A DNA stretch of 64,000 nt from a candidate division FCPU426 bacterium (lineage in GTDB: Bacteria; Oederibacteriota; JAAXVQ01; JAUVAV01), in assembly GCA_030591525.1 (NCBI GenBank), contig JAUVAV010000004.1, positions 3,307 through 67,306 on the forward strand. The letters run 5' to 3'. A model generated the notes under the pieces. That model saw nothing but the letters and a program-made list of their open reading frames with translations, had not been told where the DNA came from and did no database searches. This document shows positions 1 through 64,000 of this stretch, in pieces. The translations under genes were made by a program, and so were the position numbers. Position 1 is the first letter of the stretch. Each line of letters opens with the position of its first letter.

Positions 1-3000
1 GGGCTAAATGCTTTGATAAAGGCCGCCGCTTTATCCCTTGTCCTTGTTTCAACCGACTCTTCTACTGAAGATACTGCCTTCACAAATTTATGAATTCCCG
101 CCAAAGAAGGTGCAACCCCAATCTGCACGCTCTTCGTATCAAGTTTTGCAAATGCTTTGGCAAATTCCGTATAATCATCCTTAATTGAGTAGGTCTTCCA
201 ATTGCCGCCAATGTAAGGAATTCTTCCTTCGGTGGGTCCAACTTCCTGCGCAATTTTTAGAATCGGCATGAAATCGGTGACGCTGATGCTTTTTCCGCCT
301 ACCAAAAGACCATCCACATCCTTTTGCGATAAATATTCTTTGGCATTAGAAGCATCCGCAGAACCGCCGTACAATATTCTTACCTGTTTTGCTACTTGCT
401 TTCCGTATTTCCTGGCAATCGTTTCTCTGATAAGTGCAGCCATCTCCTGGGCGTCTTTTGGCTTTGCCGGCTTGCCATAACCACTGCCTTTAATCGCCCA
501 CCGTGGTTCGTAGGCTATAATCGTCTCAGCTACCTTTTTGCCTTCTATTCCTACAAACCCTGCCAAAACTTGTCGCCGAATAGTCTTCTCTGAATAATTG
601 TCTAATTTCTCCTCATCGGTTTCTCCCACGCATAATATATTATTTTCAAGACCTTCCGCAATTGCCGCTTGGAGTTGTTGGTTAATATCCAGGTCTGTAT
701 CCCCTAAATTACCCCTGGCCTCGGAATGACCGGCAATTATACCGGTAGCGCCGGCTTCTTTAGCATCGCCTATTGTAACCTCACCAGTCTTGGCCCCTTC
801 TTCAGGAGTTACTCTCTGGGCCAAAACTGCAATTGTCGGTTTCCCGGTTACCTCCGCACTTTTTTCACCGCCGCGCGTCCAAACCATTCCTAGCAAAAAT
901 GCCACGGATGGGACGGATGGGATTGCGGCTGGGAGCAGGTCCACACCCAGGTCAATCCCGAAGAATTGCGCGCCCCCCAAGGCAATAAAGCCTACCAGGC
1001 TGGCGGCCATGAGGACTACTTGCACCGGAACTTTTGACAAGATCGACGCTTCAGGTTTCCGCGCCCATTCCAGCGTATCTAAATTTTCCAAGCCGAGCAA
1101 TCCATCCATGCCCGCGCCGCCGCCGAGAATCATGGGGATGGATTTTATCCTTTCCCTTGTCAACCATTTATAACCTACAGCTACAAAGCCCTGCGCCAGG
1201 GTCTCACCGCCGGCTTCTACAACAAACACCTTGCCGGATTCATGCGCTTCCACTAGATTAAGAGTGAGTTCTTTTGTGCCGCCCTGGGAGCCATGTCTTG
1301 CTCGGGGCATTACAATATCGCCTTTTTTCACTTCTATCTCAAATACTCCGGGTGAACCGTTGATAAAAATTCCTTTCCAAATAGGATTTCCAATCATTTT
1401 TTTGGTCATCAGCCTTGTCTGTGGTCCATTATCCATTACCATATCCAGGTCTTCAAAACTCTTAATATTTTCTATATTTAACCCAATTACGGAATAAGTA
1501 TAAAAATCTATTGTTTCTTCTTTTATCTTTTCTGAAGAGTGAACTTCCCGCTTAATGCCGTCTATTGGCAGCACAACTAAATTCACATCCGAAGCCAACG
1601 CCTTTGCAGCGGCAATAATTGCCTCACCTTTGGTGGGCTCTTTCCGCATAACATATTCTTCGACTCCCCGGATATTATTCTGTATCCCCCAGACGATTCT
1701 TCCAATACGGCCGTCTAATTTGATTTTATCATCCACGCGATGGTTGTTTTTCATGTTTTTGCGAAGATTGTTAATGATAAGGATTTTATCCAGTTTTTTA
1801 CCTGCAAACAAGTGAAGTTTGGGCCCCTTGATTCTATTAAACGTATCGATCTTTTCCACGTCACCAAACACGTTCGGCGCCAGGAAATATTTTCCTTTTT
1901 CGGCAAACCACTTGCCCAATTTAAGCGAGACGTTTTTAAAGCGGTGCATATCCGGCGGCGCCGCGTTAACATGAAATACCGCGCCGGTCACTTCCACCAA
2001 TTTCTTGCCAAAAGCTTTGGCTATATCCAGGTAATCCGAACCTTCCCCCGAGTAGGAGCGGATATTTTCAAACAGGAAAAAGAATTTCTTTCCAGGATTC
2101 TTCACTACAATGTAGTCGCGTAGCACGCCTGCCAAATCTAATCTCTTCTCATCCATTTCAAGTTTTTTCTTAGAAACATCTAGCTTGGCAGATCGATATT
2201 TTTCTTCAAGCTCCTTTAATTTTCCCGCCTCTTTTTTTTCAGTTGTCTTTCCATCATCAATACTTTCCTTTATTCTCATAATTTCGTTTGAATAATCCTC
2301 GCGCACTCCTCTGCGATCTAATAAATCTCCCTCTATTTCCAAAAAGTCCTTCTCAATCTCATTTATGCTTTGTTTAAGTTCAGGAGTGAATTCGAGACCT
2401 TGCTCCTCAAGTATTTCCGGGACATCTTGCAGCCTGTAAGGCAGCCGGGCTATTATCACATCCAAACCGGCCCGTTCAAATGCCTTTCCAAAAACCTCCC
2501 TAATTTTGGGCATGATTATAGCAACAGTTTTGTTTTCGTCGTATATCCCTCCCGGACGTCCCAGATGGAAGAAAATATATCCTTCTTGCTCAGCCTTTTT
2601 CATTAATGCAACCGCGCTTTTCGCACTTTTAACTATTCGTGTGTCATCAGTTATTATCGTCCCTTGAGGCGTCGTCTTCAGAGACACATCCAAACCGAGT
2701 ACCGCTGATACGGATCTTGCTCCTTTCGGCGCGTTATTTTCCAGGGTGTTGTACTGGCCTTTTAATTCCCTCATTTGTTTTTCCAAAGGCGTCTCTACCA
2801 TCCCATATAAATGATTCAAAGTATTGCGTAAATATTCCTCCCGGCTAATCCCTTCTGTCTTAAAGGTTTTTCCTTTAATCGTAACTAAAGGAAATTTCTG
2901 CATTATTGTTCTTAGTTTAGAAGCATAGCCTCTCACAACAAAACCATCAGCCCCGGATTCAAAACATACCCCGGCACCGCCGAATTTGGGCGCCCCGGAA

Positions 3001-6000
3001 CTATCTATGTTTACAACCGAATAAATGCCTTGCCGCTCTATGGTTTTTTTCATTTTAGCCAGCGGATTATGGCCAGCCTTTAAAATTATAACACCCAGCT
3101 TTTTCAATAGACTTGCAATTCCATATTTGGCTATATATTCTCTTATATGATTAGGTTTGATCCTTATAGTCATATCCGAAAACAAATAAACGTAATCACG
3201 TATCACGGCCGCAATCTCGTGCGGTTTTGATTCCGGATCGTGCATAATCCCTGCCATTTCATCAAAAGCGTTTAATATTTCCCTGTTCTTGTATGTTCGG
3301 CCGTTATACGTAATCTCAAAATCCCCGCCATCATTGACCGGCAGCCAGCCGTGCGGAGTTATTTCGCCGAAAACATTCTGGAGGTATAGTTCCGTTTGCC
3401 CATAGTAGAAATCGGCTATTTTATTCAGTATCGGACTTTTAACATAATTTTCCGTAGTGACGATTTCTTCATCAAGAAATCCTATCGCTATCAATTCGTT
3501 GATTTCTTTGAATGTATTTCCCCCCCAGCCTTTATGAAAAACCCAGTCTTTTAAATTCCAGATATCTTCATAGGCATGGGAATTCAACCATTCAAAATAT
3601 TGATAAGTCCATACGTTATCTTTGCCTAAAGCCTTGTTGATTTCTCCGTTCTCACCTTTAATTGCCTTTTCTGATCTACTACTTACTTTTTCAAGAATAT
3701 AGGCAGAAAGCCAAATAGCCATCTCCCATTGAGCTTTTTCATCACTATTTTTATCTGCTTCTGCCCGCCGTCCAGTGTATCCCAGCACAAGCTGGTCATG
3801 AACTTCCTGCCACCACGCGACAGAAGTCCTGGCAATACCGTTTAATCCCACATAAGGTTCAGACACCCCTATTTCTTTAAAGTACCCGGCAAAATTCTCC
3901 CAGGCTTTTATATGCTCCGGCAGTAAATCCGCCGTGATTTCTTCATAAAGCTTACTATCCATAAAAGCCTTGACGTCCCCCCGAATTGCTTCAACTGTTT
4001 TTCCTTGAAAATTTTCCTTTATGGCAGTCTCACATTTGTCGGCTATTCCATTTTTAATTCCTTCAATTTCTGTTTCGATATCTTTGATAACCGCATTTTC
4101 AAATATTTTCTGCACTTCTTCATACTTTGAGCATAATTCCGCCCACCATTCCTTGCTATCAACCTTTTCAGGATGCATCTTTCGTTCATTTTCCACTAAA
4201 GTTTCTATTCCTCTATCGCCCTTGTAATCAAATCCTTCGAACCAGGGCAGATGGTACGCGCGAATAGCGCCGCCCTTATATGCATCATGGTTTCCCAAAA
4301 CCAATTTAACTTTATCCGGAGCAGCCATTTTCAGGTTCAATGCTAAGAAAAAGCACTTAACCGGGTCATCAGCGCGGTCCGGCAAATCCAGATTGATTTC
4401 TATTCCGCCTTTAATGGTTTTCAATGATAAGCCTTGCTCATTCATCTGCTCTTCAACATCACGCTTCCAGTCAAGCAGGCCTTCAAATCCGCATGCCCTA
4501 TTTAAATATTCGCTTACATAATTGGTAAACTTGTTTATTTCTCCATGAATATCGGAAATAGTAAGAATCCGGGGTATCTGGCCTGTGCCTTTCTCATTCA
4601 GTTCTTTTTCAATCTCCCGGGTTAAGATTTTGATCTGTTTTCGACGCATTTCGGGATCTTTATGAGCCTTGATGCCTAATTCCTGGATTATCCGCTCTTC
4701 TGCTATATTTTGCGTGAACCAATATGTTGTATATTTGCTTTCCTCCACCTTCATGGCCACACCTTGAGACTCCTTACTCAAAAGCGATTCCGTCGCAAGG
4801 CGATTGAGCACAATTCTCGCTGATCTTGTGGGAATCTTCAACCTGTTCGCGACCTGCCTGGCGGACATGGGTTCGCCAAAAGATATTAACTCCTGGAGAA
4901 CACGCTCAGCCTCCGTTACATGCACTGGCTTCTCTTTTACCTGCAGCAGGGCTTCAATCATTGCTTTTATACGGGATATCTCAGCAGCTTCATTGACGAT
5001 CCGTTCTGATTCTTCCTTGGAATACATTCCCAGCAAAGCGTGCGCGGCATTTACATTATCCGGTACCACGTCGGACTCCTGTGGCACGGCGAAAACAATC
5101 TTGATCCTGCCGGGAATCTGAGAAGCCCGAACCTGCGCCATAATGATCATGGGATGATTGGCGCCCAGGATTTCTTCAGCTACTGAGGAATTAATAGTCT
5201 CAAACAGCGTGGAAATTGAGAATACGCCATGGGGGAAATCGATGACTGCCATGCGGGACTGCTTCTGCAAAGCTTCGATAACCATTTGAGGGCTTAAACC
5301 CGGAGCGTCAAATTCCATGATATGGACATGATAATGACTGGTAGGAATCATGGAAGATGGCATATTAATGTCAGCCAGAATATCGCCATAATCACCAGTT
5401 ATGGTTTGCTCAAAATCCTCTCTGGTATGATGTGTATCCGCCTGAGCTACTCCGCCTGCTTGGTCTCCAAAATCACTGCCCGGAATATACATAAGGTCAC
5501 TGATGCTGGTTATTTTTTCATGACCCTTAAGTCCGGATAGCAGCGTTTCACATCCATAAATCCCGGCGTCCTCTCCCTCCTGACGCTTGATATCCATGGC
5601 ATATCCGAAAGCAACATTTACTTCACCTGGAATATGCGATGGCATCATTTTAAAGAAAATGCTATTCTTCGGGCTCGCGGAGTCTCTCAGCGCTGCCAAC
5701 TCCGAGGTTTGTAATTTTGTTCCTGGGAGGGGCGTAAATGTCACAGAAGAGTCATCTGATCCTTGCATAATTAAGTCACGTATTTCTGCGGGATCTTCAA
5801 TGCCTCTAATAGTAGCCATATGAATATAAAATCCCTTGGCCGAGGTTTTGACACGATCAACATTGACCGGCACACCTCCCAGGAATTCACTTACCGCTTT
5901 AGATGATTCCTGATGGCTGATTTCGATCTCAGCTCCATCGACAACACTCTTTGATCCGGGATCGTTTTGCCTTCTCATCGCAATGTCACCAATGTAGAGC

Positions 6001-9000
6001 TTAATCTTAAGGCCTGCAGCCTTAATTGCATTCCTGATACCAGTGTAAATACGGTTAAAACCCGTGGTATTACAAGACACGACTATGGCTGATTCCACAC
6101 CCTTTAAACTTTCGAAATCCGACGTATCTAAAGAAAAAGCCCGGTTACCAGCTACTTCCGGGCCTTCGCCGCCCTGCCAGAGCCTGGCTTCAATGACATT
6201 CTTCTCCGCATAGGGTTTATAGATTTCTTCATTATTAATCCAGCCGGTTCTTGTTTCCGGAGCGCCTTTACCGCCGGTAGAAGCATCCACGACAATAGCT
6301 TGCTGTCCATCTTCACGCAATTTATCCAACAGATCGATAATAGAGCCTTGATAGGGCAACCCTGCTGCTTGAGCCGCTTCAAGATTTTTTTCCAAACCAT
6401 TAGCTATATACAAAGGATAGCCCTTAACTATTGCATCATAAGTCAAAGGCTTGGCTCTTCCTTCTTCGTCCACACTACCAGTATTGACAGCACCGATGAT
6501 TTCAAATCCGCATTTCCGGTAAAGATCAGCCACTTTCTTGCCAATGGTGCCATATCCATTGATAATGACTCTTTTCCGGGGCTGGATCAGGGCTGAGTAT
6601 CCTCCCTCGACACGCGGGCTTTTCTTAAAGGTCAGTAATATTTCCTTGCCATCTATGTTATACGCCATCTGGAAAAATTCAGCTTTGCCCTGGTAAATTT
6701 TTTCGACTTGCATCCCATTCGTTAAATAATGAAGATATCTTATTATGCCTTTTTCGCCGCTTTCGCGAAATGCCGCAGCTCGATTTGGGTCACTTTTGTT
6801 GAATTCAAGAAACTTCTTGAATTCATCCATCTCGCCAATTTCCACTTCATAGCCAACGCCTTGTTTAGCTACCATGGTGCCTACTTCTTGCAGAACATCA
6901 GCATAAAAAGCTGCCCGGTTGGCTTTTCTGATGGTGATTTTCGGTTCAATAACTAATCTTGATGCTATTTGTTCGACGCTGAAAGGCACATCACCGGAAG
7001 TCACCTCTCGCGACCCTGTGTCGGCTCCTGTACCCGGCGTCATTACCATCCCAATTAGAGCTAGCAGCGCCATAATCGAAGTAAATTTGCTCATCCCAGA
7101 CGAGAAGAGGCTGCGATTCCATATAGTATTCGCGATTTGGCTGATTTGCGGAGATGCGATCACAATAGCTCCGGCAATAACCAATCCTCCAAATACCCAG
7201 ACATTAAGACCGGCAAAAGCAAAAAGGCCCGCGCCTACTGCTATGACCGCAGTGCCAACAAGATACGGCAGGGCCGGGCGAACGGTTTTTAGCGCTCTGG
7301 TTACTCCGGTGTCTAAGAATTTCTGGCCCCGGTTCAGCATTCCGGCCGGCCCATTCATCATCTCACTTAAACCCGATTGTACTCCGCCGAACGCCGATGT
7401 AATTGAGGGTGCTGCCATCATTGCTCTTCCGGCCATTATTGGCATGACCTGGGCCATGGTGGCCTTCAGCGCTACCTTGACCATGCCGCCCTGCACTACC
7501 CGGCCTTGCATCAATTGGGCTTCAATCCCAGCTAAACTCCGGTTATCTAAAATGGAGAATTCAAAACCATTCAAAACCCGCTGGTGCTTGGCTAAGGCTT
7601 TCAGGCTTATACCATGCCCTATCGGCCGAACGATTAAAGAAGCTTGCAGAGCCGGAAACGGCACTTTTACTGTTCGAGTTTCCACATCCATTCTCGCGTT
7701 GTCCCAATCCGGCTTGGCTTCCGGATGGTTAGCCATTGCTTCTGTTACAAACACGCTAAGTTCTGGAATATTGATTTTCCCCTCTTCTATGCCGACTTTA
7801 GTAGTGTCTTGGAAGAATAAGTGTGCCATCATTGTATTGAAAATCCCGGCATCATGCATAAACGAGGATTCTAATCCCATAATATTCTGGTTCTGCGCCA
7901 GAAGCTTTTCCAAAGGCGTACGCTTGTTTCTCAGCAGGGCAAAATAGGGATTTACTATGTCGTGATGACAAAGGCAGGGTTTCACGCATACATACGATAT
8001 GTTATGGCGTTCCAATTCCTGGAGCACTTCTTCCTTATGATAACCGCCGGTTACCATCATCGCGAGCTTGGTCTGCTGCTTATCCATGCAGGCCAGGACG
8101 TTCTCCACAAACGCCAGGCTACGTTCATCAGCCACGCGGTAGAAAGTTCTTACTTCTTCAAGATAACTGTCCAGCTTATAGACCTCGGCATCCAGCATGA
8201 ATAAACCTTCTTTATCATGCCGGCTGATAAATTCCAGAAAACTCCCTACTTTGAATCCTTCGGGATTTTTACGAAATTGTACTAAATCCTTGGGAGCGGC
8301 GGAAATATTGACCAGTTTTTCTATAATATCCAGACGATGCTGAATTATATCCATGATCTGCTGATCGTCCGTGGTATACAACCGGCTGCGCAGCTGTTGG
8401 TCCAACTGGTCCAACTCATTAAACAGATCGTCGGAATCCACGTTTTCCGGGAAAATGTTCTGCCGCCGCGATACATAGCGCGCTAAATTCGAATAGGGTT
8501 TCATGTCCAGCTTTTGCCGCACCCCGTAATCATACATGTTTACGCTGTATTTCAAGACCGAGATATCGCCCTCGCGGAAAGCCTGCTTCTTCTCATCGAT
8601 CTGAGCCAAGGCCTTATTATATATGTTGCCCTTCAACTCATCGAGGGTCTCACGCAGGTCAAAGATATATCCCTGGCTCTCGTTGTTGAGAAAACTCATC
8701 ACGTTTTTCCGGTTGTCATCATACAGGGCCTGGGTCTCAATACCCTCCAGACGAATGGGATGCTTTCCCGTGGCCGCGTACAGTTCGGCCCCTGTGATCT
8801 TTCCCTGTTTCATCAGATAGTGAGCTGTATCCTTTTTCACCTTTTCCAGGGGAAAGTCCGCGAGCTTGGAAACATTAATCGGTATTGACTCGCCTTCCAC
8901 GGTTACCAGGTTCAAGCCATGCTTTCCTGCCAGGTCATCTATCATGCCGGCAATGTTATTCTGCACCTCGTAATTACAGTGCAGGTCCTGGACGCAGACC

Positions 9001-9275
9001 ACCACGCGGTCCTGGCCCGAGAAAGACTGCGTAACCGTCCCAAGCTTGTCCGGAATTTTAATGGGTTGATTGTTATATTTGATTTGCTGTTTTGCTGACG
9101 CGTAGGAACGTGCTTCAAATGCCCAGGTCATATATGGAAGGACAAAAGTGACTGTAACCAGGAGTGAGATAATCTTCGCCCATACCCTGCGTTGCGGTTT
9201 ATGCCATTCCGACATAGAAGCCATCTGATTTACATCCAGGTCCATACTGCGGTTTTGTTTAAAAAAATCAAACAT
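1..9275 (-). CDS. Giant multidomain protein, partial: at least 3,091 codons with the 3' end beyond the left window edge. It fuses a TM/TraB-GumN-like N-terminal region, class II GAPDH-like, wHTH-like, class 3 FBPase-like, PGK-like and TIM-like domains.
   Basis: The minus-strand start lies at 9275, with ATG at 9273-9275 preceded by AAAGGAG at 9 nt spacing and an AT-rich upstream region. No minus-strand ORF in this frame appears in the ORF track for 9.2 kb, consistent with one open frame lacking an in-window stop. Frame (codons on 3k,3k+1,3k+2) was hand-verified at the N-terminus (MFDFFKQNRSMDL...AKIISLLVTVTFVLPYMTWAF). It was also verified at 8940-9050 (DRVVVCVQDLHCNYEVQ), 6063-6080 (VVSCNTTG), 4911-4980 (EISRIKAMIEALLQVKEKPVH) and 4539-4553 (SDIHGE). 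Further checks at 2551-2570 (FFHLGRPGG), 900-1080, 735 (IAGHSE), 495-512 (IAYEPRWAI), 363-380 (RILYGG) and 195-210 (IGGNWK) were also all in-frame. Plus-strand ORFs across this region are short, low-complexity antisense artefacts. Confidence 0.7.
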   Translation of the reverse strand, partial: MFDFFKQNRSMDLDVNQMASMSEWHKPQRRVWAKIISLLVTVTFVLPYMTWAFEARSYASAKQQIKYNNQPIKIPDKLGTVTQSFSGQDRVVVCVQDLHCNYEVQNNIAGMIDDLAGKHGLNLVTVEGESIPINVSKLADFPLEKVKKDTAHYLMKQGKITGAELYAATGKHPIRLEGIETQALYDDNRKNVMSFLNNESQGYIFDLRETLDELKGNIYNKALAQIDEKKQAFREGDISVLKYSVNMYDYGVRQKLDMKPYSNLARYVSRRQNIFPENVDSDDLFNELDQLDQQLRSRLYTTDDQQIMDIIQHRLDIIEKLVNISAAPKDLVQFRKNPEGFKVGSFLEFISRHDKEGLFMLDAEVYKLDSYLEEVRTFYRVADERSLAFVENVLACMDKQQTKLAMMVTGGYHKEEVLQELERHNISYVCVKPCLCHHDIVNPYFALLRNKRTPLEKLLAQNQNIMGLESSFMHDAGIFNTMMAHLFFQDTTKVGIEEGKINIPELSVFVTEAMANHPEAKPDWDNARMDVETRTVKVPFPALQASLIVRPIGHGISLKALAKHQRVLNGFEFSILDNRSLAGIEAQLMQGRVVQGGMVKVALKATMAQVMPIMAGRAMMAAPSITSAFGGVQSGLSEMMNGPAGMLNRGQKFLDTGVTRALKTVRPALPYLVGTAVIAVGAGLFAFAGLNVWVFGGLVIAGAIVIASPQISQIANTIWNRSLFSSGMSKFTSIMALLALIGMVMTPGTGADTGSREVTSGDVPFSVEQIASRLVIEPKITIRKANRAAFYADVLQEVGTMVAKQGVGYEVEIGEMDEFKKFLEFNKSDPNRAAAFRESGEKGIIRYLHYLTNGMQVEKIYQGKAEFFQMAYNIDGKEILLTFKKSPRVEGGYSALIQPRKRVIINGYGTIGKKVADLYRKCGFEIIGAVNTGSVDEEGRAKPLTYDAIVKGYPLYIANGLEKNLEAAQAAGLPYQGSIIDLLDKLREDGQQAIVVDASTGGKGAPETRTGWINNEEIYKPYAEKNVIEARLWQGGEGPEVAGNRAFSLDTSDFESLKGVESAIVVSCNTTGFNRIYTGIRNAIKAAGLKIKLYIGDIAMRRQNDPGSKSVVDGAEIEISHQESSKAVSEFLGGVPVNVDRVKTSAKGFYIHMATIRGIEDPAEIRDLIMQGSDDSSVTFTPLPGTKLQTSELAALRDSASPKNSIFFKMMPSHIPGEVNVAFGYAMDIKRQEGEDAGIYGCETLLSGLKGHEKITSISDLMYIPGSDFGDQAGGVAQADTHHTREDFEQTITGDYGDILADINMPSSMIPTSHYHVHIMEFDAPGLSPQMVIEALQKQSRMAVIDFPHGVFSISTLFETINSSVAEEILGANHPMIIMAQVRASQIPGRIKIVFAVPQESDVVPDNVNAAHALLGMYSKEESERIVNEAAEISRIKAMIEALLQVKEKPVHVTEAERVLQELISFGEPMSARQVANRLKIPTRSARIVLNRLATESLLSKESQGVAMKVEESKYTTYWFTQNIAEERIIQELGIKAHKDPEMRRKQIKILTREIEKELNEKGTGQIPRILTISDIHGEINKFTNYVSEYLNRACGFEGLLDWKRDVEEQMNEQGLSLKTIKGGIEINLDLPDRADDPVKCFFLALNLKMAAPDKVKLVLGNHDAYKGGAIRAYHLPWFEGFDYKGDRGIETLVENERKMHPEKVDSKEWWAELCSKYEEVQKIFENAVIKDIETEIEGIKNGIADKCETAIKENFQGKTVEAIRGDVKAFMDSKLYEEITADLLPEHIKAWENFAGYFKEIGVSEPYVGLNGIARTSVAWWQEVHDQLVLGYTGRRAEADKNSDEKAQWEMAIWLSAYILEKVSSRSEKAIKGENGEINKALGKDNVWTYQYFEWLNSHAYEDIWNLKDWVFHKGWGGNTFKEINELIAIGFLDEEIVTTENYVKSPILNKIADFYYGQTELYLQNVFGEITPHGWLPVNDGGDFEITYNGRTYKNREILNAFDEMAGIMHDPESKPHEIAAVIRDYVYLFSDMTIRIKPNHIREYIAKYGIASLLKKLGVIILKAGHNPLAKMKKTIERQGIYSVVNIDSSGAPKFGGAGVCFESGADGFVVRGYASKLRTIMQKFPLVTIKGKTFKTEGISREEYLRNTLNHLYGMVETPLEKQMRELKGQYNTLENNAPKGARSVSAVLGLDVSLKTTPQGTIITDDTRIVKSAKSAVALMKKAEQEGYIFFHLGRPGGIYDENKTVAIIMPKIREVFGKAFERAGLDVIIARLPYRLQDVPEILEEQGLEFTPELKQSINEIEKDFLEIEGDLLDRRGVREDYSNEIMRIKESIDDGKTTEKKEAGKLKELEEKYRSAKLDVSKKKLEMDEKRLDLAGVLRDYIVVKNPGKKFFFLFENIRSYSGEGSDYLDIAKAFGKKLVEVTGAVFHVNAAPPDMHRFKNVSLKLGKWFAEKGKYFLAPNVFGDVEKIDTFNRIKGPKLHLFAGKKLDKILIINNLRKNMKNNHRVDDKIKLDGRIGRIVWGIQNNIRGVEEYVMRKEPTKGEAIIAAAKALASDVNLVVLPIDGIKREVHSSEKIKEETIDFYTYSVIGLNIENIKSFEDLDMVMDNGPQTRLMTKKMIGNPIWKGIFINGSPGVFEIEVKKGDIVMPRARHGSQGGTKELTLNLVEAHESGKVFVVEAGGETLAQGFVAVGYKWLTRERIKSIPMILGGGAGMDGLLGLENLDTLEWARKPEASILSKVPVQVVLMAASLVGFIALGGAQFFGIDLGVDLLPAAIPSVPSVAFLLGMVWTRGGEKSAEVTGKPTIAVLAQRVTPEEGAKTGEVTIGDAKEAGATGIIAGHSEARGNLGDTDLDINQQLQAAIAEGLENNILCVGETDEEKLDNYSEKTIRRQVLAGFVGIEGKKVAETIIAYEPRWAIKGSGYGKPAKPKDAQEMAALIRETIARKYGKQVAKQVRILYGGSADASNAKEYLSQKDVDGLLVGGKSISVTDFMPILKIAQEVGPTEGRIPYIGGNWKTYSIKDDYTEFAKAFAKLDTKSVQIGVAPSLAGIHKFVKAVSSVEESVETRTRDKAAAFIKAFS
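3..200 (-). other. Start of a second TIM-like domain, truncated by the window edge.
   Basis: IPYIGGNWKTYS...FAKLDTKSVQIGVAPSLAGIHKF matches the TIM N-terminus (GGNWKmN...vgvaPP) directly after the first TIM-like domain. The protein continues past position 1. Confidence 0.4.
195..890 (-). other. Triosephosphate isomerase-like domain of the giant protein.
   Basis: GAKTGEVTIGDAKEAGATGIIAGHSEARGNLGDTD corresponds to GAfTGEiS...viiGHSERR. ILCVGETDEEK corresponds to CIGEt.eeRE. IAYEPRWAIKGSGYGKPA corresponds to AYEPVWAIGTGk.A, with catalytic Glu and His present. VRILYGGSADASNAKEY corresponds to iiYGGSV, and DVDGLLVGGKSI corresponds to DiDGaLVGGASL. Four of these motifs were checked in frame. The N-terminal NWK Lys motif appears degenerate (ALGGAQFFG). 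Confidence 0.75.
1090..2680 (-). other. Phosphoglycerate kinase-like domain of the giant protein, with a ~110-aa charged coiled-coil-like insertion.
   Basis: TIITDDTRIVKSAKSAVALMKK...IFFHLGRPGG matches the PGK N-terminus (kItDDtRI...SHLGRPkG). FFFLFENIRSYSGE...VFHVNAAPPDMHR matches LLLENvRFhpgEE...YVNDAFGtAHRAH. MIGNPIWKGIFINGSPGVFE matches vvWNGPmGVFE. ILGGGAGMDGLLG matches ISTGGGAsLElLeGK. The insertion EIEKDFLEIEGDLL...KLKELEEKYRSAKLD lies at about 2120-2450. Confidence 0.65.
2700..4750 (-). other. Class 3 (Firmicute Fbp-type, metallophosphoesterase-fold) fructose-1,6-bisphosphatase-like domain of the giant protein.
   Basis: The segment ILTISDIHGEINKF...LDLPDRADDPVK...LVLGNHDAYKGG carries the DxH...GD...GNHD calcineurin-like motifs in the order and spacing of B. 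subtilis Fbp (SDLHGEY...GDIYDRGP...WGNHDVLW). Later, GEITPHGWLPVNDGGDFEITYNGRTYKNREILNAFDE matches LIHGCIPVDENGNME...GRELLDVFE, and ILKAGHNPLAK matches GHIINGHTPVK. Confidence 0.6.
4780..4930 (-). other. Winged-helix (HTH)-like segment embedded in the giant protein.
   Basis: The segment reads VHVTEAERVLQELISFGEPMSARQVANRLKIPTRSARIVLNRLATESLLSKE, with MarR/ArsR-like helix-turn-helix spacing. It was assigned by eye only. Confidence 0.3.
5000..6575 (-). other. Archaeal-type (class II) glyceraldehyde-3-phosphate dehydrogenase-like domain of the giant protein.
   Basis: The translation gives IINGYGTIGKKVADL (NAD-binding GxGxxG) ... AIVVSCNTTGFNRIYTGI (type II GAPDH active-site Cys motif SCNTTG, in frame at 6063-6080). 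It continues with IAMRRQNDPGS ... IPTSHYHVHIMEF ... IKIVFAVPQESDVVPDNVNAAHALL, which matches the type II GAPDH C-terminal region VHQESDVIPENIDAIRA. Confidence 0.65.
7040..7300 (-). other. Internal cluster of 2-3 transmembrane helices within the giant protein.
   Basis: The translated segments PYLVGTAVIAVGAGLFAFAGLNVWVFGGLVIAGAIVIASP and FTSIMALLALIGMVMTPG are strongly hydrophobic. Confidence 0.5.
7960..9000 (-). other. N-terminal ~350 aa domain of the giant protein, possibly TraB/GumN/Tiki-like.
   Basis: It contains ...GQDRVVVCVQDLHCNYEVQNNIAGM... and later ...AMMVTGGYHKEEVLQEL... The GxxH and GGxH-like motifs are reminiscent of the TraB/PrgY/GumN superfamily. This assignment is weak and by motif only. 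Confidence 0.25.
9125..9190 (-). other. N-terminal transmembrane helix of the giant protein (AKIISLLVTVTFVLPYMTWAF).
   Basis: This is a hydrophobic 21-residue stretch about 30 aa after the start, read directly from the reverse complement. Confidence 0.55.
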
Positions 9276-9540
9276 TTTGGTTTTGCTCCTTTCAGCATTT
9301 GAACAAATTTTTTAATACATAAAATATTTTCAATTTTCGAAAGTATATCAGACAATTTGCGCAATGTCAAATTACGAAATAAAAAAAATATTACTATTTA
9401 TGCGTAAAATCCCTTGTGTTGCATTATGAAACGTATTATGCTGTTTTTATTTATTTTTTTCTGATGAGATTAGGTGAGGGTGCGATTTTAAGTCAAAAAG
9501 GGAGGGGAATACTTGAATTCTGGACTAAATGCTCAAGCTC
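9276..9540 (-). promoter_or_regulatory. Putative promoter/5' UTR of the giant gene.
   Basis: A 260-bp AT-rich intergenic stretch immediately upstream of the RBS AAAGGAG carries multiple TATAAT/TTGACA-like hexamers. No specific box was assigned. Confidence 0.3.
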
Positions 9541-10062
9541 CTAGAAGTCTGTCAGACTTAAGTCTTTTTTTATCCAGGTTTCCAGAAAAACCTTGGCCTG
9601 GTCATAAATGCCGGGATTCTGGCTCTCACGCGGACCCGCGATATTCAAGACCTGTATTTTGTGTCTTATGATCCACTGCCGTATGATCTCCGGATCGCAG
9701 GAACAGTCCAGGTCAAGAATCAGGCAGGGCTTGTTTAAACGCCTGGCCAGGGCCGCGGTCAGAGCCGTTCCTCCGCTTACTTTTCCCCGCTTTAAAACCA
9801 GGGTTCCATCCGAATCCCTGACATTCCATCTGGTCCGCTTTGAGTAATCGTCATCCGGCGTTGCCCGGAGAGGATACTTTCCGGGTATGCGCCCGTCTTC
9901 CGCGCTCCGGCCCCGGGGACACCAGCCTCCACATGATATCTTCATATTTAAAGCTGCATCCAAGGCAGCCCGGTCCACGCCGGTTTGTCCGCCCGAGACT
10001 ATCTTGAGCGGCCTTTCTGGATTGTTATTCTTAGGCATAGATTTAGGTTCCGATCTGTCCAT
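9541..10062 (-). CDS. SLOG-fold / putative molybdenum-carrier (PF12694-like) family protein.
   Basis: It carries the motif KIVSGGQTGVDRAALDAALN, typical of the MoCo-carrier/YpsA-like SLOG Rossmann proteins. Confidence 0.45.
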   Translation of the reverse strand: MDRSEPKSMPKNNNPERPLKIVSGGQTGVDRAALDAALNMKISCGGWCPRGRSAEDGRIPGKYPLRATPDDDYSKRTRWNVRDSDGTLVLKRGKVSGGTALTAALARRLNKPCLILDLDCSCDPEIIRQWIIRHKIQVLNIAGPRESQNPGIYDQAKVFLETWIKKDLSLTDF

Positions 10063-10092
10063 GGGAGCCTGAGCAATTAGTTGCTCAAGCTC

Positions 10093-11046
10093 CTAGTCTT
10101 TAAAAGGACGCCGGCGGGCGAAATCCGGTTTATAATGGCTTGGTCCGGCTGTTTCCTGGACCCAGCCGTGTTCCAGGCCCAAGCGCTCCATCTCTTCCAC
10201 TACTTCGCCGTACTCCTCCGGGCTTAGGTACCGCCCCAGGTCCGGATCACAGGCTACGGCGGGAATTGGCGAGTACTGCGACATCAAGGATATATGAACC
10301 CCGGGCGAGAGCTCTTCCGCGACGAACCTGAGAACCCGCTTGCTGTTCTCCACTTGCCCGGGCAGAACCAGGTGGCGGACAATCAGCCCGGACTCGATTA
10401 CGCCTGTTGGGTCGAGCTTCAAGCCGGGCCCTTTTTGACGGAACATCTCCTGCAAGGCCCGGGAAGCAACTTCCGGATAATCCGGCGCATCCGAGAGGCG
10501 GGCGGCCAGAGCCGTATCCAGGTATTTCAAATCCGGCAAGTATACCTGCACCCGGTCTTCCAGCGCAGCGATACGCTCCGCTTTATCATAGGCATTGGTA
10601 TTCATCACAAAAACCGGATTCCGGCCGCGCTCTTTCAGACCCTGCATAAGCATTTCCATTTGAGGGAGAACATGAGAAGGAGAAACAAACCCTACGCACT
10701 TTACGCCTGATTCCATTATCTTTTCGATTTGACGTATGGTTTGCTCCAGAGTGAGTTTCCGGCTGAGAACGGTTTCCCGGTTGCGGCTAATCTGGTAGTT
10801 CTGGCAATATACACACTGGAGGTTGCAGCGGCTGAAAAATATGTTACAGATCCCGCTCTTTCCGGTCAATACCGGCTCTTCGCCGCGGTGAAGGCAGATA
10901 GAGGCTATCTCAAACCCGGCCCCGGTCTGGCAATACCCGTAAGACCCGTGGAACCGGTCAACCCGGCATTCACGGGGACAGCAAACGCAGTTTGACAGAC
11001 ACGCCAGGTATTCAGCCGATGGTCCGGGAGAGCGTTCGCTAATCAT
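10093..11046 (-). CDS. Radical SAM protein of the PflA-like / AmmeMemoRadiSam type.
   Basis: The canonical CNLQCVYCQN (CxxxCxxC) is present, plus an N-terminal extra Cys cluster CLSNCVCCPRECRV...YCQT. Confidence 0.6.
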   Translation of the reverse strand: MISERSPGPSAEYLACLSNCVCCPRECRVDRFHGSYGYCQTGAGFEIASICLHRGEEPVLTGKSGICNIFFSRCNLQCVYCQNYQISRNRETVLSRKLTLEQTIRQIEKIMESGVKCVGFVSPSHVLPQMEMLMQGLKERGRNPVFVMNTNAYDKAERIAALEDRVQVYLPDLKYLDTALAARLSDAPDYPEVASRALQEMFRQKGPGLKLDPTGVIESGLIVRHLVLPGQVENSKRVLRFVAEELSPGVHISLMSQYSPIPAVACDPDLGRYLSPEEYGEVVEEMERLGLEHGWVQETAGPSHYKPDFARRRPFKD

Positions 11047-11067
11047 GTAAACGGCTGAAGGCCGTTG

Positions 11068-11445
11068 TCAGCTAACTGCCTGCCCGAGAATCTCCTTTAC
11101 TTTATCGAGGAGTTCGTCCGGGTCAAAGGGCTTGATAATGTAATCATCGCCCCCGGCCGCAAATCCCCGCTGGGCGTCTCCGGGATTGCCCAGAGCGGTT
11201 AAAAATATAACTTTAATACCCTTGTTTTGAGGGTGGTTTTTCAACTCCATGCATACCTCATACCCGTTCATGCCGGGCATCATGATATCCAGCACTATCA
11301 GATCGGGACGCCGGTCCTCTACCTGCTCCAGGGCGTCAAAACCGCTGCTGGCGGTCCTCACTTGATATCCTTCCACAGACAAACTCATTTTCACCATTCG
11401 GGCAATGGCCGGCTCGTCGTCAACTACCAGTATGTCTTTGTTCAT
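11068..11445 (-). CDS. Stand-alone response regulator (CheY-like REC domain).
   Basis: The sequence ILVVDDEPAIARMV...DLIVLDIMMPGMNGYEV...IIKPF carries the conserved Asp and Lys signature. Confidence 0.8.
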   Translation of the reverse strand: MNKDILVVDDEPAIARMVKMSLSVEGYQVRTASSGFDALEQVEDRRPDLIVLDIMMPGMNGYEVCMELKNHPQNKGIKVIFLTALGNPGDAQRGFAAGGDDYIIKPFDPDELLDKVKEILGQAVS

Positions 11446-11689
11446 TAGTTGTTACTCCCTGTTTCTAAAAAATTCCCACAATTTACATTACCAGCAACGT
11501 TCAATTAAAAAATCACTTGAGCTTTTTATCAACTTTTAATTAATTATATATGCCTTATTTTAAATTGTAAAACAATTTCTAATATAATAATGGTATTTAT
11601 TTGAAAAGTTCTGCCAAAATTGGTATTTTGTTCCTGTTGCGGAAAGCCCTTTTTAACGGTATTCTCATACTTGGTCATTCCAAGCGCCC

Positions 11690-11790
11690 TGAACCAAACC
11701 ATTCAGGACCGGCAGCCTAGGAATCTCTAAAACCCCTGCTTTTCCCTGGACTAAACCATCCCCTGGACAAAATCATCCAGGACCGGCAGG
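11690..11790. repeat. Repeated motif CCTGGACAAAAYCATCCAGGACYGGCAG upstream of the HhH-GPD gene.
   Basis: The copy at 11746-11790 is duplicated locally (ccctggactaaaccatcc, caggaccggcagcc). Other copies lie at 26470-26506 (+) and 12638-12667 (reverse complement). Confidence 0.5.
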
Positions 11791-11812
11791 ACAACTTAAA
11801 GGAGCCGAGACA

Positions 11813-12418
11813 ATGGCAAGTCCTGAGTCTCTGATCAAAGATTTTGGAAAAACCTATTCTTCTTCTCTGGGTATTGATTTGAAAAGCGGAAAGGAAGAAG
11901 AGATATTCAAGTGGTTCTTAGCCTCGATTTTATTTGGCAAGCGCATCTCAGCTGAAATCGCCGCCAAGACGTATAAAGAATTCGAGGCTAAGGGCATTCT
12001 TTCAGCGGAAAAGATTCTTGAAACAGGTTGGGATGGATTAGTGGCGATTCTGGATACCGGCGGCTATGTCCGATACGACTTTTCCACGGCCACTAAACTG
12101 CTTGAGCTGGCAAAAAAATTAAACGAAAGTTATGGGGCCTTAACCGAAATGCATCATCAGGCAAAGGATTCCGGGGATTTGGAGAAAAGGTTGATGGCAT
12201 TCAAAGGCATTGGTCCGGTTACGACAAATATCTTTTTAAGAGAATTAAGAACCGTCTGGCCTAAATCCGATCCCGCGCCCGGTGATTTAGTTAAACAGGC
12301 GGCGAGGGGCGCAAAAATCAACCTTGATCATTTTATCCGAAAAAGTGATAAATTCATAAAATTAGAAGCCGCTCTGATTAGAATTCACAGGATGTATAAA
12401 GGGACAAAAAATAAATAA
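11813..12418 (+). CDS. HhH-GPD superfamily protein, a putative DNA glycosylase of MagIII/EndoIII-like type.
   Basis: A helix-hairpin-helix Gly-rich loop FKGIGPVTTNIFLREL is followed by SDPAPGD, giving the GPD Asp spacing. The length is about 200 aa. Confidence 0.4.
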   Translation: MASPESLIKDFGKTYSSSLGIDLKSGKEEEIFKWFLASILFGKRISAEIAAKTYKEFEAKGILSAEKILETGWDGLVAILDTGGYVRYDFSTATKLLELAKKLNESYGALTEMHHQAKDSGDLEKRLMAFKGIGPVTTNIFLRELRTVWPKSDPAPGDLVKQAARGAKINLDHFIRKSDKFIKLEAALIRIHRMYKGTKNK

Positions 12419-12761
12419 GATCACCTTTTAAGTTTTATAATTACCAGCCCGCTTAATTATTCCCTATTGATTATTATTTAGTATATTCCCAGAAGCTTGA
12501 GCAATTAGTTGCTTTTTGTCATTCCCGCCTCAAGGAGACTGTGTCATAACAGGAATTTTCGCGATTTTATGTTTTTGATCGTCACTCCGGTGAAAACCGG
12601 AGTCCAGAAAAGCCTCCAAATGCCACATTCATGGATACCGGCCTGTCCTGGATGGTTTAGTCCAGGGCTTTCGCCGGTATGACGGCTTACTCATAAATTT
12701 CCGCGTTGCGACACAGCCTCTTCAAAATGGGAAGAGCTCTTAAAAAAGGGAGAATATGCCT

Positions 12762-13415
12762 TTATTCCTTTGCGGCGCTGACGCGCTTATCCAGCAAGTA
12801 CATGAAAGATTTAACCAGTTTTCCTGCACGCGCCGCCGCATCGGGAAGAATAGTTATATCATAATCAGACGGCCGGCCGATAATCGGAGCTATAAACATG
12901 GGCCCTACTGCCACGGCTTGATCGCGATCCGCCTTAACCTTGATCTCTATCGTGCTGGCCTCGTCTTCATCGCTCTCCGCATCCTCGGCTTCCAGATCCC
13001 TGATCCGGTAGATCGGATGCGCTTTGGCCGTTACGCGCGTCCGTGCCCCGTACTTTCTCAGCTTTACTTCCAACAGAAAACCATAATCCTCGTCCACCAA
13101 CTCAACTTCTTCTTCGCTGATAATCTCCTCGGGCAGAACACTGTCATCCGTGGTTTCCGCTTCCTGTAAGTGCTTGGTTTTCCGGTATTCGCCCAAGGCC
13201 AGATATAAGTCATCGGTCATCACTTGCTGAACCATCTCCAGGGTCCGGGGTTCGCTTACAGGTATTACGCGTTGCGACTGACTTTTTCTCAATACCTGCT
13301 TGGAGGAGACCTTCTTATCCTTTACCCATTTGTAAATCCTCGGCTTGGCCTGCGCGCCGGCGACCCAACTCAGAAAGAACACAAACACCAGACTTAATAT
13401 CCATAAACGTTTCAT
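12762..13415 (-). CDS. Secreted hypothetical protein with a signal peptide and an acidic Asp/Glu-rich region.
   Basis: The N-terminal signal MKRLWILSLVFVFFLSWVAGAQA is followed by the acidic tract EEIISEEEVELVDEDY. Confidence 0.5.
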   Translation of the reverse strand: MKRLWILSLVFVFFLSWVAGAQAKPRIYKWVKDKKVSSKQVLRKSQSQRVIPVSEPRTLEMVQQVMTDDLYLALGEYRKTKHLQEAETTDDSVLPEEIISEEEVELVDEDYGFLLEVKLRKYGARTRVTAKAHPIYRIRDLEAEDAESDEDEASTIEIKVKADRDQAVAVGPMFIAPIIGRPSDYDITILPDAAARAGKLVKSFMYLLDKRVSAAKE

Positions 13416-13466
13416 CGTCTTCCTCCTTTTTTTAATGTTGGGCGGACATGGAAGTCCCGCCCATGG

Positions 13467-14339
13467 TTATTCAGTCAATATCTTCAAAATTTCATTATAT
13501 TTATCCGCCGTATTCCTCACCACATCCTCGGGCAGTTCCGGACCGGGCGGAATTTTATCCCATCCCGAAAGCATGAGCCAGTCCCTGACATACTGTTTAT
13601 CATATGCCGGCTGGCCTTGACCTGCCTGGTATGATTTTTTCGGCCAGAAGCGGGAGGAATCCGGGGTTAAAACTTCATCTATCAATATCAGCCGGTCTGA
13701 ATGCCGGCCGAATTCGAACTTGGTATCCGCAATAATTATGCCCCGGGAAAGAGCATACTCCGATGCTGCCTGATATATCCGCAAGCTCAGGTCGCGCACC
13801 TGCTCAGCTGTCTCGCGGCCCAACAATTCAATTGCCTCGGGGAACGTGATGTTCTCGTCATGCGCTCCCATCTCGGCCTTGGTGGAAGGCGTAAATATGG
13901 GTGTTGGCAATTTATCCGACTCTTTTAAGTCCGGTGGAAGTTCTTCCCCGCAGATCCAGCCCGTAGCCTGGTATTCCTTCCATCCGGATCCGGAAAGATA
14001 CCCGCGAACAATGGCTTCCACGGGCAAGGGATCGGCTTTAAGAACCCGCATGCTGCGTGGTTCCAGTTCAGCCAATACCTTGGGATCAGATATTAAATCA
14101 TTTAGGGCACGGGAAGATAGCTGGTTGGGAATGATATCTTTAAAGCGTTCAAACCAGAAGCTGGATAATTCAGTCAAAACCGCGCCTTTTCCCGGAATAA
14201 GCGTAGGCAGCACCACATCAAAAGCCGAGATCCGGTCCGAGGCTACCAGCAGAAGATCATCCCCTGCCTGGTAAATGTCTCTGACTTTTCCCTGCTTTAG
14301 CAGTTTGAGTCCGGGAATATCAAGCATTGGTGAGAGCAA
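13467..14339 (-). CDS. purC: Phosphoribosylaminoimidazole-succinocarboxamide (SAICAR) synthase.
   Basis: LKLLKQGKVRDIYQAGDDLLLVASDRISAFDVVLPTLIPGKGAVLTELSSFWFE is the classic PurC N-terminus, and the protein is 290 aa. Confidence 0.85.
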   Translation of the reverse strand: MLSPMLDIPGLKLLKQGKVRDIYQAGDDLLLVASDRISAFDVVLPTLIPGKGAVLTELSSFWFERFKDIIPNQLSSRALNDLISDPKVLAELEPRSMRVLKADPLPVEAIVRGYLSGSGWKEYQATGWICGEELPPDLKESDKLPTPIFTPSTKAEMGAHDENITFPEAIELLGRETAEQVRDLSLRIYQAASEYALSRGIIIADTKFEFGRHSDRLILIDEVLTPDSSRFWPKKSYQAGQGQPAYDKQYVRDWLMLSGWDKIPPGPELPEDVVRNTADKYNEILKILTE

Positions 14340-14426
14340 TGGACTGTTCCCCTTTGTGGCAAAAACGCCATAAAAAATCAGCGTAAGGGCGGGTTTAAAA
14401 CCCGCCCCTACAACACAAATCCACCC

Positions 14427-15758
14427 TTATCTTGGAACATACAAAGGCATAACTTTCTTCTCGCCTGGTTTGAGGTCGAACTTAAGCGACCGCCCCCCCG
14501 AACGCACGCGTCCGGTTAATGAAACCAGCCTAAGCTCCAGGTCATGCTGACCGGCCGGCAGGCAAACCCGAAGCAGATGAAACCGGTTCGGCAGGGTGCG
14601 CCAGGAACGCGTATCCGCCTGTTCAGTAGCAAATGTATAGATATTGGTGGCAAGACCAATTAGCAGATTCGCACCGGTATTTTTGGAACGAGTGGCTTTT
14701 CTTACCTGGTAAGCCGCAATGTACTTGGCCGTGGCCCGGGCAATGGCCTTGACCGTGATCAGCCCGATGCGCTGCTCCAGATTCTGGATGGCTATGGCAG
14801 CCAGAGGCTCCATAAGCTGACTGGCTGCGACCTGCCCGTCCGGCAGGCCGAGCCGCACGCGGCTAAGCACAGGAGGACGCGGTTTAAAGAGCGGAAAAGC
14901 GACTTTCAAGGTGTAAGGATTGCCATCCGGATCTTTTATGGGCGCGGCTACATAACGGGTATGCTTGACCGGCACCATGCCGTCGTAAACCACCAGGAGC
15001 AATTCACTGCGTTTCCGGGGCCGGCGGCTGGGCTCGGGAATATCATCCCCAAAGGCTTTACGCCAGCGCCGGTATTCTTTATCGAATCCTATCCAGCGGG
15101 AAAGACGCAGGAGATCTTTTTTAATGATTGGCGGCATAGGCATACCGTAATGTTTGCCGTACCATTTAAAAGCTTTATACGCCTTTTTATAGTCAATATA
15201 AGCGCCGTTGTAATCCTTCTCCGCTTCGCGCGCAAAGGCGGCCAGATACCGGGCAAAGGCATCCTGCCGGTAGACCGCTTCTTTTCCGTATTTGTCAGCA
15301 AGCTGTACCAGGCGGGTATTGACTTTGCGGGCCTCGACCATCGCGCCTTGCAGGTCATGATTATAAAGATAATTCAATTCCTTGATAATATGCACCATGA
15401 CCTGCTCAAAATCCTCACCCGTGTAGGACATGCTCATGTCATTGACCAGCATAGAGGCCGCGGCCTCGCTCACACTGGTTCCGTAGAGCTTCTCAATCAG
15501 CAGTTCACCCTCTTCCAGGTCAGCACTGCTGGCCGTGTACTCTCCGGTCCGCTGTAGCAGGGCCCCGCGGTCAAAATAATAAAGCAGGGAGTTGACTCCG
15601 GCATACTGCTTTTTGTCTTTCTCTATAGCCGCCAAAGCTCCGGCATAATCCCCGGCAACCATGCTGCGCTCTATTTTCTTTGCCACCTGCATACCGGCAC
15701 AGCCATTTAAAAACAGGAACAACAGCAGGATTGCCGGAAAAAATCTCAGACGCATCAA
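14427..15758 (-). CDS. Lipoprotein of unknown function (COG3014-like partner of LpoB).
   Basis: It has a signal peptide plus the lipobox LFLNGCAG, is 443 aa, and lies directly upstream of the lpoB homolog. Confidence 0.5.
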   Translation of the reverse strand: MMRLRFFPAILLLFLFLNGCAGMQVAKKIERSMVAGDYAGALAAIEKDKKQYAGVNSLLYYFDRGALLQRTGEYTASSADLEEGELLIEKLYGTSVSEAAASMLVNDMSMSYTGEDFEQVMVHIIKELNYLYNHDLQGAMVEARKVNTRLVQLADKYGKEAVYRQDAFARYLAAFAREAEKDYNGAYIDYKKAYKAFKWYGKHYGMPMPPIIKKDLLRLSRWIGFDKEYRRWRKAFGDDIPEPSRRPRKRSELLLVVYDGMVPVKHTRYVAAPIKDPDGNPYTLKVAFPLFKPRPPVLSRVRLGLPDGQVAASQLMEPLAAIAIQNLEQRIGLITVKAIARATAKYIAAYQVRKATRSKNTGANLLIGLATNIYTFATEQADTRSWRTLPNRFHLLRVCLPAGQHDLELRLVSLTGRVRSGGRSLKFDLKPGEKKVMPLYVPR

Positions 15759-15772
15759 GGTTCACACCCTTC

Positions 15773-16372
15773 CTAGAAACGAGCTCCGGGACGCTTAATG
15801 AATTTTTTGATTTTTTTATTGCCGATCCAGACCTTTCTACTGCTTTGCATATCCGTAAGCACCATATCAATCTGATAATAAAAGGTCTTTTTACTGCCCG
15901 CGGCATCGGTAATCTTAGAAATTGTTCCCTGCATCATATAATCTGACCCGGTCTCGGAATACATCTGCTTACGGGTCCGGTCGGAAGCCTGGGTCTGCTG
16001 GTCCTCCCGTTCGGCACGGACTTCATCCCGTTCGCCCTTGCTGCTCACAAAATCTACTGTGCCGGAATTGGTCAGCTCGCGCTCAATATCGTTTTTAAAG
16101 GTGTCCGTGGCAATATGCTCGTCCGTTTTGTTCTTGATGGTTCCCACTATTACAGTTGGATTCTTGCCCTTGGCTTTTAAGAACTGGCTCAGCCAGGGAC
16201 GGGAGAGCGCGTCCTTGACCATCTGCTCGGCAACTAATTGGGAGTCCGTATCATTCCACCGGCCGGAAAGATCAACTACTTCATCGGTCGCAATACGCTT
16301 GACCGAACCGGCGCACCCGAACAAACCGACTGCCACTACTCCCGCTACCGCCAACTTCAATACTTTACTCAT
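15773..16372 (-). CDS. lpoB: Penicillin-binding protein activator LpoB family lipoprotein.
   Basis: The lipobox LFGCAG is followed by RWNDTDSQLVAEQMV...TVIVGTIKNKTDEHI, typical of the LpoB/COG3417 core. Confidence 0.6.
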   Translation of the reverse strand: MSKVLKLAVAGVVAVGLFGCAGSVKRIATDEVVDLSGRWNDTDSQLVAEQMVKDALSRPWLSQFLKAKGKNPTVIVGTIKNKTDEHIATDTFKNDIERELTNSGTVDFVSSKGERDEVRAEREDQQTQASDRTRKQMYSETGSDYMMQGTISKITDAAGSKKTFYYQIDMVLTDMQSSRKVWIGNKKIKKFIKRPGARF

Positions 16373-16401
16373 AATTCCTTCCTCCTTGTGTGTTTTTTTT
16401 T

Positions 16402-16938
16402 TTAGTAATTCCAGTGGATCCCGAACTGAGGGGACAGCCAGCTAATGCTGTCATTAATATAATTACAGCTAAAGGGCTCTTCGCTCTCGCTGATGGACTT
16501 AACATAGGCGAATCCCAGGGAGACCCCCAATCCGCTGTCGAAAAAGTAGGACAAACCGGCTACGGCATCCACGGCAAAGATATTCTTTCTAGGTCCGGTA
16601 TAGTAAAATACTCCTCCTCCGGAAATAAAAGGGGAAAATTTGCCGGGTAAAAAATAATACTTTACTCCCAGGTCGAGGGAGAATCCGTCCAGAAAAGTTC
16701 CCGCGCCGCCCCCGATGGCAACCTGGCCGGTTGCGTATTTATCATACTGAATTCCAAAAACCAGCGGCCCGCCAATCATAATCCATAGATCATTATCCTT
16801 GACTTTAAGGGGCGTATTCTCCGCAATCATGGCCTCGACTTTTTCCGTTACACGGGCCTCGGCCACGGCAGTCATACTGCCGGCCGCCAACATAACTACC
16901 AATGATAATAAAGCTGTTTTTTTCAATTGTTCAAACAT
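16402..16938 (-). CDS. Small outer-membrane beta-barrel protein (OmpW/porin-like).
   Basis: It has a signal peptide ending ...AVAEA and alternating aromatic/Gly beta-strand patterns, with a C-terminal ...GIHWNY. Confidence 0.45.
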   Translation of the reverse strand: MFEQLKKTALLSLVVMLAAGSMTAVAEARVTEKVEAMIAENTPLKVKDNDLWIMIGGPLVFGIQYDKYATGQVAIGGGAGTFLDGFSLDLGVKYYFLPGKFSPFISGGGVFYYTGPRKNIFAVDAVAGLSYFFDSGLGVSLGFAYVKSISESEEPFSCNYINDSISWLSPQFGIHWNY

Positions 16939-17032
16939 GTTTTTTCCTCCCCTCTTTTTTATTATGCCAAAATTTTAGTGCTATTTTATCCATTACCCTA
17001 TCACTTGACAAGATTTTTTTTAAATAATATCA

Positions 17033-17563
17033 TTATTTTTTCCTTTGATACTTTCCCATCAATTCCGCCCGGGCCAGACTGTGCTGCTTAAATATATCCT
17101 CGCAATTCCGGGTAGTAACTCCTGCCAGTCGAGGCACATCCAAGGCATACAGCTTGAAAAAATAACGATGTACACCGCTAGGCGGGCAAGGCCCGCCGTA
17201 GGACGTACGGCCAAAATCATTCTTAATCTCAACCGCATCTTTTGGCAGCGGCCCACCGGCCGTAAGACCTGTGGTTGCAGGAGCGATATTTATTATTATC
17301 CAATGAACCCAAGTTCCCATGGGCGCATCAGGATCATCACAGATCAAGGCCAGACTCCTGGCTTCTTTGGGCACACCCTGCCATTCCAAGGCCGGCGAGA
17401 TATTCTCTCCATCGCAGGTAAAAAGCATGGGTATAAATTGGCCCGGCTTAAAATCAGTACTGGTAAGCAGCATGTTTTCTTCCTCCGTTTGGGTATTTAC
17501 CGCTACAGCCGAAACCCCCTTTCCGACTGGAACCGGTTTTTGAACCCGGCAACCGGCCAGCAC
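17033..17563 (-). CDS. YbhB/YbcL family (PEBP/Raf-kinase-inhibitor-like) protein.
   Basis: The sequence ALICDDPDAPMGTWVHWIIINI...GGPCPPSGVHRYFFKLYALD carries the PEBP signature. Confidence 0.75.
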   Translation of the reverse strand: MLAGCRVQKPVPVGKGVSAVAVNTQTEEENMLLTSTDFKPGQFIPMLFTCDGENISPALEWQGVPKEARSLALICDDPDAPMGTWVHWIIINIAPATTGLTAGGPLPKDAVEIKNDFGRTSYGGPCPPSGVHRYFFKLYALDVPRLAGVTTRNCEDIFKQHSLARAELMGKYQRKK

Positions 17564-17791
17564 TATTCCAGGAAGCGCCAGGGCTCCCAGGCAGAATCAC
17601 CATCCGCTTTTCGGCATTCTCTCCCTCCTTGGCTGGTTTTTTAATCCCTATTAGGGATAAACCCAAATATTACATTAGGTTTCTAAAATTGTAAAAATAA
17701 TTCCGCCTTGCCACCTATCTGATTAGCAGGGTGAAAATTTTCTGGCCTTTTAGGACAATTATAAGTATTATGACTTCCCGGAGGCGGAAAA

Positions 17792-18709
17792 GTGAAAAAA
17801 TCCCTTATAAAAAAAATCGAGTGGGTAACCGATGATTTCGGACATTGCTATCTGGGCAAAAGGCTGTATCAGGGCCGGTCAGCCTTCCAGCAATTGGAAA
17901 TTTTCCAGCACCGGACTTTCGGAACTCTGCTTTTCCTGGACAACAAGATCCAGCTTTCGGAGCAGGATGAAAACCGTTATCATCAATACCTCGTCGATGC
18001 TCCCCTGTTGGCCCATTCCAAACCCCGCAGCCTGGCTATTATCGGCGGCGGTGATTGTTTCGCCCTGGAAGAAGCGGTAAAGCACTCGTCCTTAAAACAC
18101 ATCCTGATGCTGGAAATCGATCAGGGCGTGGTTGATTTCTGCACCCGTTATTATCCGGCCATTAAAACCGTACGCCGGGATAAAAGAATAAACATCATCT
18201 ATACCGACGCCCGCACCTGGCTGGAGCAAAATCCCGAACGCTTTGACGTGCTGATACTTGATCTAACTGAACCGCACGGGCCTTCGAAAATGCTTTATAC
18301 CCGTGAATTTTACCGGCTCTGCAGAAAGCGGCTGACTTCCCATGGCATTCTTTCCATCCATGCGGATAACTATTCCCTGTTCCCGGAAAGTTATGCCACG
18401 ATTTACAAAACAGCGAAAAGCGTATTTCCTCATATTCTGACCGCCCGGGTCGACATACCGAGTTACGGCATGGGCTGGACTTACCGTTTGGCTTCTTTGC
18501 AGCCCATTGCTTATTCCCGGCTGCTTGAAAATACCCGGCGTTTTACCCGCCGGGGCCGGGGACATCTCCTGGATCAGTTCACTCCCACCTCTTACCTGGT
18601 GGAACCGACCCCCGAGGAAAGGCGTATACTAAAACACCAGGGCCGCATCTCTACGGATGCCCGGCCTTTTGATAAATTTAAAAAAGCCGGAAAAAAAGTA
18701 ACCCGCTAA
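17792..18709 (+). CDS. Spermidine synthase-like polyamine aminopropyltransferase.
   Basis: It contains the AdoMet-MTase-fold motifs LAIIGGGDCFALEEAVKH and ILMLEIDQGVVDFCTRYYP...DVLILDLTEP. Confidence 0.6.
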   Translation: MKKSLIKKIEWVTDDFGHCYLGKRLYQGRSAFQQLEIFQHRTFGTLLFLDNKIQLSEQDENRYHQYLVDAPLLAHSKPRSLAIIGGGDCFALEEAVKHSSLKHILMLEIDQGVVDFCTRYYPAIKTVRRDKRINIIYTDARTWLEQNPERFDVLILDLTEPHGPSKMLYTREFYRLCRKRLTSHGILSIHADNYSLFPESYATIYKTAKSVFPHILTARVDIPSYGMGWTYRLASLQPIAYSRLLENTRRFTRRGRGHLLDQFTPTSYLVEPTPEERRILKHQGRISTDARPFDKFKKAGKKVTR

Positions 18710-18716
18710 AAGGAGG

Positions 18717-19514
18717 TTGAATATGAACACCACCGCTGAATTGCAAGTACCGGACCACCAATTTTTCGAGACCCTGCGGCAGGCCCCCCACCGCTTGCTG
18801 ATGCTCGATTATGACGGCACGCTCTCGCCGTTTGTCCATGACCGCTTCCAAGCCTTTCCTTATCCCGGAGTCACGGATTTATTAAGCGAGATTATCAACC
18901 GGGATAAATCCCGGCTCGTAATCGTCACAGGCCGTCCCTTACAGGAAATCATCCCCCTGCTAAACATGTCTCCGCTTCCTGAAATCTGGGGTTCGCACGG
19001 CTGGGAGCATTTGCATCACGACGGCACGATTGAAATATATCCTATGTCAATACCGGTCAAAAATGCCATGGACGAAGCCCGCGAAAAAATCAGCCAAAAA
19101 GTTTTACTCGCCAGATTGGACATCAAGCCCGGCTCCCTGGCCGTCCACTGGCGCGGCCTGCCTGAGGCTGATGAAAACGAGATAAAACAAACCGCACTTG
19201 AAATCTGGGGAACATACGACGCTAAGGAGGGCCTCATGCTGAAAGCCTTTGACGGCGGCCTGGAACTGCGCGCGCCGGGGCGGGATAAGGGAACCGCCAC
19301 CCGCCATCTCCTGGAGGAATCACCGTCGCAGGTTTTTGCAACCTACCTGGGGGATGATCTTACCGATGAGGACGCCTTCGCAGCCCTAGGGGACCGAGGC
19401 GAAGGAATTCTGGTCAGAACTGAGTTTCGTCCTACCCAGGCCAAGTGGTGGCTTCACCCACCTGAAGAACTGCTTGATTTTTTAAGAAAGTGGAGGGATT
19501 GCTGTCAGAAATAA
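18717..19514 (+). CDS. otsB: Trehalose-6-phosphate phosphatase (HAD-IIB).
   Basis: It has HAD motif I LMLDYDGTLSP, GDDLTDEDAF and the OtsB-like HWRGLP. Confidence 0.65.
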   Translation: MNMNTTAELQVPDHQFFETLRQAPHRLLMLDYDGTLSPFVHDRFQAFPYPGVTDLLSEIINRDKSRLVIVTGRPLQEIIPLLNMSPLPEIWGSHGWEHLHHDGTIEIYPMSIPVKNAMDEAREKISQKVLLARLDIKPGSLAVHWRGLPEADENEIKQTALEIWGTYDAKEGLMLKAFDGGLELRAPGRDKGTATRHLLEESPSQVFATYLGDDLTDEDAFAALGDRGEGILVRTEFRPTQAKWWLHPPEELLDFLRKWRDCCQK

Positions 19515-19790
19515 TCTGTTTAATAATCATTGATTTTTTATGTAGGGGCGCGATTCATCGCGCCCCTGTGGTGTAACAATATGCGTAGGGGCAACCCCCT
19601 GTGGTTGCCCCCTTAGGGTTTTCGTTTGTTTCTTCCGGGCAGGCACGCCCTTCGACTTCGCTCAGGACAAGGAGGCCTGCCCCTACAAAAAAATATAATG
19701 CAACATCAAGGTTTTGTATCATACAGCCGTGCCCTTCGGCATGCTCAGGGCACGCCCTACCGGGCATACCGCCGTACGCCCCTACTTACT
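19515..19790. repeat. Cluster of four or five REP-like hairpins (GTAGGGGC-loop-GCCCCTAC(A)) between convergent otsB and eno. These likely act as a bidirectional terminator.
   Basis: The units are gtaggggcgcgattcatcgcgcccctg at 19543-19568, gtaggggcaaccccctgtggttgcccc at 19585-19611, cccctacaaaaaaa at 19675-19690 and gccctac/gcccctact at 19748-19790. Confidence 0.6.
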
Positions 19791-21059
19791 CACTACGTTT
19801 TTATAAACCGCTTTATCTCCCAGCTCAGCCTCGATCTCCAACAGGCGGTTGTACTTGGCAATCCGGTCGCTGCGGCTGGCGGATCCGGTCTTAATTTGCG
19901 CTCCTCCCATGGCCACTGCCAGATCAGCGATAAAGGTATCTTCCGTCTCGCCGGAGCGGTGGGAAATCACGAAATTCCAGCCCGCCTTCCGGCATAGCTC
20001 TATGGTCGCTATGGTTTCCGAAACCGTACCAATCTGATTAACTTTGATCAAGACCGCGTTGGCAGCCTTGCGCGCAATGCCTTTTTTAACAAACTCGGGA
20101 TTAGTGACCAGCAGATCATCCCCCACTACCTGAATCTTGCCACCAACGCGGCTGGTGAATTTTTCGAATCCATCCCAATCATTCTCGTATAAGGGATCCT
20201 CAATGGACACAATGGGATATTTATCCACCCATCCGGCCCAAAGCTCTATCATTTCATCCGTGGTCTTGATCCCGGTTCCGGAATCCGCCAGGTTGTACTT
20301 TCCGTCCGCATAGAAAGAGCTTGCCGCCGGATCCAGCGCGATCATGATATCCCGGCCCGGCGCATAACCGGCAGACTGGATGGCCTCGATTATTATGTCG
20401 CAGGCTTCCTCATTGCTTTTAAGGTTGGGCGCGAATCCGCCTTCATCCCCAACCGCTGTAGAGTAGCCTTTTTGCCTTAAAATTTTTGCCAGATGATGGA
20501 AAGTCTCCGCTCCGGCTCTGAGAGCTTCCCGGAAAGTAGGCCGCCCCAGAGGCATGGCCATAAACTCCTGGAAATCCACGCTGTTATCCGCGTGCTGGCC
20601 GCCGTTAATAATATTCATCATGGGCGCGGGCAGCACAATGGCTTCTTCGCCGCCCAGGTATTTATAAACCGGGAGACCCTCGGCCTGGGCTCCAGCCTTA
20701 ACTACAGCCATGGACACACCCAAAATGGCATTGGCGCCAAGTTTGCCCTTATTCGGAGTGCCGTCCAGAGCAATCATTAATTCATCAATGGCCCGGTAAT
20801 CCAGGACATCCCTGCCTTTTACGGCTGTGGCAATCGGTCCATTTACATTCTCCACGGCTTTCAGAGTCCCCTTGCCGAGATAACGCGACTTATCTCCGTC
20901 ACGTAATTCTACGGCTTCATGCTCACCGGTCGAGGCCCCGGAAGGAACCGAGGCCGAGACCGGAACCTGACCTTCCAGCTTAAGCAAGACCCGTATGGTG
21001 GGATTGCCGCGGGAATCAAGAATTTCCAGGGCTTTTACCTCTTCAATAATATATGACAT
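19782..21059 (-). CDS. eno: Enolase (phosphopyruvate hydratase).
   Basis: The sequence [24 protein letters not shown]...[18 protein letters not shown] is a full-length enolase of 425 aa. Confidence 0.95.
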
Positions 21060-21097
21060 GTTTTCCTCCTACTGAGAATTGGGCCTTATCGGCTCAC

Positions 21098-21221
21098 TGG
21101 GAGCCTGAGCAATTAGTTGCTCAGGCTCCAGAGCATTTGAGATTCGATAGTAGAAATTAGATAAAATATCTCAAATGCGGTCTACTCTCTACTCTCAAAA
21201 AACCGACTAATTGTTCAGACC
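21098..21221. repeat. ~120-bp MITE-like element: a 12-bp-stem hairpin GAGCCTGAGCAATTAGTTGCTCAGGCTC plus a conserved 75-bp core.
   Basis: It lies between eno and the hybrid HK. The core agagcatttgagattcgatagtagaaattagataaaatatctcaaatgcggtctactctctactctcaaaaa is about 90% identical to the reverse complement of 32945-33025. Confidence 0.6.
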
Positions 21222-21365
21222 CATTAAATAAAAATCTCGAGTATTGTATGCTTCCCCAAACCGGAATGCAAGATTTTTCCTCGGAAAAAATTTGTCCATC
21301 CCCTCCGGATCGGATTAGGTTTTACGCCGGATATGCCGTAACTTATAAACAAGGGGAGGTATAAT

Positions 21366-23939
21366 GTGATTTTTGATTCTGAAGCATCCCAACTTTTTTT
21401 CGGGGCGGCCTTCCTGGTTCTTGCCTTGGTGTTTTTTTTACTCCTGCTGGGTCTGATTTTTTACGTCAAATCATTGCGGGAAAAATATCGGCGGCTTCTG
21501 CGCCTACCGGCGGAAAAGGAAGTACCTCCGGCCTTAAGCACCACGAAAACCATCCTGGATAAACTGCCTTTTGGCATCTTTATCAGCAACCGGGAGAGAA
21601 AAATTCTCCAGGTTAATGCCGCGGCTTTAAAAATGATAGGGGCTGGTTCAGAACAAGAAGTCCTAAACCAGCTTTGCCATGAGATATTTCGTTTAACTCC
21701 CCAAGATCCGTGTCCTATTCTGGAAGAAGGCCGGCCAATAAACTCCAGAGAATGTTTTCTAAAAGGAATTGATAATAGTGAAATCCCGATTTTAAAGAAT
21801 GTTACACCTATTACCCTGGAAGGCGAAGAAGTCCTGCTGGAAACCTTTGTTCCTATCGAAGAACTTTATAAGGTCCGCCAGGAGGCCGAAGAGGCCAATA
21901 AAAGCCAGGCCGAAGCAGTGCAATGTTCTAATAATCTGGCTGTACTGGCCGAGCAGGCTAATTTATCCAAGAGCAAGTTCCTGGCAAATATGAGCCATGA
22001 AATCCGCACCCCTATGAATGCAGTTATCGGCATGGTACAACTGGTCTTGGATACGCAACTCAGCTCAGAGCAGCAAAATCATCTCAACAAAGCGCTTAAC
22101 GCCGCCGGGTCTTTGCTCAATTCAATCAACGACCTTCTGTATCTTTCCAAAATCGAGTCCGGCCATCTGCCCCTGGAGGAAATCAATTTCGACCTGCGTA
22201 CTACCATGGAAAGCGCCTCTGAAATTGTAGCGGGTAAAGCCAGTGAAAAAAACCTGGAATTAGCCTGCCATATTGAGCCCCAGGTTCCCACATCATTGAC
22301 CGGCGATCCTGGCCGGTTGCGCCAGATCCTCTTGAATTTGCTCAGCAATGCCGTTAAATTTACTCATCAGGGCGAGGTTATACTTTCAGCCGGACTCTCT
22401 AATGAAACCCATTCGCATGCTGAGTTGGTTTTCACAGTTTCCGATACCGGCATCGGTATTCCCGAGGATGAACACAAAATGGTTTTTGAATATTTTACTC
22501 AAGCCGGTGCCTCAACCACCCGGCGCTACGGAGGAACCGGATTAGGACTCCCCCTCACCAAACACCTGACGGAACTAATGGGCGGCCGGATTTCACTGGA
22601 GAGCGGGTCCGGGCAGGGCAGTACTTTTAAAATCACACTTCCCTTCCTGCTCCCAAAAGAGCCTCCTCCCGTATTGTCTCAAGCCAAGGATTCCTTAGCC
22701 GGCATCCGGGTTTTGATTGTGGATGACACTCCCATTAACCGGCAAATTTTTCAGGAAATGCTTAAAAAGTGGGATATGCAGACTAAGACCGCGGCCGATG
22801 GGCCGGAAGCCTTGAAAATCCTGGCATCCGCTTACCACGAAGGAAAACCATATCAGCTTGTGCTCCTGGATAAATTCATGCCTGATATGGACGGTTTCCA
22901 TACAGCTGAAAAAATAAGAAAGGGAGTTTTTGCGGATAAAATGAAAATTCTCATGATTACTTCGGCCGGGACACGCGAAGACGGGGTGCTTTGCCGCAAA
23001 TTGGACATAGCCGGCTATTTAACCAAGCCGGTAAAACAAACGGAGCTTTATAGCGCCATCATTTCAGTGCTGTGCCAAAAGGAAATACCTTCCTCTATAA
23101 AAACTCCTCTGGTCACCCAGCATTCCTTGCAGGAGCGCAGACGCCGCCTGGATATCCTCCTGGTCGAAGATAACCCCATCAACCGCGAATTGATGCTGGC
23201 CTTGCTGGCCAAGCGGGGAGAGGCGGTTACCGAGGCTGAGGATGGAATCCAGGCTCTCAAGGTCTTGGAAAATCATGTTTATGATCTGATATTTATGGAT
23301 GTGCAAATGCCAAACATGGATGGACTTAAAGCCACCGAGGAAATCCGGAAACGTGAGCAGGTTACCGGAAAACACACGCCCATTATTGCCCTCACAGCCC
23401 ACGTGTCTATGCAAGACCGGCAAAAATGCCTGGCCGCCGGCATGAATGATTTTATTGCCAAGCCGATTAAGCTCCCGGAATTCCACAAACTGCTGGAGCA
23501 TTATTCCAGCCTCAATTTGTCGAATAAAAACCTCTCTCCTTATTCTTCCCCAGCCGCCCCGAACTCCGAACCAGCCTCTGATCTGCCGGTTTTAGATATG
23601 AAGTCTGTATTGGACCGGGTCGACGGGGACCGGGAATTGCTGCGTGAGCTCTTACAAGACTTTATCAATATCTCCCAACAGTATACTAGTGATATGGAAA
23701 GCGGGATCCAGAGGCAGGACTGGGATGCCGTACGCCAAATTTCCCATACCTTGAAAGGATCCTCAGCCAACTTATCCTGCGAGCGAATCCGTAAACTGGC
23801 GACAAACCTGGAACAGATGGCGAGAACACACCCGGGGGAGGATAACCTCCGGCAGGAAATAAAGCAAATAAAGCGCGAACTGGAAAACCTCCGGAATTAC
23901 GTGGCATTAAACAAGGAAATATTCCATACCGCTTCGTAG
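21366..23939 (+). CDS. Hybrid sensor histidine kinase with TM, PAS, HisKA, HATPase, two REC domains and a C-terminal Hpt domain.
   Basis: It has the H-box MSHEIRTPMNAVIGM and the G-boxes DTGIGI and GGTGLGL. Two receiver domains carry VLIVDDTPINRQ...LLDKFMPDMDG and ILLVEDNPINRE...FMDVQMPNMDG. The Hpt domain shows ISHTLKGSSANL. Confidence 0.85.
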   Translation: MIFDSEASQLFFGAAFLVLALVFFLLLLGLIFYVKSLREKYRRLLRLPAEKEVPPALSTTKTILDKLPFGIFISNRERKILQVNAAALKMIGAGSEQEVLNQLCHEIFRLTPQDPCPILEEGRPINSRECFLKGIDNSEIPILKNVTPITLEGEEVLLETFVPIEELYKVRQEAEEANKSQAEAVQCSNNLAVLAEQANLSKSKFLANMSHEIRTPMNAVIGMVQLVLDTQLSSEQQNHLNKALNAAGSLLNSINDLLYLSKIESGHLPLEEINFDLRTTMESASEIVAGKASEKNLELACHIEPQVPTSLTGDPGRLRQILLNLLSNAVKFTHQGEVILSAGLSNETHSHAELVFTVSDTGIGIPEDEHKMVFEYFTQAGASTTRRYGGTGLGLPLTKHLTELMGGRISLESGSGQGSTFKITLPFLLPKEPPPVLSQAKDSLAGIRVLIVDDTPINRQIFQEMLKKWDMQTKTAADGPEALKILASAYHEGKPYQLVLLDKFMPDMDGFHTAEKIRKGVFADKMKILMITSAGTREDGVLCRKLDIAGYLTKPVKQTELYSAIISVLCQKEIPSSIKTPLVTQHSLQERRRRLDILLVEDNPINRELMLALLAKRGEAVTEAEDGIQALKVLENHVYDLIFMDVQMPNMDGLKATEEIRKREQVTGKHTPIIALTAHVSMQDRQKCLAAGMNDFIAKPIKLPEFHKLLEHYSSLNLSNKNLSPYSSPAAPNSEPASDLPVLDMKSVLDRVDGDRELLRELLQDFINISQQYTSDMESGIQRQDWDAVRQISHTLKGSSANLSCERIRKLATNLEQMARTHPGEDNLRQEIKQIKRELENLRNYVALNKEIFHTAS

Positions 23940-23966
23940 GGACCGCGCCATGTCCCGCCCCAGGAG

Positions 23967-24035
23967 ATAGCCAATTCTATATATGTTGCATCATAAGCAG
24001 ATAAATGATGTTCTCTGGTCAATAACAAAGCAGTG
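23967..24035. repeat. 69-bp direct repeat (left copy) bracketing the AbiE cassette. It is a duplicate of the vapC 3' coding end.
   Basis: atagccaattctatatatgttgcatcataagcagataaatgatgttctctggtcaataacaaagcagtg matches 25711-25780 with 4 mismatches. The right copy lies inside vapC, encoding ...LLLAREHHLSAYDATYIELAM. Confidence 0.7.
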
Positions 24036-24077
24036 AATTTTAGGAGACGTTGTGGGCTGACCCAGGTTTAACGGACA

Positions 24078-24890
24078 CTACGTCGCGTCGAGCTTCTTCA
24101 ATGCACTGGTTAGATACTCTTTACTTATTAGACTTTCGTCAGCTGGATGCTCTAAAAAAGGTTGAATGTCCTTTATAAGTTGCTCGTGGTTGATAGTATC
24201 CAACTTTTTAAGTAAAATAGCGGGCCACTCTTTTGGCTGCCATTCGATTTTTTCCTGGTTTTGTGATAAGGCATTTTTTAATTGAATCAAATTAGGTGCA
24301 ATTTTTGGCTTTTGCGCTAAATACCAAATAAGATCATACCAGTCCCGGCCTTTTAAATACTTTCGCGTACACAAAGCATGGATTTTACCAGCCATCAGAG
24401 AAGACAGATCATGATGCATTACTGCAAAAAGCAGATGTTTTTGAACAAGTTTTCGCTCCAAAACTGCGCCTGGGGGAGGCTGACTATCGATTTCAATTTT
24501 AATTGACAACTTTTGGTCCCTCAAAGGTGATAAATGTAGTTCTTTTAAAACATCCCGGATTTTAATCCAGCCTACATGGACAACGCCGGTATTATTCCAA
24601 GTCAGGTCAATATTATAATTTTCATAGATGAAATCTTTTTTTAATTTATGCATCCATTTTTCGAAATGGTAATTTGACTTATTTTCCAGCGAAAAATCAA
24701 GATCCTCTGAAAACCTGGGCAAGTTATATAAGAACCGTAAAGCTGTTCCCCCCACAAATGAAATATTTTGAAAAGCTTTACTTTCGTGCAAAGAACGGAG
24801 AATAAAAGCTTGCAGGTATTCTCTTACATAATTTAGTTTTTGATTAATGTCTTTAATATCCTTAACGGCTAGTAATAGCGATTCTTTCAT
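24078..24890 (-). CDS. abiEii: AbiEii/AbiGii-family nucleotidyltransferase toxin (type IV TA / abortive infection).
   Basis: SFVGGTALRFLYNLPRFSEDLDFSL is the signature N-terminus of DUF1814/AbiEii. Confidence 0.75.
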   Translation of the reverse strand: MKESLLLAVKDIKDINQKLNYVREYLQAFILRSLHESKAFQNISFVGGTALRFLYNLPRFSEDLDFSLENKSNYHFEKWMHKLKKDFIYENYNIDLTWNNTGVVHVGWIKIRDVLKELHLSPLRDQKLSIKIEIDSQPPPGAVLERKLVQKHLLFAVMHHDLSSLMAGKIHALCTRKYLKGRDWYDLIWYLAQKPKIAPNLIQLKNALSQNQEKIEWQPKEWPAILLKKLDTINHEQLIKDIQPFLEHPADESLISKEYLTSALKKLDAT

Positions 24891-25528
24891 TAACTTGCGT
24901 ACTCCTGATTATTTTTTTGACCATAACTAAGCCAATGTTTAAAAATACTCTCCAATCTTGGAGATTTGTACTGATCCAGATAATTTTTCAGCCGTTCTGT
25001 TTTAATGGTGTTCAACTGCTGAAAACGCAAGCTCTCCAAACGGCCTAATGACCATTCGCCTGATGTCAGATAAAAGTAATCCAACAATGCTTTTTCAGGA
25101 GTTGCCAGCCAAACTTCCTGATCCTGTATGGTTTGTCTTGAATAGCCAAAAAATAAATCCGCCTTAATATGATGGTAATAAAATCTGCCAAATGCGTTAT
25201 TAAATTGACGTGTTGTTCTGGTAGTTACTGAAGAATAAATATGGACTTGCTCAGGAATCAGACCATAAAAATTCAAACACCACAATCCACTTAAATATGA
25301 CGGCCCATAAAGCTGATTAGCTAAAACCAAGGGATTAAGTTCGGTTTGCCGATATGGCGCAGCAAAGGTATATAGCTCCCGCTTGAGTGCTACCAGTTTC
25401 CCGGACTTGACCAGGCGATAGAGCTGGGTCTTAATGCTTTGTGGCTTTTCATCAAATAATTGTAAAACGGTTGCCATGTCAAACATAGGCAAGATATTTA
25501 GTTTTTCAATCAAGTCGCTGTATTTCAT
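24890..25528 (-). CDS. abiEi: AbiEi-family antitoxin/transcriptional regulator. The start was chosen at MKYSDLIEKLN, and the ORF track extends it to 25588.
   Basis: It is immediately upstream of abiEii and overlaps it by one nucleotide. It has the length and order of AbiEi, with a winged-helix-like N-terminus. Confidence 0.55.
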   Translation of the reverse strand: MKYSDLIEKLNILPMFDMATVLQLFDEKPQSIKTQLYRLVKSGKLVALKRELYTFAAPYRQTELNPLVLANQLYGPSYLSGLWCLNFYGLIPEQVHIYSSVTTRTTRQFNNAFGRFYYHHIKADLFFGYSRQTIQDQEVWLATPEKALLDYFYLTSGEWSLGRLESLRFQQLNTIKTERLKNYLDQYKSPRLESIFKHWLSYGQKNNQEYAS

Positions 25529-25629
25529 ATACACTATTATACATAATTGTCTATTAATGTAAACGTTAATCGTGATGCATACTTCCACAAATGCCCGGGG
25601 TCAAAGTTAGCTTGTAATTCCGCCCCTGT

Positions 25630-26043
25630 TCACTCCCATAGCTTTACTCCAACTTTTTTAGCTGCCTTCCGTAAGGTCAGGTCCAACGTGGCGAAAGGTA
25701 TGCCTTCCCGCATAGCCAATTCTATATATGTTGCATCATAAGCAGATAAATGATGCTCTCTGGCCAATAACAAAGTAGTGGAAAAGGCCTTATATGTCGT
25801 ATCTTGATCCACTACAATTGGCAATGAATTTAACAGACTCAAAAATCGTGCAGAATCCGCCTCTTTAAGGCGCCGGCGTCTTTCCGCTACTAAAAGCACA
25901 TTTGAAACTTCCAATGGCCATAAACTCGGCACTATGGCCTCGGAACGAGATAGTGCTTCCAGTATTTTTTCGGTATCCAGCGTAACTTCATCCTCAAAAC
26001 ACCAACTCATAGTTACCGAACAGTCCAGCACAAACCGCTTCAA
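25630..26043 (-). CDS. vapC: PIN-domain ribonuclease toxin VapC.
   Basis: It contains VLDCSVTMSWCFEDE...AYDATYIELAMREGIPFATLD with the PIN acidic residues. It overlaps the upstream antitoxin gene by 4 nt. Confidence 0.8.
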   Translation of the reverse strand: MKRFVLDCSVTMSWCFEDEVTLDTEKILEALSRSEAIVPSLWPLEVSNVLLVAERRRRLKEADSARFLSLLNSLPIVVDQDTTYKAFSTTLLLAREHHLSAYDATYIELAMREGIPFATLDLTLRKAAKKVGVKLWE

Positions 26044-26282
26044 AATCTTCTACCTTCCCTGATCATGGATTTCAGATTCGCTTTCCCAAGCTTTTTGCCT
26101 TTACTAAACTCCTTTAGACTTTGGATAGTCAATTTCGTATCCGTCCTGCCTAAAGCCGGGGCCGGGATGATCTGCGCTACCGGCATCCCATGCTTAGTAA
26201 TGATATAATTCTCACCCCGCGCCACTTTCTCTAATATCTCAGGCAGATGAGTCTTAGCTTCATAAGCGCCTACCGTATGCAT
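26040..26282 (-). CDS. Type II antitoxin (Phd/YefM-like) partner of VapC.
   Basis: It is 80 aa, contains ...AKTHLPEILEKVARGENYIITKHGMPVAQIIP, and sits translationally coupled upstream of vapC. Confidence 0.65.
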   Translation of the reverse strand: MHTVGAYEAKTHLPEILEKVARGENYIITKHGMPVAQIIPAPALGRTDTKLTIQSLKEFSKGKKLGKANLKSMIREGRRF

Positions 26283-26624
26283 TATCCCCTCCTATTTAAA
26301 CTAGTCTTATACTAGTCTATATTATATTTGCAATATTATCAACCTGTTTTTATGTAATCCGGGTAATCCGGGACGTGAGTGAGCGCAATATAAAAAAAAC
26401 GAATTACCCGGGGAGCCTACCGGACTTTGTTGTTGACTTATGATATAATGACAGCAGTTTCCCCCTTTTCCCTGGACAAAACCATCCAGGACTGGCAAAA
26501 AGGGGGATCGAGGGGGATTTTATAAGTGATAAATCCCACCTAGGATGTGTATTCTTCCCTGGCTTGGCATATTGCATTAGACAGGTTTCTTTGCCTTTTC
26601 ATTCATTTTTTTTAATTTTTTCTA

Positions 26625-26663
26625 TATTGCGCTCACTTACTGACTAACCAACGTCCCGGATTC
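26625..26663. repeat. Left ~38-bp inverted repeat of the 26667-27188 cassette.
   Basis: Its reverse complement, gaatccgggacgttggttagtcagtaagtgagcgcaat, is about 92% identical to 27258-27295. A third partial copy lies at 26344-26381. Outer inverted repeats of the GGGGGAtcGAGGGGGATTTT type lie at 26500-26525 and 27345-27370. Confidence 0.6.
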
Positions 26664-26666
26664 ATA

Positions 26667-27188
26667 CTATATCTTTTCGCCACCTCTCAACATATACGCT
26701 GATTCATTTCTTTGCTTAGCAGTCCAACTACTTAATAAATATCGTTGGGCTGTTGAAAAATGCTCAGCCCAAAATGCCAACAATATTTCCATATTCCTTT
26801 TTTCGCTAGCCTTCTCTCTTAAAGATTCCCAAAAATCTTTCCCATCATCATATTTTTTCATTGCTTGACGGACTTTATTGCCTTCTTCTTTAATTAGCTT
26901 GTCCAATTCCTTAATTCTTTTAATTATAGTTTCTTGTTCTATATATGGCATGCAGCTAGCAATTACGGATATTTTAAATATCTTATAGTCCTTATTCTCT
27001 TCAAGCATTTCATTTAAAGTCTGTATAAATGGACTATTGCAGTTCCTCATTCTTTCTGAAACCAAACATATTTCGTCATATAAAATACTTAACTGAATTT
27101 CTAGAGGCGGACTTTTTTTCTTAGATAAAATGATATATGAAATAAAACTTATGATAGCAACAGCAATAATAATGTCGTAGATTCCCAT
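26667..27188 (-). CDS. Hypothetical membrane-anchored coiled-coil protein (cargo of an inverted-repeat-flanked cassette).
   Basis: An N-terminal TM helix IIIAVAIISFISYIIL is followed by a charged helical region. The local sequence is AT-rich and bounded by ~38-bp inverted repeats at 26625-26663 and 27248-27308. Confidence 0.45.
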   Translation of the reverse strand: MGIYDIIIAVAIISFISYIILSKKKSPPLEIQLSILYDEICLVSERMRNCNSPFIQTLNEMLEENKDYKIFKISVIASCMPYIEQETIIKRIKELDKLIKEEGNKVRQAMKKYDDGKDFWESLREKASEKRNMEILLAFWAEHFSTAQRYLLSSWTAKQRNESAYMLRGGEKI

Positions 27189-27247
27189 AAATAGACCCTT
27201 ATTACATTAGCATTAAATGTACTTCAAACTGCTCCTTCGGCGGAACG

Positions 27248-27308
27248 GTAATCCGGTAATCCGGGATGTTGGTTAGTTAGTAAGTGAGCGCAATGAATTA
27301 CCTGGGGC
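27248..27308. repeat. Right inverted repeat of the cassette (ggtaatccggtaatccgggatgttggttagttagtaagtgagcgcaat).
   Basis: See the left copy at 26625-26663. Confidence 0.6.
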
Positions 27309-27453
27309 AAGCCCCAGGAAATCTAACCTGATTTATTATTTGTAAAATCCCCCTTCATCCCCCTTTTTGAAAAGGGGGAACTTGAAAAAAATGCCTTTTA
27401 TTGTTAAGTCCAACAGGCTCCCAGGCATAAACATTCCAGCCAATCAGGTATCC

Positions 27454-27534
27454 GTAGGGGCCGGCTTCCATGCCGGCCCATGGTTTTAAATTCACGCGCA
27501 TGGGCGGACATGGAAGTCCGCCCGTGCGAAAACA
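27454..27534. repeat. Reverse-orientation copy of the two-hairpin unit, lying 3' of pfp.
   Basis: ccgtaggggccggcttccatgccggccca...gggcggacatggaagtccgccc is about 85% identical to the reverse complement of the 53437-53507 unit. Confidence 0.55.
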
Positions 27535-27552
27535 TTAATATCCATCCATCAT

Positions 27553-29379
27553 TTAAATAATCCGCGTTTCCTCTCCCAGGTCAAAATCCAACCCGGCACA
27601 ACCCTGGTTTAAAGCCACAGTTATGGGAAGCTGTCCGGCCACCGGGCCCCAAAGCTGGCGGGGACCGGGCGAGGAGAAGCAATCCTCTCCGGCCCAGCGT
27701 TCCCGGACCGAGAGAAAATATTTAAAAGCAGGCGAATCGGTCTCGACCAGGGCTTTTTCAATCACCATCTCATCCCGGCCGTGCCGCCGTTCTACATGTA
27801 TCAACCCGGTCAGGGGCAGCGCCAAGGCCTCGCCGCCACAATCCAGGGCGCTTATAGCCGCCATGTAACCGGTCTTGCCGGCCAGGGCCAGAGACCCGGC
27901 CGTTAGCCCTAAATTAAAAGTATAAGCCGCGTCAAACCGGCTGGGCGCTCCACAACGTCCTTCATACCCGAAGAAATGACTATTAGTGGCAAACCGGGAC
28001 TTTACAAACCTTTCGACTTCTTCCGGCGCTAAATCTATCTGCTCTTCCGCCTGACCGATAAAGGGCGCGGGATTGACTTTCATTTCGTGCAGACGTATAT
28101 TTACCATCTCAATTAATAATTTTTCGGTCGGAATCTGGGAAACCTGCAGATTACCGTGGGAATCGCGGTCCAGGAGAAGCATGTTCTCAAACTCATGCGG
28201 CAAGGAAGCCATCAGTTTGACTGACTCGGCCGATATTTTTCCATAGATGAAATCCTTTTTCTCCGCCATGGTATTAAGTTCGCTTAAAAGCCGGGCCGAA
28301 TCAGCCATGACCTCATTAAGTTCCTTTATCAATATTTTCATCTCCGGGATAAACTCGATCAACCCTTCGGGAATTAAAATCACGCCATAATTTATACCCC
28401 GGCCCGCCCGCCGGGCCACAGACCGGCAGATAATATCCACGATCTGGTGCAAAGAGAGTTTTTTTTCCTCGAGTTCTTCCGAGATAAAGGCGATGGCCGG
28501 CTTGGTCTGTAAGGCCACTTCCAGGGCCACATGGCTCGCGCTGCGTCCCATGAGCTTGATAAAATGCCAGTATTTCCGGGAAGAAGGTGTGTCCTGGAGG
28601 ATGTTGCCGACCAACTCGGAATATATTTTCGTGGCCGTATCAAAGCCGAAGGAAATCGGCAGCAACGCTCCTTCCTGGAGATCGCCGTCAATGGTTTTGG
28701 GAACCCCGAGAACCTGCACGCCCCGCCCGTCGGCATGCACATTCTCAAAAAGATACTCGGCCAATACGGCGGCATTGGTATTGGAATCATCGCCGCCGAT
28801 AATCACCAGGGCATCCACGCGCTGGTCACGGCAGACCGCTTTAACCAGCTTGAACTGCCCATGATTCTTGATCTTGGTACGGTCCGTACCCAGAAAATCA
28901 AACCCGCCGGTATTCAGGAGCCGGTTTAAATCTTCTTCCTTGATTTCAAATAAACTGCCTCCCAGCAGACCTTTTGGCCCGTGTTTCACGCCCAGTAAGA
29001 CATTATCCGGTCCCAGGGCTTTTTTTAAACCCGCTAAAACATTATGCCCCCCGGCCGCCGGACCGCCGGAAAACAGGACTGCCACGCGTTTCCCGGATAC
29101 CAGGGGACGGTTCGCAATATCCGCCTTTAAAACGCGGTCCCCGGTCTGGGGATATAATTTCGGAAAAGCTTCGGCCACCCGGTTTAAATCACGGTTTTCC
29201 GCCAGCTTCTCTTCCGACGGTTTGAATCCGGCCGGCGCGATTTTCTTGTTTTCAATAAAAGCTTTTTTCACGGGCAGAGGAAGATTCCTCACCTCTCTCT
29301 CAAAAAGCGAGCGGTTTTTCTCGGTTTCTTCCCATACCCGGATCAAATCCGGATTGGCGGTTTTAGTGCTGGATGACAT
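27553..29379 (-). CDS. pfp: Pyrophosphate-dependent phosphofructokinase (long type, 608 aa).
   Basis: It carries the motifs GGPAAGGHNV, IIGGDDSNTNAA (Asp at the ATP/PPi-discriminating position), GVPKTIDGDL and LMGR. Confidence 0.8.
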   Translation of the reverse strand: MSSSTKTANPDLIRVWEETEKNRSLFEREVRNLPLPVKKAFIENKKIAPAGFKPSEEKLAENRDLNRVAEAFPKLYPQTGDRVLKADIANRPLVSGKRVAVLFSGGPAAGGHNVLAGLKKALGPDNVLLGVKHGPKGLLGGSLFEIKEEDLNRLLNTGGFDFLGTDRTKIKNHGQFKLVKAVCRDQRVDALVIIGGDDSNTNAAVLAEYLFENVHADGRGVQVLGVPKTIDGDLQEGALLPISFGFDTATKIYSELVGNILQDTPSSRKYWHFIKLMGRSASHVALEVALQTKPAIAFISEELEEKKLSLHQIVDIICRSVARRAGRGINYGVILIPEGLIEFIPEMKILIKELNEVMADSARLLSELNTMAEKKDFIYGKISAESVKLMASLPHEFENMLLLDRDSHGNLQVSQIPTEKLLIEMVNIRLHEMKVNPAPFIGQAEEQIDLAPEEVERFVKSRFATNSHFFGYEGRCGAPSRFDAAYTFNLGLTAGSLALAGKTGYMAAISALDCGGEALALPLTGLIHVERRHGRDEMVIEKALVETDSPAFKYFLSVRERWAGEDCFSSPGPRQLWGPVAGQLPITVALNQGCAGLDFDLGEETRII

Positions 29380-29437
29380 TCTGATTCCTCCTTAAAATTT
29401 AAGTGTTGCAAACATCATTACTGTCCAAATTAACCTT

Positions 29438-29465
29438 GTAGGGGCGACGCATGCGTCGCCCCTAC
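29438..29465. repeat. REP-like perfect palindrome GTAGGGGCGACGCATGCGTCGCCCCTAC.
   Basis: It was read directly and lies in the intergenic space between pfp and the RND gene. Confidence 0.7.
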
Positions 29466-29513
29466 AACTGCCCACAATGTCCAAACAAACGGCTTATATA
29501 TTACCAGGTATTT

Positions 29514-32500
29514 TCAAACCAATTGCTCTCTCTTCCCCCATTGCTGTATATCAAGATTAATCAAGTACAATGAGGGAATCAGCACCAAGGTAAGCAAGGT
29601 CGCAAAGAGCAAGCCGTAGGCCATGGCCATGACTACCGGGACCAGGGTTTTGGCGCTGCCTCCGATTCCATACACAGTGGGTAATAAAGCCGCCACCGTG
29701 GTCAGCGTGGTCAAAATGACGGCCCGAAACCGCTGCCGGGCTCCAGCGGCAATGGCCTGATAAACCTGGGAAATATTGGTAAATGTTTTTTCTTTGAAGA
29801 TCCGGTTGATAAATGTAACCATAATCACGCTGTCATTTACGACCACGCCGGAAAGGCCGATCATGCCGATCACTCCCATAAAAGTCATGGGAATCCCGTG
29901 CCCGGTAAAGGCCAGTAAAGCGCCGATCAATCCAAAAGGAATTGCCGTTAAAACCAATAAAGGCTGGGTGAGGGAACGGAACAAAACCACGAGGATCAAG
30001 TATATCAATACTACGGCGAACAGAAAAGCCACCAATAATCCACCCATGGTTTTCTTGGTTTCTCTGGCTTCTCCGCCAATCAGCAGGTGAACATCCGGGT
30101 ATTGCTTCGTGATTTTTCGGAAAAACGGTTTGAGTTTTTGGGCGATTTGGGATGAAGTTGTCACTTGCTCATCCAGATTCGCCGTAAGGGTAATCACCCG
30201 GTCCCCGTTATAATGATTTATCAGGGTTTTTCCTTTTTTGGTCACAATTTTAGCTACATCACCCAAGGGGATTAACTTACCCTGCGCATTGGGAATCAAC
30301 AAGGCTTTCAGGAATTTTTCATCCTTTAAAAAAGCATCATCCACTTTGATACGGTAATCAATCTTATGGTCCGGGGTTTGCAGGGAGGTTGCGATCGTGC
30401 CTTCATAGGCGGTTCTCACGGTCCGGGCGACCGCAGAGACCGTGAGGCCGAGCCGGGCCAGTTTTTCGTAATTCAGTTGTATTTCGAGCTCTTCCTTCCC
30501 CGCTTTTTGGTCATGGTCCAAATCTTTAATCCCTGCGAGGCTTCCCAGAAATTTCTCGATTTTTTTCCGGACTTTGGCCGCCGTATCCGCCTGGTTGCTG
30601 ATAATTTTCAGATTAACCGGTTCGCCTTTGGGCGGGCCTAAAATCCGCTCTTCAAAAACGACTTTTTCAAAACCCGGTAATTTTTCTATATTTAGTTCGG
30701 TACGCAAATTTTGAATAATATCCTGCGAGGTACGGGTCCGTTCGGTCTTGGGCACGAGGTTGATTAAAACCTGACTCCAATTTTCATGATTACCTTTAGA
30801 ATTCATAGTCTTGACCGTATGGTGGCCAATAACAGTCTGGAGGGACAAGCGTTCTTGGGGAAGAATCTTTTTTTGGATTATATCTTCCACCTGGGCGGTC
30901 AAAACTTCGGTGTCCTCCAGATTGGTGCCTTCCGGCGCTTCCAAATTGACATAGATGGCATCCGCGGAATCGTCCCACAGCAGAACAAATCGTTTAATCG
31001 TGCCCTGGGAAATCAATAAGGTTAAACCAAAAAACAGGATGAACCCCAAGACAATCAGGTAGCGATAATTTAGTGTTTTTCTTAAAAAGTGCTCATAGCT
31101 CTGCGCCAGCGGGCCAAACCAATCTTTCCTGGCCGGCTTAACTGTTTGGTGCGAGCCGGACAAATGGCTGGGCAATATAAAAACCGCTTCCAAAAACGAG
31201 ATAATCAGCGTGGCTGAGACTAAAAGCGGAAAAACGTAGACAAACTTTCCCATCATGCCTTTAATGAAGAGCAGGGGAATAAACGAGACTATGGTGGTTA
31301 AAATAGTAGCCACCAGGGGGGGCAATACTTTTTGTACACCGCTCACAGCGGATTGAATGGAATTGCGGCCCGAACTCTTTTGTTCGTAAATGGTCTCCCC
31401 GATTACAATGCCGTGATCGACCATCATGCCCAATACCGTGATAATCGCTCCCAAAGACATTATATTCACCGATATGCCCATGGCATGCATGTACGCCAGT
31501 ACGACTAACAAACTAAACGGAATCCCCACGGCGGTCCAAAAGGATGTCCTGAAATCCAAAAAGAGATATAAAATAAGTACGATCAATAAAAAACCGATAA
31601 GCGCATTGGAGAAAACCACGCGCACCAGTGATTTTATGGATAGAGACCGGTCTTCCAGCGTGGCAACCGCAAATTGCGGCGGAAACTTCCCGCGGTTTTT
31701 ATGGATGAACGCTCTTACTTTGCCTACGGTTTTCACGACATCGGCATTTTCCTTCTTTACTACCCGGAAAATCACCGCTGGTTTTCTATTCACCCGGATA
31801 CGGACATTTTCTTTTTCAAAGCCGTCTTGCACAGCGGCGATATCTTTAATCCGTACGCGCTTCCCTTCAAAGCTGGAACGAATAATTACATTTTTAATCT
31901 CCAGAGGGTTTTTAAATTGACCCAGGGTAACAATCGTTTGATCTTTATGCAAAGACTGCAACGTGCCGCCGGTAGAACGAATGTTCCGCGCTTGCACGCT
32001 CCGGACCACATCATTTAAAGAAATATAGTATTCCTCCATTTTTTCCATATTGACATCCACCAGAATTTCCCGGTCTAAATAGCCGTGCTTCCGGATAGTA
32101 CTGACGCCCCGGAGCTTTAAAAGTTGCTTTTCCAGGCGGTCGGCAAAAGCGAACAATTCCCGCGGGTTGGCCGGTTGGTCCGCTTTAGCCGTGATTCCCA
32201 GCGTAATGACCGCCATGCGTTTGGGATTTATATCAATAATCGTGATGTCTTCCACTTCGCCGGGGATATCCGTGATATTACTCTTGGTGAGAGTGCGATA
32301 AATCTCATCCTTTACTGCCTGCTTATTGGCCAAGCCATAATCCAAATAGATATAAATCGAGGCTCCGTTTTCAATGGCTAAGGAAACATACTCCCGAATA
32401 CCCGCTATCTGGCTGATTTCTTTTTCCAGGGGGATCACGGCATTGAGTTCGACGTCCGCAGCGCTGGCCCCGGGATACATCACCTGAACGATCATGGTGT

Positions 32501-32630
32501 CTATTTCCGTCGGCGGAAAAACATCGCGCCGGATATTCAGGGCGCTGATGACCCCGATGAGAACCACCACAATCATGATGACATTAACCAGAAACGGATT
32601 ACCGGTAAAATACTCTAATATCTTCTGCAT
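29514..32630 (-). CDS. RND-superfamily efflux transporter permease (AcrB/HAE-like, 1,038 aa, 12 TM).
   Basis: It has the typical RND architecture with two large periplasmic loops. No membrane fusion or OMF partner gene is in the window. Confidence 0.8.
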   Translation of the reverse strand: MQKILEYFTGNPFLVNVIMIVVVLIGVISALNIRRDVFPPTEIDTMIVQVMYPGASAADVELNAVIPLEKEISQIAGIREYVSLAIENGASIYIYLDYGLANKQAVKDEIYRTLTKSNITDIPGEVEDITIIDINPKRMAVITLGITAKADQPANPRELFAFADRLEKQLLKLRGVSTIRKHGYLDREILVDVNMEKMEEYYISLNDVVRSVQARNIRSTGGTLQSLHKDQTIVTLGQFKNPLEIKNVIIRSSFEGKRVRIKDIAAVQDGFEKENVRIRVNRKPAVIFRVVKKENADVVKTVGKVRAFIHKNRGKFPPQFAVATLEDRSLSIKSLVRVVFSNALIGFLLIVLILYLFLDFRTSFWTAVGIPFSLLVVLAYMHAMGISVNIMSLGAIITVLGMMVDHGIVIGETIYEQKSSGRNSIQSAVSGVQKVLPPLVATILTTIVSFIPLLFIKGMMGKFVYVFPLLVSATLIISFLEAVFILPSHLSGSHQTVKPARKDWFGPLAQSYEHFLRKTLNYRYLIVLGFILFFGLTLLISQGTIKRFVLLWDDSADAIYVNLEAPEGTNLEDTEVLTAQVEDIIQKKILPQERLSLQTVIGHHTVKTMNSKGNHENWSQVLINLVPKTERTRTSQDIIQNLRTELNIEKLPGFEKVVFEERILGPPKGEPVNLKIISNQADTAAKVRKKIEKFLGSLAGIKDLDHDQKAGKEELEIQLNYEKLARLGLTVSAVARTVRTAYEGTIATSLQTPDHKIDYRIKVDDAFLKDEKFLKALLIPNAQGKLIPLGDVAKIVTKKGKTLINHYNGDRVITLTANLDEQVTTSSQIAQKLKPFFRKITKQYPDVHLLIGGEARETKKTMGGLLVAFLFAVVLIYLILVVLFRSLTQPLLVLTAIPFGLIGALLAFTGHGIPMTFMGVIGMIGLSGVVVNDSVIMVTFINRIFKEKTFTNISQVYQAIAAGARQRFRAVILTTLTTVAALLPTVYGIGGSAKTLVPVVMAMAYGLLFATLLTLVLIPSLYLINLDIQQWGKREQLV

Positions 32631-32926
32631 CGAGAATTCTCCTAATTGAAAGATAAAACCAGTTTTTTAACGAATTATTATACGTCGGCCGGATGCCCGT
32701 GTCTAAATAAAAGTATACTAAATCTAACAGGCTAATACATTTAGCAGTATCACGCCTGGTGTCGCATTTCAGAAATTCTATCAATAAGTCACCCCGGCAT
32801 GATTTTAGCCGGGGTCCAGAAAAACATTGTTTTTACGGGTAAAGTCCCTGGATTCCGGCTAAAAGCATGCCGGAATGACGAAACATATATTCAACGTACT
32901 TGCGAGACACGACACTAGGAGCCTGA

Positions 32927-33051
32927 GCGTTTAGTCTGTTTTTGAGAGTAGATAGTAGAAAGTGGACCGCATTTGAGATATTTTATCTAATTTCTACTAT
33001 CTATTCTCAAATGCTCTGGAGCCTGAGCAACTAACTGCTCAAACTCCTAGT
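32927..33051. repeat. Inverted-orientation copy of the ~120-bp MITE-like element.
   Basis: It is bounded by ggagcctgagcgtttagtctg on the left and ggagcctgagcaactaactgctcaaactcctag on the right, between the RND gene and pfk. Confidence 0.6.
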
Positions 33052-34138
33052 CCCCCAGGCAGATATTGTGGCCGCGGGCGGTTTTTAATAGATAATGGTC
33101 CTGGTTGATCAGGTTATAGGCGGTTGCTTTTTCCAGGGGGACATCCACGATATCCGGATGTTGGTACGCGACCATGCGCCCGAATTTCTCTTCCTTAATT
33201 AATTCCACGGCCTTGACTCCGAACTGGGTGGCCAGTATCCGGTCAAAAGCGCAGGGTATGCCTCCGCGTTGGAGATGCCCCAATACTGTAACACGCATAC
33301 TGATATCCAATCGGGCCTTCAACTCTTCCATCAGCTTAAAACCGATTCCGCCCAGGCGGACGTTTTGATATCCTGCCTCATCGCTCTCCCTGGCTGCTTC
33401 CCTGCCTCCTGCCGGCTTGGCGCCTTCGGCAACAACGATAATCGCAAATCCCTTCCCGTTTTTTATGCGGCTCCGGATCTTGGCAACTACTTTTTCAATA
33501 TCATAGGGAATCTCGGGAATCAGAACCACCTCCGCGCCCCCGGCCACGGCCGCGCTCAAGGCGATCCATCCCGCGCCCCGGCCCATAACTTCCAGAATCA
33601 TAACCCGGTTATGGCTGGCTGCTGTGGTCACCAGCTTGTCAACCGCGTCGGTCGCGACCTCCACCGCGGTCTGGAATCCGAAGGTAAAATCCGTACAGGA
33701 AAGGTCATTGTCTATGGTTTTGGGGACGCCTATAATATTCACCCCTTTTTGAAAAAGCCGTTGGGAGATATCCTGCGAACCATCGCCGCCGATATTGACC
33801 ACAGCCTCTATCTCCTGGGATTTCAGCCGTTGGATAAGCTCATCCGAACGGTCCACGGTTTCCCAGGAACCGTCCGGCTTTTTAATCGGCCAGGCAAATG
33901 GCGAGCCTTTATTTGTGGTCCCGATAATCGTCCCACCCCTGACATGAATACCGGCTACGGTCTTCTTATCCAGCTGCATGATTTCCATGGGCTCCTTTAA
34001 AATGCCGTGAAAAGCATCTATGGACCCTAAAACCTCCCAATTGTCCTCTTGGCCGGCCCGCTTGACAATCGCACGAATAACGGCGTTCAAGCCAGGACAA
34101 TCCCCTCCGCCGGTAGTGACTAATATGCGTTTAGCCAT
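33047..34138 (-). CDS. pfkA: 6-phosphofructokinase, group III (mixed ATP/PPi signature). The start was chosen at MAKRILVTTGGGDCPGLNAVI, and the ORF track extends it to 34381.
   Basis: It has the motifs GGGDCPGLN, NIGGDGSQD (Gly), GVPKTIDND (Lys), MGR and HLQRGG. The chosen start overlaps the iscS/nifS stop by 8 nt. Confidence 0.7.
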   Translation of the reverse strand: MAKRILVTTGGGDCPGLNAVIRAIVKRAGQEDNWEVLGSIDAFHGILKEPMEIMQLDKKTVAGIHVRGGTIIGTTNKGSPFAWPIKKPDGSWETVDRSDELIQRLKSQEIEAVVNIGGDGSQDISQRLFQKGVNIIGVPKTIDNDLSCTDFTFGFQTAVEVATDAVDKLVTTAASHNRVMILEVMGRGAGWIALSAAVAGGAEVVLIPEIPYDIEKVVAKIRSRIKNGKGFAIIVVAEGAKPAGGREAARESDEAGYQNVRLGGIGFKLMEELKARLDISMRVTVLGHLQRGGIPCAFDRILATQFGVKAVELIKEEKFGRMVAYQHPDIVDVPLEKATAYNLINQDHYLLKTARGHNICLGD

Positions 34139-35318
34139 CAGGCCCTCCTGTTTTTTTTCGCTGGTTCCAGAAAGGCGACATGTCCCGGAGCTCGGCGATA
34201 ATCGGCGGCAGAACCTCCAACACGCGATCCACCTCTTCCTGTGTATTATACCGCGAGAAACTAAAGCGTATAGATCCGTGAATATCCGTAAAGGGCACGC
34301 CCATGGCCCGTAAAACGTGGCTGGGTTCCAAGGAACCGGAAGTACAGGCCGAACCGGAAGAAGCGCAGATACCATACTCATTCAATTTTAAAAGAATGGC
34401 CTCGCCCTCGATGTAGGTAAAACTGATATTCATGGTCGCGGGCAAACGATGCTCTACATCCCCGTTTACGCGGATTTCGGGAATCCGTTCCAGGATGCCT
34501 TGCTCTAAACGGTCCCGCAGAGCAGCCATCCGCACTGTCTCGGTTTTGCAATCAGACATGGCCAATTCGCAGGCCCGGCCCAGGCCAACCTGGCAGGCCA
34601 CATTTTCAGTACCTCCCCGGCGCCCGTTTTCCTGGTGCCCGCCCATGATAAACGGTACGAACCTGGTTCCCCGCCGGATAAACAAAGCTCCCACGCCTTT
34701 GGGAGCATGCAGCTTGTGCCCGGAAATCGATACCAGGTCAGCTGCCAGGGTCTGCATATCCAGGTCCAGCTTGCCTGCGGCCTGTACGGCATCGCAATGG
34801 AAAACACACCCTTTTTCCTTAACTATTTCTCCGATCTTTCTCACTGGAAAAATTGTGCCGGTCTCATTGTTAGCATACATTATCGATACCAGAGCGGTGT
34901 CCGGCTTAATTGCTTCGCGGAGCATCTCAAGCTCCAGCCGGCCCTGGGCGTCTACGGGCAGATAGGTCACGCGGTATCCCTGATGTTCCAGATGGCGGCA
35001 AGGACTCAGGATTGCCGGGTGCTCGACCCGGGTGGTTATAATATGGCGTTTTTCGGGAAAGGCTTCCAATACTCCGCGAATAGCCGCGTTATCCGATTCC
35101 GTGCCACCGCTGGTAAAAAGAATCTCGTTCTCCCGAACATGGAACAGTTCAGCGACCCGGGCCCTGGCATTCTCTACAGCGTGCGCCAATTGGCCGCCGA
35201 AAGTATGCATGCTGGAAGGGTTGCCGTAAAACTCCCGGTAATACGGCAGCATGACTTCCAGCACCTCGGGCGCCACTGCCGTGGTGGCATTATTGTCCAG
35301 ATAGATTACCTTGCTCAT
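34131..35318 (-). CDS. nifS: Cysteine desulfurase (NifS/IscS class I).
   Basis: It contains the PLP-Lys motif SISGHKLHAPKGVGALF and the active-site loop SSGSACTSG. It is operonic with nifU. Confidence 0.9.
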   Translation of the reverse strand: MSKVIYLDNNATTAVAPEVLEVMLPYYREFYGNPSSMHTFGGQLAHAVENARARVAELFHVRENEILFTSGGTESDNAAIRGVLEAFPEKRHIITTRVEHPAILSPCRHLEHQGYRVTYLPVDAQGRLELEMLREAIKPDTALVSIMYANNETGTIFPVRKIGEIVKEKGCVFHCDAVQAAGKLDLDMQTLAADLVSISGHKLHAPKGVGALFIRRGTRFVPFIMGGHQENGRRGGTENVACQVGLGRACELAMSDCKTETVRMAALRDRLEQGILERIPEIRVNGDVEHRLPATMNISFTYIEGEAILLKLNEYGICASSGSACTSGSLEPSHVLRAMGVPFTDIHGSIRFSFSRYNTQEEVDRVLEVLPPIIAELRDMSPFWNQRKKTGGPDG

Positions 35319-36184
35319 GGCTTAATGTCCTCCACCACGATATCCGGCTCCACGAATTCCCGGAGTTTTCCTCCCACCAGATCTTTTAAGGTGAAACCTG
35401 CCACCTGGCACCCGGCGCACATTCCCAGCAGGCGAACCTTGACGACTTTTCCATCAATATCCACCAGTTCCAGGTCTCCGCCGTCTTTCCGGAGTTCTGG
35501 CCGCACTTCCCGGTCCAGGGTTTCCTGGACCAGCTTCATGCGCTCCAAATTCGTCAGAGGTTTTTTTTCTGCTCCGGCCGGGGGCGGGCTTATTTCCTTC
35601 CCCACCCGGCGAAGGATTTTTTCTATCTCCCCGTGGCAGGAACCGCAAGCCCCTCCGGCCTTGGTATAATTGGTCACCTCGTCCACAGTGGAGAGGTTGT
35701 TTTCCCGGATCGCGCGTTCGATCTTGCGGTCAGTGACACCGAAACATTTGCATACCAGGTCCCCGCCGTCTTCGCCGACAATGCCGATAGCGCCCCCTGC
35801 CGAGGGCAGGGCTTGCCCGCGGTAATTGGCAATCGCAGCCTCCAGGGCTTCCATGCCCATTACTGAACAGTGCATTTTTTCCTGCGGCAATCCACCCAGG
35901 TTCTTGGCAATATCCCGGTTGGTAATTCGCGCGGCCTCAGTCAGGGTTTTGCCCATAATCATATCTGTCATTATACTCGAGGAAGCAATGGCGCTCCCGC
36001 ATCCAAAAGTCAGGAATTTGGCGTCCAGGATTTTTTCCGTATCCGGCTCAACCTTGAGAGTGATCCGCAGAGCGTCCCCACATACCAGGGAACCAGCTTC
36101 CCCTATAGCGTCGGGATTGGCGATTTCTCCCACATTATGAGGGTGCAGAAAATGCTCTTTTACTTTATCGCTGTAATCCCACAT
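35315..36184 (-). CDS. nifU: Full-length NifU (IscU-like N-terminal domain, central [2Fe-2S] BFD-like domain and C-terminal NifU domain).
   Basis: It has LVCGDALRI and GCGSAIASSS (IscU Cys), CKCFGVTD...CGSCH, and the C-terminal GMCAGCQ. Confidence 0.85.
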   Translation of the reverse strand: MWDYSDKVKEHFLHPHNVGEIANPDAIGEAGSLVCGDALRITLKVEPDTEKILDAKFLTFGCGSAIASSSIMTDMIMGKTLTEAARITNRDIAKNLGGLPQEKMHCSVMGMEALEAAIANYRGQALPSAGGAIGIVGEDGGDLVCKCFGVTDRKIERAIRENNLSTVDEVTNYTKAGGACGSCHGEIEKILRRVGKEISPPPAGAEKKPLTNLERMKLVQETLDREVRPELRKDGGDLELVDIDGKVVKVRLLGMCAGCQVAGFTLKDLVGGKLREFVEPDIVVEDIKP

Positions 36185-36185
36185 A

Positions 36186-37202
36186 TCAGTGCTGCTCCTG
36201 CTTGGCCTGCCGGGCTTCTATCCAGATAAAAACCGCGACAATTGCCCCCCCGATTAAAACCATGGCCAGGGTTGCGAATTCATCCGCCCCCCAGGCTTCG
36301 GGTAAATGGTTGCTGAGATAAATGGTTTCCCCGCCTACTTGGCTGCTGGTTTTAAAGGGCCAGATAGCCCAAAGCGACCCTAGAACCAATCCCACGAGGA
36401 ATCCCATGGTATAATCGTACCAGTGCCGCAGCAAGTACTTTAAAATACGGGCAAATGCCAGCAGGCCCACCACATTTCCCAGAGAAAACGCGATAATAAT
36501 AATAAAATCCAGATAAGTAACAGCCCTGAGAACCTCAAAATAAGCCCCCATAAGCAATAGCAAGAATGAACCGCTGATGCCGGGCAGAATCATGGCGGAA
36601 ATACCAACGACCCCGACTCCAAACATGAACATGAGGTTGGGAAGACTGTGATCTCCTGACATATCCGGCACTTTTTCATCCATACCCGCGGACTTGGCCT
36701 TCTTCATTTCGTATTTCACTTGGGCTTTTTCCAGACGCGCGTCCTCGCTTACGGATTGCGTGAGCAGGAGTATTCCGCCCACGGCCAGCAAAGCCATCAG
36801 CCCGCTGATGACACTCTTTTTTTTTATCAATTTATACGGCACTAAAGCTGAAACCGCTACCAAACCGAGAAAGAATCCATAGGTCGGATCATGAAAATTT
36901 TTCAGTAAGAAAGTCATCAAGTTGGCCAGCGCCACAATCGAGGCGATCGCGCCCAATTCCACCAGGATAAGAAACACCGCATCTATCCGGCGCATTTCGG
37001 CCGTGAAAACCTCCCAGGCCCGGCGATTGCATTTTACCAGTCCCAGCAGCGCGGTTAGAGTGTGCAGGGAAATATTATGGATAGCGGTAATCAGACGTTC
37101 ATAAATACTCAGTAGCAGGGCCAATGTTCCCCCGGATACGCCGGGAATAATATTCGCAATCCCGATAACCATACCTTTGACAAAAATTTTCATTACTTGC
37201 AT
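36186..37202 (-). CDS. DUF368-family integral membrane protein.
   Basis: It has the duplicated IPGVSGGTLALL and ILPGISGSFLLL motifs and is polytopic. Confidence 0.7.
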   Translation of the reverse strand: MQVMKIFVKGMVIGIANIIPGVSGGTLALLLSIYERLITAIHNISLHTLTALLGLVKCNRRAWEVFTAEMRRIDAVFLILVELGAIASIVALANLMTFLLKNFHDPTYGFFLGLVAVSALVPYKLIKKKSVISGLMALLAVGGILLLTQSVSEDARLEKAQVKYEMKKAKSAGMDEKVPDMSGDHSLPNLMFMFGVGVVGISAMILPGISGSFLLLLMGAYFEVLRAVTYLDFIIIIAFSLGNVVGLLAFARILKYLLRHWYDYTMGFLVGLVLGSLWAIWPFKTSSQVGGETIYLSNHLPEAWGADEFATLAMVLIGGAIVAVFIWIEARQAKQEQH

Positions 37203-37569
37203 GTACTCCTCCTTTTAAGCCTTCGCCAAATTTCCGCCCCCAGATAAATAACCCCGGCCAGTAAAATAATCGTTGCCCCACCGGCAGGGCAAAACTCCAA
37301 AATCCTATCAGAATAAAGGCCGGTATTGATTTTTTCAGATTCATTTTTAGCGACCCTTCCATAAGGATTTTTCCAGCCATTTGAAGATTATCATTATAAC
37401 TAAATAACTAAAGTTTTCAACTTTTTGTTTTACTTTCCAGGATTTTCGGGATTCCGGAAGAATATTTCCAATTAACTTTTTTCACCCCCAGACCGATACT
37501 ATAAACAGATTTAGAATTCGGATAGCCCATTTATGGTATCTCTCCATCCGGTATTACCAGGGGCCTAAC

Positions 37570-38817
37570 ATGCGTGTATTAGTAGCTGATGATGATCAAA
37601 TATCCTTGCGCGTATTAGAAAAATCAGTTGCCGGGTGGAATTACGAAGTGGTATTGGCCAAAGACGGCAAGGAAGCCTGGGATATTCTCAGCCGGCCTCC
37701 CCTTCCCAGTATAGCTCTGCTGGACTGGATAATGCCCGGGCCTGACGGTCTGGAGCTCTGCCGCCGCCTGCGAAATCAAAAGAACGCTAAGTTTATATAT
37801 ATTATTTTAGTAACCTCCAATGACCGGCCCGAGGACATCACCACCGGCCTGGACGCCGGAGCCGATGATTACATTACAAAACCCTTTAATAAAGCAGAAT
37901 TGAAAAGCCGGATAGCATCCGGCCGGCGGGTGGTAGAATATGAAAACTCGCTTAAACAAATTAACGAGGAATTACGCCGATATTCCCTGGATATGGAGAT
38001 TCTGGCACAGGAACGGGCCCAGCAGCTGGTCCAGGCTGACCGCATGATCTCCCTGGGAACTATGGCGGCCGGCATTACCCATGAAATCAACAATCCTTTA
38101 ACCATCCTGCAAGGAAATACTATCTTGCTTAATAAAATCTGGCAGACTTCGGGGATAAAAAATCTGGCCGAGTCTCTGAAACCCACAGGCGACAATACGG
38201 ACGCGTCTCATCTCTTTCCGAATATCAGCGAAATAATCGAAGCTCTGCAAAATGGCGTGAGACGTATCCGGAAAATTGTTGACGGCATGCGCATTTTCTC
38301 CCATGGTCAGGGCGGAAAAATAGAACAGATCGACCTGCGAGCGTGTTTACATGACGCCATCCAAATCTGTCTGTCTAGAACTAAATATCTGGGCGGCGTG
38401 AAAACCAAGGTTGAGGAAATCCCTTTTTCAGTAAAAGGCAATCCGGTTCAAATAACCCAGGTCCTGGTTAATTTTATTGCCAATGCGGCGGATGCGCTCG
38501 CCTCCACCCCTAAACCTGTGCTGAACATCCTGCTTCGTCCTTCCAGCCGCCAAGCGCTTTTCACTATCCAGGACAACGGCCCCGGCATAGCTCATGAAAA
38601 CATTAATCAGCTTTGGAGTCCCAGTTTCACTACTAAACCTGTCGGAAAAGGAACCGGTTTAGGACTGGCTATCTGCCATAATATAATAGCCGGCCACGGC
38701 GGAGATATTAAGGTGAATTCCAAACTAGGCGTTGGCACAACCTTTACGGTCCAACTGCCTGATGCGGAGGAATATGATCGTATCATGGAGATACGGGAAA
38801 AAATCCAAAAAGAGTAA
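37570..38817 (+). CDS. Response-regulator/histidine-kinase hybrid (N-terminal REC fused to HisKA-HATPase).
   Basis: It contains VLVADDDQISLRVL...LLDWIMPGPDG, then ITHEINNPLT (H-box), and DNGPGI and GTGLGL (G-boxes). Confidence 0.8.
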   Translation: MRVLVADDDQISLRVLEKSVAGWNYEVVLAKDGKEAWDILSRPPLPSIALLDWIMPGPDGLELCRRLRNQKNAKFIYIILVTSNDRPEDITTGLDAGADDYITKPFNKAELKSRIASGRRVVEYENSLKQINEELRRYSLDMEILAQERAQQLVQADRMISLGTMAAGITHEINNPLTILQGNTILLNKIWQTSGIKNLAESLKPTGDNTDASHLFPNISEIIEALQNGVRRIRKIVDGMRIFSHGQGGKIEQIDLRACLHDAIQICLSRTKYLGGVKTKVEEIPFSVKGNPVQITQVLVNFIANAADALASTPKPVLNILLRPSSRQALFTIQDNGPGIAHENINQLWSPSFTTKPVGKGTGLGLAICHNIIAGHGGDIKVNSKLGVGTTFTVQLPDAEEYDRIMEIREKIQKE

Positions 38818-38831
38818 TACCGGAGCAGAGA

Positions 38832-41051
38832 TCAGCGGGGCAGGGTGATGGTGATTTCCACTCTCCGATTCCTGGCCCGGGTATGGGCTCTCCTCCCGCT
38901 TTCCAGGGGCCGTTTCTTGCCATAACCTTCCATCCTGATAAGGGATGATTGCAAGCCTTCTTCCTCCACTAAATAGCGCATGACCATTTTCGCCCTTTTT
39001 AAAGACAACTCCAGGTTGTATTCCTTAGAGCCGACATCATCGGTATGTCCTTCAATAAACACCTTTACTTTTTCCGGCGGATACATGTTTACCAGGTCCG
39101 CGGTTTTCCGCAGTTTTTCGAACATGGCCGGTTTTAGTTCCGCCTTATCAAAATCAAAGAGAATCTGTTCTATCTTCAATTTTATCGCCTCCGGAGTTTC
39201 CGATAAAATTCTGACATCCGTAGCCGGTAAAACCGAGGCCTGCTGCCATACATTGCCCAAGGAGTCCTGCAGCCGAAGAACGTAATTATACTTCCGGTTG
39301 GTAGGCACCAAACGTCCTTTATCATCGCGGGAATCCCAAACCAGGGACCGGAATAGCCGGCCGGAACCATCAAATGTTCGAATGACTTCCCCGCTCTTGG
39401 CATCCATGATATTCAAGGCCCAACCTTGAATTTTAACTTCGTCCGGCAGTTTTAATTTAAAGGGAATCTTTTCCGCCAGGGGCAAACCCGAATCCGTCCG
39501 GGCCTTGGTTCCCGTGTCGACCACCACCAGAGGAGCAACGCTTTGAACCTCATTTCCCTTTTTATCCTTGACATTCAGGACAAAATGGAATCCTTCCTTG
39601 ATAGCTACGGGATATTGCTGCTCATTCCTGCCATCCCAAACCAGATCCTTAGGAATATTTCCCACGCCCGCATAATTTCTAAGCGTGCGGCCGTCATTAC
39701 TGACAATCGTAAGCGACCACTCCCTTACCTGCTCAAAAGACTTGGGAATAAAGCTTACTTTCCCGGCAAAAATATCCCGCGGCAGCGCTTTTAAACGGGG
39801 AAGTTTGGTAATGGAAACCGGCAGGATTTCCCCGCCTGACCGGACCGCATATCCCAGGCGGTCTGAAATTCGGCAATTGTAAAAATAGTAATCTTCCAGC
39901 TCCGCCCGGGCTCCCTGGTTATTGAGCCCGTCCCAGACAATGGTCAAAGGTAATTTATCATGTCCCTCAAAACGCCGGACTTGGCGGTGGGCGCGATCGG
40001 AAATCACCAGTTCCCAACGACTTATTCCGGCCGCGGCCTGTACCGAGGAAACAAAGCGCACCTCGCGCCCCACCTCCCCGTCTGGATAAACAAACTGTTT
40101 GGTAAGTATTCTCACTTCCAGCACGGGCCGGGCCAGACGGCGCTGGCTTCCAAAATCATAACTGCCGGAAAAGCGATGGGCCCAGCCCATAGTTCCCAGC
40201 GGCGAGAGAGCATAATCAATATGTATTCTCTGCCAGCGCAGGCCGGTTCCCAGGTTAAGCCAGTCTCCGGCATCAGCGCTCTTGATCCCGGCCCGGAGCG
40301 CCAGCAAATTCCATAACCAGCCCTCTGCTCCCACGGCCCATAACCAATCTCCCTGAAGAGGCACTTCAATCTCAGCCCCCAGGGAAATCCTATGGGGATC
40401 ATCCGGCCATAACCGGTAGGCCGCGCCGATTCCAAAATCCAAAGGCAGGGAATCCCGGGATTCCTGGAAAGCCGTTAAAAAGCCGGCATTGTCCACGGTA
40501 GCGGCCAGGAGCAGCTGATCATTAAACAGAAAATATTTTGCCCCCACATCCAGGGCCAGGCCCCAAGAGCGGGACGAGCTTAAATTAGACATTAGGTATT
40601 TAAGACGGCCGCCGACTGCCAAATGCTTTAAAGGTTTAAACGCATAACTGCCGGCTGCCAGCAGATCCCCGGCTTGTTCGGTCTTAATGCCGGGATCATC
40701 AGTGCTGTTAAAAGGAGGCACATTTAAATAAGCCGCTGTAAATCCCAGAGCGCCGGATTTACCCAGTGGCTGTACCGCCCATACGGCATCAAAGGTAATG
40801 TCGTCCCACCAGGACAGGTGGCTAAGTCCGAACTGGGGATTAAGCAAGCCTAAAATACCGGCGGGATTATAAAAAGCGGACTCGGCATCCTCACCCAGGG
40901 CGGAATAGCACCCTGCCAGAGCAGCTGAACGGGCGCTGGGTATGAGATGTAAAAACTCGGCACCGGTCGTTCCTTCCCCGCACCAGACCGGACCAGCCTC
41001 CAGAAAAAGGCCCAAGACCGCCAGTTTTAACCATCCTGAAGGTCTTCTCAC
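38832..41051 (-). CDS. Large OmpA-family outer-membrane protein: PorV/PorQ-like N-terminal barrel, FlgD-Ig-like repeats and a C-terminal OmpA peptidoglycan-binding domain.
   Basis: It has a signal peptide and [36 protein letters not shown]. The repeats read [21 protein letters not shown] and [23 protein letters not shown]. The C-terminus carries [12 protein letters not shown]...NRRVEITI. Confidence 0.65.
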
Positions 41052-43726
41052 TTGACCACTAACACCTTTCGGATTTCACGCCTGCCATGGCTTTCCAGCA
41101 CGACAAAATAAACTCCTGAAGCCACATCCTGCCCTTCCTGGTTGCGGCCATCCCATTCCAGCCGGAAATATCCGCCAATAAAAGCTCTGGGCCGCGCCTG
41201 CCAGACCTGCCTCCCGGCCAAAGTAAAGATTGTTATCTTGAACTCTTCTTCTTTTAAAACCCCTACCCTGATTTCCAGGCTCTCCCGGTCCGGCGTAAAA
41301 CGGTTTTTATCCAGATAGAAAATCGCGCAGGGAGTAAAAGTAGGGGTGGGCGGCAACGTAGGGCTGATAGTAGGCGTCAGGGTAATGGTAGGACTAATGG
41401 TGCAAGTGGGAGTTATACTAACGGTCGGAGAAATGGTATAGGTCTGAGTAATAGTTGATGTTCTGCTGATGGTGCCGGTAACGGTAAGCGTAGGAGTTGA
41501 AGTATAGGTCAAAGTGCGGCTCGGAGTAGGGCTGGGTGTTGGTGTGGGCGTCGGGCTGGGGGTATTGCTTGGTGTAGAGGTTGGACTGTAGGGTGGCGTA
41601 TTGGTAGACGTAGGCGTATGCGTCAACGTAAATGTCGGGGTTGGGCTGGGCGTAACGCTCGGCGTAGGAGTTGACGTAGATGTTGGGCTTGGACTGGGCG
41701 TAACGCTCGGCGTAGGAGTCGACGTAGATGTTGGGCTTGGGCTGGGCGTAACGGTCGACGTAAACGTCGACGTAGATGTTGAGGTTGAGCTCGGCGTAAC
41801 GGTCGACGTAAACGTCGACGTAGATGTTAAGGTTGAACTCGGCGTAACGGTCGACGTAAACGTCGGCGTAGATGTTGGGGTTGGGCTGGGCGTAACGCTC
41901 GGCGTAGGGGTCCACGTAGATGTTGGGCTTGGGCTCGGCGTAACGGTAGATGTAGGCGTAGACGTATTGCTAGGGGTCGGGCTGGGGGTATTGCTAGGGG
42001 TTGGGCTGTAGGCCAGCGTATTGGTAGACGTAGGCGCAAACGTATTGCTGGGTGTCGGGCTCGGGGTATTGCTGGGCGTTGGGCTCGGGGTTGGGCTGGG
42101 TGTCGGGCTCGGGGTATTGCTGGGCGTTGGGCTCGGGGTTGGGCTGGGTGTCGGGCTCGGGGTATTGCTGGGCGTTGGGCTCGGGGTAAACGTAACTGTC
42201 GCAGTACCACCCGCTTCTAACCTGATAATCGCCTCTTCGCAGCGCATCAATCCTGAAACATTCGAGGCGCCCGTGCTTTCCGCAAACCAGATTTTGATGG
42301 TTTTTTCCTCATCATCGCTCGTAAGAAGTGCCTGAACTGTCAAGGTATTGGCGCGATTCGTGTCCCCTTTATTTCTCCAACGGCCGGCATCCGCGGAAAT
42401 CCATGTATCAAGCGCCATATTGGCAGAAGTCATTGTCACGGGAAAGTAAAAACTAACCAGATCAGAGCCTTTGTCCACGCACACAAACCGGGCATTGGGA
42501 ACGCACCACTTTAAGTACACCGTGGTATCACTAGTAGTTTCCCCACCGTCATCAATCCAGAAGGAGGTCATGGGAGGATCGTCCAATGTGTAGTAACAGC
42601 AATCTTGTGTGGCCGCGGTATAAATACGCTGACGTTGAGCATCCAACGCAATGGACCATATCGTGTCCGCATCGTCCGGTAAGCTCATCCAAGTCGGACC
42701 GCTTAGGATATCACCATCATTCGAATCCATACCAACCCACCCCAGGTCACCCGAACCGCCACTGGATCTTCCCATATACATCCGGTTTTGGGTGGCGTAA
42801 AGACTCGTGGCGTCGAGATTCAAACAAAGAATCGGAGACCCCATATCATCAGATGCGACTCCTGGGCCTAGCGGTTTGCCCCCCGAACCCAAGGTGAAAG
42901 TATAAATATTATTCTTTCCTGACAGGCAGGCATGTAAACGATTGCGCACGCTATCCAGGGCCAGGGACAGCACCGGATTAGAGCCGACTGCTGCTGGATA
43001 AGAAGTTCCGTCCAAGGTCTCGGGTATGCCAGCGGCATTCAGGTCATAGACTCTTATTTGTCCATCTCCGCAGCCCATATAAAGTTTGTTTCTCGCAGCA
43101 TCCAGAGCCAAGGAATAAACAGTTGCACCGGTAAAAAAAACAGGTAAAGCAGAAGCAGGATCCGCATTGATCTTTACTACTCCCAGCCCATCAGAATTGT
43201 GATTAAGCGCTACATAGAGACACCCGCGTTGAGTATCCAAAGCCAGAGCCTTGGCACCGGAGGTGAAAAAATCACAGGGAACGTTACCCACAACATCGCC
43301 AATGTTATCCAGGGTTAAGATATATAATTCATTGGTTCCGGCATGATTTGCCATATACAAGCGTTGGAGTTGGGTATCCAAAGCCAAACTGCGCGTATTG
43401 TCACCATAATTATAGGAAAGAGGCAGTACACTTGTATCTACATTGCCCTGGTCATTTAAAGAATAAACATAAAGATTGTCGCCGCTATTAGTATCCACGC
43501 CCAAATACAGCCGGTTGAGATTGGGAGCCACAGCAACAGCCTTACTGGATGAAATATCTGTTTCGGTATAACTTGTTGAGGAAACCGGGTCTGCAGCCAG
43601 GTGGGAAAAAGCAGGAAATAAAACCAAATAAAAGAAAAGCGATAAAACCAAGATCCCTGGCCATCGCGGAGACGAGCTGCGGAGATAATGGGAATTATGC
43701 AGCATTTTCCATCCTAATTCCAGCAA
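41048..43726 (-). CDS. Secreted surface protein with YVTN/LVIVD-type beta-propeller repeats, a ~250-aa Pro/Thr/Ser-rich low-complexity linker and a C-terminal FlgD-Ig / T9SS-CTD-like domain.
   Basis: The repeats include [37 protein letters not shown] and [17 protein letters not shown]. The PT(S) tract reads [18 protein letters not shown]... The C-terminus [37 protein letters not shown] resembles Por_Secre_tail/FlgD-Ig. Confidence 0.6.
41400..42210. repeat. Intragenic degenerate tandem repeats (~24-48 bp units) encoding the PT(S)-rich linker of the 41048-43726 protein.
   Basis: Units such as ggcgtaggagttgacgtagatgttgggcttgggctgggcgtaacgctc recur. This explains the multiple overlapping ORF-track hits in all frames. 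Confidence 0.7.
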
Positions 43727-43822
43727 GTTTTAAGTGAAATATTAGCCTTTCGCTTTTCCGTACGTAATTATCTCATGCTGTTTTTTAATCTCTAGAACAC
43801 TGAAATACGACACCCACGAAAC

Positions 43823-43850
43823 GTAGGGGCGTTTAATTAAACGCCCCTAC
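43823..43850. repeat. REP-like perfect palindrome GTAGGGGCGTTTAATTAAACGCCCCTAC.
   Basis: It was read directly, and an identical copy lies at 61590-61617. Confidence 0.7.
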
Positions 43851-43975
43851 AACTGTCGTTAATACCATAACCAACTACTATTATTTTACATTTCAAGCAA
43901 AAAAACAAGGTAAATAAATCATCCTAATGAAATTATATCTCACCAGCCGAAAATTTCAAAGAGTTCCAAATTTAA

Positions 43976-45058
43976 TTAAAAGAAGTTCTTCCGGCCATTG
44001 TTTTTTGTCCAATAGCTGCGGCCATTGCCTCGCTTAACTTTAAAGTAGTACTCATCAATAACTCCCTGACTATTGGGAATAGACAATGTCCCTCCGCCCT
44101 TTCCGGCTTCATCCAACTCGAATGTCATGTTTAAGCCATCCCGGGTGGAGGACATATTACAAACTGCCGCTTTATTCTGGGTGGAAGCCCGCACTTCAGT
44201 GAAGTATATATAATTGCCATTAGGCTCTCGGATGACTGGACTTCCATTATGCGAACTTTTAATCACTATACACTGCATCCACTGCGTGCTGCTCGAATTT
44301 AAAAATAAGCCCAGGTTAATCCAACTCAACTCACCTGTACCTTTCTTCGGGGAATGCATAAAATCCCAAAAAATCTCGTTTGCTTCTTCGTTGTTTTTAT
44401 AAATATCATATCCCTCTACATTATTAAAATACGATTTAGTAGTTATCTTGGTAAATGTTTCCGGAACATGCACATTTGTACTCTTAAAATAGTATCCCTC
44501 ACCATTTGTCCATCCTCTTGATTCAAGATCGCCGTAAAATCCTGAGTAAGGGTTCCAGGCATAGGGAAACAGTGTTACTTCGGGATCAAAGCCGCCGGGA
44601 TTAGTACCCAGCCCCGGGGACCAGCTCTGCTTAAGTACACCGAGGCAGGCCTTGAATAGATAGTGTCCCAGCCCGCAGCGAAAGGTGATTATGTAAAAGA
44701 GACGGCATCGAAGAATGCGCTGAACAGTGCTTTTTACTTCCGGATCAACGACATCTAATTTAAGCACATTATTGATGAACTTTTTCACGCTCCAGGGATT
44801 GAATTTTAATAAGCAGGCGCAAAACGTCCGGTTCGTCCACTTTCCTTTTTTTCCTAAACAAGCTGCCTGAAAAGAATTAGCCTCTGCATTTGCACCCGAA
44901 ATTGCTGTGCTTTGCTGGACCGCACCCAGCACCTGACTTGATATGGCTTGGGGCGCAGTCGGCCCCACAACACTTTTACCGCATCCAAAAATGGTTAGCG
45001 AAGTAAGGGCAAGGAGAAAAATACCTACCGTATATTTATTAACAAGTTTTTTACCCAT
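43976..45058 (-). CDS. Hypothetical lipoprotein encoded in an AT-rich islet.
   Basis: It has a signal plus the lipobox LTIFGCG. The low-GC gene is flanked by a REP hairpin at 43823-43850 and a TIR-bounded MITE-like element at 45234-45422. Confidence 0.45.
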   Translation of the reverse strand: MGKKLVNKYTVGIFLLALTSLTIFGCGKSVVGPTAPQAISSQVLGAVQQSTAISGANAEANSFQAACLGKKGKWTNRTFCACLLKFNPWSVKKFINNVLKLDVVDPEVKSTVQRILRCRLFYIITFRCGLGHYLFKACLGVLKQSWSPGLGTNPGGFDPEVTLFPYAWNPYSGFYGDLESRGWTNGEGYYFKSTNVHVPETFTKITTKSYFNNVEGYDIYKNNEEANEIFWDFMHSPKKGTGELSWINLGLFLNSSSTQWMQCIVIKSSHNGSPVIREPNGNYIYFTEVRASTQNKAAVCNMSSTRDGLNMTFELDEAGKGGGTLSIPNSQGVIDEYYFKVKRGNGRSYWTKNNGRKNFF

Positions 45059-45233
45059 TACTTCTTCTTACCTCCTTTTAATTTTTTTACAACTTTATTT
45101 TTGTGAAAGTATATCATAAGTTAATGACCGTGTAAAGTTTTTTTGGTAATTACAATGATATTTATTTTGGTAAATTTTTACAAGCAAAATGTTTCACGAT
45201 GAAACGTTTTTTGAATCTGGTGGGATACCGCTA

Positions 45234-45422
45234 GGAGCTTGAGCATTTAGACCATAATTCAAGTATTCCCCTCCCTTTTTGCGGCCTGTCCTGGCTGATT
45301 TAGGCCAGGGGAGGGGATAAAGGGGAGGGTGATAAAAGTCTTTAAAATCGTACGCTCAACTAATCTTTCCCCTCAAGGGAGGGGTATTATTTATATAAAA
45401 ATCGACTAAATGCTCAAGCTCC
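45234..45422. repeat. TIR-bounded MITE-like element (GGAGCTTGAGCATTTAGACC ... CGACTAAATGCTCAAGCTCC).
   Basis: It has 19-bp terminal inverted repeats around a 150-bp Gly-codon-like G-rich core (aggggaggggataaaggggagggtg). Solo termini of the same family occur at 9522-9544, 10064-10096, 12492-12526 and 49184-49224. Confidence 0.55.
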
Positions 45423-45507
45423 TTCGGGCGGCCACGGGGGACCGCCCCTACAAAAACCAATATGACCAACACACAATACATTTTAAAGGTTATCTTAAAT
45501 CCAATAA

Positions 45508-46416
45508 TTATGGGGTTTTTTTCAGGGATTCCAGGAAATCATAGGGATCAACTTTAATGCCATTAACATTTATTTGAAAATGAAGGTGATTCCCGGTCGA
45601 AGAACCCGTAGTGCCCACCTCCCCGATAATCCCGCCTCGCTTAACCATCTCGCCGTTTCTCACCAAAAGCTTTCGGAGATGCAAATATGTAGTGATTACT
45701 CCATAACCATGATCTATAAGCACACTATTGCCATGAGCGGTAAATGGCTCGGCTAAAACAACGCAGCCATCGGCCGGTACAATTATGGGTGTTCCTCCCA
45801 AAACCGCAATATCTATTCCTCCGTGAAACCAGGATTTCATTCCCTGGTTGTAAATGCGCTTCACGCCGAAAATTTCAGTAATTCTTCCCTTGACAGGCCA
45901 TATAAAAGGCGTCAGTCGCGGACCTGCGCCGGTTCCCGCCTGCTTCCGTACCGCGGCCATACGTGCTGATTCGGTCGCGAAATCATATTTTCCAAATCCC
46001 CTGATACTCAGGCGGACAGTTTTAAAAGGCTGCCGGGGCAGAACCTGTATGGCAATATTTATGGTCCGGATTTTTTGACCTTGGTGTGAAAAGGCGTTTA
46101 TAGTCACAGTCCCAGGACCAGGCAGCGTGTCCAAAGGTACGCCTAAAAAACCTTCATAGCATGTTGGCTCGTTGCTGACCGGGAGTAAGCGCGTGGTTTG
46201 GCCCCAGGCTTGCGCTATCAGGGTTAATTGGCAATCCGGGGAATCGGCATTAACTCTTAAAACATGGCCGGGTTCCATCTCTTGCTTGGAAACCCGCAGC
46301 TTGATCTCAGGAGGCAATATCCGTATGACGGTTCGAGGCGCGCAGGCGGCAAGACTGCATAAAATCAATGCAGGGATTAATATTTTGATAAGAAAATTAC
46401 TTCGCAAACAGGACAA
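45508..46416 (-). CDS. M23-family (LytM-like) metalloendopeptidase, secreted.
   Basis: It contains HGGIDIAV...GNSVLIDHGYGVITTYLHL...GTTGSSTGNHLHFQINVNG, i.e. the HxxxD and HxH zinc motifs. Confidence 0.8.
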   Translation of the reverse strand: MSCLRSNFLIKILIPALILCSLAACAPRTVIRILPPEIKLRVSKQEMEPGHVLRVNADSPDCQLTLIAQAWGQTTRLLPVSNEPTCYEGFLGVPLDTLPGPGTVTINAFSHQGQKIRTINIAIQVLPRQPFKTVRLSIRGFGKYDFATESARMAAVRKQAGTGAGPRLTPFIWPVKGRITEIFGVKRIYNQGMKSWFHGGIDIAVLGGTPIIVPADGCVVLAEPFTAHGNSVLIDHGYGVITTYLHLRKLLVRNGEMVKRGGIIGEVGTTGSSTGNHLHFQINVNGIKVDPYDFLESLKKTP

Positions 46417-48985
46417 CCTCCACGCGGCGGTTCTTCGCCCGGGCAGCGCCGGTATCTTCCCGGGATAACGGCTGCTGGGAACCCCGGCCCACTGTCTGAA
46501 TTTTTTCCGGCGTGATTTCCCCCTGCTTCTTCATAAAATCAGCCACGGTTTGAGCCCGGGCACGTGAAAGCTCAACCTGCTTGCCATCGGATTCCAGGCT
46601 GTCGCAATGCCCGCTCACTATAAGATGAAAATCGGTTTTATACCGCCCCAGGGTATCCGTGGCCCGGGTTAAAGACCGTTGTGAAGCCCCATCCAGGTCC
46701 GCGGCGCCGGATTTAAAAAGGACGCGAACCAAGTTAATAGATAGAGCCTTCTTGCCGGTATAAGCGCCAAGATCGCTCTGCAGGTCGGAAGACTCGGCAG
46801 AAGCTGTGGTACGCAGGCCGGATACCACGGTTAATACGGCACGGTAGATGTTACCACCCCCGACCGGTTTACCGTCCGAGCGGTCACCATCCCAAAGCAG
46901 ATTTTTAGGCGGAGATCCCTGACCATTGTATATCCTGATCGGCTTGGTCCGGCCTTGCCGCATGATTTTAAGCGTCCAACGCTTGATTGTCATGCTGCCT
47001 TGGACTTCAGGCCGCAGATTCACTCCTTGGCCCCCGCTTTTCTGCGGTTTAAAAAGTTGGTTCGCGGCCTTGAGACTTACGCTGAATGCGGTGTATTTTA
47101 TTCTGAACTTCACTGTAGATTCAGACTTCAAACCGACCTCATCCTGGTATTTCAACCTGGCACGGTACCGTCCGGCGGGCGCTGCCCTTCCTTTAACGCG
47201 CGGCGTCCATTTTAATTTCTGCGGAACTTCATCCCCTCCGCTTCTCTCATAAACTTTTTTTTGGCCTGGACTGAATATGGCAAAATTCCAGTTACGGCTT
47301 CCCCGGATTTCCGGAACTATAAATTTAAGTGGTTTGTCCTTTTGGGAGCCGGTAAGCATAACTGATTCGGGTCCGGAAATGCTTACTTTCCGGGCCTTGG
47401 TTTTAATCTCTACCGTCTGGGTAGCAGCGCCAATTTCCATACCATGTCTGTCTATAATGCGCAACAAAACCTGGTAGGCCCCATCGGGTAAAATCCGGCC
47501 CTGCTGGTCTTTGCCGTCCCATTCCAGGTTGCGCGGCAGGCGTGTGCCTCCCTCATAGGTCCAGGCAATCCGCCCCTCGCGGACAACATTCAATACCCAG
47601 CGCGAAACACGAAGTTTTTCCGAGGCCAGCCTTCCCACAAAAATGGTCTTGTCCTGACGACCGTCGTTATTGGGCGAGAAAGGATTGACGACCACATGCA
47701 AACGCAAATCCTGATTTACCAGGTTAAAACCTCCCAAATCGCCTTGCCCTCCGGAAAAATAGCCCGAAAAAATGGCCGGCATCTCCGGAACAGCTCCGAA
47801 GGACACGCTTTCCCGGTCGGCCGGTCCTTCCGGAATCGGCAAGCTGCTATAATAATTGTCCGTGGCCCCTTCCTCTTCAACCAACTCCCGGGTTTTCGGC
47901 GTTGCGGCGGGCATTGGCCGAACCTCCTCCTCTGCTCCAATTTCTTCCCACATTTCCGCCGCAGATTCCAGCGCCGAAAAAAGTTTTGATAATTCTACCT
48001 CTTCCGGCTCCGGCGTAGGAGAAACCCGGAGTTTGGGAGCAGACTCTTTTTTAGAAATTTCTTTTTTTTCTTCTCTCTGGAATCCCCAAGATACGCTGAG
48101 TTGATGGAAGGCGTCCGAAAAATAAACCGGAAGCTGCAGGGCATAATCCAATCGCAAATCACCGAATATCACGCCCAGACCCGCGGTGATCAAACCACTC
48201 TGATCCAGACGCTGCAAATAACCCAACCGTGCAGCCAGTTCGTCAATTCCTTCCGCATGAAATATTTGTTCCCAACCGGCACGGAAAACCCGGAAAGAAT
48301 CAAAATTCGGGTTTCTGCTTTCCTGGGCATCAAAACCTATGGTCAACAACTGCCGGGCGGAGAGATTAAAGGCCGCCCCGAAACGGAAAACATTGGGAAG
48401 AGAAATTTCCAGCCCCGGGCTTTTCAGCACGGTTTGGGCGTCCAGCATGGAGACACCGAAACGCATCGCCGTCCCCTGGGAAGCGGTGAAAACATCATAC
48501 ATCAATCCGATGTCCATCCCGCCGCCGGCCAGGGTCCCGGTTAAACCAGGAATTGCCTGACGCAGGTATTTACCGGTAATCCCCGCCATAAATTTTTTGT
48601 TACGCGAGATGGGAAAAGCTGCGGAAAACAGATACGCATCAAAATCGTCCCGGGATCCCCGGGGATAATTCAGTTTCAACCAACCTATACCGGTTACTAT
48701 TTCGGCCGGCAGCGGAACCGCGCCCGCCGCATAAAACTGTCTTAGATCACCCAGATCCTGATTGCCTATTCCAACAGCTAATTCCGGCCAGCTGAGATAA
48801 AACAGGGCGGCCGGATTGCTAAATACCGACTCCGCACTACCCGGCAGCGCTATGCCGGCACCGCCCAGGGCAGATACACGGGCTCCCAGACGTGCCGATT
48901 GGACCAAGGGTTCCCGCGCGGCACGAACCGGTTGGACAAACATTATCAAACAGCAGATTATGATAAACGCCTTGGTCAGGCGCAC
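46397..48985 (-). CDS. Second large OmpA-family outer-membrane protein, a paralog of 38832-41051, with an N-terminal barrel, FlgD-Ig-like repeats and a C-terminal OmpA domain.
   Basis: It has a signal peptide, ARVSALGGAGIALPGSAESVFSNPAAL, the repeats LEWDGKDQQGRILPDGAYQVLL and LLWDGDRSDGKPVGGGNIYRAVL, and the OmpA tail ...NRRVEVVLFAK. Confidence 0.65.
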   Translation of the reverse strand: MRLTKAFIIICCLIMFVQPVRAAREPLVQSARLGARVSALGGAGIALPGSAESVFSNPAALFYLSWPELAVGIGNQDLGDLRQFYAAGAVPLPAEIVTGIGWLKLNYPRGSRDDFDAYLFSAAFPISRNKKFMAGITGKYLRQAIPGLTGTLAGGGMDIGLMYDVFTASQGTAMRFGVSMLDAQTVLKSPGLEISLPNVFRFGAAFNLSARQLLTIGFDAQESRNPNFDSFRVFRAGWEQIFHAEGIDELAARLGYLQRLDQSGLITAGLGVIFGDLRLDYALQLPVYFSDAFHQLSVSWGFQREEKKEISKKESAPKLRVSPTPEPEEVELSKLFSALESAAEMWEEIGAEEEVRPMPAATPKTRELVEEEGATDNYYSSLPIPEGPADRESVSFGAVPEMPAIFSGYFSGGQGDLGGFNLVNQDLRLHVVVNPFSPNNDGRQDKTIFVGRLASEKLRVSRWVLNVVREGRIAWTYEGGTRLPRNLEWDGKDQQGRILPDGAYQVLLRIIDRHGMEIGAATQTVEIKTKARKVSISGPESVMLTGSQKDKPLKFIVPEIRGSRNWNFAIFSPGQKKVYERSGGDEVPQKLKWTPRVKGRAAPAGRYRARLKYQDEVGLKSESTVKFRIKYTAFSVSLKAANQLFKPQKSGGQGVNLRPEVQGSMTIKRWTLKIMRQGRTKPIRIYNGQGSPPKNLLWDGDRSDGKPVGGGNIYRAVLTVVSGLRTTASAESSDLQSDLGAYTGKKALSINLVRVLFKSGAADLDGASQRSLTRATDTLGRYKTDFHLIVSGHCDSLESDGKQVELSRARAQTVADFMKKQGEITPEKIQTVGRGSQQPLSREDTGAARAKNRRVEVVLFAK

Positions 48986-49316
48986 TTATAACATCCCCCA
49001 AAGATATTTTATCATTTCTTTTTCAGATGCCGATATTTTCTGCGATGTTTTTTCCGCTTATGCGTTTTGATTTTCTTCAAATGACGTTTTTTACCACAAG
49101 CCACAATATTTCCTCCTTCCGCACTATTATATTCATATTATATCAAAATATTTTTAAATACACAAGAGCCAGGTTTTTTCCCCAGGAGCTTGAGCATTTG
49201 GCCGTTTTTTTAGGTTGTCATTCCCGAATGTTTTTAAGATGAACGTCAATATTGTATTCCGCTCATCTCCATACTTGATCGGGAATCCAGAGGCTTTGAT
49301 TTTAAAGGAATTAATT

Positions 49317-49346
49317 GTAGGGGGCGGGTTTTAAACCCGCCCCTAC
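49317..49346. repeat. REP-like palindrome GTAGGGGGCGGGTTTTAAACCCGCCCCTAC.
   Basis: It was read directly. Confidence 0.65.
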
Positions 49347-49670
49347 TGTAATAAAGATATCAGCGGGTATGACAAAACCGACTAAATGCACATCCTCCAG
49401 AACCTAAATTAAATTCCACCTAAAAAAGAAAAACCCCATTGGTTTATGGAAAAATAAGTCATCCCACACCCAGGGGAAACTTAACCAATGGAGTAATACT
49501 ACTATGACATAAGGTTTGCTTCCTAGCAAGCTCGAAAATCCAGTAACTACCCCGCTCCTTGTTTCCGGCGGCCCCCATTCGGCGCCCGGGCGGTCCGACA
49601 AAACCAACGACCCTGGAAGCCAATTCTGCTGCTTTTTCAGCGCTTCCTAAATTTAAACCATCATCCGGCG

Positions 49671-50096
49671 TCAGGTTCTTTTCCCTCCCCGGACTTTCAT
49701 ACACTTGGCCCGGGCCGCGGCGATTAAAGTTCCATCAGCCAGTCTTACTTCTCCCTTAATACGCACCAGACGACCCCTCGGCTCGCCGTCGTAGCAAGCG
49801 GTAATTATCAGGAGCTGCTCTACCGGGGCCGGATGGTAAAGACGCAGAGTAAGTTCAGCGGTTACTACCAGCAACTTACTGCGCAACCAGGGCAAATTCA
49901 CGATCACCTCGTCCAGCAGCAGGCCGATAAAACCGCCATGTACTACATCTTTAAAACTTTGATATATTTTCCCCGGAACATATTCGCACCGCAATCCCTG
50001 CTCGCCTTCCGGCGTAAATTGCAGGTGCAGGCCCGCCGGATTTTTAGTTCCGCAGGCAAAACACATTTGATCGTCTTCCCATAGTCTTTCCGGCAT
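49671..50096 (-). CDS. PaaI/hotdog-fold thioesterase.
   Basis: It contains CFACGTKNPAGLHLQF...VHGGFIGLLLDEV, the PaaI-family signature. Confidence 0.65.
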   Translation of the reverse strand: MPERLWEDDQMCFACGTKNPAGLHLQFTPEGEQGLRCEYVPGKIYQSFKDVVHGGFIGLLLDEVIVNLPWLRSKLLVVTAELTLRLYHPAPVEQLLIITACYDGEPRGRLVRIKGEVRLADGTLIAAARAKCMKVRGGKRT

Positions 50097-50112
50097 AAGT
50101 ATCTCCCTCAGT

Positions 50113-50808
50113 TTATCTGATTTTTCTTATAAAATTCTTTACTGCCTCTTCCTCAGTAAAATCCTCAATAGTCAGATCCGGTTGGTATTTCATAAGTTCG
50201 GCTTGAGAGAAAGGGCCCGTGGCCACTGCCAGGGTCCGGGCGCCAATGGCCCGGCCGGCATTAATATCATGCGGAGTATCGCCGACTACGATTATTCGTT
50301 CCGCCGGTATCCGTGCGCCCACCAGGTTCCCGGCCTTGGCAACTCCGATACTAAGAAGTTCGGACCGTTCCCTGGCATCAGAACCAAAGCCGCCGAATGG
50401 GAAAAACCGGTTCAGACCTGCCGGTTCAAGCTTTAAGCGGGCGCCGGCTTCCAGGTTTCCGGTTCCCAGTCCCAGCATGACATTCGGAACGTCAACCTGT
50501 TCCTCCAGAAATGGTGTAATCCCCGGCATAACCTCATAATCCGCGATGCTCATCTCAGCTTCCAAGTGTTTCAAATAAAGTTCAAAAACCCTCTGCATTT
50601 CATCCGCCAGCATATCCGCACCGCGCTTTATCCGCGAGATCCGGTGGGCAATAATCGGATCTGTCAAACCGGCCGGTGAAATTTCAGCCAGGGCTTCTTG
50701 CCACCCCATAATCTCCAGGAAAGCCCGGTTCATGGCGCGGACGCCCGCGCCATGAGTACGGATCAGGGTCCCGTCCAGATCAAAAAGCCAGAGTATGGTT
50801 TCAGGCAT
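50113..50808 (-). CDS. HAD-superfamily hydrolase. The start was chosen at MPETILWLFDLDGTL, and the ORF track extends it to 51009.
   Basis: It has HAD motif I LFDLDGTL and motif IV VVGDTPHDINAG. Confidence 0.6.
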   Translation of the reverse strand: MPETILWLFDLDGTLIRTHGAGVRAMNRAFLEIMGWQEALAEISPAGLTDPIIAHRISRIKRGADMLADEMQRVFELYLKHLEAEMSIADYEVMPGITPFLEEQVDVPNVMLGLGTGNLEAGARLKLEPAGLNRFFPFGGFGSDARERSELLSIGVAKAGNLVGARIPAERIIVVGDTPHDINAGRAIGARTLAVATGPFSQAELMKYQPDLTIEDFTEEEAVKNFIRKIR

Positions 50809-50810
50809 TA

Positions 50811-51419
50811 TTATATATCCAGCCCGGCGTTCGGCTTTTGGCCGGCGCCTTCGGATTCCTTGATTTCCTCCTGAATTACCTTGATTAATGATCCGGCGGT
50901 TAAATAGCGCGGGTTCCAGCGTGAATATCCGCTGACCAGCATCAGCACTGCCAGCGGCACGGCCACGGGCCATAAGCGCTTCCAGACTCCCTCCGCGGCG
51001 GAACGCCACAAGGCCCAGGCCCCTACGGCCAGGTTGAGCGAGGATACTGCGACCAGACTTATGCGAGTACCCAGCAGGGGAATCAGAAGAAAGGTGGCGG
51101 CCAGCGATCCCCCAATAGCGCCCAAAGCATTAATCGCATAAACGCTGCCTACTCCTCCCCCGGCGCGGCCGGTGGAATAAATACCGGCCAGAAGGCTTCC
51201 TCCGGCCAACCCGCCCATAAAACCGGCCAAGGCGGCCGCTACGCCCAGAGAAGTACTGCCTAAAATAAGGGAAAGCAAACGCGTCCAAACCAGTTCGTAG
51301 ACCAGGCCTAAGGCGCCGGAAGCCGCCAGAATAGCGCCTAAAGCCGCAAGCTGTATCCACCAGAAGCAGTGGACTATTTTATTCCGGATTAGTTCCGGGT
51401 CAAAGTTAAATTTATCCAA
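50811..51419 (-). CDS. Membrane fragment resembling the N-terminal TM module of fused MFS/spermidine-synthase proteins, possibly a truncated gene.
   Basis: It contains GLVYELVWTRLLSLILGSTSLGVAAALAGFMGGLAGGSLLAG, the characteristic first helices of that family. No catalytic domain follows, and its 5' end overlaps the extended HAD ORF. Confidence 0.3.
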   Translation of the reverse strand: MDKFNFDPELIRNKIVHCFWWIQLAALGAILAASGALGLVYELVWTRLLSLILGSTSLGVAAALAGFMGGLAGGSLLAGIYSTGRAGGGVGSVYAINALGAIGGSLAATFLLIPLLGTRISLVAVSSLNLAVGAWALWRSAAEGVWKRLWPVAVPLAVLMLVSGYSRWNPRYLTAGSLIKVIQEEIKESEGAGQKPNAGLDI

Positions 51420-52458
51420 GAGGAGAGAATAAATCCCTTAAATTTTGATCATAAGGGGCGCGGATGACGCCTAATTCCGTTATGATGGCACTGATATATT
51501 TATGCGGGATAATATCAAAAGCGGGATTAAAAGCTTTAACTTTAGGCAGAGAAATCGGCCTGCCGTTTAAATTGGTAACTTCCTCCGGGCTGCGTTCTGT
51601 CAGAGAAATAAAGTCCTGATTAAAAGAAATCCTGTCAAAAACGCAAATTGGCGCGGTTATATAAAAAGGCAAATTATGATAATAGGCCAGCATTGCCAGC
51701 CCATAGCTCCCCATCGTTCCGACCGCATCTCCATTGAGAGCAATTCGGTCCGCTCCCACTATCACCACATTGATCAGGCCTTTTTGCATGAAATGGGCGG
51801 CCATATTATCCGTAATCAGATGAAAATCAATCCTGGCCTGTTTCATTTCCAGGGCCGTCAGACGCGCTCCCTGCAAACGGGGCCGGGTTTCGCACACCAA
51901 TACCCGTATGTTTTTTTTTCCTGCCAGGGATTCAGTAATCACGCCCAAAGGCCCCCCGGGACCGGCAACGGACAAGGCACCGGCATTTCCATAGGTCAAG
52001 ACCTGGTCGCCGTCCCGGAACATTTCCGCTCCCAAGCCGGAAATAATCTTATGGGCTTTTTCATCCTCCTTTAAAATGGAGACGGCTTCCCGCAGCAGCA
52101 TATCACGCAGCGTGGGCAGCTTATGATCACGGTTATTTCGGGCACAACGCTTCATTCGCTCCAAAGCCCAAAATAGGCTGACCGCCTCCGGCCGCGTCCG
52201 GCTCAATAAAACAACGGTTTTTTCAATCTGCGCCAGAAGCTTGGCATAGTTTTTTGCCAAAGGTGGTGTCTTAACTGCCAGGTAAACCCCAAAAGCCGCA
52301 GCAATGCCCGGTGCGGTCGCGCCCTGTATTTTCATAGTAGTAATAGCTTCCGCGATCTGCCGCGGATTCCGGCACTGAAGTTTTACTATTTTCTGAGGAA
52401 GCTTGTTCAGGTCAACAACAAAGAGTTTCTGCTGTTTCCACTCGATAGCTTTAAGCAT
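51412..52458 (-). CDS. mtnA: S-methyl-5-thioribose-1-phosphate isomerase (eIF-2B alpha/beta/delta family).
   Basis: It contains MKIQGATAPGIAAAFGVYLAV...GADRIALNGDAVGTMGSYGLAMLA and is 348 aa. Confidence 0.7.
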   Translation of the reverse strand: MLKAIEWKQQKLFVVDLNKLPQKIVKLQCRNPRQIAEAITTMKIQGATAPGIAAAFGVYLAVKTPPLAKNYAKLLAQIEKTVVLLSRTRPEAVSLFWALERMKRCARNNRDHKLPTLRDMLLREAVSILKEDEKAHKIISGLGAEMFRDGDQVLTYGNAGALSVAGPGGPLGVITESLAGKKNIRVLVCETRPRLQGARLTALEMKQARIDFHLITDNMAAHFMQKGLINVVIVGADRIALNGDAVGTMGSYGLAMLAYYHNLPFYITAPICVFDRISFNQDFISLTERSPEEVTNLNGRPISLPKVKAFNPAFDIIPHKYISAIITELGVIRAPYDQNLRDLFSPLG

Positions 52459-52483
52459 TAATTTCCTCCTTGGGTGGATGGGC

Positions 52484-53305
52484 TCAAATCCGGCGTACTA
52501 TTTCCTTCACCAGGCGGGTTAACATGGGTTCGGCCTGCATGGCGGCTTGAATAATGGCGCTGATATCCGCCGGCCCAAGCTGATCAGGCACACATCGATC
52601 AGTAACCACGCTGATTCCCAGGACCCGCATACCGGCATGCCGGGCCACGATGACTTCCGGAACTGTTGACATGCCGACACAATCCGCTCCTATAGTTTGA
52701 AGAAAACGGTATTCCGCCGCGGTCTCCAGATTAGGGCCGGTTAAAGCGGCATAAACGCCCCGATGAAGCAGTATTTTCTGTTCCCGGGCTATGTTTTGTG
52801 CCAGACCCTGTAATTTATCATCATACGCATTGTACATATCCGGATAGCGCGGACCAAGACGTTCGTCATTCTTTCCAATCAAGGGATTGCCATTTAGGAG
52901 ATTGATATGATCGCTCAAGAGCACCAGCTCACCGGGATAGTAATTCCGATTGATTCCTCCGCAGGCCGAAAAAACCATCAAGGTCTTAGCTCCCAGGTCG
53001 CGCATCACCCGTACCGGAAAAGTAATTTGCCGGTAATCATACCCTTCATAGCAGTGAAAGCGGCCTTGCATAGCCACTACGCGCCGTCCCATCAGGGTTC
53101 CGAGCAACAGCCGGCCGGCGTGAGTTTCGACGGTGGATAGCGGAAAATGCGGGATTTCCCGGTAAGGAACGGCCACCGCCTGTTTGATATCCTCGGCCAG
53201 CGCACCCAAACCCGTGCCCAGAATAATTGCCACCTCGGGTTTAAGCCGGGTATGCCGGCGTATGGCTTTTGATGCTTCTTTTACTTGATCATATAATTCT
53301 GTCAT
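52484..53305 (-). CDS. Purine nucleoside / 5'-methylthioadenosine phosphorylase (PNP family). The start was chosen at MTELYDQ with a GGAG RBS, and the ORF track extends it to 53431.
   Basis: It contains AIILGTGLGALAE...GRFHCYEGY...FSACGGIN...MSTVPEVIVARHAGMRVLGISVVTD. It is adjacent to mtnA, which suggests methionine-salvage MTAP. Confidence 0.65.
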   Translation of the reverse strand: MTELYDQVKEASKAIRRHTRLKPEVAIILGTGLGALAEDIKQAVAVPYREIPHFPLSTVETHAGRLLLGTLMGRRVVAMQGRFHCYEGYDYRQITFPVRVMRDLGAKTLMVFSACGGINRNYYPGELVLLSDHINLLNGNPLIGKNDERLGPRYPDMYNAYDDKLQGLAQNIAREQKILLHRGVYAALTGPNLETAAEYRFLQTIGADCVGMSTVPEVIVARHAGMRVLGISVVTDRCVPDQLGPADISAIIQAAMQAEPMLTRLVKEIVRRI

Positions 53306-53332
53306 GCTTTGCTCCGATAATTTTTTCCGTAG

Positions 53333-53507
53333 GCGCCGGACTTCCATGTCCGCCCGCATACGCGAGGTTAAATCCATGGGCCGGCATGGAAGCCGGCCCC
53401 TACAACTTCCAGAACAAGCAAGTGTGTACATTGTAGATGCGGACTTCCATGTCCGCCCGCATGCGCGAGGTTAAATCCGTGGGCCGGCATGGAAGCCGGC
53501 CCCTACG
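53333..53507. repeat. Two tandem ~75-bp copies of a two-hairpin unit (cggacTTCCATgtccg ... ggccggcATGGAAgccggcc-CCTAC).
   Basis: Copy 1 lies at 53333-53410 and copy 2 at 53437-53507, separated by 26 bp with 3 mismatches. Related inverted copies lie at 27454-27534 and 13440-13463. Confidence 0.65.
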
Positions 53508-53814
53508 AAAATGCATTCCCCAACCGCTCCTGCACCTCTTCCGCAGTTAGATTATCCACCCGTATCACTTTCCGCTGTGAAAATTCGCCCTTGATAATCT
53601 TTAAATTCCGGCGGGAAATACCGAGCCTATGGGCTAAATACTCAAGACATTCCCGGTTGGCCGCGCCGTTTTCCGGCTTTTTGGCCAATTTCATTTTAAG
53701 CGCTTTTTCCCAGGTACCTATAATTGCCGTGCTCCCGGCCCCGGGCTGAACCTTGACTTCAAATGTTGCTCCCCGGGATCCGGAAGAGACTTGAAAAGCC
53801 ATTTTTTCAGCCAA
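53503..53814 (-). CDS. DUF167 (YggU) family protein.
   Basis: It contains FEVKVQPGAGSTAIIG...LKMKLAKKPENGAANRE. Confidence 0.6.
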   Translation of the reverse strand: MAEKMAFQVSSGSRGATFEVKVQPGAGSTAIIGTWEKALKMKLAKKPENGAANRECLEYLAHRLGISRRNLKIIKGEFSQRKVIRVDNLTAEEVQERLGNAFS

Positions 53815-54112
53815 CCGGCTGATGCAGCATTCCCCAGTAGATCATGCCGCGAAATATGAAAGTTTTCATTAAAATCAGCAGTAAAATCGCGAGCCAAGGC
53901 GCAAAATCCATCTCCCGGTAAACTGTAGGCAACGTGCGCCTTAGTATGTCAACCGGCAGCGCAGCGACTTTAGTCAGCCAGTACCGGGCCGGACCGGGAG
54001 TCTTAGCGGCTGTGGTTATCCAGGAAAACAGGATATCAAGTAAAATAAGCATAATCCATATGATACTCAGTAGGTCTAAAATCCATCCACTGGTAATTAG
54101 CATCCAAGCCAT
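53807..54112 (-). CDS. YggT-family membrane protein.
   Basis: It is a small two-TM protein in the conserved position between proC and DUF167. Confidence 0.55.
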   Translation of the reverse strand: MAWMLITSGWILDLLSIIWIMLILLDILFSWITTAAKTPGPARYWLTKVAALPVDILRRTLPTVYREMDFAPWLAILLLILMKTFIFRGMIYWGMLHQPVG

Positions 54113-54117
54113 ATTAA

Positions 54118-54945
54118 TTATTCCTCCGGCTTTGAGAGAGTTAAGTCTTGCCCGCGATCCCGGGCGGCATGCAAGGCCGCGATGAATATCTCCTGATAAT
54201 CGGAAGCAGCCAGGTAATCCAGCGCGGCCTCCGTAGTCCCTCCGGGCGAAGTAACCTCAGCCCGTAGTGCAGCAGCCGGCCGGCCGGTCTCGTTCAGCAT
54301 GCGGGCTGCTCCCAGAATCGTCTGGACTGATAAAACCTCGGCTTCCCGGGACGAGAGGCCCATTTGCCTTCCGGCTTTTATCATCATTTCGCAAAGGTGA
54401 AAGACGTAAGCCGGACCGGAACCGGAAAGCGCGGTAACGGCATTCATTAAAGCTTCCTCTACGCGCACCACAATTCCCACCGGCTCGAAAAGCATATGCG
54501 TAAGCAGGGTTTCCGCTTCACCGGCGTATTGTCCCAGGCAAAAGGCCGTGGTTCCGGCCCGCAGCCGGGCCGGAGTATTAGGCATAACCCGGACTACCTT
54601 AAGCGGCAGCCCGCCGGCCTTTTCCAAACCAGCCGTAGTTAATCCGGCCACCAGGGAGATTAATATATTTTTCTCCGGATCCAGCACGGCACGTATCTCG
54701 GCCATTACCGCGTCCGCCTGTTGCGGCTTGACGGCCAATACCAACACCTGGCATTTTTGCGCAAGCTCCCGGTTGTGCAAGGTCGTTTGCACACCGTATT
54801 TTTCAGCCATATATGCCAAGCGGATTTCATTTATATCTGAAGTTGTGATTTTTTCAGGTAAGCAGACCGTTGTTTCCTGCAATCCGCGAATTAGCGATTC
54901 CGCCATATTCCCGGAGCCTAAAAATCCAATGGCAGGCTGCTTCAT
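54118..54945 (-). CDS. proC: Pyrroline-5-carboxylate reductase.
   Basis: It has the Rossmann IGFLGSGNMAESLIRGL and the ProC C-terminal dimerisation domain. Confidence 0.85.
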   Translation of the reverse strand: MKQPAIGFLGSGNMAESLIRGLQETTVCLPEKITTSDINEIRLAYMAEKYGVQTTLHNRELAQKCQVLVLAVKPQQADAVMAEIRAVLDPEKNILISLVAGLTTAGLEKAGGLPLKVVRVMPNTPARLRAGTTAFCLGQYAGEAETLLTHMLFEPVGIVVRVEEALMNAVTALSGSGPAYVFHLCEMMIKAGRQMGLSSREAEVLSVQTILGAARMLNETGRPAAALRAEVTSPGGTTEAALDYLAASDYQEIFIAALHAARDRGQDLTLSKPEE

Positions 54946-55658
54946 TAGGAACTCCCTAATCCCGGAGTATGGAAAATCCCCGTGCCGATTCTCACCAGAT
55001 TGGATCCCTCTTCAATGGCTACCTCGAAATCATGGGTCATGCCCAGGGATAAAATATTCCATTGCGAACCAGGGATCACGCGGTTACGCAGTCCTTCAAA
55101 TATTCCGGCCAGCTTGCGGAAAAACGGACGGGTCATTTCCGGATCCGGCACATAAGGAGCCATGGCCATTAAGCCGCGCACCCGCAGGGCCGGCTTGCCG
55201 GCCGCATACCTCACCAAAGCTTCGGTCTCCTCCAGAGAAACCCCAAATTTATTCTCCTCTTCCCCGATATTGACTTCAATCAGGACATCCATCCGCCGAT
55301 CCAGACGCCGGCTCTCGCGATCCAGGAAATCCGCTGCCCGGTTGGAATCAACCGACTGCACCAGGTTGAAAATTAACACGGCCGGCCGGATTTTATTGGA
55401 CTGCAGGTGTCCCAGCATATGCCAGCGGACCGCCGGTCCGATCTGGGAGAATTTCTGTTTAGCCTCTTGAACTTTATTTTCACCCACTATTTTAATGCCG
55501 GCGGCCAGAGCAATCCGGATATCTTCCACCGGCACATTTTTAGTAACTCCCAGCAGGGTAATATCTTTCCCTGACCGTCCACTCCGCTCAGCGGCAGCGT
55601 TTATTTTTTCTTTGACAGCGGCGATATTGGCTTGAATTACTTGGCTGCGATCATTCAT
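54945..55658 (-). CDS. YggS-family PLP homeostasis protein.
   Basis: It contains ...TLLGVTKNVPVEDI...WHMLGHLQSNK and is 237 aa. Confidence 0.8.
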   Translation of the reverse strand: MNDRSQVIQANIAAVKEKINAAAERSGRSGKDITLLGVTKNVPVEDIRIALAAGIKIVGENKVQEAKQKFSQIGPAVRWHMLGHLQSNKIRPAVLIFNLVQSVDSNRAADFLDRESRRLDRRMDVLIEVNIGEEENKFGVSLEETEALVRYAAGKPALRVRGLMAMAPYVPDPEMTRPFFRKLAGIFEGLRNRVIPGSQWNILSLGMTHDFEVAIEEGSNLVRIGTGIFHTPGLGSS

Positions 55659-55702
55659 TTGGTTGCATTATACGGTTTAAATTAATATTGACAATAAAAA
55701 AA

Positions 55703-56542
55703 TTATCCGGGATTGATTTGAACCATGCCCAGCATTCTCCCGGTTCGCCCCTGGTCCCGGCGATGCGAGAAATACTTCCGGGGATGTCCGGCCGTGCAAT
55801 CCCGGATAATAACGAGTTGGTTTTTTCGTATCCCCTGACTGATTAATTGCGTCCTGGCCGCAATCCCAAGGTCAAAACCGGCGCAATCCGGAGAGATCCC
55901 TTTCCGGACTGCTTCCGGATAATGCCGTCGCAACCGGGCTAAAACCTCCCCCTGGACCATAAAAGCCTCCGGTCCGATACCCGGCCCCACAGCGACCCAT
56001 AACCGCTCAGCGCCAATGCCCAATTCCTGCTTGAACTTCAAAACCGCTTGGGACAAAATTCCCTGCAAAAGACCGCGCCAACCGGCATGCACCACTCCCA
56101 CGGCCCGGGCTTGTTCATCCACGAATAGTATTGGCAGACAATCAGCTGTGGCCACAGCCAGAGGAAGGCCCCGGGCAGCAGTAATAAGGCCGTCCGTACC
56201 CGTCCAGGCCGAGCCGGGATGGCGCCATCCTTTTCCGGCATCCCGTTGGTCAACTATTTCAATTCGGGTTCCATGAACTTGCTGCCCCATCACCGGCAAG
56301 TAAGGCCCCAATTTCGCCGCTTTTACGGCCCTATCCCGGTTTTGCAGAACAGCTTCTAATTGATCTCCAGTTGTCAGTCCCAGATTTAATCCTTGGCAGC
56401 ATCCCCGGCTGACTCCCCCTTTACGCAAAAAAAAGAGCCCCTTACATCCAAATCTTTCAAAAATTGGAAGCGTCCAGAACCAGAGCCGTGGCTTCCCTCC
56501 TCGGTCCGGAGATGCCGACTTCAGAACCGCATTTTCCACCAT
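55703..56542 (-). CDS. pgeF: YfiH/PgeF-family (laccase-domain) peptidoglycan-editing factor. The true start may be internal.
   Basis: It contains QQVHGTRIEIV...ADCLPILFVD...VVHAGWRG. Confidence 0.65.
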   Translation of the reverse strand: MVENAVLKSASPDRGGKPRLWFWTLPIFERFGCKGLFFLRKGGVSRGCCQGLNLGLTTGDQLEAVLQNRDRAVKAAKLGPYLPVMGQQVHGTRIEIVDQRDAGKGWRHPGSAWTGTDGLITAARGLPLAVATADCLPILFVDEQARAVGVVHAGWRGLLQGILSQAVLKFKQELGIGAERLWVAVGPGIGPEAFMVQGEVLARLRRHYPEAVRKGISPDCAGFDLGIAARTQLISQGIRKNQLVIIRDCTAGHPRKYFSHRRDQGRTGRMLGMVQINPG

Positions 56543-56587
56543 CTAATTACTGTTGCCAAAAGCTTTTTTTAAGAAATCCCCAAATTT

Positions 56588-56682
56588 CGTCATTCCGAGA
56601 AAACGAAGCGACCGAAGAATCTCTTTGCAAATTGGGTTTTTTAGAGATTGCTCGCTTCGCGCGGAATGACATCTTAGGAAGA
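56588..56682. repeat. ~95-bp element with ~20-bp terminal inverted repeats (GTCATTCCGAGAAAACGAAGCGA ... CGCTTCGCGCGGAATGAC).
   Basis: It was read directly, and a paralogous copy lies at 63080-63172 (gtcatttcgaggcaaagccgagaaatctc...gagattcctcactacgttcggaatgac). Both are intergenic within minus-strand gene strings. Confidence 0.55.
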
Positions 56683-56707
56683 AAAAGCTTATTGGAGACA
56701 CTCTCAT

Positions 56708-57715
56708 CTATGATTCCAGAATCAAGGGCCGGTTCTGAACATCTTCTTGATTATCATTATGATGATAATCAGCATCACTTTCCGGTGTCCGGGGCCCGGC
56801 CAGCGGCAAACGCACATAAAACCGGGAGCCTCGGCCAAGTTGGCTTTCCACCCAAATCAGGCCGTTATGCAGGCGAACAAAATCTTTCACAATCGCGAGC
56901 CCCAGACCCACCCCGGTGGTTTCCCGGGTTAATGATCCGTTGCTTTGATAAAATTTATTGAAAATCTTTTCCTGATCCTGCCGGGAAATGCCAATCCCGG
57001 TATCGTGCACTGCAATTTCCAAGAAAACCCCATCCTGCCGCATACTAACCGTTATCTTTCCTCCCACCGGAGTGAATTTTAATGCATTGGAAATCAGGTT
57101 ATTAAGTACCTGTTTAATTTTCCCCCGGTCTCCCAGCAAGCTGGACAAATTGGGAGCTAATTCTTTCTTGATTTTCTGGTTTTTTTGATCCCCCAGTTCC
57201 CGGAATTCTTCCACGCTCTCCCGTATAAGACGCACCATATCCACCCGGCTTATCTTGAGTCTCAGATTCCCGGATTCCACGCGGGAAAGATTCAGCAGAT
57301 CATTGATTAATTGAATCAAACTTCCGGTGTTTTTTTCCGCCATATCCAGATATTTTTTAAAGCGCGCCGGCGGCAGTTTATCCCCTTCGTTTTGCAGAAG
57401 ATTCAATGCCCCTTTAATAATAGTAAGCGGGGTCCGCAATTCATGTGAAGTAATGGAAAAAAAATCGGATTTCAGCGCATCTGATTGCTTTATTTGGACC
57501 TGGACTTTTTCCAACTCCCGGGAGTGTTCCGCCATACGGACTTCCGTCTCCCGGGTAATTTTTTTCTGCTCCCGCAATTCCGCCGCCAGTTTCCGGTTGC
57601 TATGCTGCAGCCTTTGGTTTTGTTCCCTCAGCCTCCGCTTGGTTCCCAGGGAACCGAAGATCGCCCGGAACCTTTCTCGGCTGCGTAATATTAATTTAAC
57701 CAGGACCGGCGGCAA
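56708..57715 (-). CDS. Sensor histidine kinase (coiled-coil, HisKA and HATPase).
   Basis: It has the H-box ITSHELRTPLT and the G-boxes DTGIGI and GVGLGL. Confidence 0.8.
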   Translation of the reverse strand: MPPVLVKLILRSRERFRAIFGSLGTKRRLREQNQRLQHSNRKLAAELREQKKITRETEVRMAEHSRELEKVQVQIKQSDALKSDFFSITSHELRTPLTIIKGALNLLQNEGDKLPPARFKKYLDMAEKNTGSLIQLINDLLNLSRVESGNLRLKISRVDMVRLIRESVEEFRELGDQKNQKIKKELAPNLSSLLGDRGKIKQVLNNLISNALKFTPVGGKITVSMRQDGVFLEIAVHDTGIGISRQDQEKIFNKFYQSNGSLTRETTGVGLGLAIVKDFVRLHNGLIWVESQLGRGSRFYVRLPLAGPRTPESDADYHHNDNQEDVQNRPLILES

Positions 57716-57727
57716 ACGCCTCTCCCC

Positions 57728-58453
57728 CTAAACCAATCCTGCCGGGAATAAAGCGGCCAGCCGGGACATGCCTCCCACCAGCATCACTATGCCGATAAAA
57801 ATCAGCAAGCCGCCCGCGAATATTTCCACCCAGCGCAGCCATTTTTTAAAACTCTGCAGCAATTTCATAAACTGCCCAATGGCCATGGCCGTCAAAAGGA
57901 AAGGGATACCCAGGCCGGCAGAATAAACCGCCAGTAAAAACATGCCCTGCACCACGGTATCGCGGGTTCCGGCCAAGGCCAGAATCCCCGCCAGCAGGGG
58001 GCCGACACACGGCGTCCAGCCAAAAGCAAAGGCAATGCCTATCAGGTAAGCGCCGTATATTCTCATAGGACGCGCCCCGGGGTGCATACGGCGTTCATAC
58101 ATTAAAAAGGGAATACGGATTAAACCGGTCATGTGGATTCCCAAAATAATAATAATCAGACCGGCAATTTTTCCTATCCAGACTGAATTAATCGCCAACC
58201 AGCGGCCGATTAAAGTGGCGGAAGCCCCCATTAGGATAAAAACCGTGGAAAAGCCCAGAACAAATCCGGTCGCGGCCAGCATAACCCGAAGTCGTATGCC
58301 CCGGTCGACCCCGTCCCGCATCTTCTCCAGGCTGACTCCGGCCAGAAAGGAAAGATAGGCCGGTACCAGCGGCAGCACACAGGGAGAAAAAAATGAAATT
58401 ATTCCTGCGATTAGGGCTCCATATACCGTGGGATCATAACCCATGCTGGTCAC
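57728..58453 (-). CDS. ccdA: Cytochrome c-type biogenesis protein CcdA / DsbD-like thiol-disulfide transporter.
   Basis: It has six TM helices carrying the conserved Cys pair (FFSPCVLP ... GWTPCVGP). Confidence 0.75.
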   Translation of the reverse strand: MTSMGYDPTVYGALIAGIISFFSPCVLPLVPAYLSFLAGVSLEKMRDGVDRGIRLRVMLAATGFVLGFSTVFILMGASATLIGRWLAINSVWIGKIAGLIIIILGIHMTGLIRIPFLMYERRMHPGARPMRIYGAYLIGIAFAFGWTPCVGPLLAGILALAGTRDTVVQGMFLLAVYSAGLGIPFLLTAMAIGQFMKLLQSFKKWLRWVEIFAGGLLIFIGIVMLVGGMSRLAALFPAGLV

Positions 58454-60278
58454 CTCCGTTCGTCGTCTGGCTGGCAGAAGAAACAGCCGGCAGTATTATC
58501 GTAAAACAGCTCCCCTTATCTTTTTCGCTCTCCACCCGCATGGAACCTCCATGCATTTCCACAATCTGCTTGGCAATGGTTAATCCCAGTCCCACGCCGC
58601 TGATCCTCCGGGTCAGCATACTCTCGGCCTGATAAAACCGCTCGAAAATCATATCCTGTACCTCCTGGGACATCCCGATCCCGGTATCCTTAACCGTAAT
58701 CACAAACTCTGCCGGCCCGGCTTCGTAATGCACCGCAATGGTAATAGTTCCCGCGCCCTCGGAGAACTTGACGGCATTATTAATCAAATTGGTCAGGACC
58801 CGCTCCAACTGCTCCCGGTCGGCCGCCAATGGAGGCAGCACCTCGGGCATCTCCAAAATCAACTCCTGCCCCTTGGCCTGCAAAAGTGGGCCGAGATCTT
58901 CCGTAATTTCTTCCAGGAGCTCACTTAAAACCACGGGTTCTATATTCAAGCGCAGGGTATTAGATTCGAGTTTTTGCATGGCCAGGAGATCCTCAATCAT
59001 ATGCGCCAGTTTTTGGCCGTTTTCCAGAGCCACTTGTATATAACGGCTGAGTTTAGTGTGATCGTGTTTCTTAATCCCTATCTCGGCGTAACGAAGAAAC
59101 CCAATGATGGAAGTCAGCGGCGTTCTTAGTTCATGGGAAATCGTGGCAATAAAGTCCGTTTTGACACGATCGACCTCCCGCAGTTTCACCACATCCTCCC
59201 GTACCTGTTTATACAGCCAGGCATTTTCAATCGCCCATCCCGCTTGCACGCCGATGGCTAAAAGCATTTCCCGTTCCTCTCCCAGCACTTCATGGTTCAG
59301 GGTTGAAAAGAGACTCATTACGCCCTGTATCTTGCCTTTGGCTTGCAGGGGCACGGCCACTACCAGGTATTCGCCGGGTTCATTTATTTCCGCAAAATTA
59401 ATCCGAGCCACTTGCAGAGTTTGGTCATCCGTGGCCCTCCCAATAATACTATCTCCCTTTTCCAGTCTTTGCATTCTTTCCAAAAGTTTTTCCGGAATAT
59501 TTACATGGACCCGGACTGAGATCATATCCCTGGCTTCGAAGGTTGAGATCGCACCCATATTAAAACCCGTCAATTCCAGCACTAATCGCAAGATATTATT
59601 TAAAAGCGTATCCAGTTCCAAAGACTGGCTAGCCACGGTGGAAACCTGGTTCCGGATCATCAAGGTCTGGGAAAGAACTTCCAGGTCACTGGTCCTCTGC
59701 CGGACTTTTTCCTCCAGTTTTTCATTGGCTTCACATAAGGCTTTTTCCAGGCGAATCTCCCGGGTTATGGATTTAGACATGGTTATACTCCCAATGGGCC
59801 GCCCTTTTTCCCCTTCCTCCCGCAGCAGCGAGATCGAGATTAAAAGCTCGGAAAGGTCGCCATTATTACGCCGGATACGGGTCCGGAGATTACGGTAACT
59901 TCCCTGTACCGGAAGCAGCTTTATCAAATCGCGATAACGCTGGGCCTCGAAAAAAATAAAATCAATGGTCCGGCCCATAATTTCCTCGGATCGATATCCG
60001 GTAATTTCCTCCGCGGTGCGGTTAAAAACGGTAACCCGTCCCTCATTGTCCAGCACCCAAATAGCATCCGGGGAATGGGCCAGCAGATTGGTCAAATATT
60101 CGCTGGTCCGGAGAAATTCCTGGCGGGCGCTTTCGAGCTCCCGGTTTTTTTTCTCCAATTTGATATTAGCCTCAGTCAGCATGATATCACGCCGGAGCAG
60201 CAACTTGGTAATATGGTCCAGCTCTTCGTAGGCCAGGTTTAAATTACGCTGTTGTGACAGAAAGGGATTTTTTTTCAT
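58434..60278 (-). CDS. Sensor histidine kinase with PAS and GAF domains.
   Basis: The PAS domain shows AIWVLDNEGRVTVFN, followed by a GAF domain. The H-box is ISHELRTPLTS, and the G-boxes are DTGIGM and GVGLGL. Confidence 0.8.
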   Translation of the reverse strand: MKKNPFLSQQRNLNLAYEELDHITKLLLRRDIMLTEANIKLEKKNRELESARQEFLRTSEYLTNLLAHSPDAIWVLDNEGRVTVFNRTAEEITGYRSEEIMGRTIDFIFFEAQRYRDLIKLLPVQGSYRNLRTRIRRNNGDLSELLISISLLREEGEKGRPIGSITMSKSITREIRLEKALCEANEKLEEKVRQRTSDLEVLSQTLMIRNQVSTVASQSLELDTLLNNILRLVLELTGFNMGAISTFEARDMISVRVHVNIPEKLLERMQRLEKGDSIIGRATDDQTLQVARINFAEINEPGEYLVVAVPLQAKGKIQGVMSLFSTLNHEVLGEEREMLLAIGVQAGWAIENAWLYKQVREDVVKLREVDRVKTDFIATISHELRTPLTSIIGFLRYAEIGIKKHDHTKLSRYIQVALENGQKLAHMIEDLLAMQKLESNTLRLNIEPVVLSELLEEITEDLGPLLQAKGQELILEMPEVLPPLAADREQLERVLTNLINNAVKFSEGAGTITIAVHYEAGPAEFVITVKDTGIGMSQEVQDMIFERFYQAESMLTRRISGVGLGLTIAKQIVEMHGGSMRVESEKDKGSCFTIILPAVSSASQTTNGGDQHGL

Positions 60279-60284
60279 TTCATT

Positions 60285-61448
60285 TTACCCCAAAGCCAGA
60301 ATAACCATCGTTTCGTTATGAAAACAGGAGGGATTGGTTTTTATGCCTTCCACGGCGGCAATCTCGCCATACGTATAGAATCCCGCTACGGGAACATCTT
60401 TCCCCATAATATCACGAATCAGCGCGATCTCCTCGCCGGCCCGCGGCCCCAAAAGGCGGCGCCGGGCTACGCAATTAAAGATCAAAACCAACTTGGGTAA
60501 ACGTCCCTGCATCTGAGACAAGGCCTCCATGGCCGCTATGCGCGCCGCCTGGAGAGCTCTTTCCACGCTGCCGATCATAAGCCGGACTTCTACGCCTTCG
60601 GGTACTCCGGCCGCGAGTTTAATCGAACCGTCCGCTTCCACGGTAAGGGGAGCGCGCAGTAATAATTCATCGGAATCCGGAACCGCCTGACCCAGCGGAT
60701 AGTATACGGCCAGCCGTCCGAGGGGTTCAGTACGTAAACGCTCGGTATATTCGCCGAAATATTCTTCGTATAATCTAATGGCCGGCAGACCGTTTATTTC
60801 CAGCAAGCGGTTGCCTTCCGACTTGGTAACGCGTACCGGCATTCCTATCGGTTCCCAACCGTGCCGGACACCGATACCGAAGTGAAAATCACCCTCCAGG
60901 CCGGCGGCTACCACGGTTCCGGAATGGACAGCGCCGTCCAGATACTCAAAAGTTGTTTTGAACAGATTGTCATCCCCGGCCGCGCCGCCGATCAAGGGAA
61001 TATTACTGCCGATCTCTTCCTGTACTCCCCGGACTATAGCCGCACCGTCACCGGCTAATCCATCGCTTAATAGCAAGACCGCCCGGCCCGCCTGCCCGGC
61101 CAGATTGCGCCCTATAGTCTTACCAGCCGCCAGGGCATCCGATGCAATATTACTCCCCATTTCCAGTTTTGCTTTAATCCCGGATATAGCCACCAAAGCT
61201 ACGGATTTCTCATCCGGCCCCTGGGCATATATCTCACCGGCCGTACTGCATCCAATCAGCGGCACCCCGGGATAAAACCGCCGGACGACCTCCAAAACTT
61301 CCTGTTGATTATATGCAACACTCATAAACAATATTAATAAATCCGGCGCAACCGTTCCCAAGGCTTGCCGGCATGCTTCCGCCGCCGCTTGCCCGGCTGG
61401 GGCGCTTTCCGGATTTTTCCCTTTACCGACCGCACATTTAAAGGACAT
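60285..61448 (-). CDS. FIST-domain (FIST-N/FIST-C) signal-transduction protein.
   Basis: It is 387 aa with LILFMSVAYNQQEVL...PLIGCSTAGEI, and lies adjacent to the histidine kinase genes. Confidence 0.6.
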   Translation of the reverse strand: MSFKCAVGKGKNPESAPAGQAAAEACRQALGTVAPDLLILFMSVAYNQQEVLEVVRRFYPGVPLIGCSTAGEIYAQGPDEKSVALVAISGIKAKLEMGSNIASDALAAGKTIGRNLAGQAGRAVLLLSDGLAGDGAAIVRGVQEEIGSNIPLIGGAAGDDNLFKTTFEYLDGAVHSGTVVAAGLEGDFHFGIGVRHGWEPIGMPVRVTKSEGNRLLEINGLPAIRLYEEYFGEYTERLRTEPLGRLAVYYPLGQAVPDSDELLLRAPLTVEADGSIKLAAGVPEGVEVRLMIGSVERALQAARIAAMEALSQMQGRLPKLVLIFNCVARRRLLGPRAGEEIALIRDIMGKDVPVAGFYTYGEIAAVEGIKTNPSCFHNETMVILALG

Positions 61449-61530
61449 GGAACACCACCTTAAATAATGATTACTGTACTATATTTTTCCCATTCGCTAA
61501 ATACATTTTTTGATCCCACGCAGGCGTTGC

Positions 61531-61657
61531 GGGCTACGCATGCGTAGCCCCTACACACCCGCACCAGGATATGTCGCACCTTACCGTGGGTAGGGGCGTT
61601 TAATTAAACGCCCCTACATCGCAAATCCACCGGGCCGGCATGGAAGCCGGCCCCTAC
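61531..61657. repeat. Three consecutive REP-like hairpins between the FIST gene and the tlpA-like gene.
   Basis: They are gggctacgcatgcgtagcccctac at 61531-61554, gtaggggcgtttaattaaacgcccctac at 61590-61617 and ggccggcatggaagccggcccctac at 61633-61657. Confidence 0.65.
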
Positions 61658-61686
61658 AAAATTCCAACCCCATACTTCCTACACGG

Positions 61687-62256
61687 CTACTTTCCGCCGC
61701 CTTCCTCAATACCCAGTAATTTCCGCAAATCATCTTCAAGCTGCTCTCTGTTTCTCACGCCTTGATACTTCCGGAAGATCACGTTTTTCGGGCTTACCAG
61801 ATAGAGTGTAGGGATACCCTTTATAGACGGGTTGGAGGTCAAAAGTTCCGGCGGGACCATAACGCCAGGAAATTCCAGATGGTTGGATTCTATAAAATCC
61901 TGAAGAGGCTGGGATTCGGTATCCAGGGATATGGCTACAAAAGTCAGACCTGATTCCCGGTATTGCAACCACAGTGAGTTCAGCAATAAAATCATTTTTT
62001 GGCAGGGCCGGCACCAGGTGGCCCAGAAATAAAGCATAACTACTTTATCCTGACTGTCTTGGGAAGAATGCCATTCTCCCTGTGAAGAGGAAAGATAGTA
62101 CTCTATACGGCCTTGCTCAATCGAGAACCGGGGACTGGGCCGGGCTTCCAGCTCTCTTTCGGCGGGAGAGCGCGCCTTTTGCACGCCAATAATTGCTACA
62201 GCCGTTGTGAGTATTAATGAGCCGAGCAGGATGCGCTTGGAAAAACCCAGCCTCAT
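61687..62256 (-). CDS. TlpA/ResA-like periplasmic thiol:disulfide oxidoreductase.
   Basis: It has a signal/TM anchor and the CxxC motif YFWATWCRPCQKM. Confidence 0.75.
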   Translation of the reverse strand: MRLGFSKRILLGSLILTTAVAIIGVQKARSPAERELEARPSPRFSIEQGRIEYYLSSSQGEWHSSQDSQDKVVMLYFWATWCRPCQKMILLLNSLWLQYRESGLTFVAISLDTESQPLQDFIESNHLEFPGVMVPPELLTSNPSIKGIPTLYLVSPKNVIFRKYQGVRNREQLEDDLRKLLGIEEGGGK

Positions 62257-63032
62257 TTAACTTGTCCCCCTTGCTGAATATATTCCCAGCTTAAGCGTAG
62301 ACCAGTCAAGGTCAGGTGGGGACGGATGATCCGCAATTCCGGGCAGTGCGAAACTACCATCGAGGCAAATCCGCCGGTGGTTACCACCTTGGCTTTTTCC
62401 CCGATTTCCTTTTTTATCTGTTTAACCAGAACGGCAATGGCTCCGGCCGCACCCAGTATTATGCCGGAGCGCAAACTTTCTTCCGTATTCCGGCCCAAAG
62501 CGCGGCCGGGCTTTTTTAATTCCACCCGGGGAAGGAGCGAGGTGCCCTGTGCCAAAGCCTCTACTGAGAGCATCAGGCCGGGTAGAATCGCGCCGCCCTG
62601 ATATTTATTACCCCGGGCCACGACTTCTACGGTAATCGCCGTGCCCAAATCCACCACGATTACCGGCGAACCAAATTCATGTATTGCCGCGACAGCGTTC
62701 ATAAGCCGGTCCGTACCGACCGCCCCGGGCGGACGGTATACATTCTTCACCGGCAGACTCATTTCCGGTGAAATCATCAAAACCGGCGCTCCGAAGCAGG
62801 AATGGGCCGCCGAAATCATAGCTGCATCCAATTCCGGGACTACACTGGCTATTACCACGCCGGTGCAGGCCCGCTCACTCTCTCTCCCCTTGATTAATCT
62901 GGAAAGGGCCATGCCTAATTCATCCGCTGTACTCCGGCGATTAGTCGGCAGCCGGAATTCACTAACCAGGCGCTTTTGGTTAAAAATACCGATGCAAATT
63001 TGAGTATTGCCGATATCAATAGCTGCCAGCAT
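62253..63032 (-). CDS. coaX: Type III pantothenate kinase.
   Basis: It contains MLAAIDIGNTQICIGIF...DRLMNAVAA...GTAITV and is 259 aa. Confidence 0.85.
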   Translation of the reverse strand: MLAAIDIGNTQICIGIFNQKRLVSEFRLPTNRRSTADELGMALSRLIKGRESERACTGVVIASVVPELDAAMISAAHSCFGAPVLMISPEMSLPVKNVYRPPGAVGTDRLMNAVAAIHEFGSPVIVVDLGTAITVEVVARGNKYQGGAILPGLMLSVEALAQGTSLLPRVELKKPGRALGRNTEESLRSGIILGAAGAIAVLVKQIKKEIGEKAKVVTTGGFASMVVSHCPELRIIRPHLTLTGLRLSWEYIQQGGQVK

Positions 63033-63079
63033 AATTTCTTCCTTAGTTAGCTCCTGTCGCGAAAGTAAATTTTCCTAAG

Positions 63080-63172
63080 CTTGTCATTTCGAGGCAAAGC
63101 CGAGAAATCTCCCGGGGCCCTGATAATTCAGGCGTTGGCGAAGAGATTCCTCACTACGTTCGGAATGACAAC
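63080..63172. repeat. Second copy of the GTCATTYCGAG...CGGAATGAC TIR element, between birA and coaX.
   Basis: It shares the left arm, the central gaaatctc/gagatt core and the right arm with 56588-56682. Confidence 0.5.
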
Positions 63173-63206
63173 TCTAAGCAAACACTCTTCTCGTAACAGA
63201 AACTGG

Positions 63207-63992
63207 TTAACCTTCCGGCCGCACCAAGCTTACTTCCCCGCTGGTTATCCTGCGGGTTACACCACTCTCGAGCCGCAATAGCAGAGCACCATAATCATCC
63301 ATGCCGATTATCATTCCTTCCAGATGTTCCTGGTTTGCCAACTGTATCAACACTTGCGTCCCTTGGAGGCAGGAAAGGTTCTGGCCGGTCTCCAAAACCG
63401 ACCGGGGTCCGTTATGCCGAGCTTTAAAATACAACTGCTCGGCCTCATATAAAATTCTACGCAGCAGGGACAGCCTAAGCAGCGGTTTTCCCAGTAACTT
63501 GGAGAGCGAACTCGTTGGCTGCCGGAGCGCCCCGGCCGGAGCCGCATTAACATTTATTCCGATTCCGCAGACTACATACTCAATAGCATCGGTTTGCGCC
63601 CGCATCTCAGTTAAAATCCCGGCCACCTTGGCGTCCTTTATCAGAACATCATTGGGCCATTTAATCCGGGCTAGTAATCCGGTTTCCCGGCGGATTCCTT
63701 CGGCCACGGCCACGGCTAGCATCAAGGTAATTAAAGGCGCCTGCTCGGCTATCCAGGGCGGCCTCAGAATCAGGGAAAACAGCAGGTTGGCGCCGGCTTT
63801 TGAAATCCAGGTACGCTCGCGCCGTCCTCTTCCCCGAGTCTGGTTTTCCGCTGCTATCAGCGTACCCTCCTGAGCTCCCTGGGCGGCTAATTCCAGGGCC
63901 AGGTCATTGGTGGACCCGGTACTTTCAAAGCATATCACCTGTTGCCCTAAAACCCTGGTCTGCAAGCCGGCTCTAATTTCATCCGGCAGCAA
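63207..63992 (-). CDS. birA: Biotin--[acetyl-CoA-carboxylase] ligase.
   Basis: It has the GRGRRERTW biotin-binding motif and the KWPNDV motif, and sits in the classic coaX-birA arrangement. Confidence 0.8.
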   Translation of the reverse strand: MLPDEIRAGLQTRVLGQQVICFESTGSTNDLALELAAQGAQEGTLIAAENQTRGRGRRERTWISKAGANLLFSLILRPPWIAEQAPLITLMLAVAVAEGIRRETGLLARIKWPNDVLIKDAKVAGILTEMRAQTDAIEYVVCGIGINVNAAPAGALRQPTSSLSKLLGKPLLRLSLLRRILYEAEQLYFKARHNGPRSVLETGQNLSCLQGTQVLIQLANQEHLEGMIIGMDDYGALLLRLESGVTRRITSGEVSLVRPEG

Positions 63993-64000
63993 ACGATCCG

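Follow-up and report, generated by a model that had tools for sequence, protein, structure and literature searches.

A conserved envelope gene cluster pairing a PorV/PorQ-family barrel with a T9SS-type C-terminal domain protein in an FCPU426/Firestonebacteria-like bacterium

Gene content and conservation of the cluster

PorV/PorQ-like barrels, FlgD-Ig-like domains and a T9SS-type C-terminal domain (CTD) are encoded together within a 64-kb window (the whole stretch of DNA that was analyzed, 64,000 nucleotides). The cluster comprises five co-oriented genes on the minus strand (38832-48985) in the order A-B-C-D-E (Table 1). All of the open reading frames listed in an earlier note on this DNA were recovered in place on this strand. 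The note had also described A and E as flanking D; the two do belong to one cluster, but gene C had been overlooked and the true order is different. The closest named relatives of the source organism are candidate division FCPU426 and Firestonebacteria, in agreement with the proposed placement of the host outside the Bacteroidota. The cluster, conserved in this uncultured FCPU426-like candidate phylum, is best explained as envelope machinery of a diderm bacterium related to FCPU426/Firestonebacteria.

Table 1. Coordinates of the genes, domains and sequence elements of the cluster (positions in the window; residues in the encoded protein)
Feature	Position	Strand	Residues	Description
Gene A	46397..48985	-	862 aa	Signal peptide, barrel, linker, three repeats, OmpA
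A barrel			~23-305	PorV/UPF0164-like
A linker			~306-430	Acidic, low-complexity
A repeats			~455-527, 553-625, 641-730	Three, FlgD-Ig-like
A OmpA domain			754-860	Peptidoglycan-binding
Gene B	45508..46416	-	302 aa	Lipoprotein, M23 (LytM-type) peptidase
Gene C	43976..45058	-	360 aa	Orphan lipoprotein
Candidate D-E promoter	43932..43959	-		Sigma-70-like TTGAAA-16-TATAAT, 11/12, between C stop and D start
Gene D	41048-43726	-	892 aa	Propeller, beta-sandwich, linker, type-A-like T9SS CTD
D signal peptide	43595..43726	-	1-44	N-terminal, Sec-type; mature start ADP
D propeller	42575..43594	-	~45-384	7-bladed beta-propeller; seven LALDxxRNRLY blades
D beta-sandwich	42209..42574	-	385-506	Family-specific
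D linker	41330..42208	-	507-799	~290 aa, Pro/Thr/Ser-rich, low-complexity
D CTD	41051..41329	-	800-892	C-terminal beta-sandwich, T9SS type-A CTD/FlgD-Ig kind
GTGA overlap	41048..41051	-		D stop TGA overlaps E start GTG
Gene E	38832-41051	-	739 aa	Signal peptide, barrel, three FlgD-Ig-like domains, OmpA
E barrel	40137..40979	-	25-305	PorV/PorQ family; N-terminal plug helices, 14 beta-strands, short loops
E Ig domains	39198..40130	-	308-415, 416-512, 513-618	Three tandem FlgD-Ig-like beta-sandwiches
E OmpA domain	38835..39179	-	625-739	OmpA-like, peptidoglycan-binding

The A-(B)-C-D-E block had identical housekeeping flanks in every long syntenic locus that reached them, with MTAP and MtnA upstream and accA, an Amidase_3 gene and a GerM-like gene downstream, and the genomes with the block and these conserved neighbors carry FCPU426/Firestonebacteria labels. 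Such constant flanks suit a core part of the envelope better than a mobile island. Orthologs of D and E lie on the same contigs, and orthologs of A occupy the same position in four loci (L001, L004, L005, and L084). One genome has an additional D-E pair at a separate place, where A, B, and C are lacking.

Gene B, which shares 20 nt with the end of A, encodes a lipoprotein with a conserved Cys in its lipobox, an N-terminal domain that matches no named family, and an M23 peptidase domain (aa 197-291; Peptidase_M23, 102 bits) with catalytic motifs that are intact by sequence (HxxxD as HGGID and HxH as HLH), as the earlier annotation of an M23 peptidase had it. B is missing from the otherwise syntenic locus L005. 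The initial description of a shared FlgD-Ig/CTD-like domain holds for A and E and, more weakly, for D, but no FlgD-Ig similarity was found in B. All syntenic loci retain gene C in its place between A/B and D. Its lipobox GCG (Cys26) is invariant, and an alignment of six orthologs contains 33 invariant columns. Searches of C against Pfam and NCBIfam gave no match, and its profile matched nothing significantly in the PDB (best E 0.14).

Domain architecture of the barrel proteins E and A

The N-terminal barrel of E is a member of the PorV/PorQ family, exceeding the cutoff of the PorV_fam profile NF033709 (134 bits, cutoff 90); the protein also passed FlgD_ig (29.6 bits, cutoff 27) and matched OmpA PF00691 at 73.8 bits. 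Both motifs on which the assignment had been based, [15 protein letters not shown] and WDGRN, were found in E. The AF2 model (all AF2 predictions were of monomers) had a pLDDT of 83.9 over the whole protein, with a PorV-like barrel of 14 strands and an Ig region folded as three beta-sandwiches. The best Foldseek matches of the barrel were F. johnsoniae PorV chains from the T9SS translocon, 8gl6_F and 6h3i_F (E 5e-14), and the barrel family profile matched PorV 6h3i_F at E 5e-27 versus 1e-4 for TodX. FadL and TodX were detectable relatives of the E barrel by Foldseek and the family profile. The E barrel is smaller than F. johnsoniae PorV (~280 versus 402 aa): PorV residues ~254-321 have no counterpart, and the predicted loops of E are ≤12 aa. 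The three Ig repeats matched one another with hhalign probabilities of 98-99%. The OmpA domain matched OprF and A. baumannii OmpA-like domains by Foldseek, including the peptidoglycan-peptide complex 3td5 (33% identity, target-normalised TM-score 0.82), and 20 orthologs all have its residues D671 and R686.

Protein A is a distant paralog of E, as had been suggested, by BLASTP (23% identity and E 6e-25 over the Ig and OmpA regions; E 4e-12 over the barrel). It matched OmpA at 59 bits, while its matches to PorV_fam (48 bits) and FlgD_ig (24 bits) fell under the cutoffs; the E-barrel HMM recognized it at E 3e-11, and custom Ig HMMs matched it three times. The custom HMMs and the AF2 model thus settle the originally proposed three or four Ig repeats at exactly three in each protein. 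Because the Ig repeats lie between the last barrel strand and the OmpA domain, the standard topology of outer-membrane barrels would place the repeats and OmpA domains of A and E in the periplasm, with the repeats acting as spacers.

The propeller protein D and its coupling to E

Protein D begins with a signal peptide in which, as judged by eye, a hydrophobic stretch is followed by a conserved A-D-P in all orthologs. The beta-propeller recognized earlier was confirmed as a 7-bladed fold by AF2 (pLDDT mostly 65-88) and Foldseek, which matched E. coli YncE (3vh0, 3vgz, and 7seu) and WD40 propellers with target-normalised TM-scores of 0.70-0.75 (0.71-0.75 for the best matches, YncE among them). 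The following beta-sandwich (aa 385-506) is kept in all orthologs, with strands predicted by AF2; its custom HMM matched D-family proteins alone (188-205 bits), and hhalign detected no similarity to the CTD or the E repeats. The Pro/Thr/Ser-rich stretch previously described as a 250-aa stalk is real but longer. It is predicted to be disordered (AF2 pLDDT mostly <50) and differs in length among the aligned orthologs, and its DNA contains 48-nt tandem repeats (7.8 copies at 84% and 2.9 copies at 100% identity).

The tail of D, ending in [22 protein letters not shown], is a type-A-like T9SS CTD, which bears out its original recognition. The C-terminal ~93 aa matched CHU_C, FlgD_ig, and Por_Secre_tail; scanned alone, the CTD passed TIGR04183 (23.4 bits, cutoff 23) and CHU_C (28.9 bits, cutoff 27), with scores under the curated cutoffs in full-length D. 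TIGR04183 was matched by all ten D-family members, as was the CTD portion of the PorZ model; the corresponding portion of the PorU model was matched by 8/10. AF2 predicted a sandwich of seven strands (pLDDT ~71-88). K887, five residues before the C-terminus, is invariant and matches the one Lys of type A CTDs that contacts PorV and is nearly invariant (PMC10994853). The CTD and the E repeats were related at an hhalign probability of 52-69% (E about 4e-5), and each of A, D, and E matched PF13860. Locus L003 of an FCPU426 genome additionally encodes a further protein with a weak Por_Secre_tail match and a PorV-like barrel that stands alone.

As in the window, the D stop codon shares nucleotides with the E start codon at all intact orthologous loci. 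The overlap is the identical 4 nt in L001, L003, and L085 and 1 nt in L084, and it is kept across orthologs that are 46-57% identical. The GTGA overlap implies translational coupling of D and E. The best sigma-70-like match in the region lies upstream of D; since such sites are no commoner than in shuffled sequence, its position alone makes it a suggestive candidate for a D-E promoter.

A possible wall-anchored docking barrel and alternative explanations

T9SS-type CTDs are bound on the extracellular loops of PorV-type barrels, and the PorV loops are long (PMC10994853). Two T9SS proteins, PorZ and PorU, anchor on PorQ and PorV by their retained CTDs (PMC12365241, PMC10947112, PMC8545088). PorZ combines propellers with an uncleaved CTD (PMC8545088); D has a propeller, a sandwich, and a CTD. 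Pairs in which a cargo has its own barrel that anchors the CTD protein are SprB-SprF, PG1035-PorP with the OmpA-domain protein PorE, and PorZ-PorQ (PMC9143113, PMC12618676, PMC10947112). On this analogy, and given the PorV/PorQ-family barrel of E, the type-A-like tail of D, and the tight linkage of the two genes, we tentatively favor the possibility that E, immobile and anchored to the wall, is a PorQ-like barrel on which D is docked and held by its uncleaved CTD, with A as a second tether. The proposal follows the Bacteroidota arrangements PorZ-PorQ and PG1035-PorP-PorE, except that E unites barrel and wall anchor in a single polypeptide. E and A would each form a fixed post between the outer membrane and the wall, running from the 14-strand PorV/PorQ-type barrel through three rigid FlgD-Ig periplasmic spacers to the OmpA domain on the peptidoglycan. 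D would be exported by Sec, co-produced with E through translational coupling, and docked permanently by its uncleaved CTD on the E barrel; its propeller would be displayed at the surface on a Pro/Thr-rich stalk that is long and probably extended, and would be wall-anchored via E. Tied to peptidoglycan, E could not serve as a diffusing shuttle like PorV and would thus be a static anchor (PMC10994853). A, together with the M23 endopeptidase lipoprotein B and lipoprotein C, would provide a second outer-membrane-to-wall tether, linked to local wall remodeling. The invariant Asp and Arg of the OmpA domains and their resemblance to peptidoglycan-bound OmpA-like structures favor a grip on the wall. 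In contrast, the E barrel is minimal and short-looped, whereas PorV uses long extracellular loops, no outer-membrane translocon for D was found in the window or related loci, and A lacks a CTD-bearing partner; these points argue against docking.

The short loops would also suit a locus concerned with envelope integrity only, in which A and E are OmpA-type tethers, their FadL/UPF0164-like barrels may pass hydrophobic compounds, and B remodels the wall. D, secreted or periplasmic, would then share their regulation but not be physically bound to them, its adjacency to E reflecting co-expression. Wall enzymes are indeed nearby (M23 within the cluster, Amidase_3 and GerM downstream in relatives), and FadL and TodX are related to the barrel. 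The barrel family is huge, with about 7,700 cluster representatives, many of them with OmpA, TPR, or fn3 extensions. The combination of barrel, FlgD-Ig, and OmpA is likewise found in many Spirochaetota, Leptospira-labelled MAGs among them, and in one Poribacteria MAG, and no CTD gene was adjacent to it in these MAGs. To our knowledge, Treponema pallidum has no T9SS. UPF0164 barrels are present there (PMC10600179), and together with the unpaired architectures this indicates that such a barrel need not be a CTD receptor. The combination had been considered unusual outside the Bacteroidota; this does not apply to the architecture itself, but it does to the tight pairing of barrel and CTD-bearing protein, which is peculiar to the FCPU426-like lineage among the loci examined. 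Envelope integrity alone nevertheless appears rather unlikely, as the D/E overlap has been kept between diverged orthologs, D-E is duplicated as a unit, the E barrel is far nearer PorV than FadL/TodX, and D bears the very type of domain bound by PorV-family barrels (PMC10994853).

The same CTD, with its TIGR04183, PorZ, and PorU matches, could instead mark D as a type-A cargo or PorZ-like component of a complete canonical T9SS encoded elsewhere in the genome, with E as a PorV/PorQ carrying an OmpA tail. The NCBI names of the orthologs ('PorV/PorQ family protein' and 'T9SS type A sorting domain-containing protein') and the additional tail protein and barrel in L003 point this way. However, the T9SS is described as limited to the Bacteroidota or the FCB group (PMC12365241, PMC7463736, PMC12398890), whereas FCPU426/Goldbacteria groups with Firestonebacteria and Elusimicrobia (PMC7031533). 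A literature search gave no link between Goldbacteria and the T9SS and no T9SS in Firestonebacteria or Elusimicrobia, the co-mentions looked at being reference-list citations; T9SS core genes were absent from the 64-kb window and the Pfam-annotated called genes of related, including syntenic, loci. The PorZ match is confined to the CTD (31 bits versus a cutoff of 260), and a peptidoglycan-tethered barrel cannot carry cargo off the translocon as PorV does (PMC10994853), and we regard a canonical system as unlikely. The common PF13860 match, the WDGRN..G.Y motif, and the weak but detectable CTD-repeat similarity had led to the suggestion that FlgD-Ig sandwiches are the common interaction module, the D CTD pairing with the A/E repeats either in the periplasm, the default site of D if the lineage lacks an outer-membrane translocon for it, or on repeats exposed by A/E. 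We consider this very improbable, because the repeats should be periplasmic spacers. A length-variable stalk of this kind is a usual feature of exposed proteins; in extended form it would span several times the periplasm width. The repeats also resemble one another far more than the CTD. We know of no precedent for Ig-Ig docking of such domains, whereas CTD-barrel docking is well documented. The precedented contact is that of a CTD with a barrel (PMC10994853).

A tether or anchor role, as first envisaged for this cluster, is the most plausible function, and the pairing of tail-bearing D with the wall-anchored barrel E suggests that docking partners of this type may occur independently of the classical type IX machine.

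Composition and conservation of the cluster

Genes A to E form a single block in which D and E are translationally coupled, and the overlap between these two genes is kept in all intact related loci. When every sizeable ORF of the window was scanned against Pfam, the cluster proved to be flanked by housekeeping genes on both sides, with a hybrid histidine kinase/response regulator, an undecaprenyl-phosphate translocase-like protein, NifU, NifS, and PFK on one flank and a HAD hydrolase, MtnA, and MTAP on the other. The entire A-B-C-D-E block with the same neighbors was found again in other genomes (loci L001/L002 and L084), and these syntenic loci carry MTAP and MtnA upstream and accA, an Amidase_3 gene, and a GerM-like gene downstream. 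The short Firestonebacteria-labelled contig L085 contains C-D-E and the same downstream genes, L086 holds the block in fragmented form, and the genes of the cluster proper also occur in L004 and L005. The L005 version (positions 3664-12223) has the composition A-C-D-E and misses the M23 gene B, which is therefore dispensable for the cluster. In the metagenome-assembled genome FCPU426 MAG080, D and E also occur at another site, as a second pair that has no A, B, or C beside it. Promoter and terminator scans of the region gave counts not above those of shuffled sequence.

Coordinates of the cluster genes and of other features of the window
Feature	Position	Strand	Length	Remarks
Gene A	46397-48985	minus	862 aa	
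Gene B	45508-46416	minus	302 aa	20-nt overlap with the end of A
Gene C	43976-45058	minus	360 aa	
Gene D	41048-43726	minus	892 aa	
Gene E	38832-41051	minus	739 aa	GTG start overlaps the TGA stop of D (GTGA)
Stalk repeats of D	41615-42188			48-nt tandem repeats
Hybrid histidine kinase/response regulator	37570-38817			divergent gene
Giant ORF	3-9311	minus	at least 3,103 aa	continues beyond the window start
Putative envelope gene set	14427-16938	minus		
LpoB-family lipoprotein	15773-16372	minus		145 bits
AbiEii toxin gene	24078-24890	minus		
Unannotated ORF next to AbiEii	24890-25588	minus	232 aa	
Lowest-GC stretch	24001-26000			GC 0.386
Phosphofructokinase-family gene	27553-29379	minus		
Second phosphofructokinase-family gene	33047-34381	minus		

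Several observations concern the surroundings of the cluster and of its relatives. The accA/Amidase_3/GerM block, which encodes an N-acetylmuramoyl-L-alanine amidase and a Germane-domain protein besides AccA, lies downstream of E in L001, L084, L085, and L086; in the window it is replaced by the divergent hybrid histidine kinase/response regulator gene, so that a local rearrangement has taken place. The second D-E pair of MAG080 (L003/L006; JBFLYH010000002.1, 1-22235) lies beside a type I restriction-modification/SIR2/HigBA island. Approximately 2 kb downstream of this pair is a gene for a 361-aa protein with a weak Por_Secre_tail match, and approximately 6 kb downstream is a stand-alone 321-aa PorV/UPF0164 barrel gene located directly before a gene for a 939-aa PD40/tricorn-like protein, in which no CTD (T9SS-style C-terminal domain) was detected.

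Elsewhere in the window, the giant ORF matches triosephosphate isomerase strongly at aa 2824-3020 (PF00121, 195 bits) and metallophosphoesterase and GAPDH-N weakly, and segments resembling PGK and transmembrane stretches were recognized by eye; it has the appearance of a membrane-associated fusion of several enzymes of the glycolysis type. The AbiEii gene and the adjoining 232-aa ORF, both in the stretch with the lowest GC content, are probably an inserted toxin-antitoxin or abortive-infection module. The LpoB-family gene is flanked by 443-aa and 178-aa ORFs with no Pfam match, and together they may represent another envelope gene set. One of the two phosphofructokinase-family genes is unusually long (608 aa). 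The second gene, with its start as listed, shares approximately 250 nt with the NifS-like gene, and its PFK domain starts only at aa 85; the true start is therefore probably located further downstream.

Barrel proteins E and A

Protein E matched the PorV/PorQ family model NF033709 (Pfam PF19572/PF03687 superfamily) over its full length (model positions 1-326) with 134.2 bits at a cutoff of 90, in agreement with the family assignment of the earlier note. Protein A scored 48 bits against the same model; because this misses the cutoff, A is placed in the family via its paralogy with E. The two proteins were aligned by BLASTP over the Ig and OmpA part (E-value 6e-25) and over the barrel (E-value 4e-12), and by these alignments A is a genuine distant paralogue of E. 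Both proteins passed the cutoff of the OmpA model PF00691 (73.8 bits for E and 59 bits for A; cutoff 27.2). The FlgD-Ig domains proposed in the earlier note were recovered above the cutoff of PF13860 (27) for E (29.6), whereas A (24.1) and D scored below it. HMMs built from E orthologues located exactly three Ig repeats in each protein, where three or four had been counted before, and the repeats of E matched one another with 98-99% probability in hhalign.

In an AF2 model of E obtained with 20 orthologues (pLDDT 83.9), plug helices at the N-terminus lead into a barrel whose 14 strands span residues 73-299, and three beta-sandwiches and an OmpA-like alpha/beta domain follow. The top Foldseek matches of E were the PorV chains of the Flavobacterium johnsoniae translocon (8gl6_F and 6h3i_F; E-value 5e-14, target-normalised TM-score 0.64-0.68), followed by OmpA-like peptidoglycan-binding domains (target-normalised TM-score ~0.82 and 33% identity, as for 3td5) and then by FadL. 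A barrel family profile of 15 sequences retrieved PorV (E-value 5e-27) and TodX (1e-4) from the PDB; a single-sequence phmmer search of the barrel against the PDB gave no match. PorV (LptO; PDB 6h3i, 8gl6) is thus the best counterpart of the E barrel by both sequence profile and structure. Residues D671 and R686 of the OmpA domain are invariant in 20 E orthologues, and we take them to be the conserved Asp and Arg that touch the peptidoglycan peptide in OmpA-like domains.

The E barrel also differs from PorV. A functional PorV shuttle is a free, mobile barrel of 402 aa with long extracellular loops that enter SprA and wrap the CTD, whereas the E barrel has approximately 280 aa, predicted loops of at most 12 aa, no counterpart of PorV residues ~254-321, and a wall tether, because of which E would be unable to shuttle. 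Conservation in the E barrel was the same for extracellular loops and periplasmic turns (0.60 each) and does not discriminate between models. Since the last strand of a 14-strand barrel leads into the periplasm and the protein closes with a peptidoglycan-binding domain, the Ig repeats of E should be periplasmic spacers according to standard outer-membrane protein topology.

Approximately 24 full-length orthologues of E (46-89% identity) were found, of which the named ones are 'PorV/PorQ family protein [candidate division FCPU426]' and 'OmpA family protein [Candidatus Firestonebacteria]'. According to 16S rRNA, FCPU426 includes Goldbacteria, which are nearest to Firestonebacteria and Elusimicrobia, not to the FCB group (PMC7031533). 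Proteins of ~870-900 aa with the same order of barrel, three to five Ig domains, and OmpA domain are encoded in Spirochaetota MAGs, some of them Leptospira-labelled, and a homologue from a Poribacteria MAG (L028, positions 7618-10089) has a SPOR (septal peptidoglycan-binding) domain added after the OmpA domain. No D-like gene was found next to these Spirochaetota and Poribacteria homologues. An exhaustive search with the E barrel yielded 7,722 cluster representatives at E ≤ 1e-3; the 150 best hits are mostly stand-alone barrels of ~300 aa, and many of the remaining ones among these 150 carry C-terminal OmpA with or without FlgD_ig, TPR, or fn3. The distant E relatives include carriers of PF03687.

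Scanning contigs by OmpA-domain peptide patterns produced 80 loci, mostly with generic OmpA proteins, of which only L004-L030, L037, and L038 were informative. A candidate parallel pair in an Eisenbacteria MAG (L039), consisting of a 1323-aa FlgD_ig-tailed protein followed by an OmpA protein, was rejected, as the OmpA partner has no detectable PorV-type barrel and by eye is helix-rich and lipoprotein-like. In a Spirochaetia MAG (L013, positions 9917-12658), adjacent ORFs encode a UPF0164 barrel with TPR (428 aa) and then TPR, FlgD_ig, and OmpA domains (485 aa); this split version may resemble the two-protein state of PorP plus PorE or reflect an assembly frameshift.

The order of an outer-membrane barrel and a C-terminal OmpA-like peptidoglycan-binding domain in A and E is that of OmpA/OprF-type tethers, but the OmpA barrel has 8 strands, whereas the A/E barrel is PorV-like with 14 strands and is followed by three inserted Ig spacers. 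The equivalog model of the fibronectin-binding, OmpA-like Leptospira adhesin Lsa66 (NF053608) aligned with the Ig and OmpA part only, at 69 bits for A and 80 bits for E, under its cutoff of 700. The UPF0164 barrels of Treponema are generally viewed as FadL-like, and we know of no T9SS in Treponema pallidum. These UPF0164 (PF03687) proteins, TP0548, TP0856, TP0858, TP0859, and TP0865, share the barrel superfamily of E (PMC10600179), but are stand-alone barrels lacking the Ig/OmpA tail and a CTD partner.

Proteins B, C, and D

Protein B is a putative lipoprotein, carrying a lipoprotein signal, with a Peptidase_M23 domain (PF01551, 102 bits, cutoff 28.7) in which the zinc-binding motifs HGGID (HxxxD) and HLH (HxH) are intact and conserved in orthologues. 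Its N-terminal domain was considered as a further FlgD-Ig domain and rejected, since no similarity appeared on testing. Protein C, likewise a lipoprotein, carries a GCG lipobox that is invariant; relatives are missing from Pfam and NCBIfam, and a search of the PDB with its profile was also empty.

An alignment of D with its orthologues (10-11 sequences) revealed an N-terminal hydrophobic signal sequence, judged by eye, that is followed by a conserved ADP. Seven blades of the LALDxxRNRLY type come next, then a domain peculiar to the family (385-506), a region rich in Pro, Thr, and Ser whose length varies, and a conserved tail of ~93 aa. The AF2 model of D contains a propeller (pLDDT mostly 65-88), a sandwich, a disordered region at ~507-799, and a C-terminal sandwich (pLDDT ~71-88) of seven strands at residues 801-890, which ends at the stop codon. 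In Foldseek, the propeller resembled those of YncE and of WD40 proteins, which are also 7-bladed (target-normalised TM-score 0.70-0.75). The DNA encoding the stalk contains 48-nt tandem repeats (7.8 copies at 84% and 2.9 copies at 100% identity), and these arrays together with the length differences among orthologues suggest recent or ongoing expansion and contraction of the stalk.

The resemblance of the D tail to the T9SS sorting domain, also suggested in the earlier note, is borderline by score: the isolated CTD was just over the cutoff of TIGR04183 (23.4; cutoff 23), whereas full-length D scored 19.0. The isolated CTD passed CHU_C with 28.9 (cutoff 27) but stayed below the cutoff of PF18962 with 19.7 (cutoff 27). 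Within the D family, TIGR04183 was matched by 10 of 10 CTDs (best E-value 4e-8), PF18962 by 8 of 10, the last ~60 positions of the PorZ model by all 10 tails, and the PorU CTD by 8 of 10. The FlgD_ig model PF13860 was likewise matched by 10 of 10 CTDs (best E-value 7.6e-9), with D itself at 20.6-22.6. In the PDB, the D-family CTD profile found FlgD Ig domains weakly (E-value 0.006) and, marginally, a T9SS substrate CTD (8glk_D, 0.036) and PorZ (5m11, 0.16). A near-invariant, functionally important lysine near the C-terminus is the sole near-invariant PorV-contacting residue of type A CTDs (PMC10994853); D keeps this residue as K887 (…IRKVLVVK), which is invariant in 10 of 10 aligned orthologues. 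D carries the only CTD-type tail in the 64-kb window. A search with the D CTD profile returned just 21 short fragments and is uninformative on the number of CTD proteins in the lineage.

Proposed docking and tethering, and the T9SS

The cluster of barrel/Ig/OmpA proteins, propeller/CTD protein, and M23 peptidase described in the earlier note was confirmed, with small corrections, by HMMs, AF2, and Foldseek; its interpretation was sustained in part, with the PorV/PorQ, FlgD-Ig, and OmpA assignments standing and the use of the Ig domains as a common interaction module of A, D, and E judged improbable, as the repeats of A and E should be periplasmic spacers.

In Bacteroidota, PorV takes type A cargo via its extracellular loops (PMC10994853), and PorU and PorZ retain CTDs, through which they are anchored to PorV and PorQ (PMC12365241, PMC10947112). 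For type B cargos, the holding barrel is a cognate PorP/SprF protein, often encoded next to the cargo, and PorP is in turn joined to the wall through PorE, a protein with an OmpA domain (PMC9143113, PMC12618676). By analogy, the D-E pair unites these themes, namely a propeller with a type-A-like CTD and a coupled PorV-family barrel fused to a wall anchor. A close parallel is PorQ-PorZ of the Porphyromonas gingivalis T9SS attachment complex, likewise a 14-strand PorV/PorQ-family barrel and a propeller/CTD protein (PMC8545088, PMC10947112, PMC12365241). PorZ, which has two propellers, is anchored by PorQ with an uncleaved CTD (PMC8545088), and among curated models the D CTD scores best against the PorZ CTD end. 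However, D contains a single propeller together with an additional sandwich and a PT-rich stalk of ~290 aa; the PorZ model does not match this propeller, and the PorZ equivalog NF052228 (cutoff 260) aligned with D at 26.5-31.5 bits over the CTD only (model positions 696-757). PorQ is a plain barrel, whereas E adds three Ig domains and the OmpA wall anchor. Further differences are the translational coupling of D with E, an organism that does not belong to Bacteroidota, and the absence of T9SS core genes from the window and from the Pfam-annotated genes of the related loci. The PorP-PorE-PG1035 and SprF-SprB systems also place a CTD protein on its own cognate barrel with cargo and barrel genes often adjacent, as for D-E, but with type B CTDs and PorP/SprF-family barrels, and the wall anchor PorE is separate in the PorP complex, whereas in E it is fused to the barrel.

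Based on these analogies, we tentatively favor, at slightly less than an even chance, a reading of E as a fixed, wall-tethered docking post for D, and not as a shuttle, with A as a second tether. D would dock on the E barrel by its CTD, E would be joined to the wall through its OmpA domain, and A would be associated with the M23 enzyme B. The loops of the E barrel are nevertheless short, the full-length Spirochaetota homologues (~880 aa) have no CTD partner gene, the E-D contact is a proposal, and neither the window nor the Pfam-annotated genes of the related loci showed a T9SS core gene that could take D across the outer membrane. A pure tether or a FadL-like channel locus with no docking at all fits the short loops and the partnerless homologues, with the kept D/E overlap and the CTD of D on the other side; we consider it unlikely, yet a serious competitor. 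The Ig-Ig interaction of the earlier note, for which D tail and E repeats show a weak relationship (hhalign probability 52-69%), appears very improbable given the predicted periplasmic position of the repeats.

The CTD of D would also be accommodated if the genome encoded an ordinary T9SS at another site; NCBI lists one D orthologue as 'T9SS type A sorting domain-containing protein [FCPU426]'. The search for T9SS components proposed in the earlier note recovered, apart from the barrels and CTD, none of the SprA, GldK/L/M/N, PorU, PorP/SprF, and PorT families in the window and no T9SS core family among the called, Pfam-annotated genes of related loci; SprA/Sov, PorK/L/M/N, PorU, PorT, and PorW were found in neither. 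The papers of the library searched likewise gave no link of Goldbacteria/FCPU426 to T9SS and no report of T9SS in Firestonebacteria or Elusimicrobia, the few co-mentions consulted being reference-list citations. We regard a T9SS elsewhere as rather unlikely. The opposite possibility, that FCPU426-like bacteria have no SprA/PorKLMN T9SS and that D-E is a self-contained, T9SS-independent system in which the CTD is read by a dedicated peptidoglycan-anchored PorV-like barrel, is speculative and in our judgment doubtful. If it were true, the CTD/PorV docking pair would be an envelope module of greater age and wider distribution, which the T9SS of Bacteroidota took over later, and an unknown route of such proteins across the outer membrane would be implied.

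The T9SS and its cargo parts (CTD signals and PorV, PorQ, and PorP barrels) are regarded as an invention of Bacteroidota/FCB. The locus described here is conserved and vertically inherited in a lineage near Firestonebacteria and Elusimicrobia, and it combines a PorV-family barrel hard-wired to the wall, a single coupled CTD protein, and a PorZ-like propeller and CTD layout. Annotation of orthologues at the domain level already exists at NCBI; in the literature searched, a fused barrel-Ig-OmpA protein with a CTD partner was nowhere found described for organisms other than Bacteroidota. If D and E dock, CTD-barrel anchoring would be possible as a one-cargo, one-anchor device on a wall tether, and the pair would offer a simple two-protein system for CTD recognition without a 20-component machine. 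If the lineage truly has no T9SS core, the locus would bear on the origin of the T9SS and on surface display in uncultured diderms. Independently of docking, the barrel followed by three Ig domains and an OmpA domain adds to Lpp, Pal, OmpA, and OmpM, the outer-membrane-to-peptidoglycan tethers known to us, an uncharacterised tether type that is shared with Spirochaetota.
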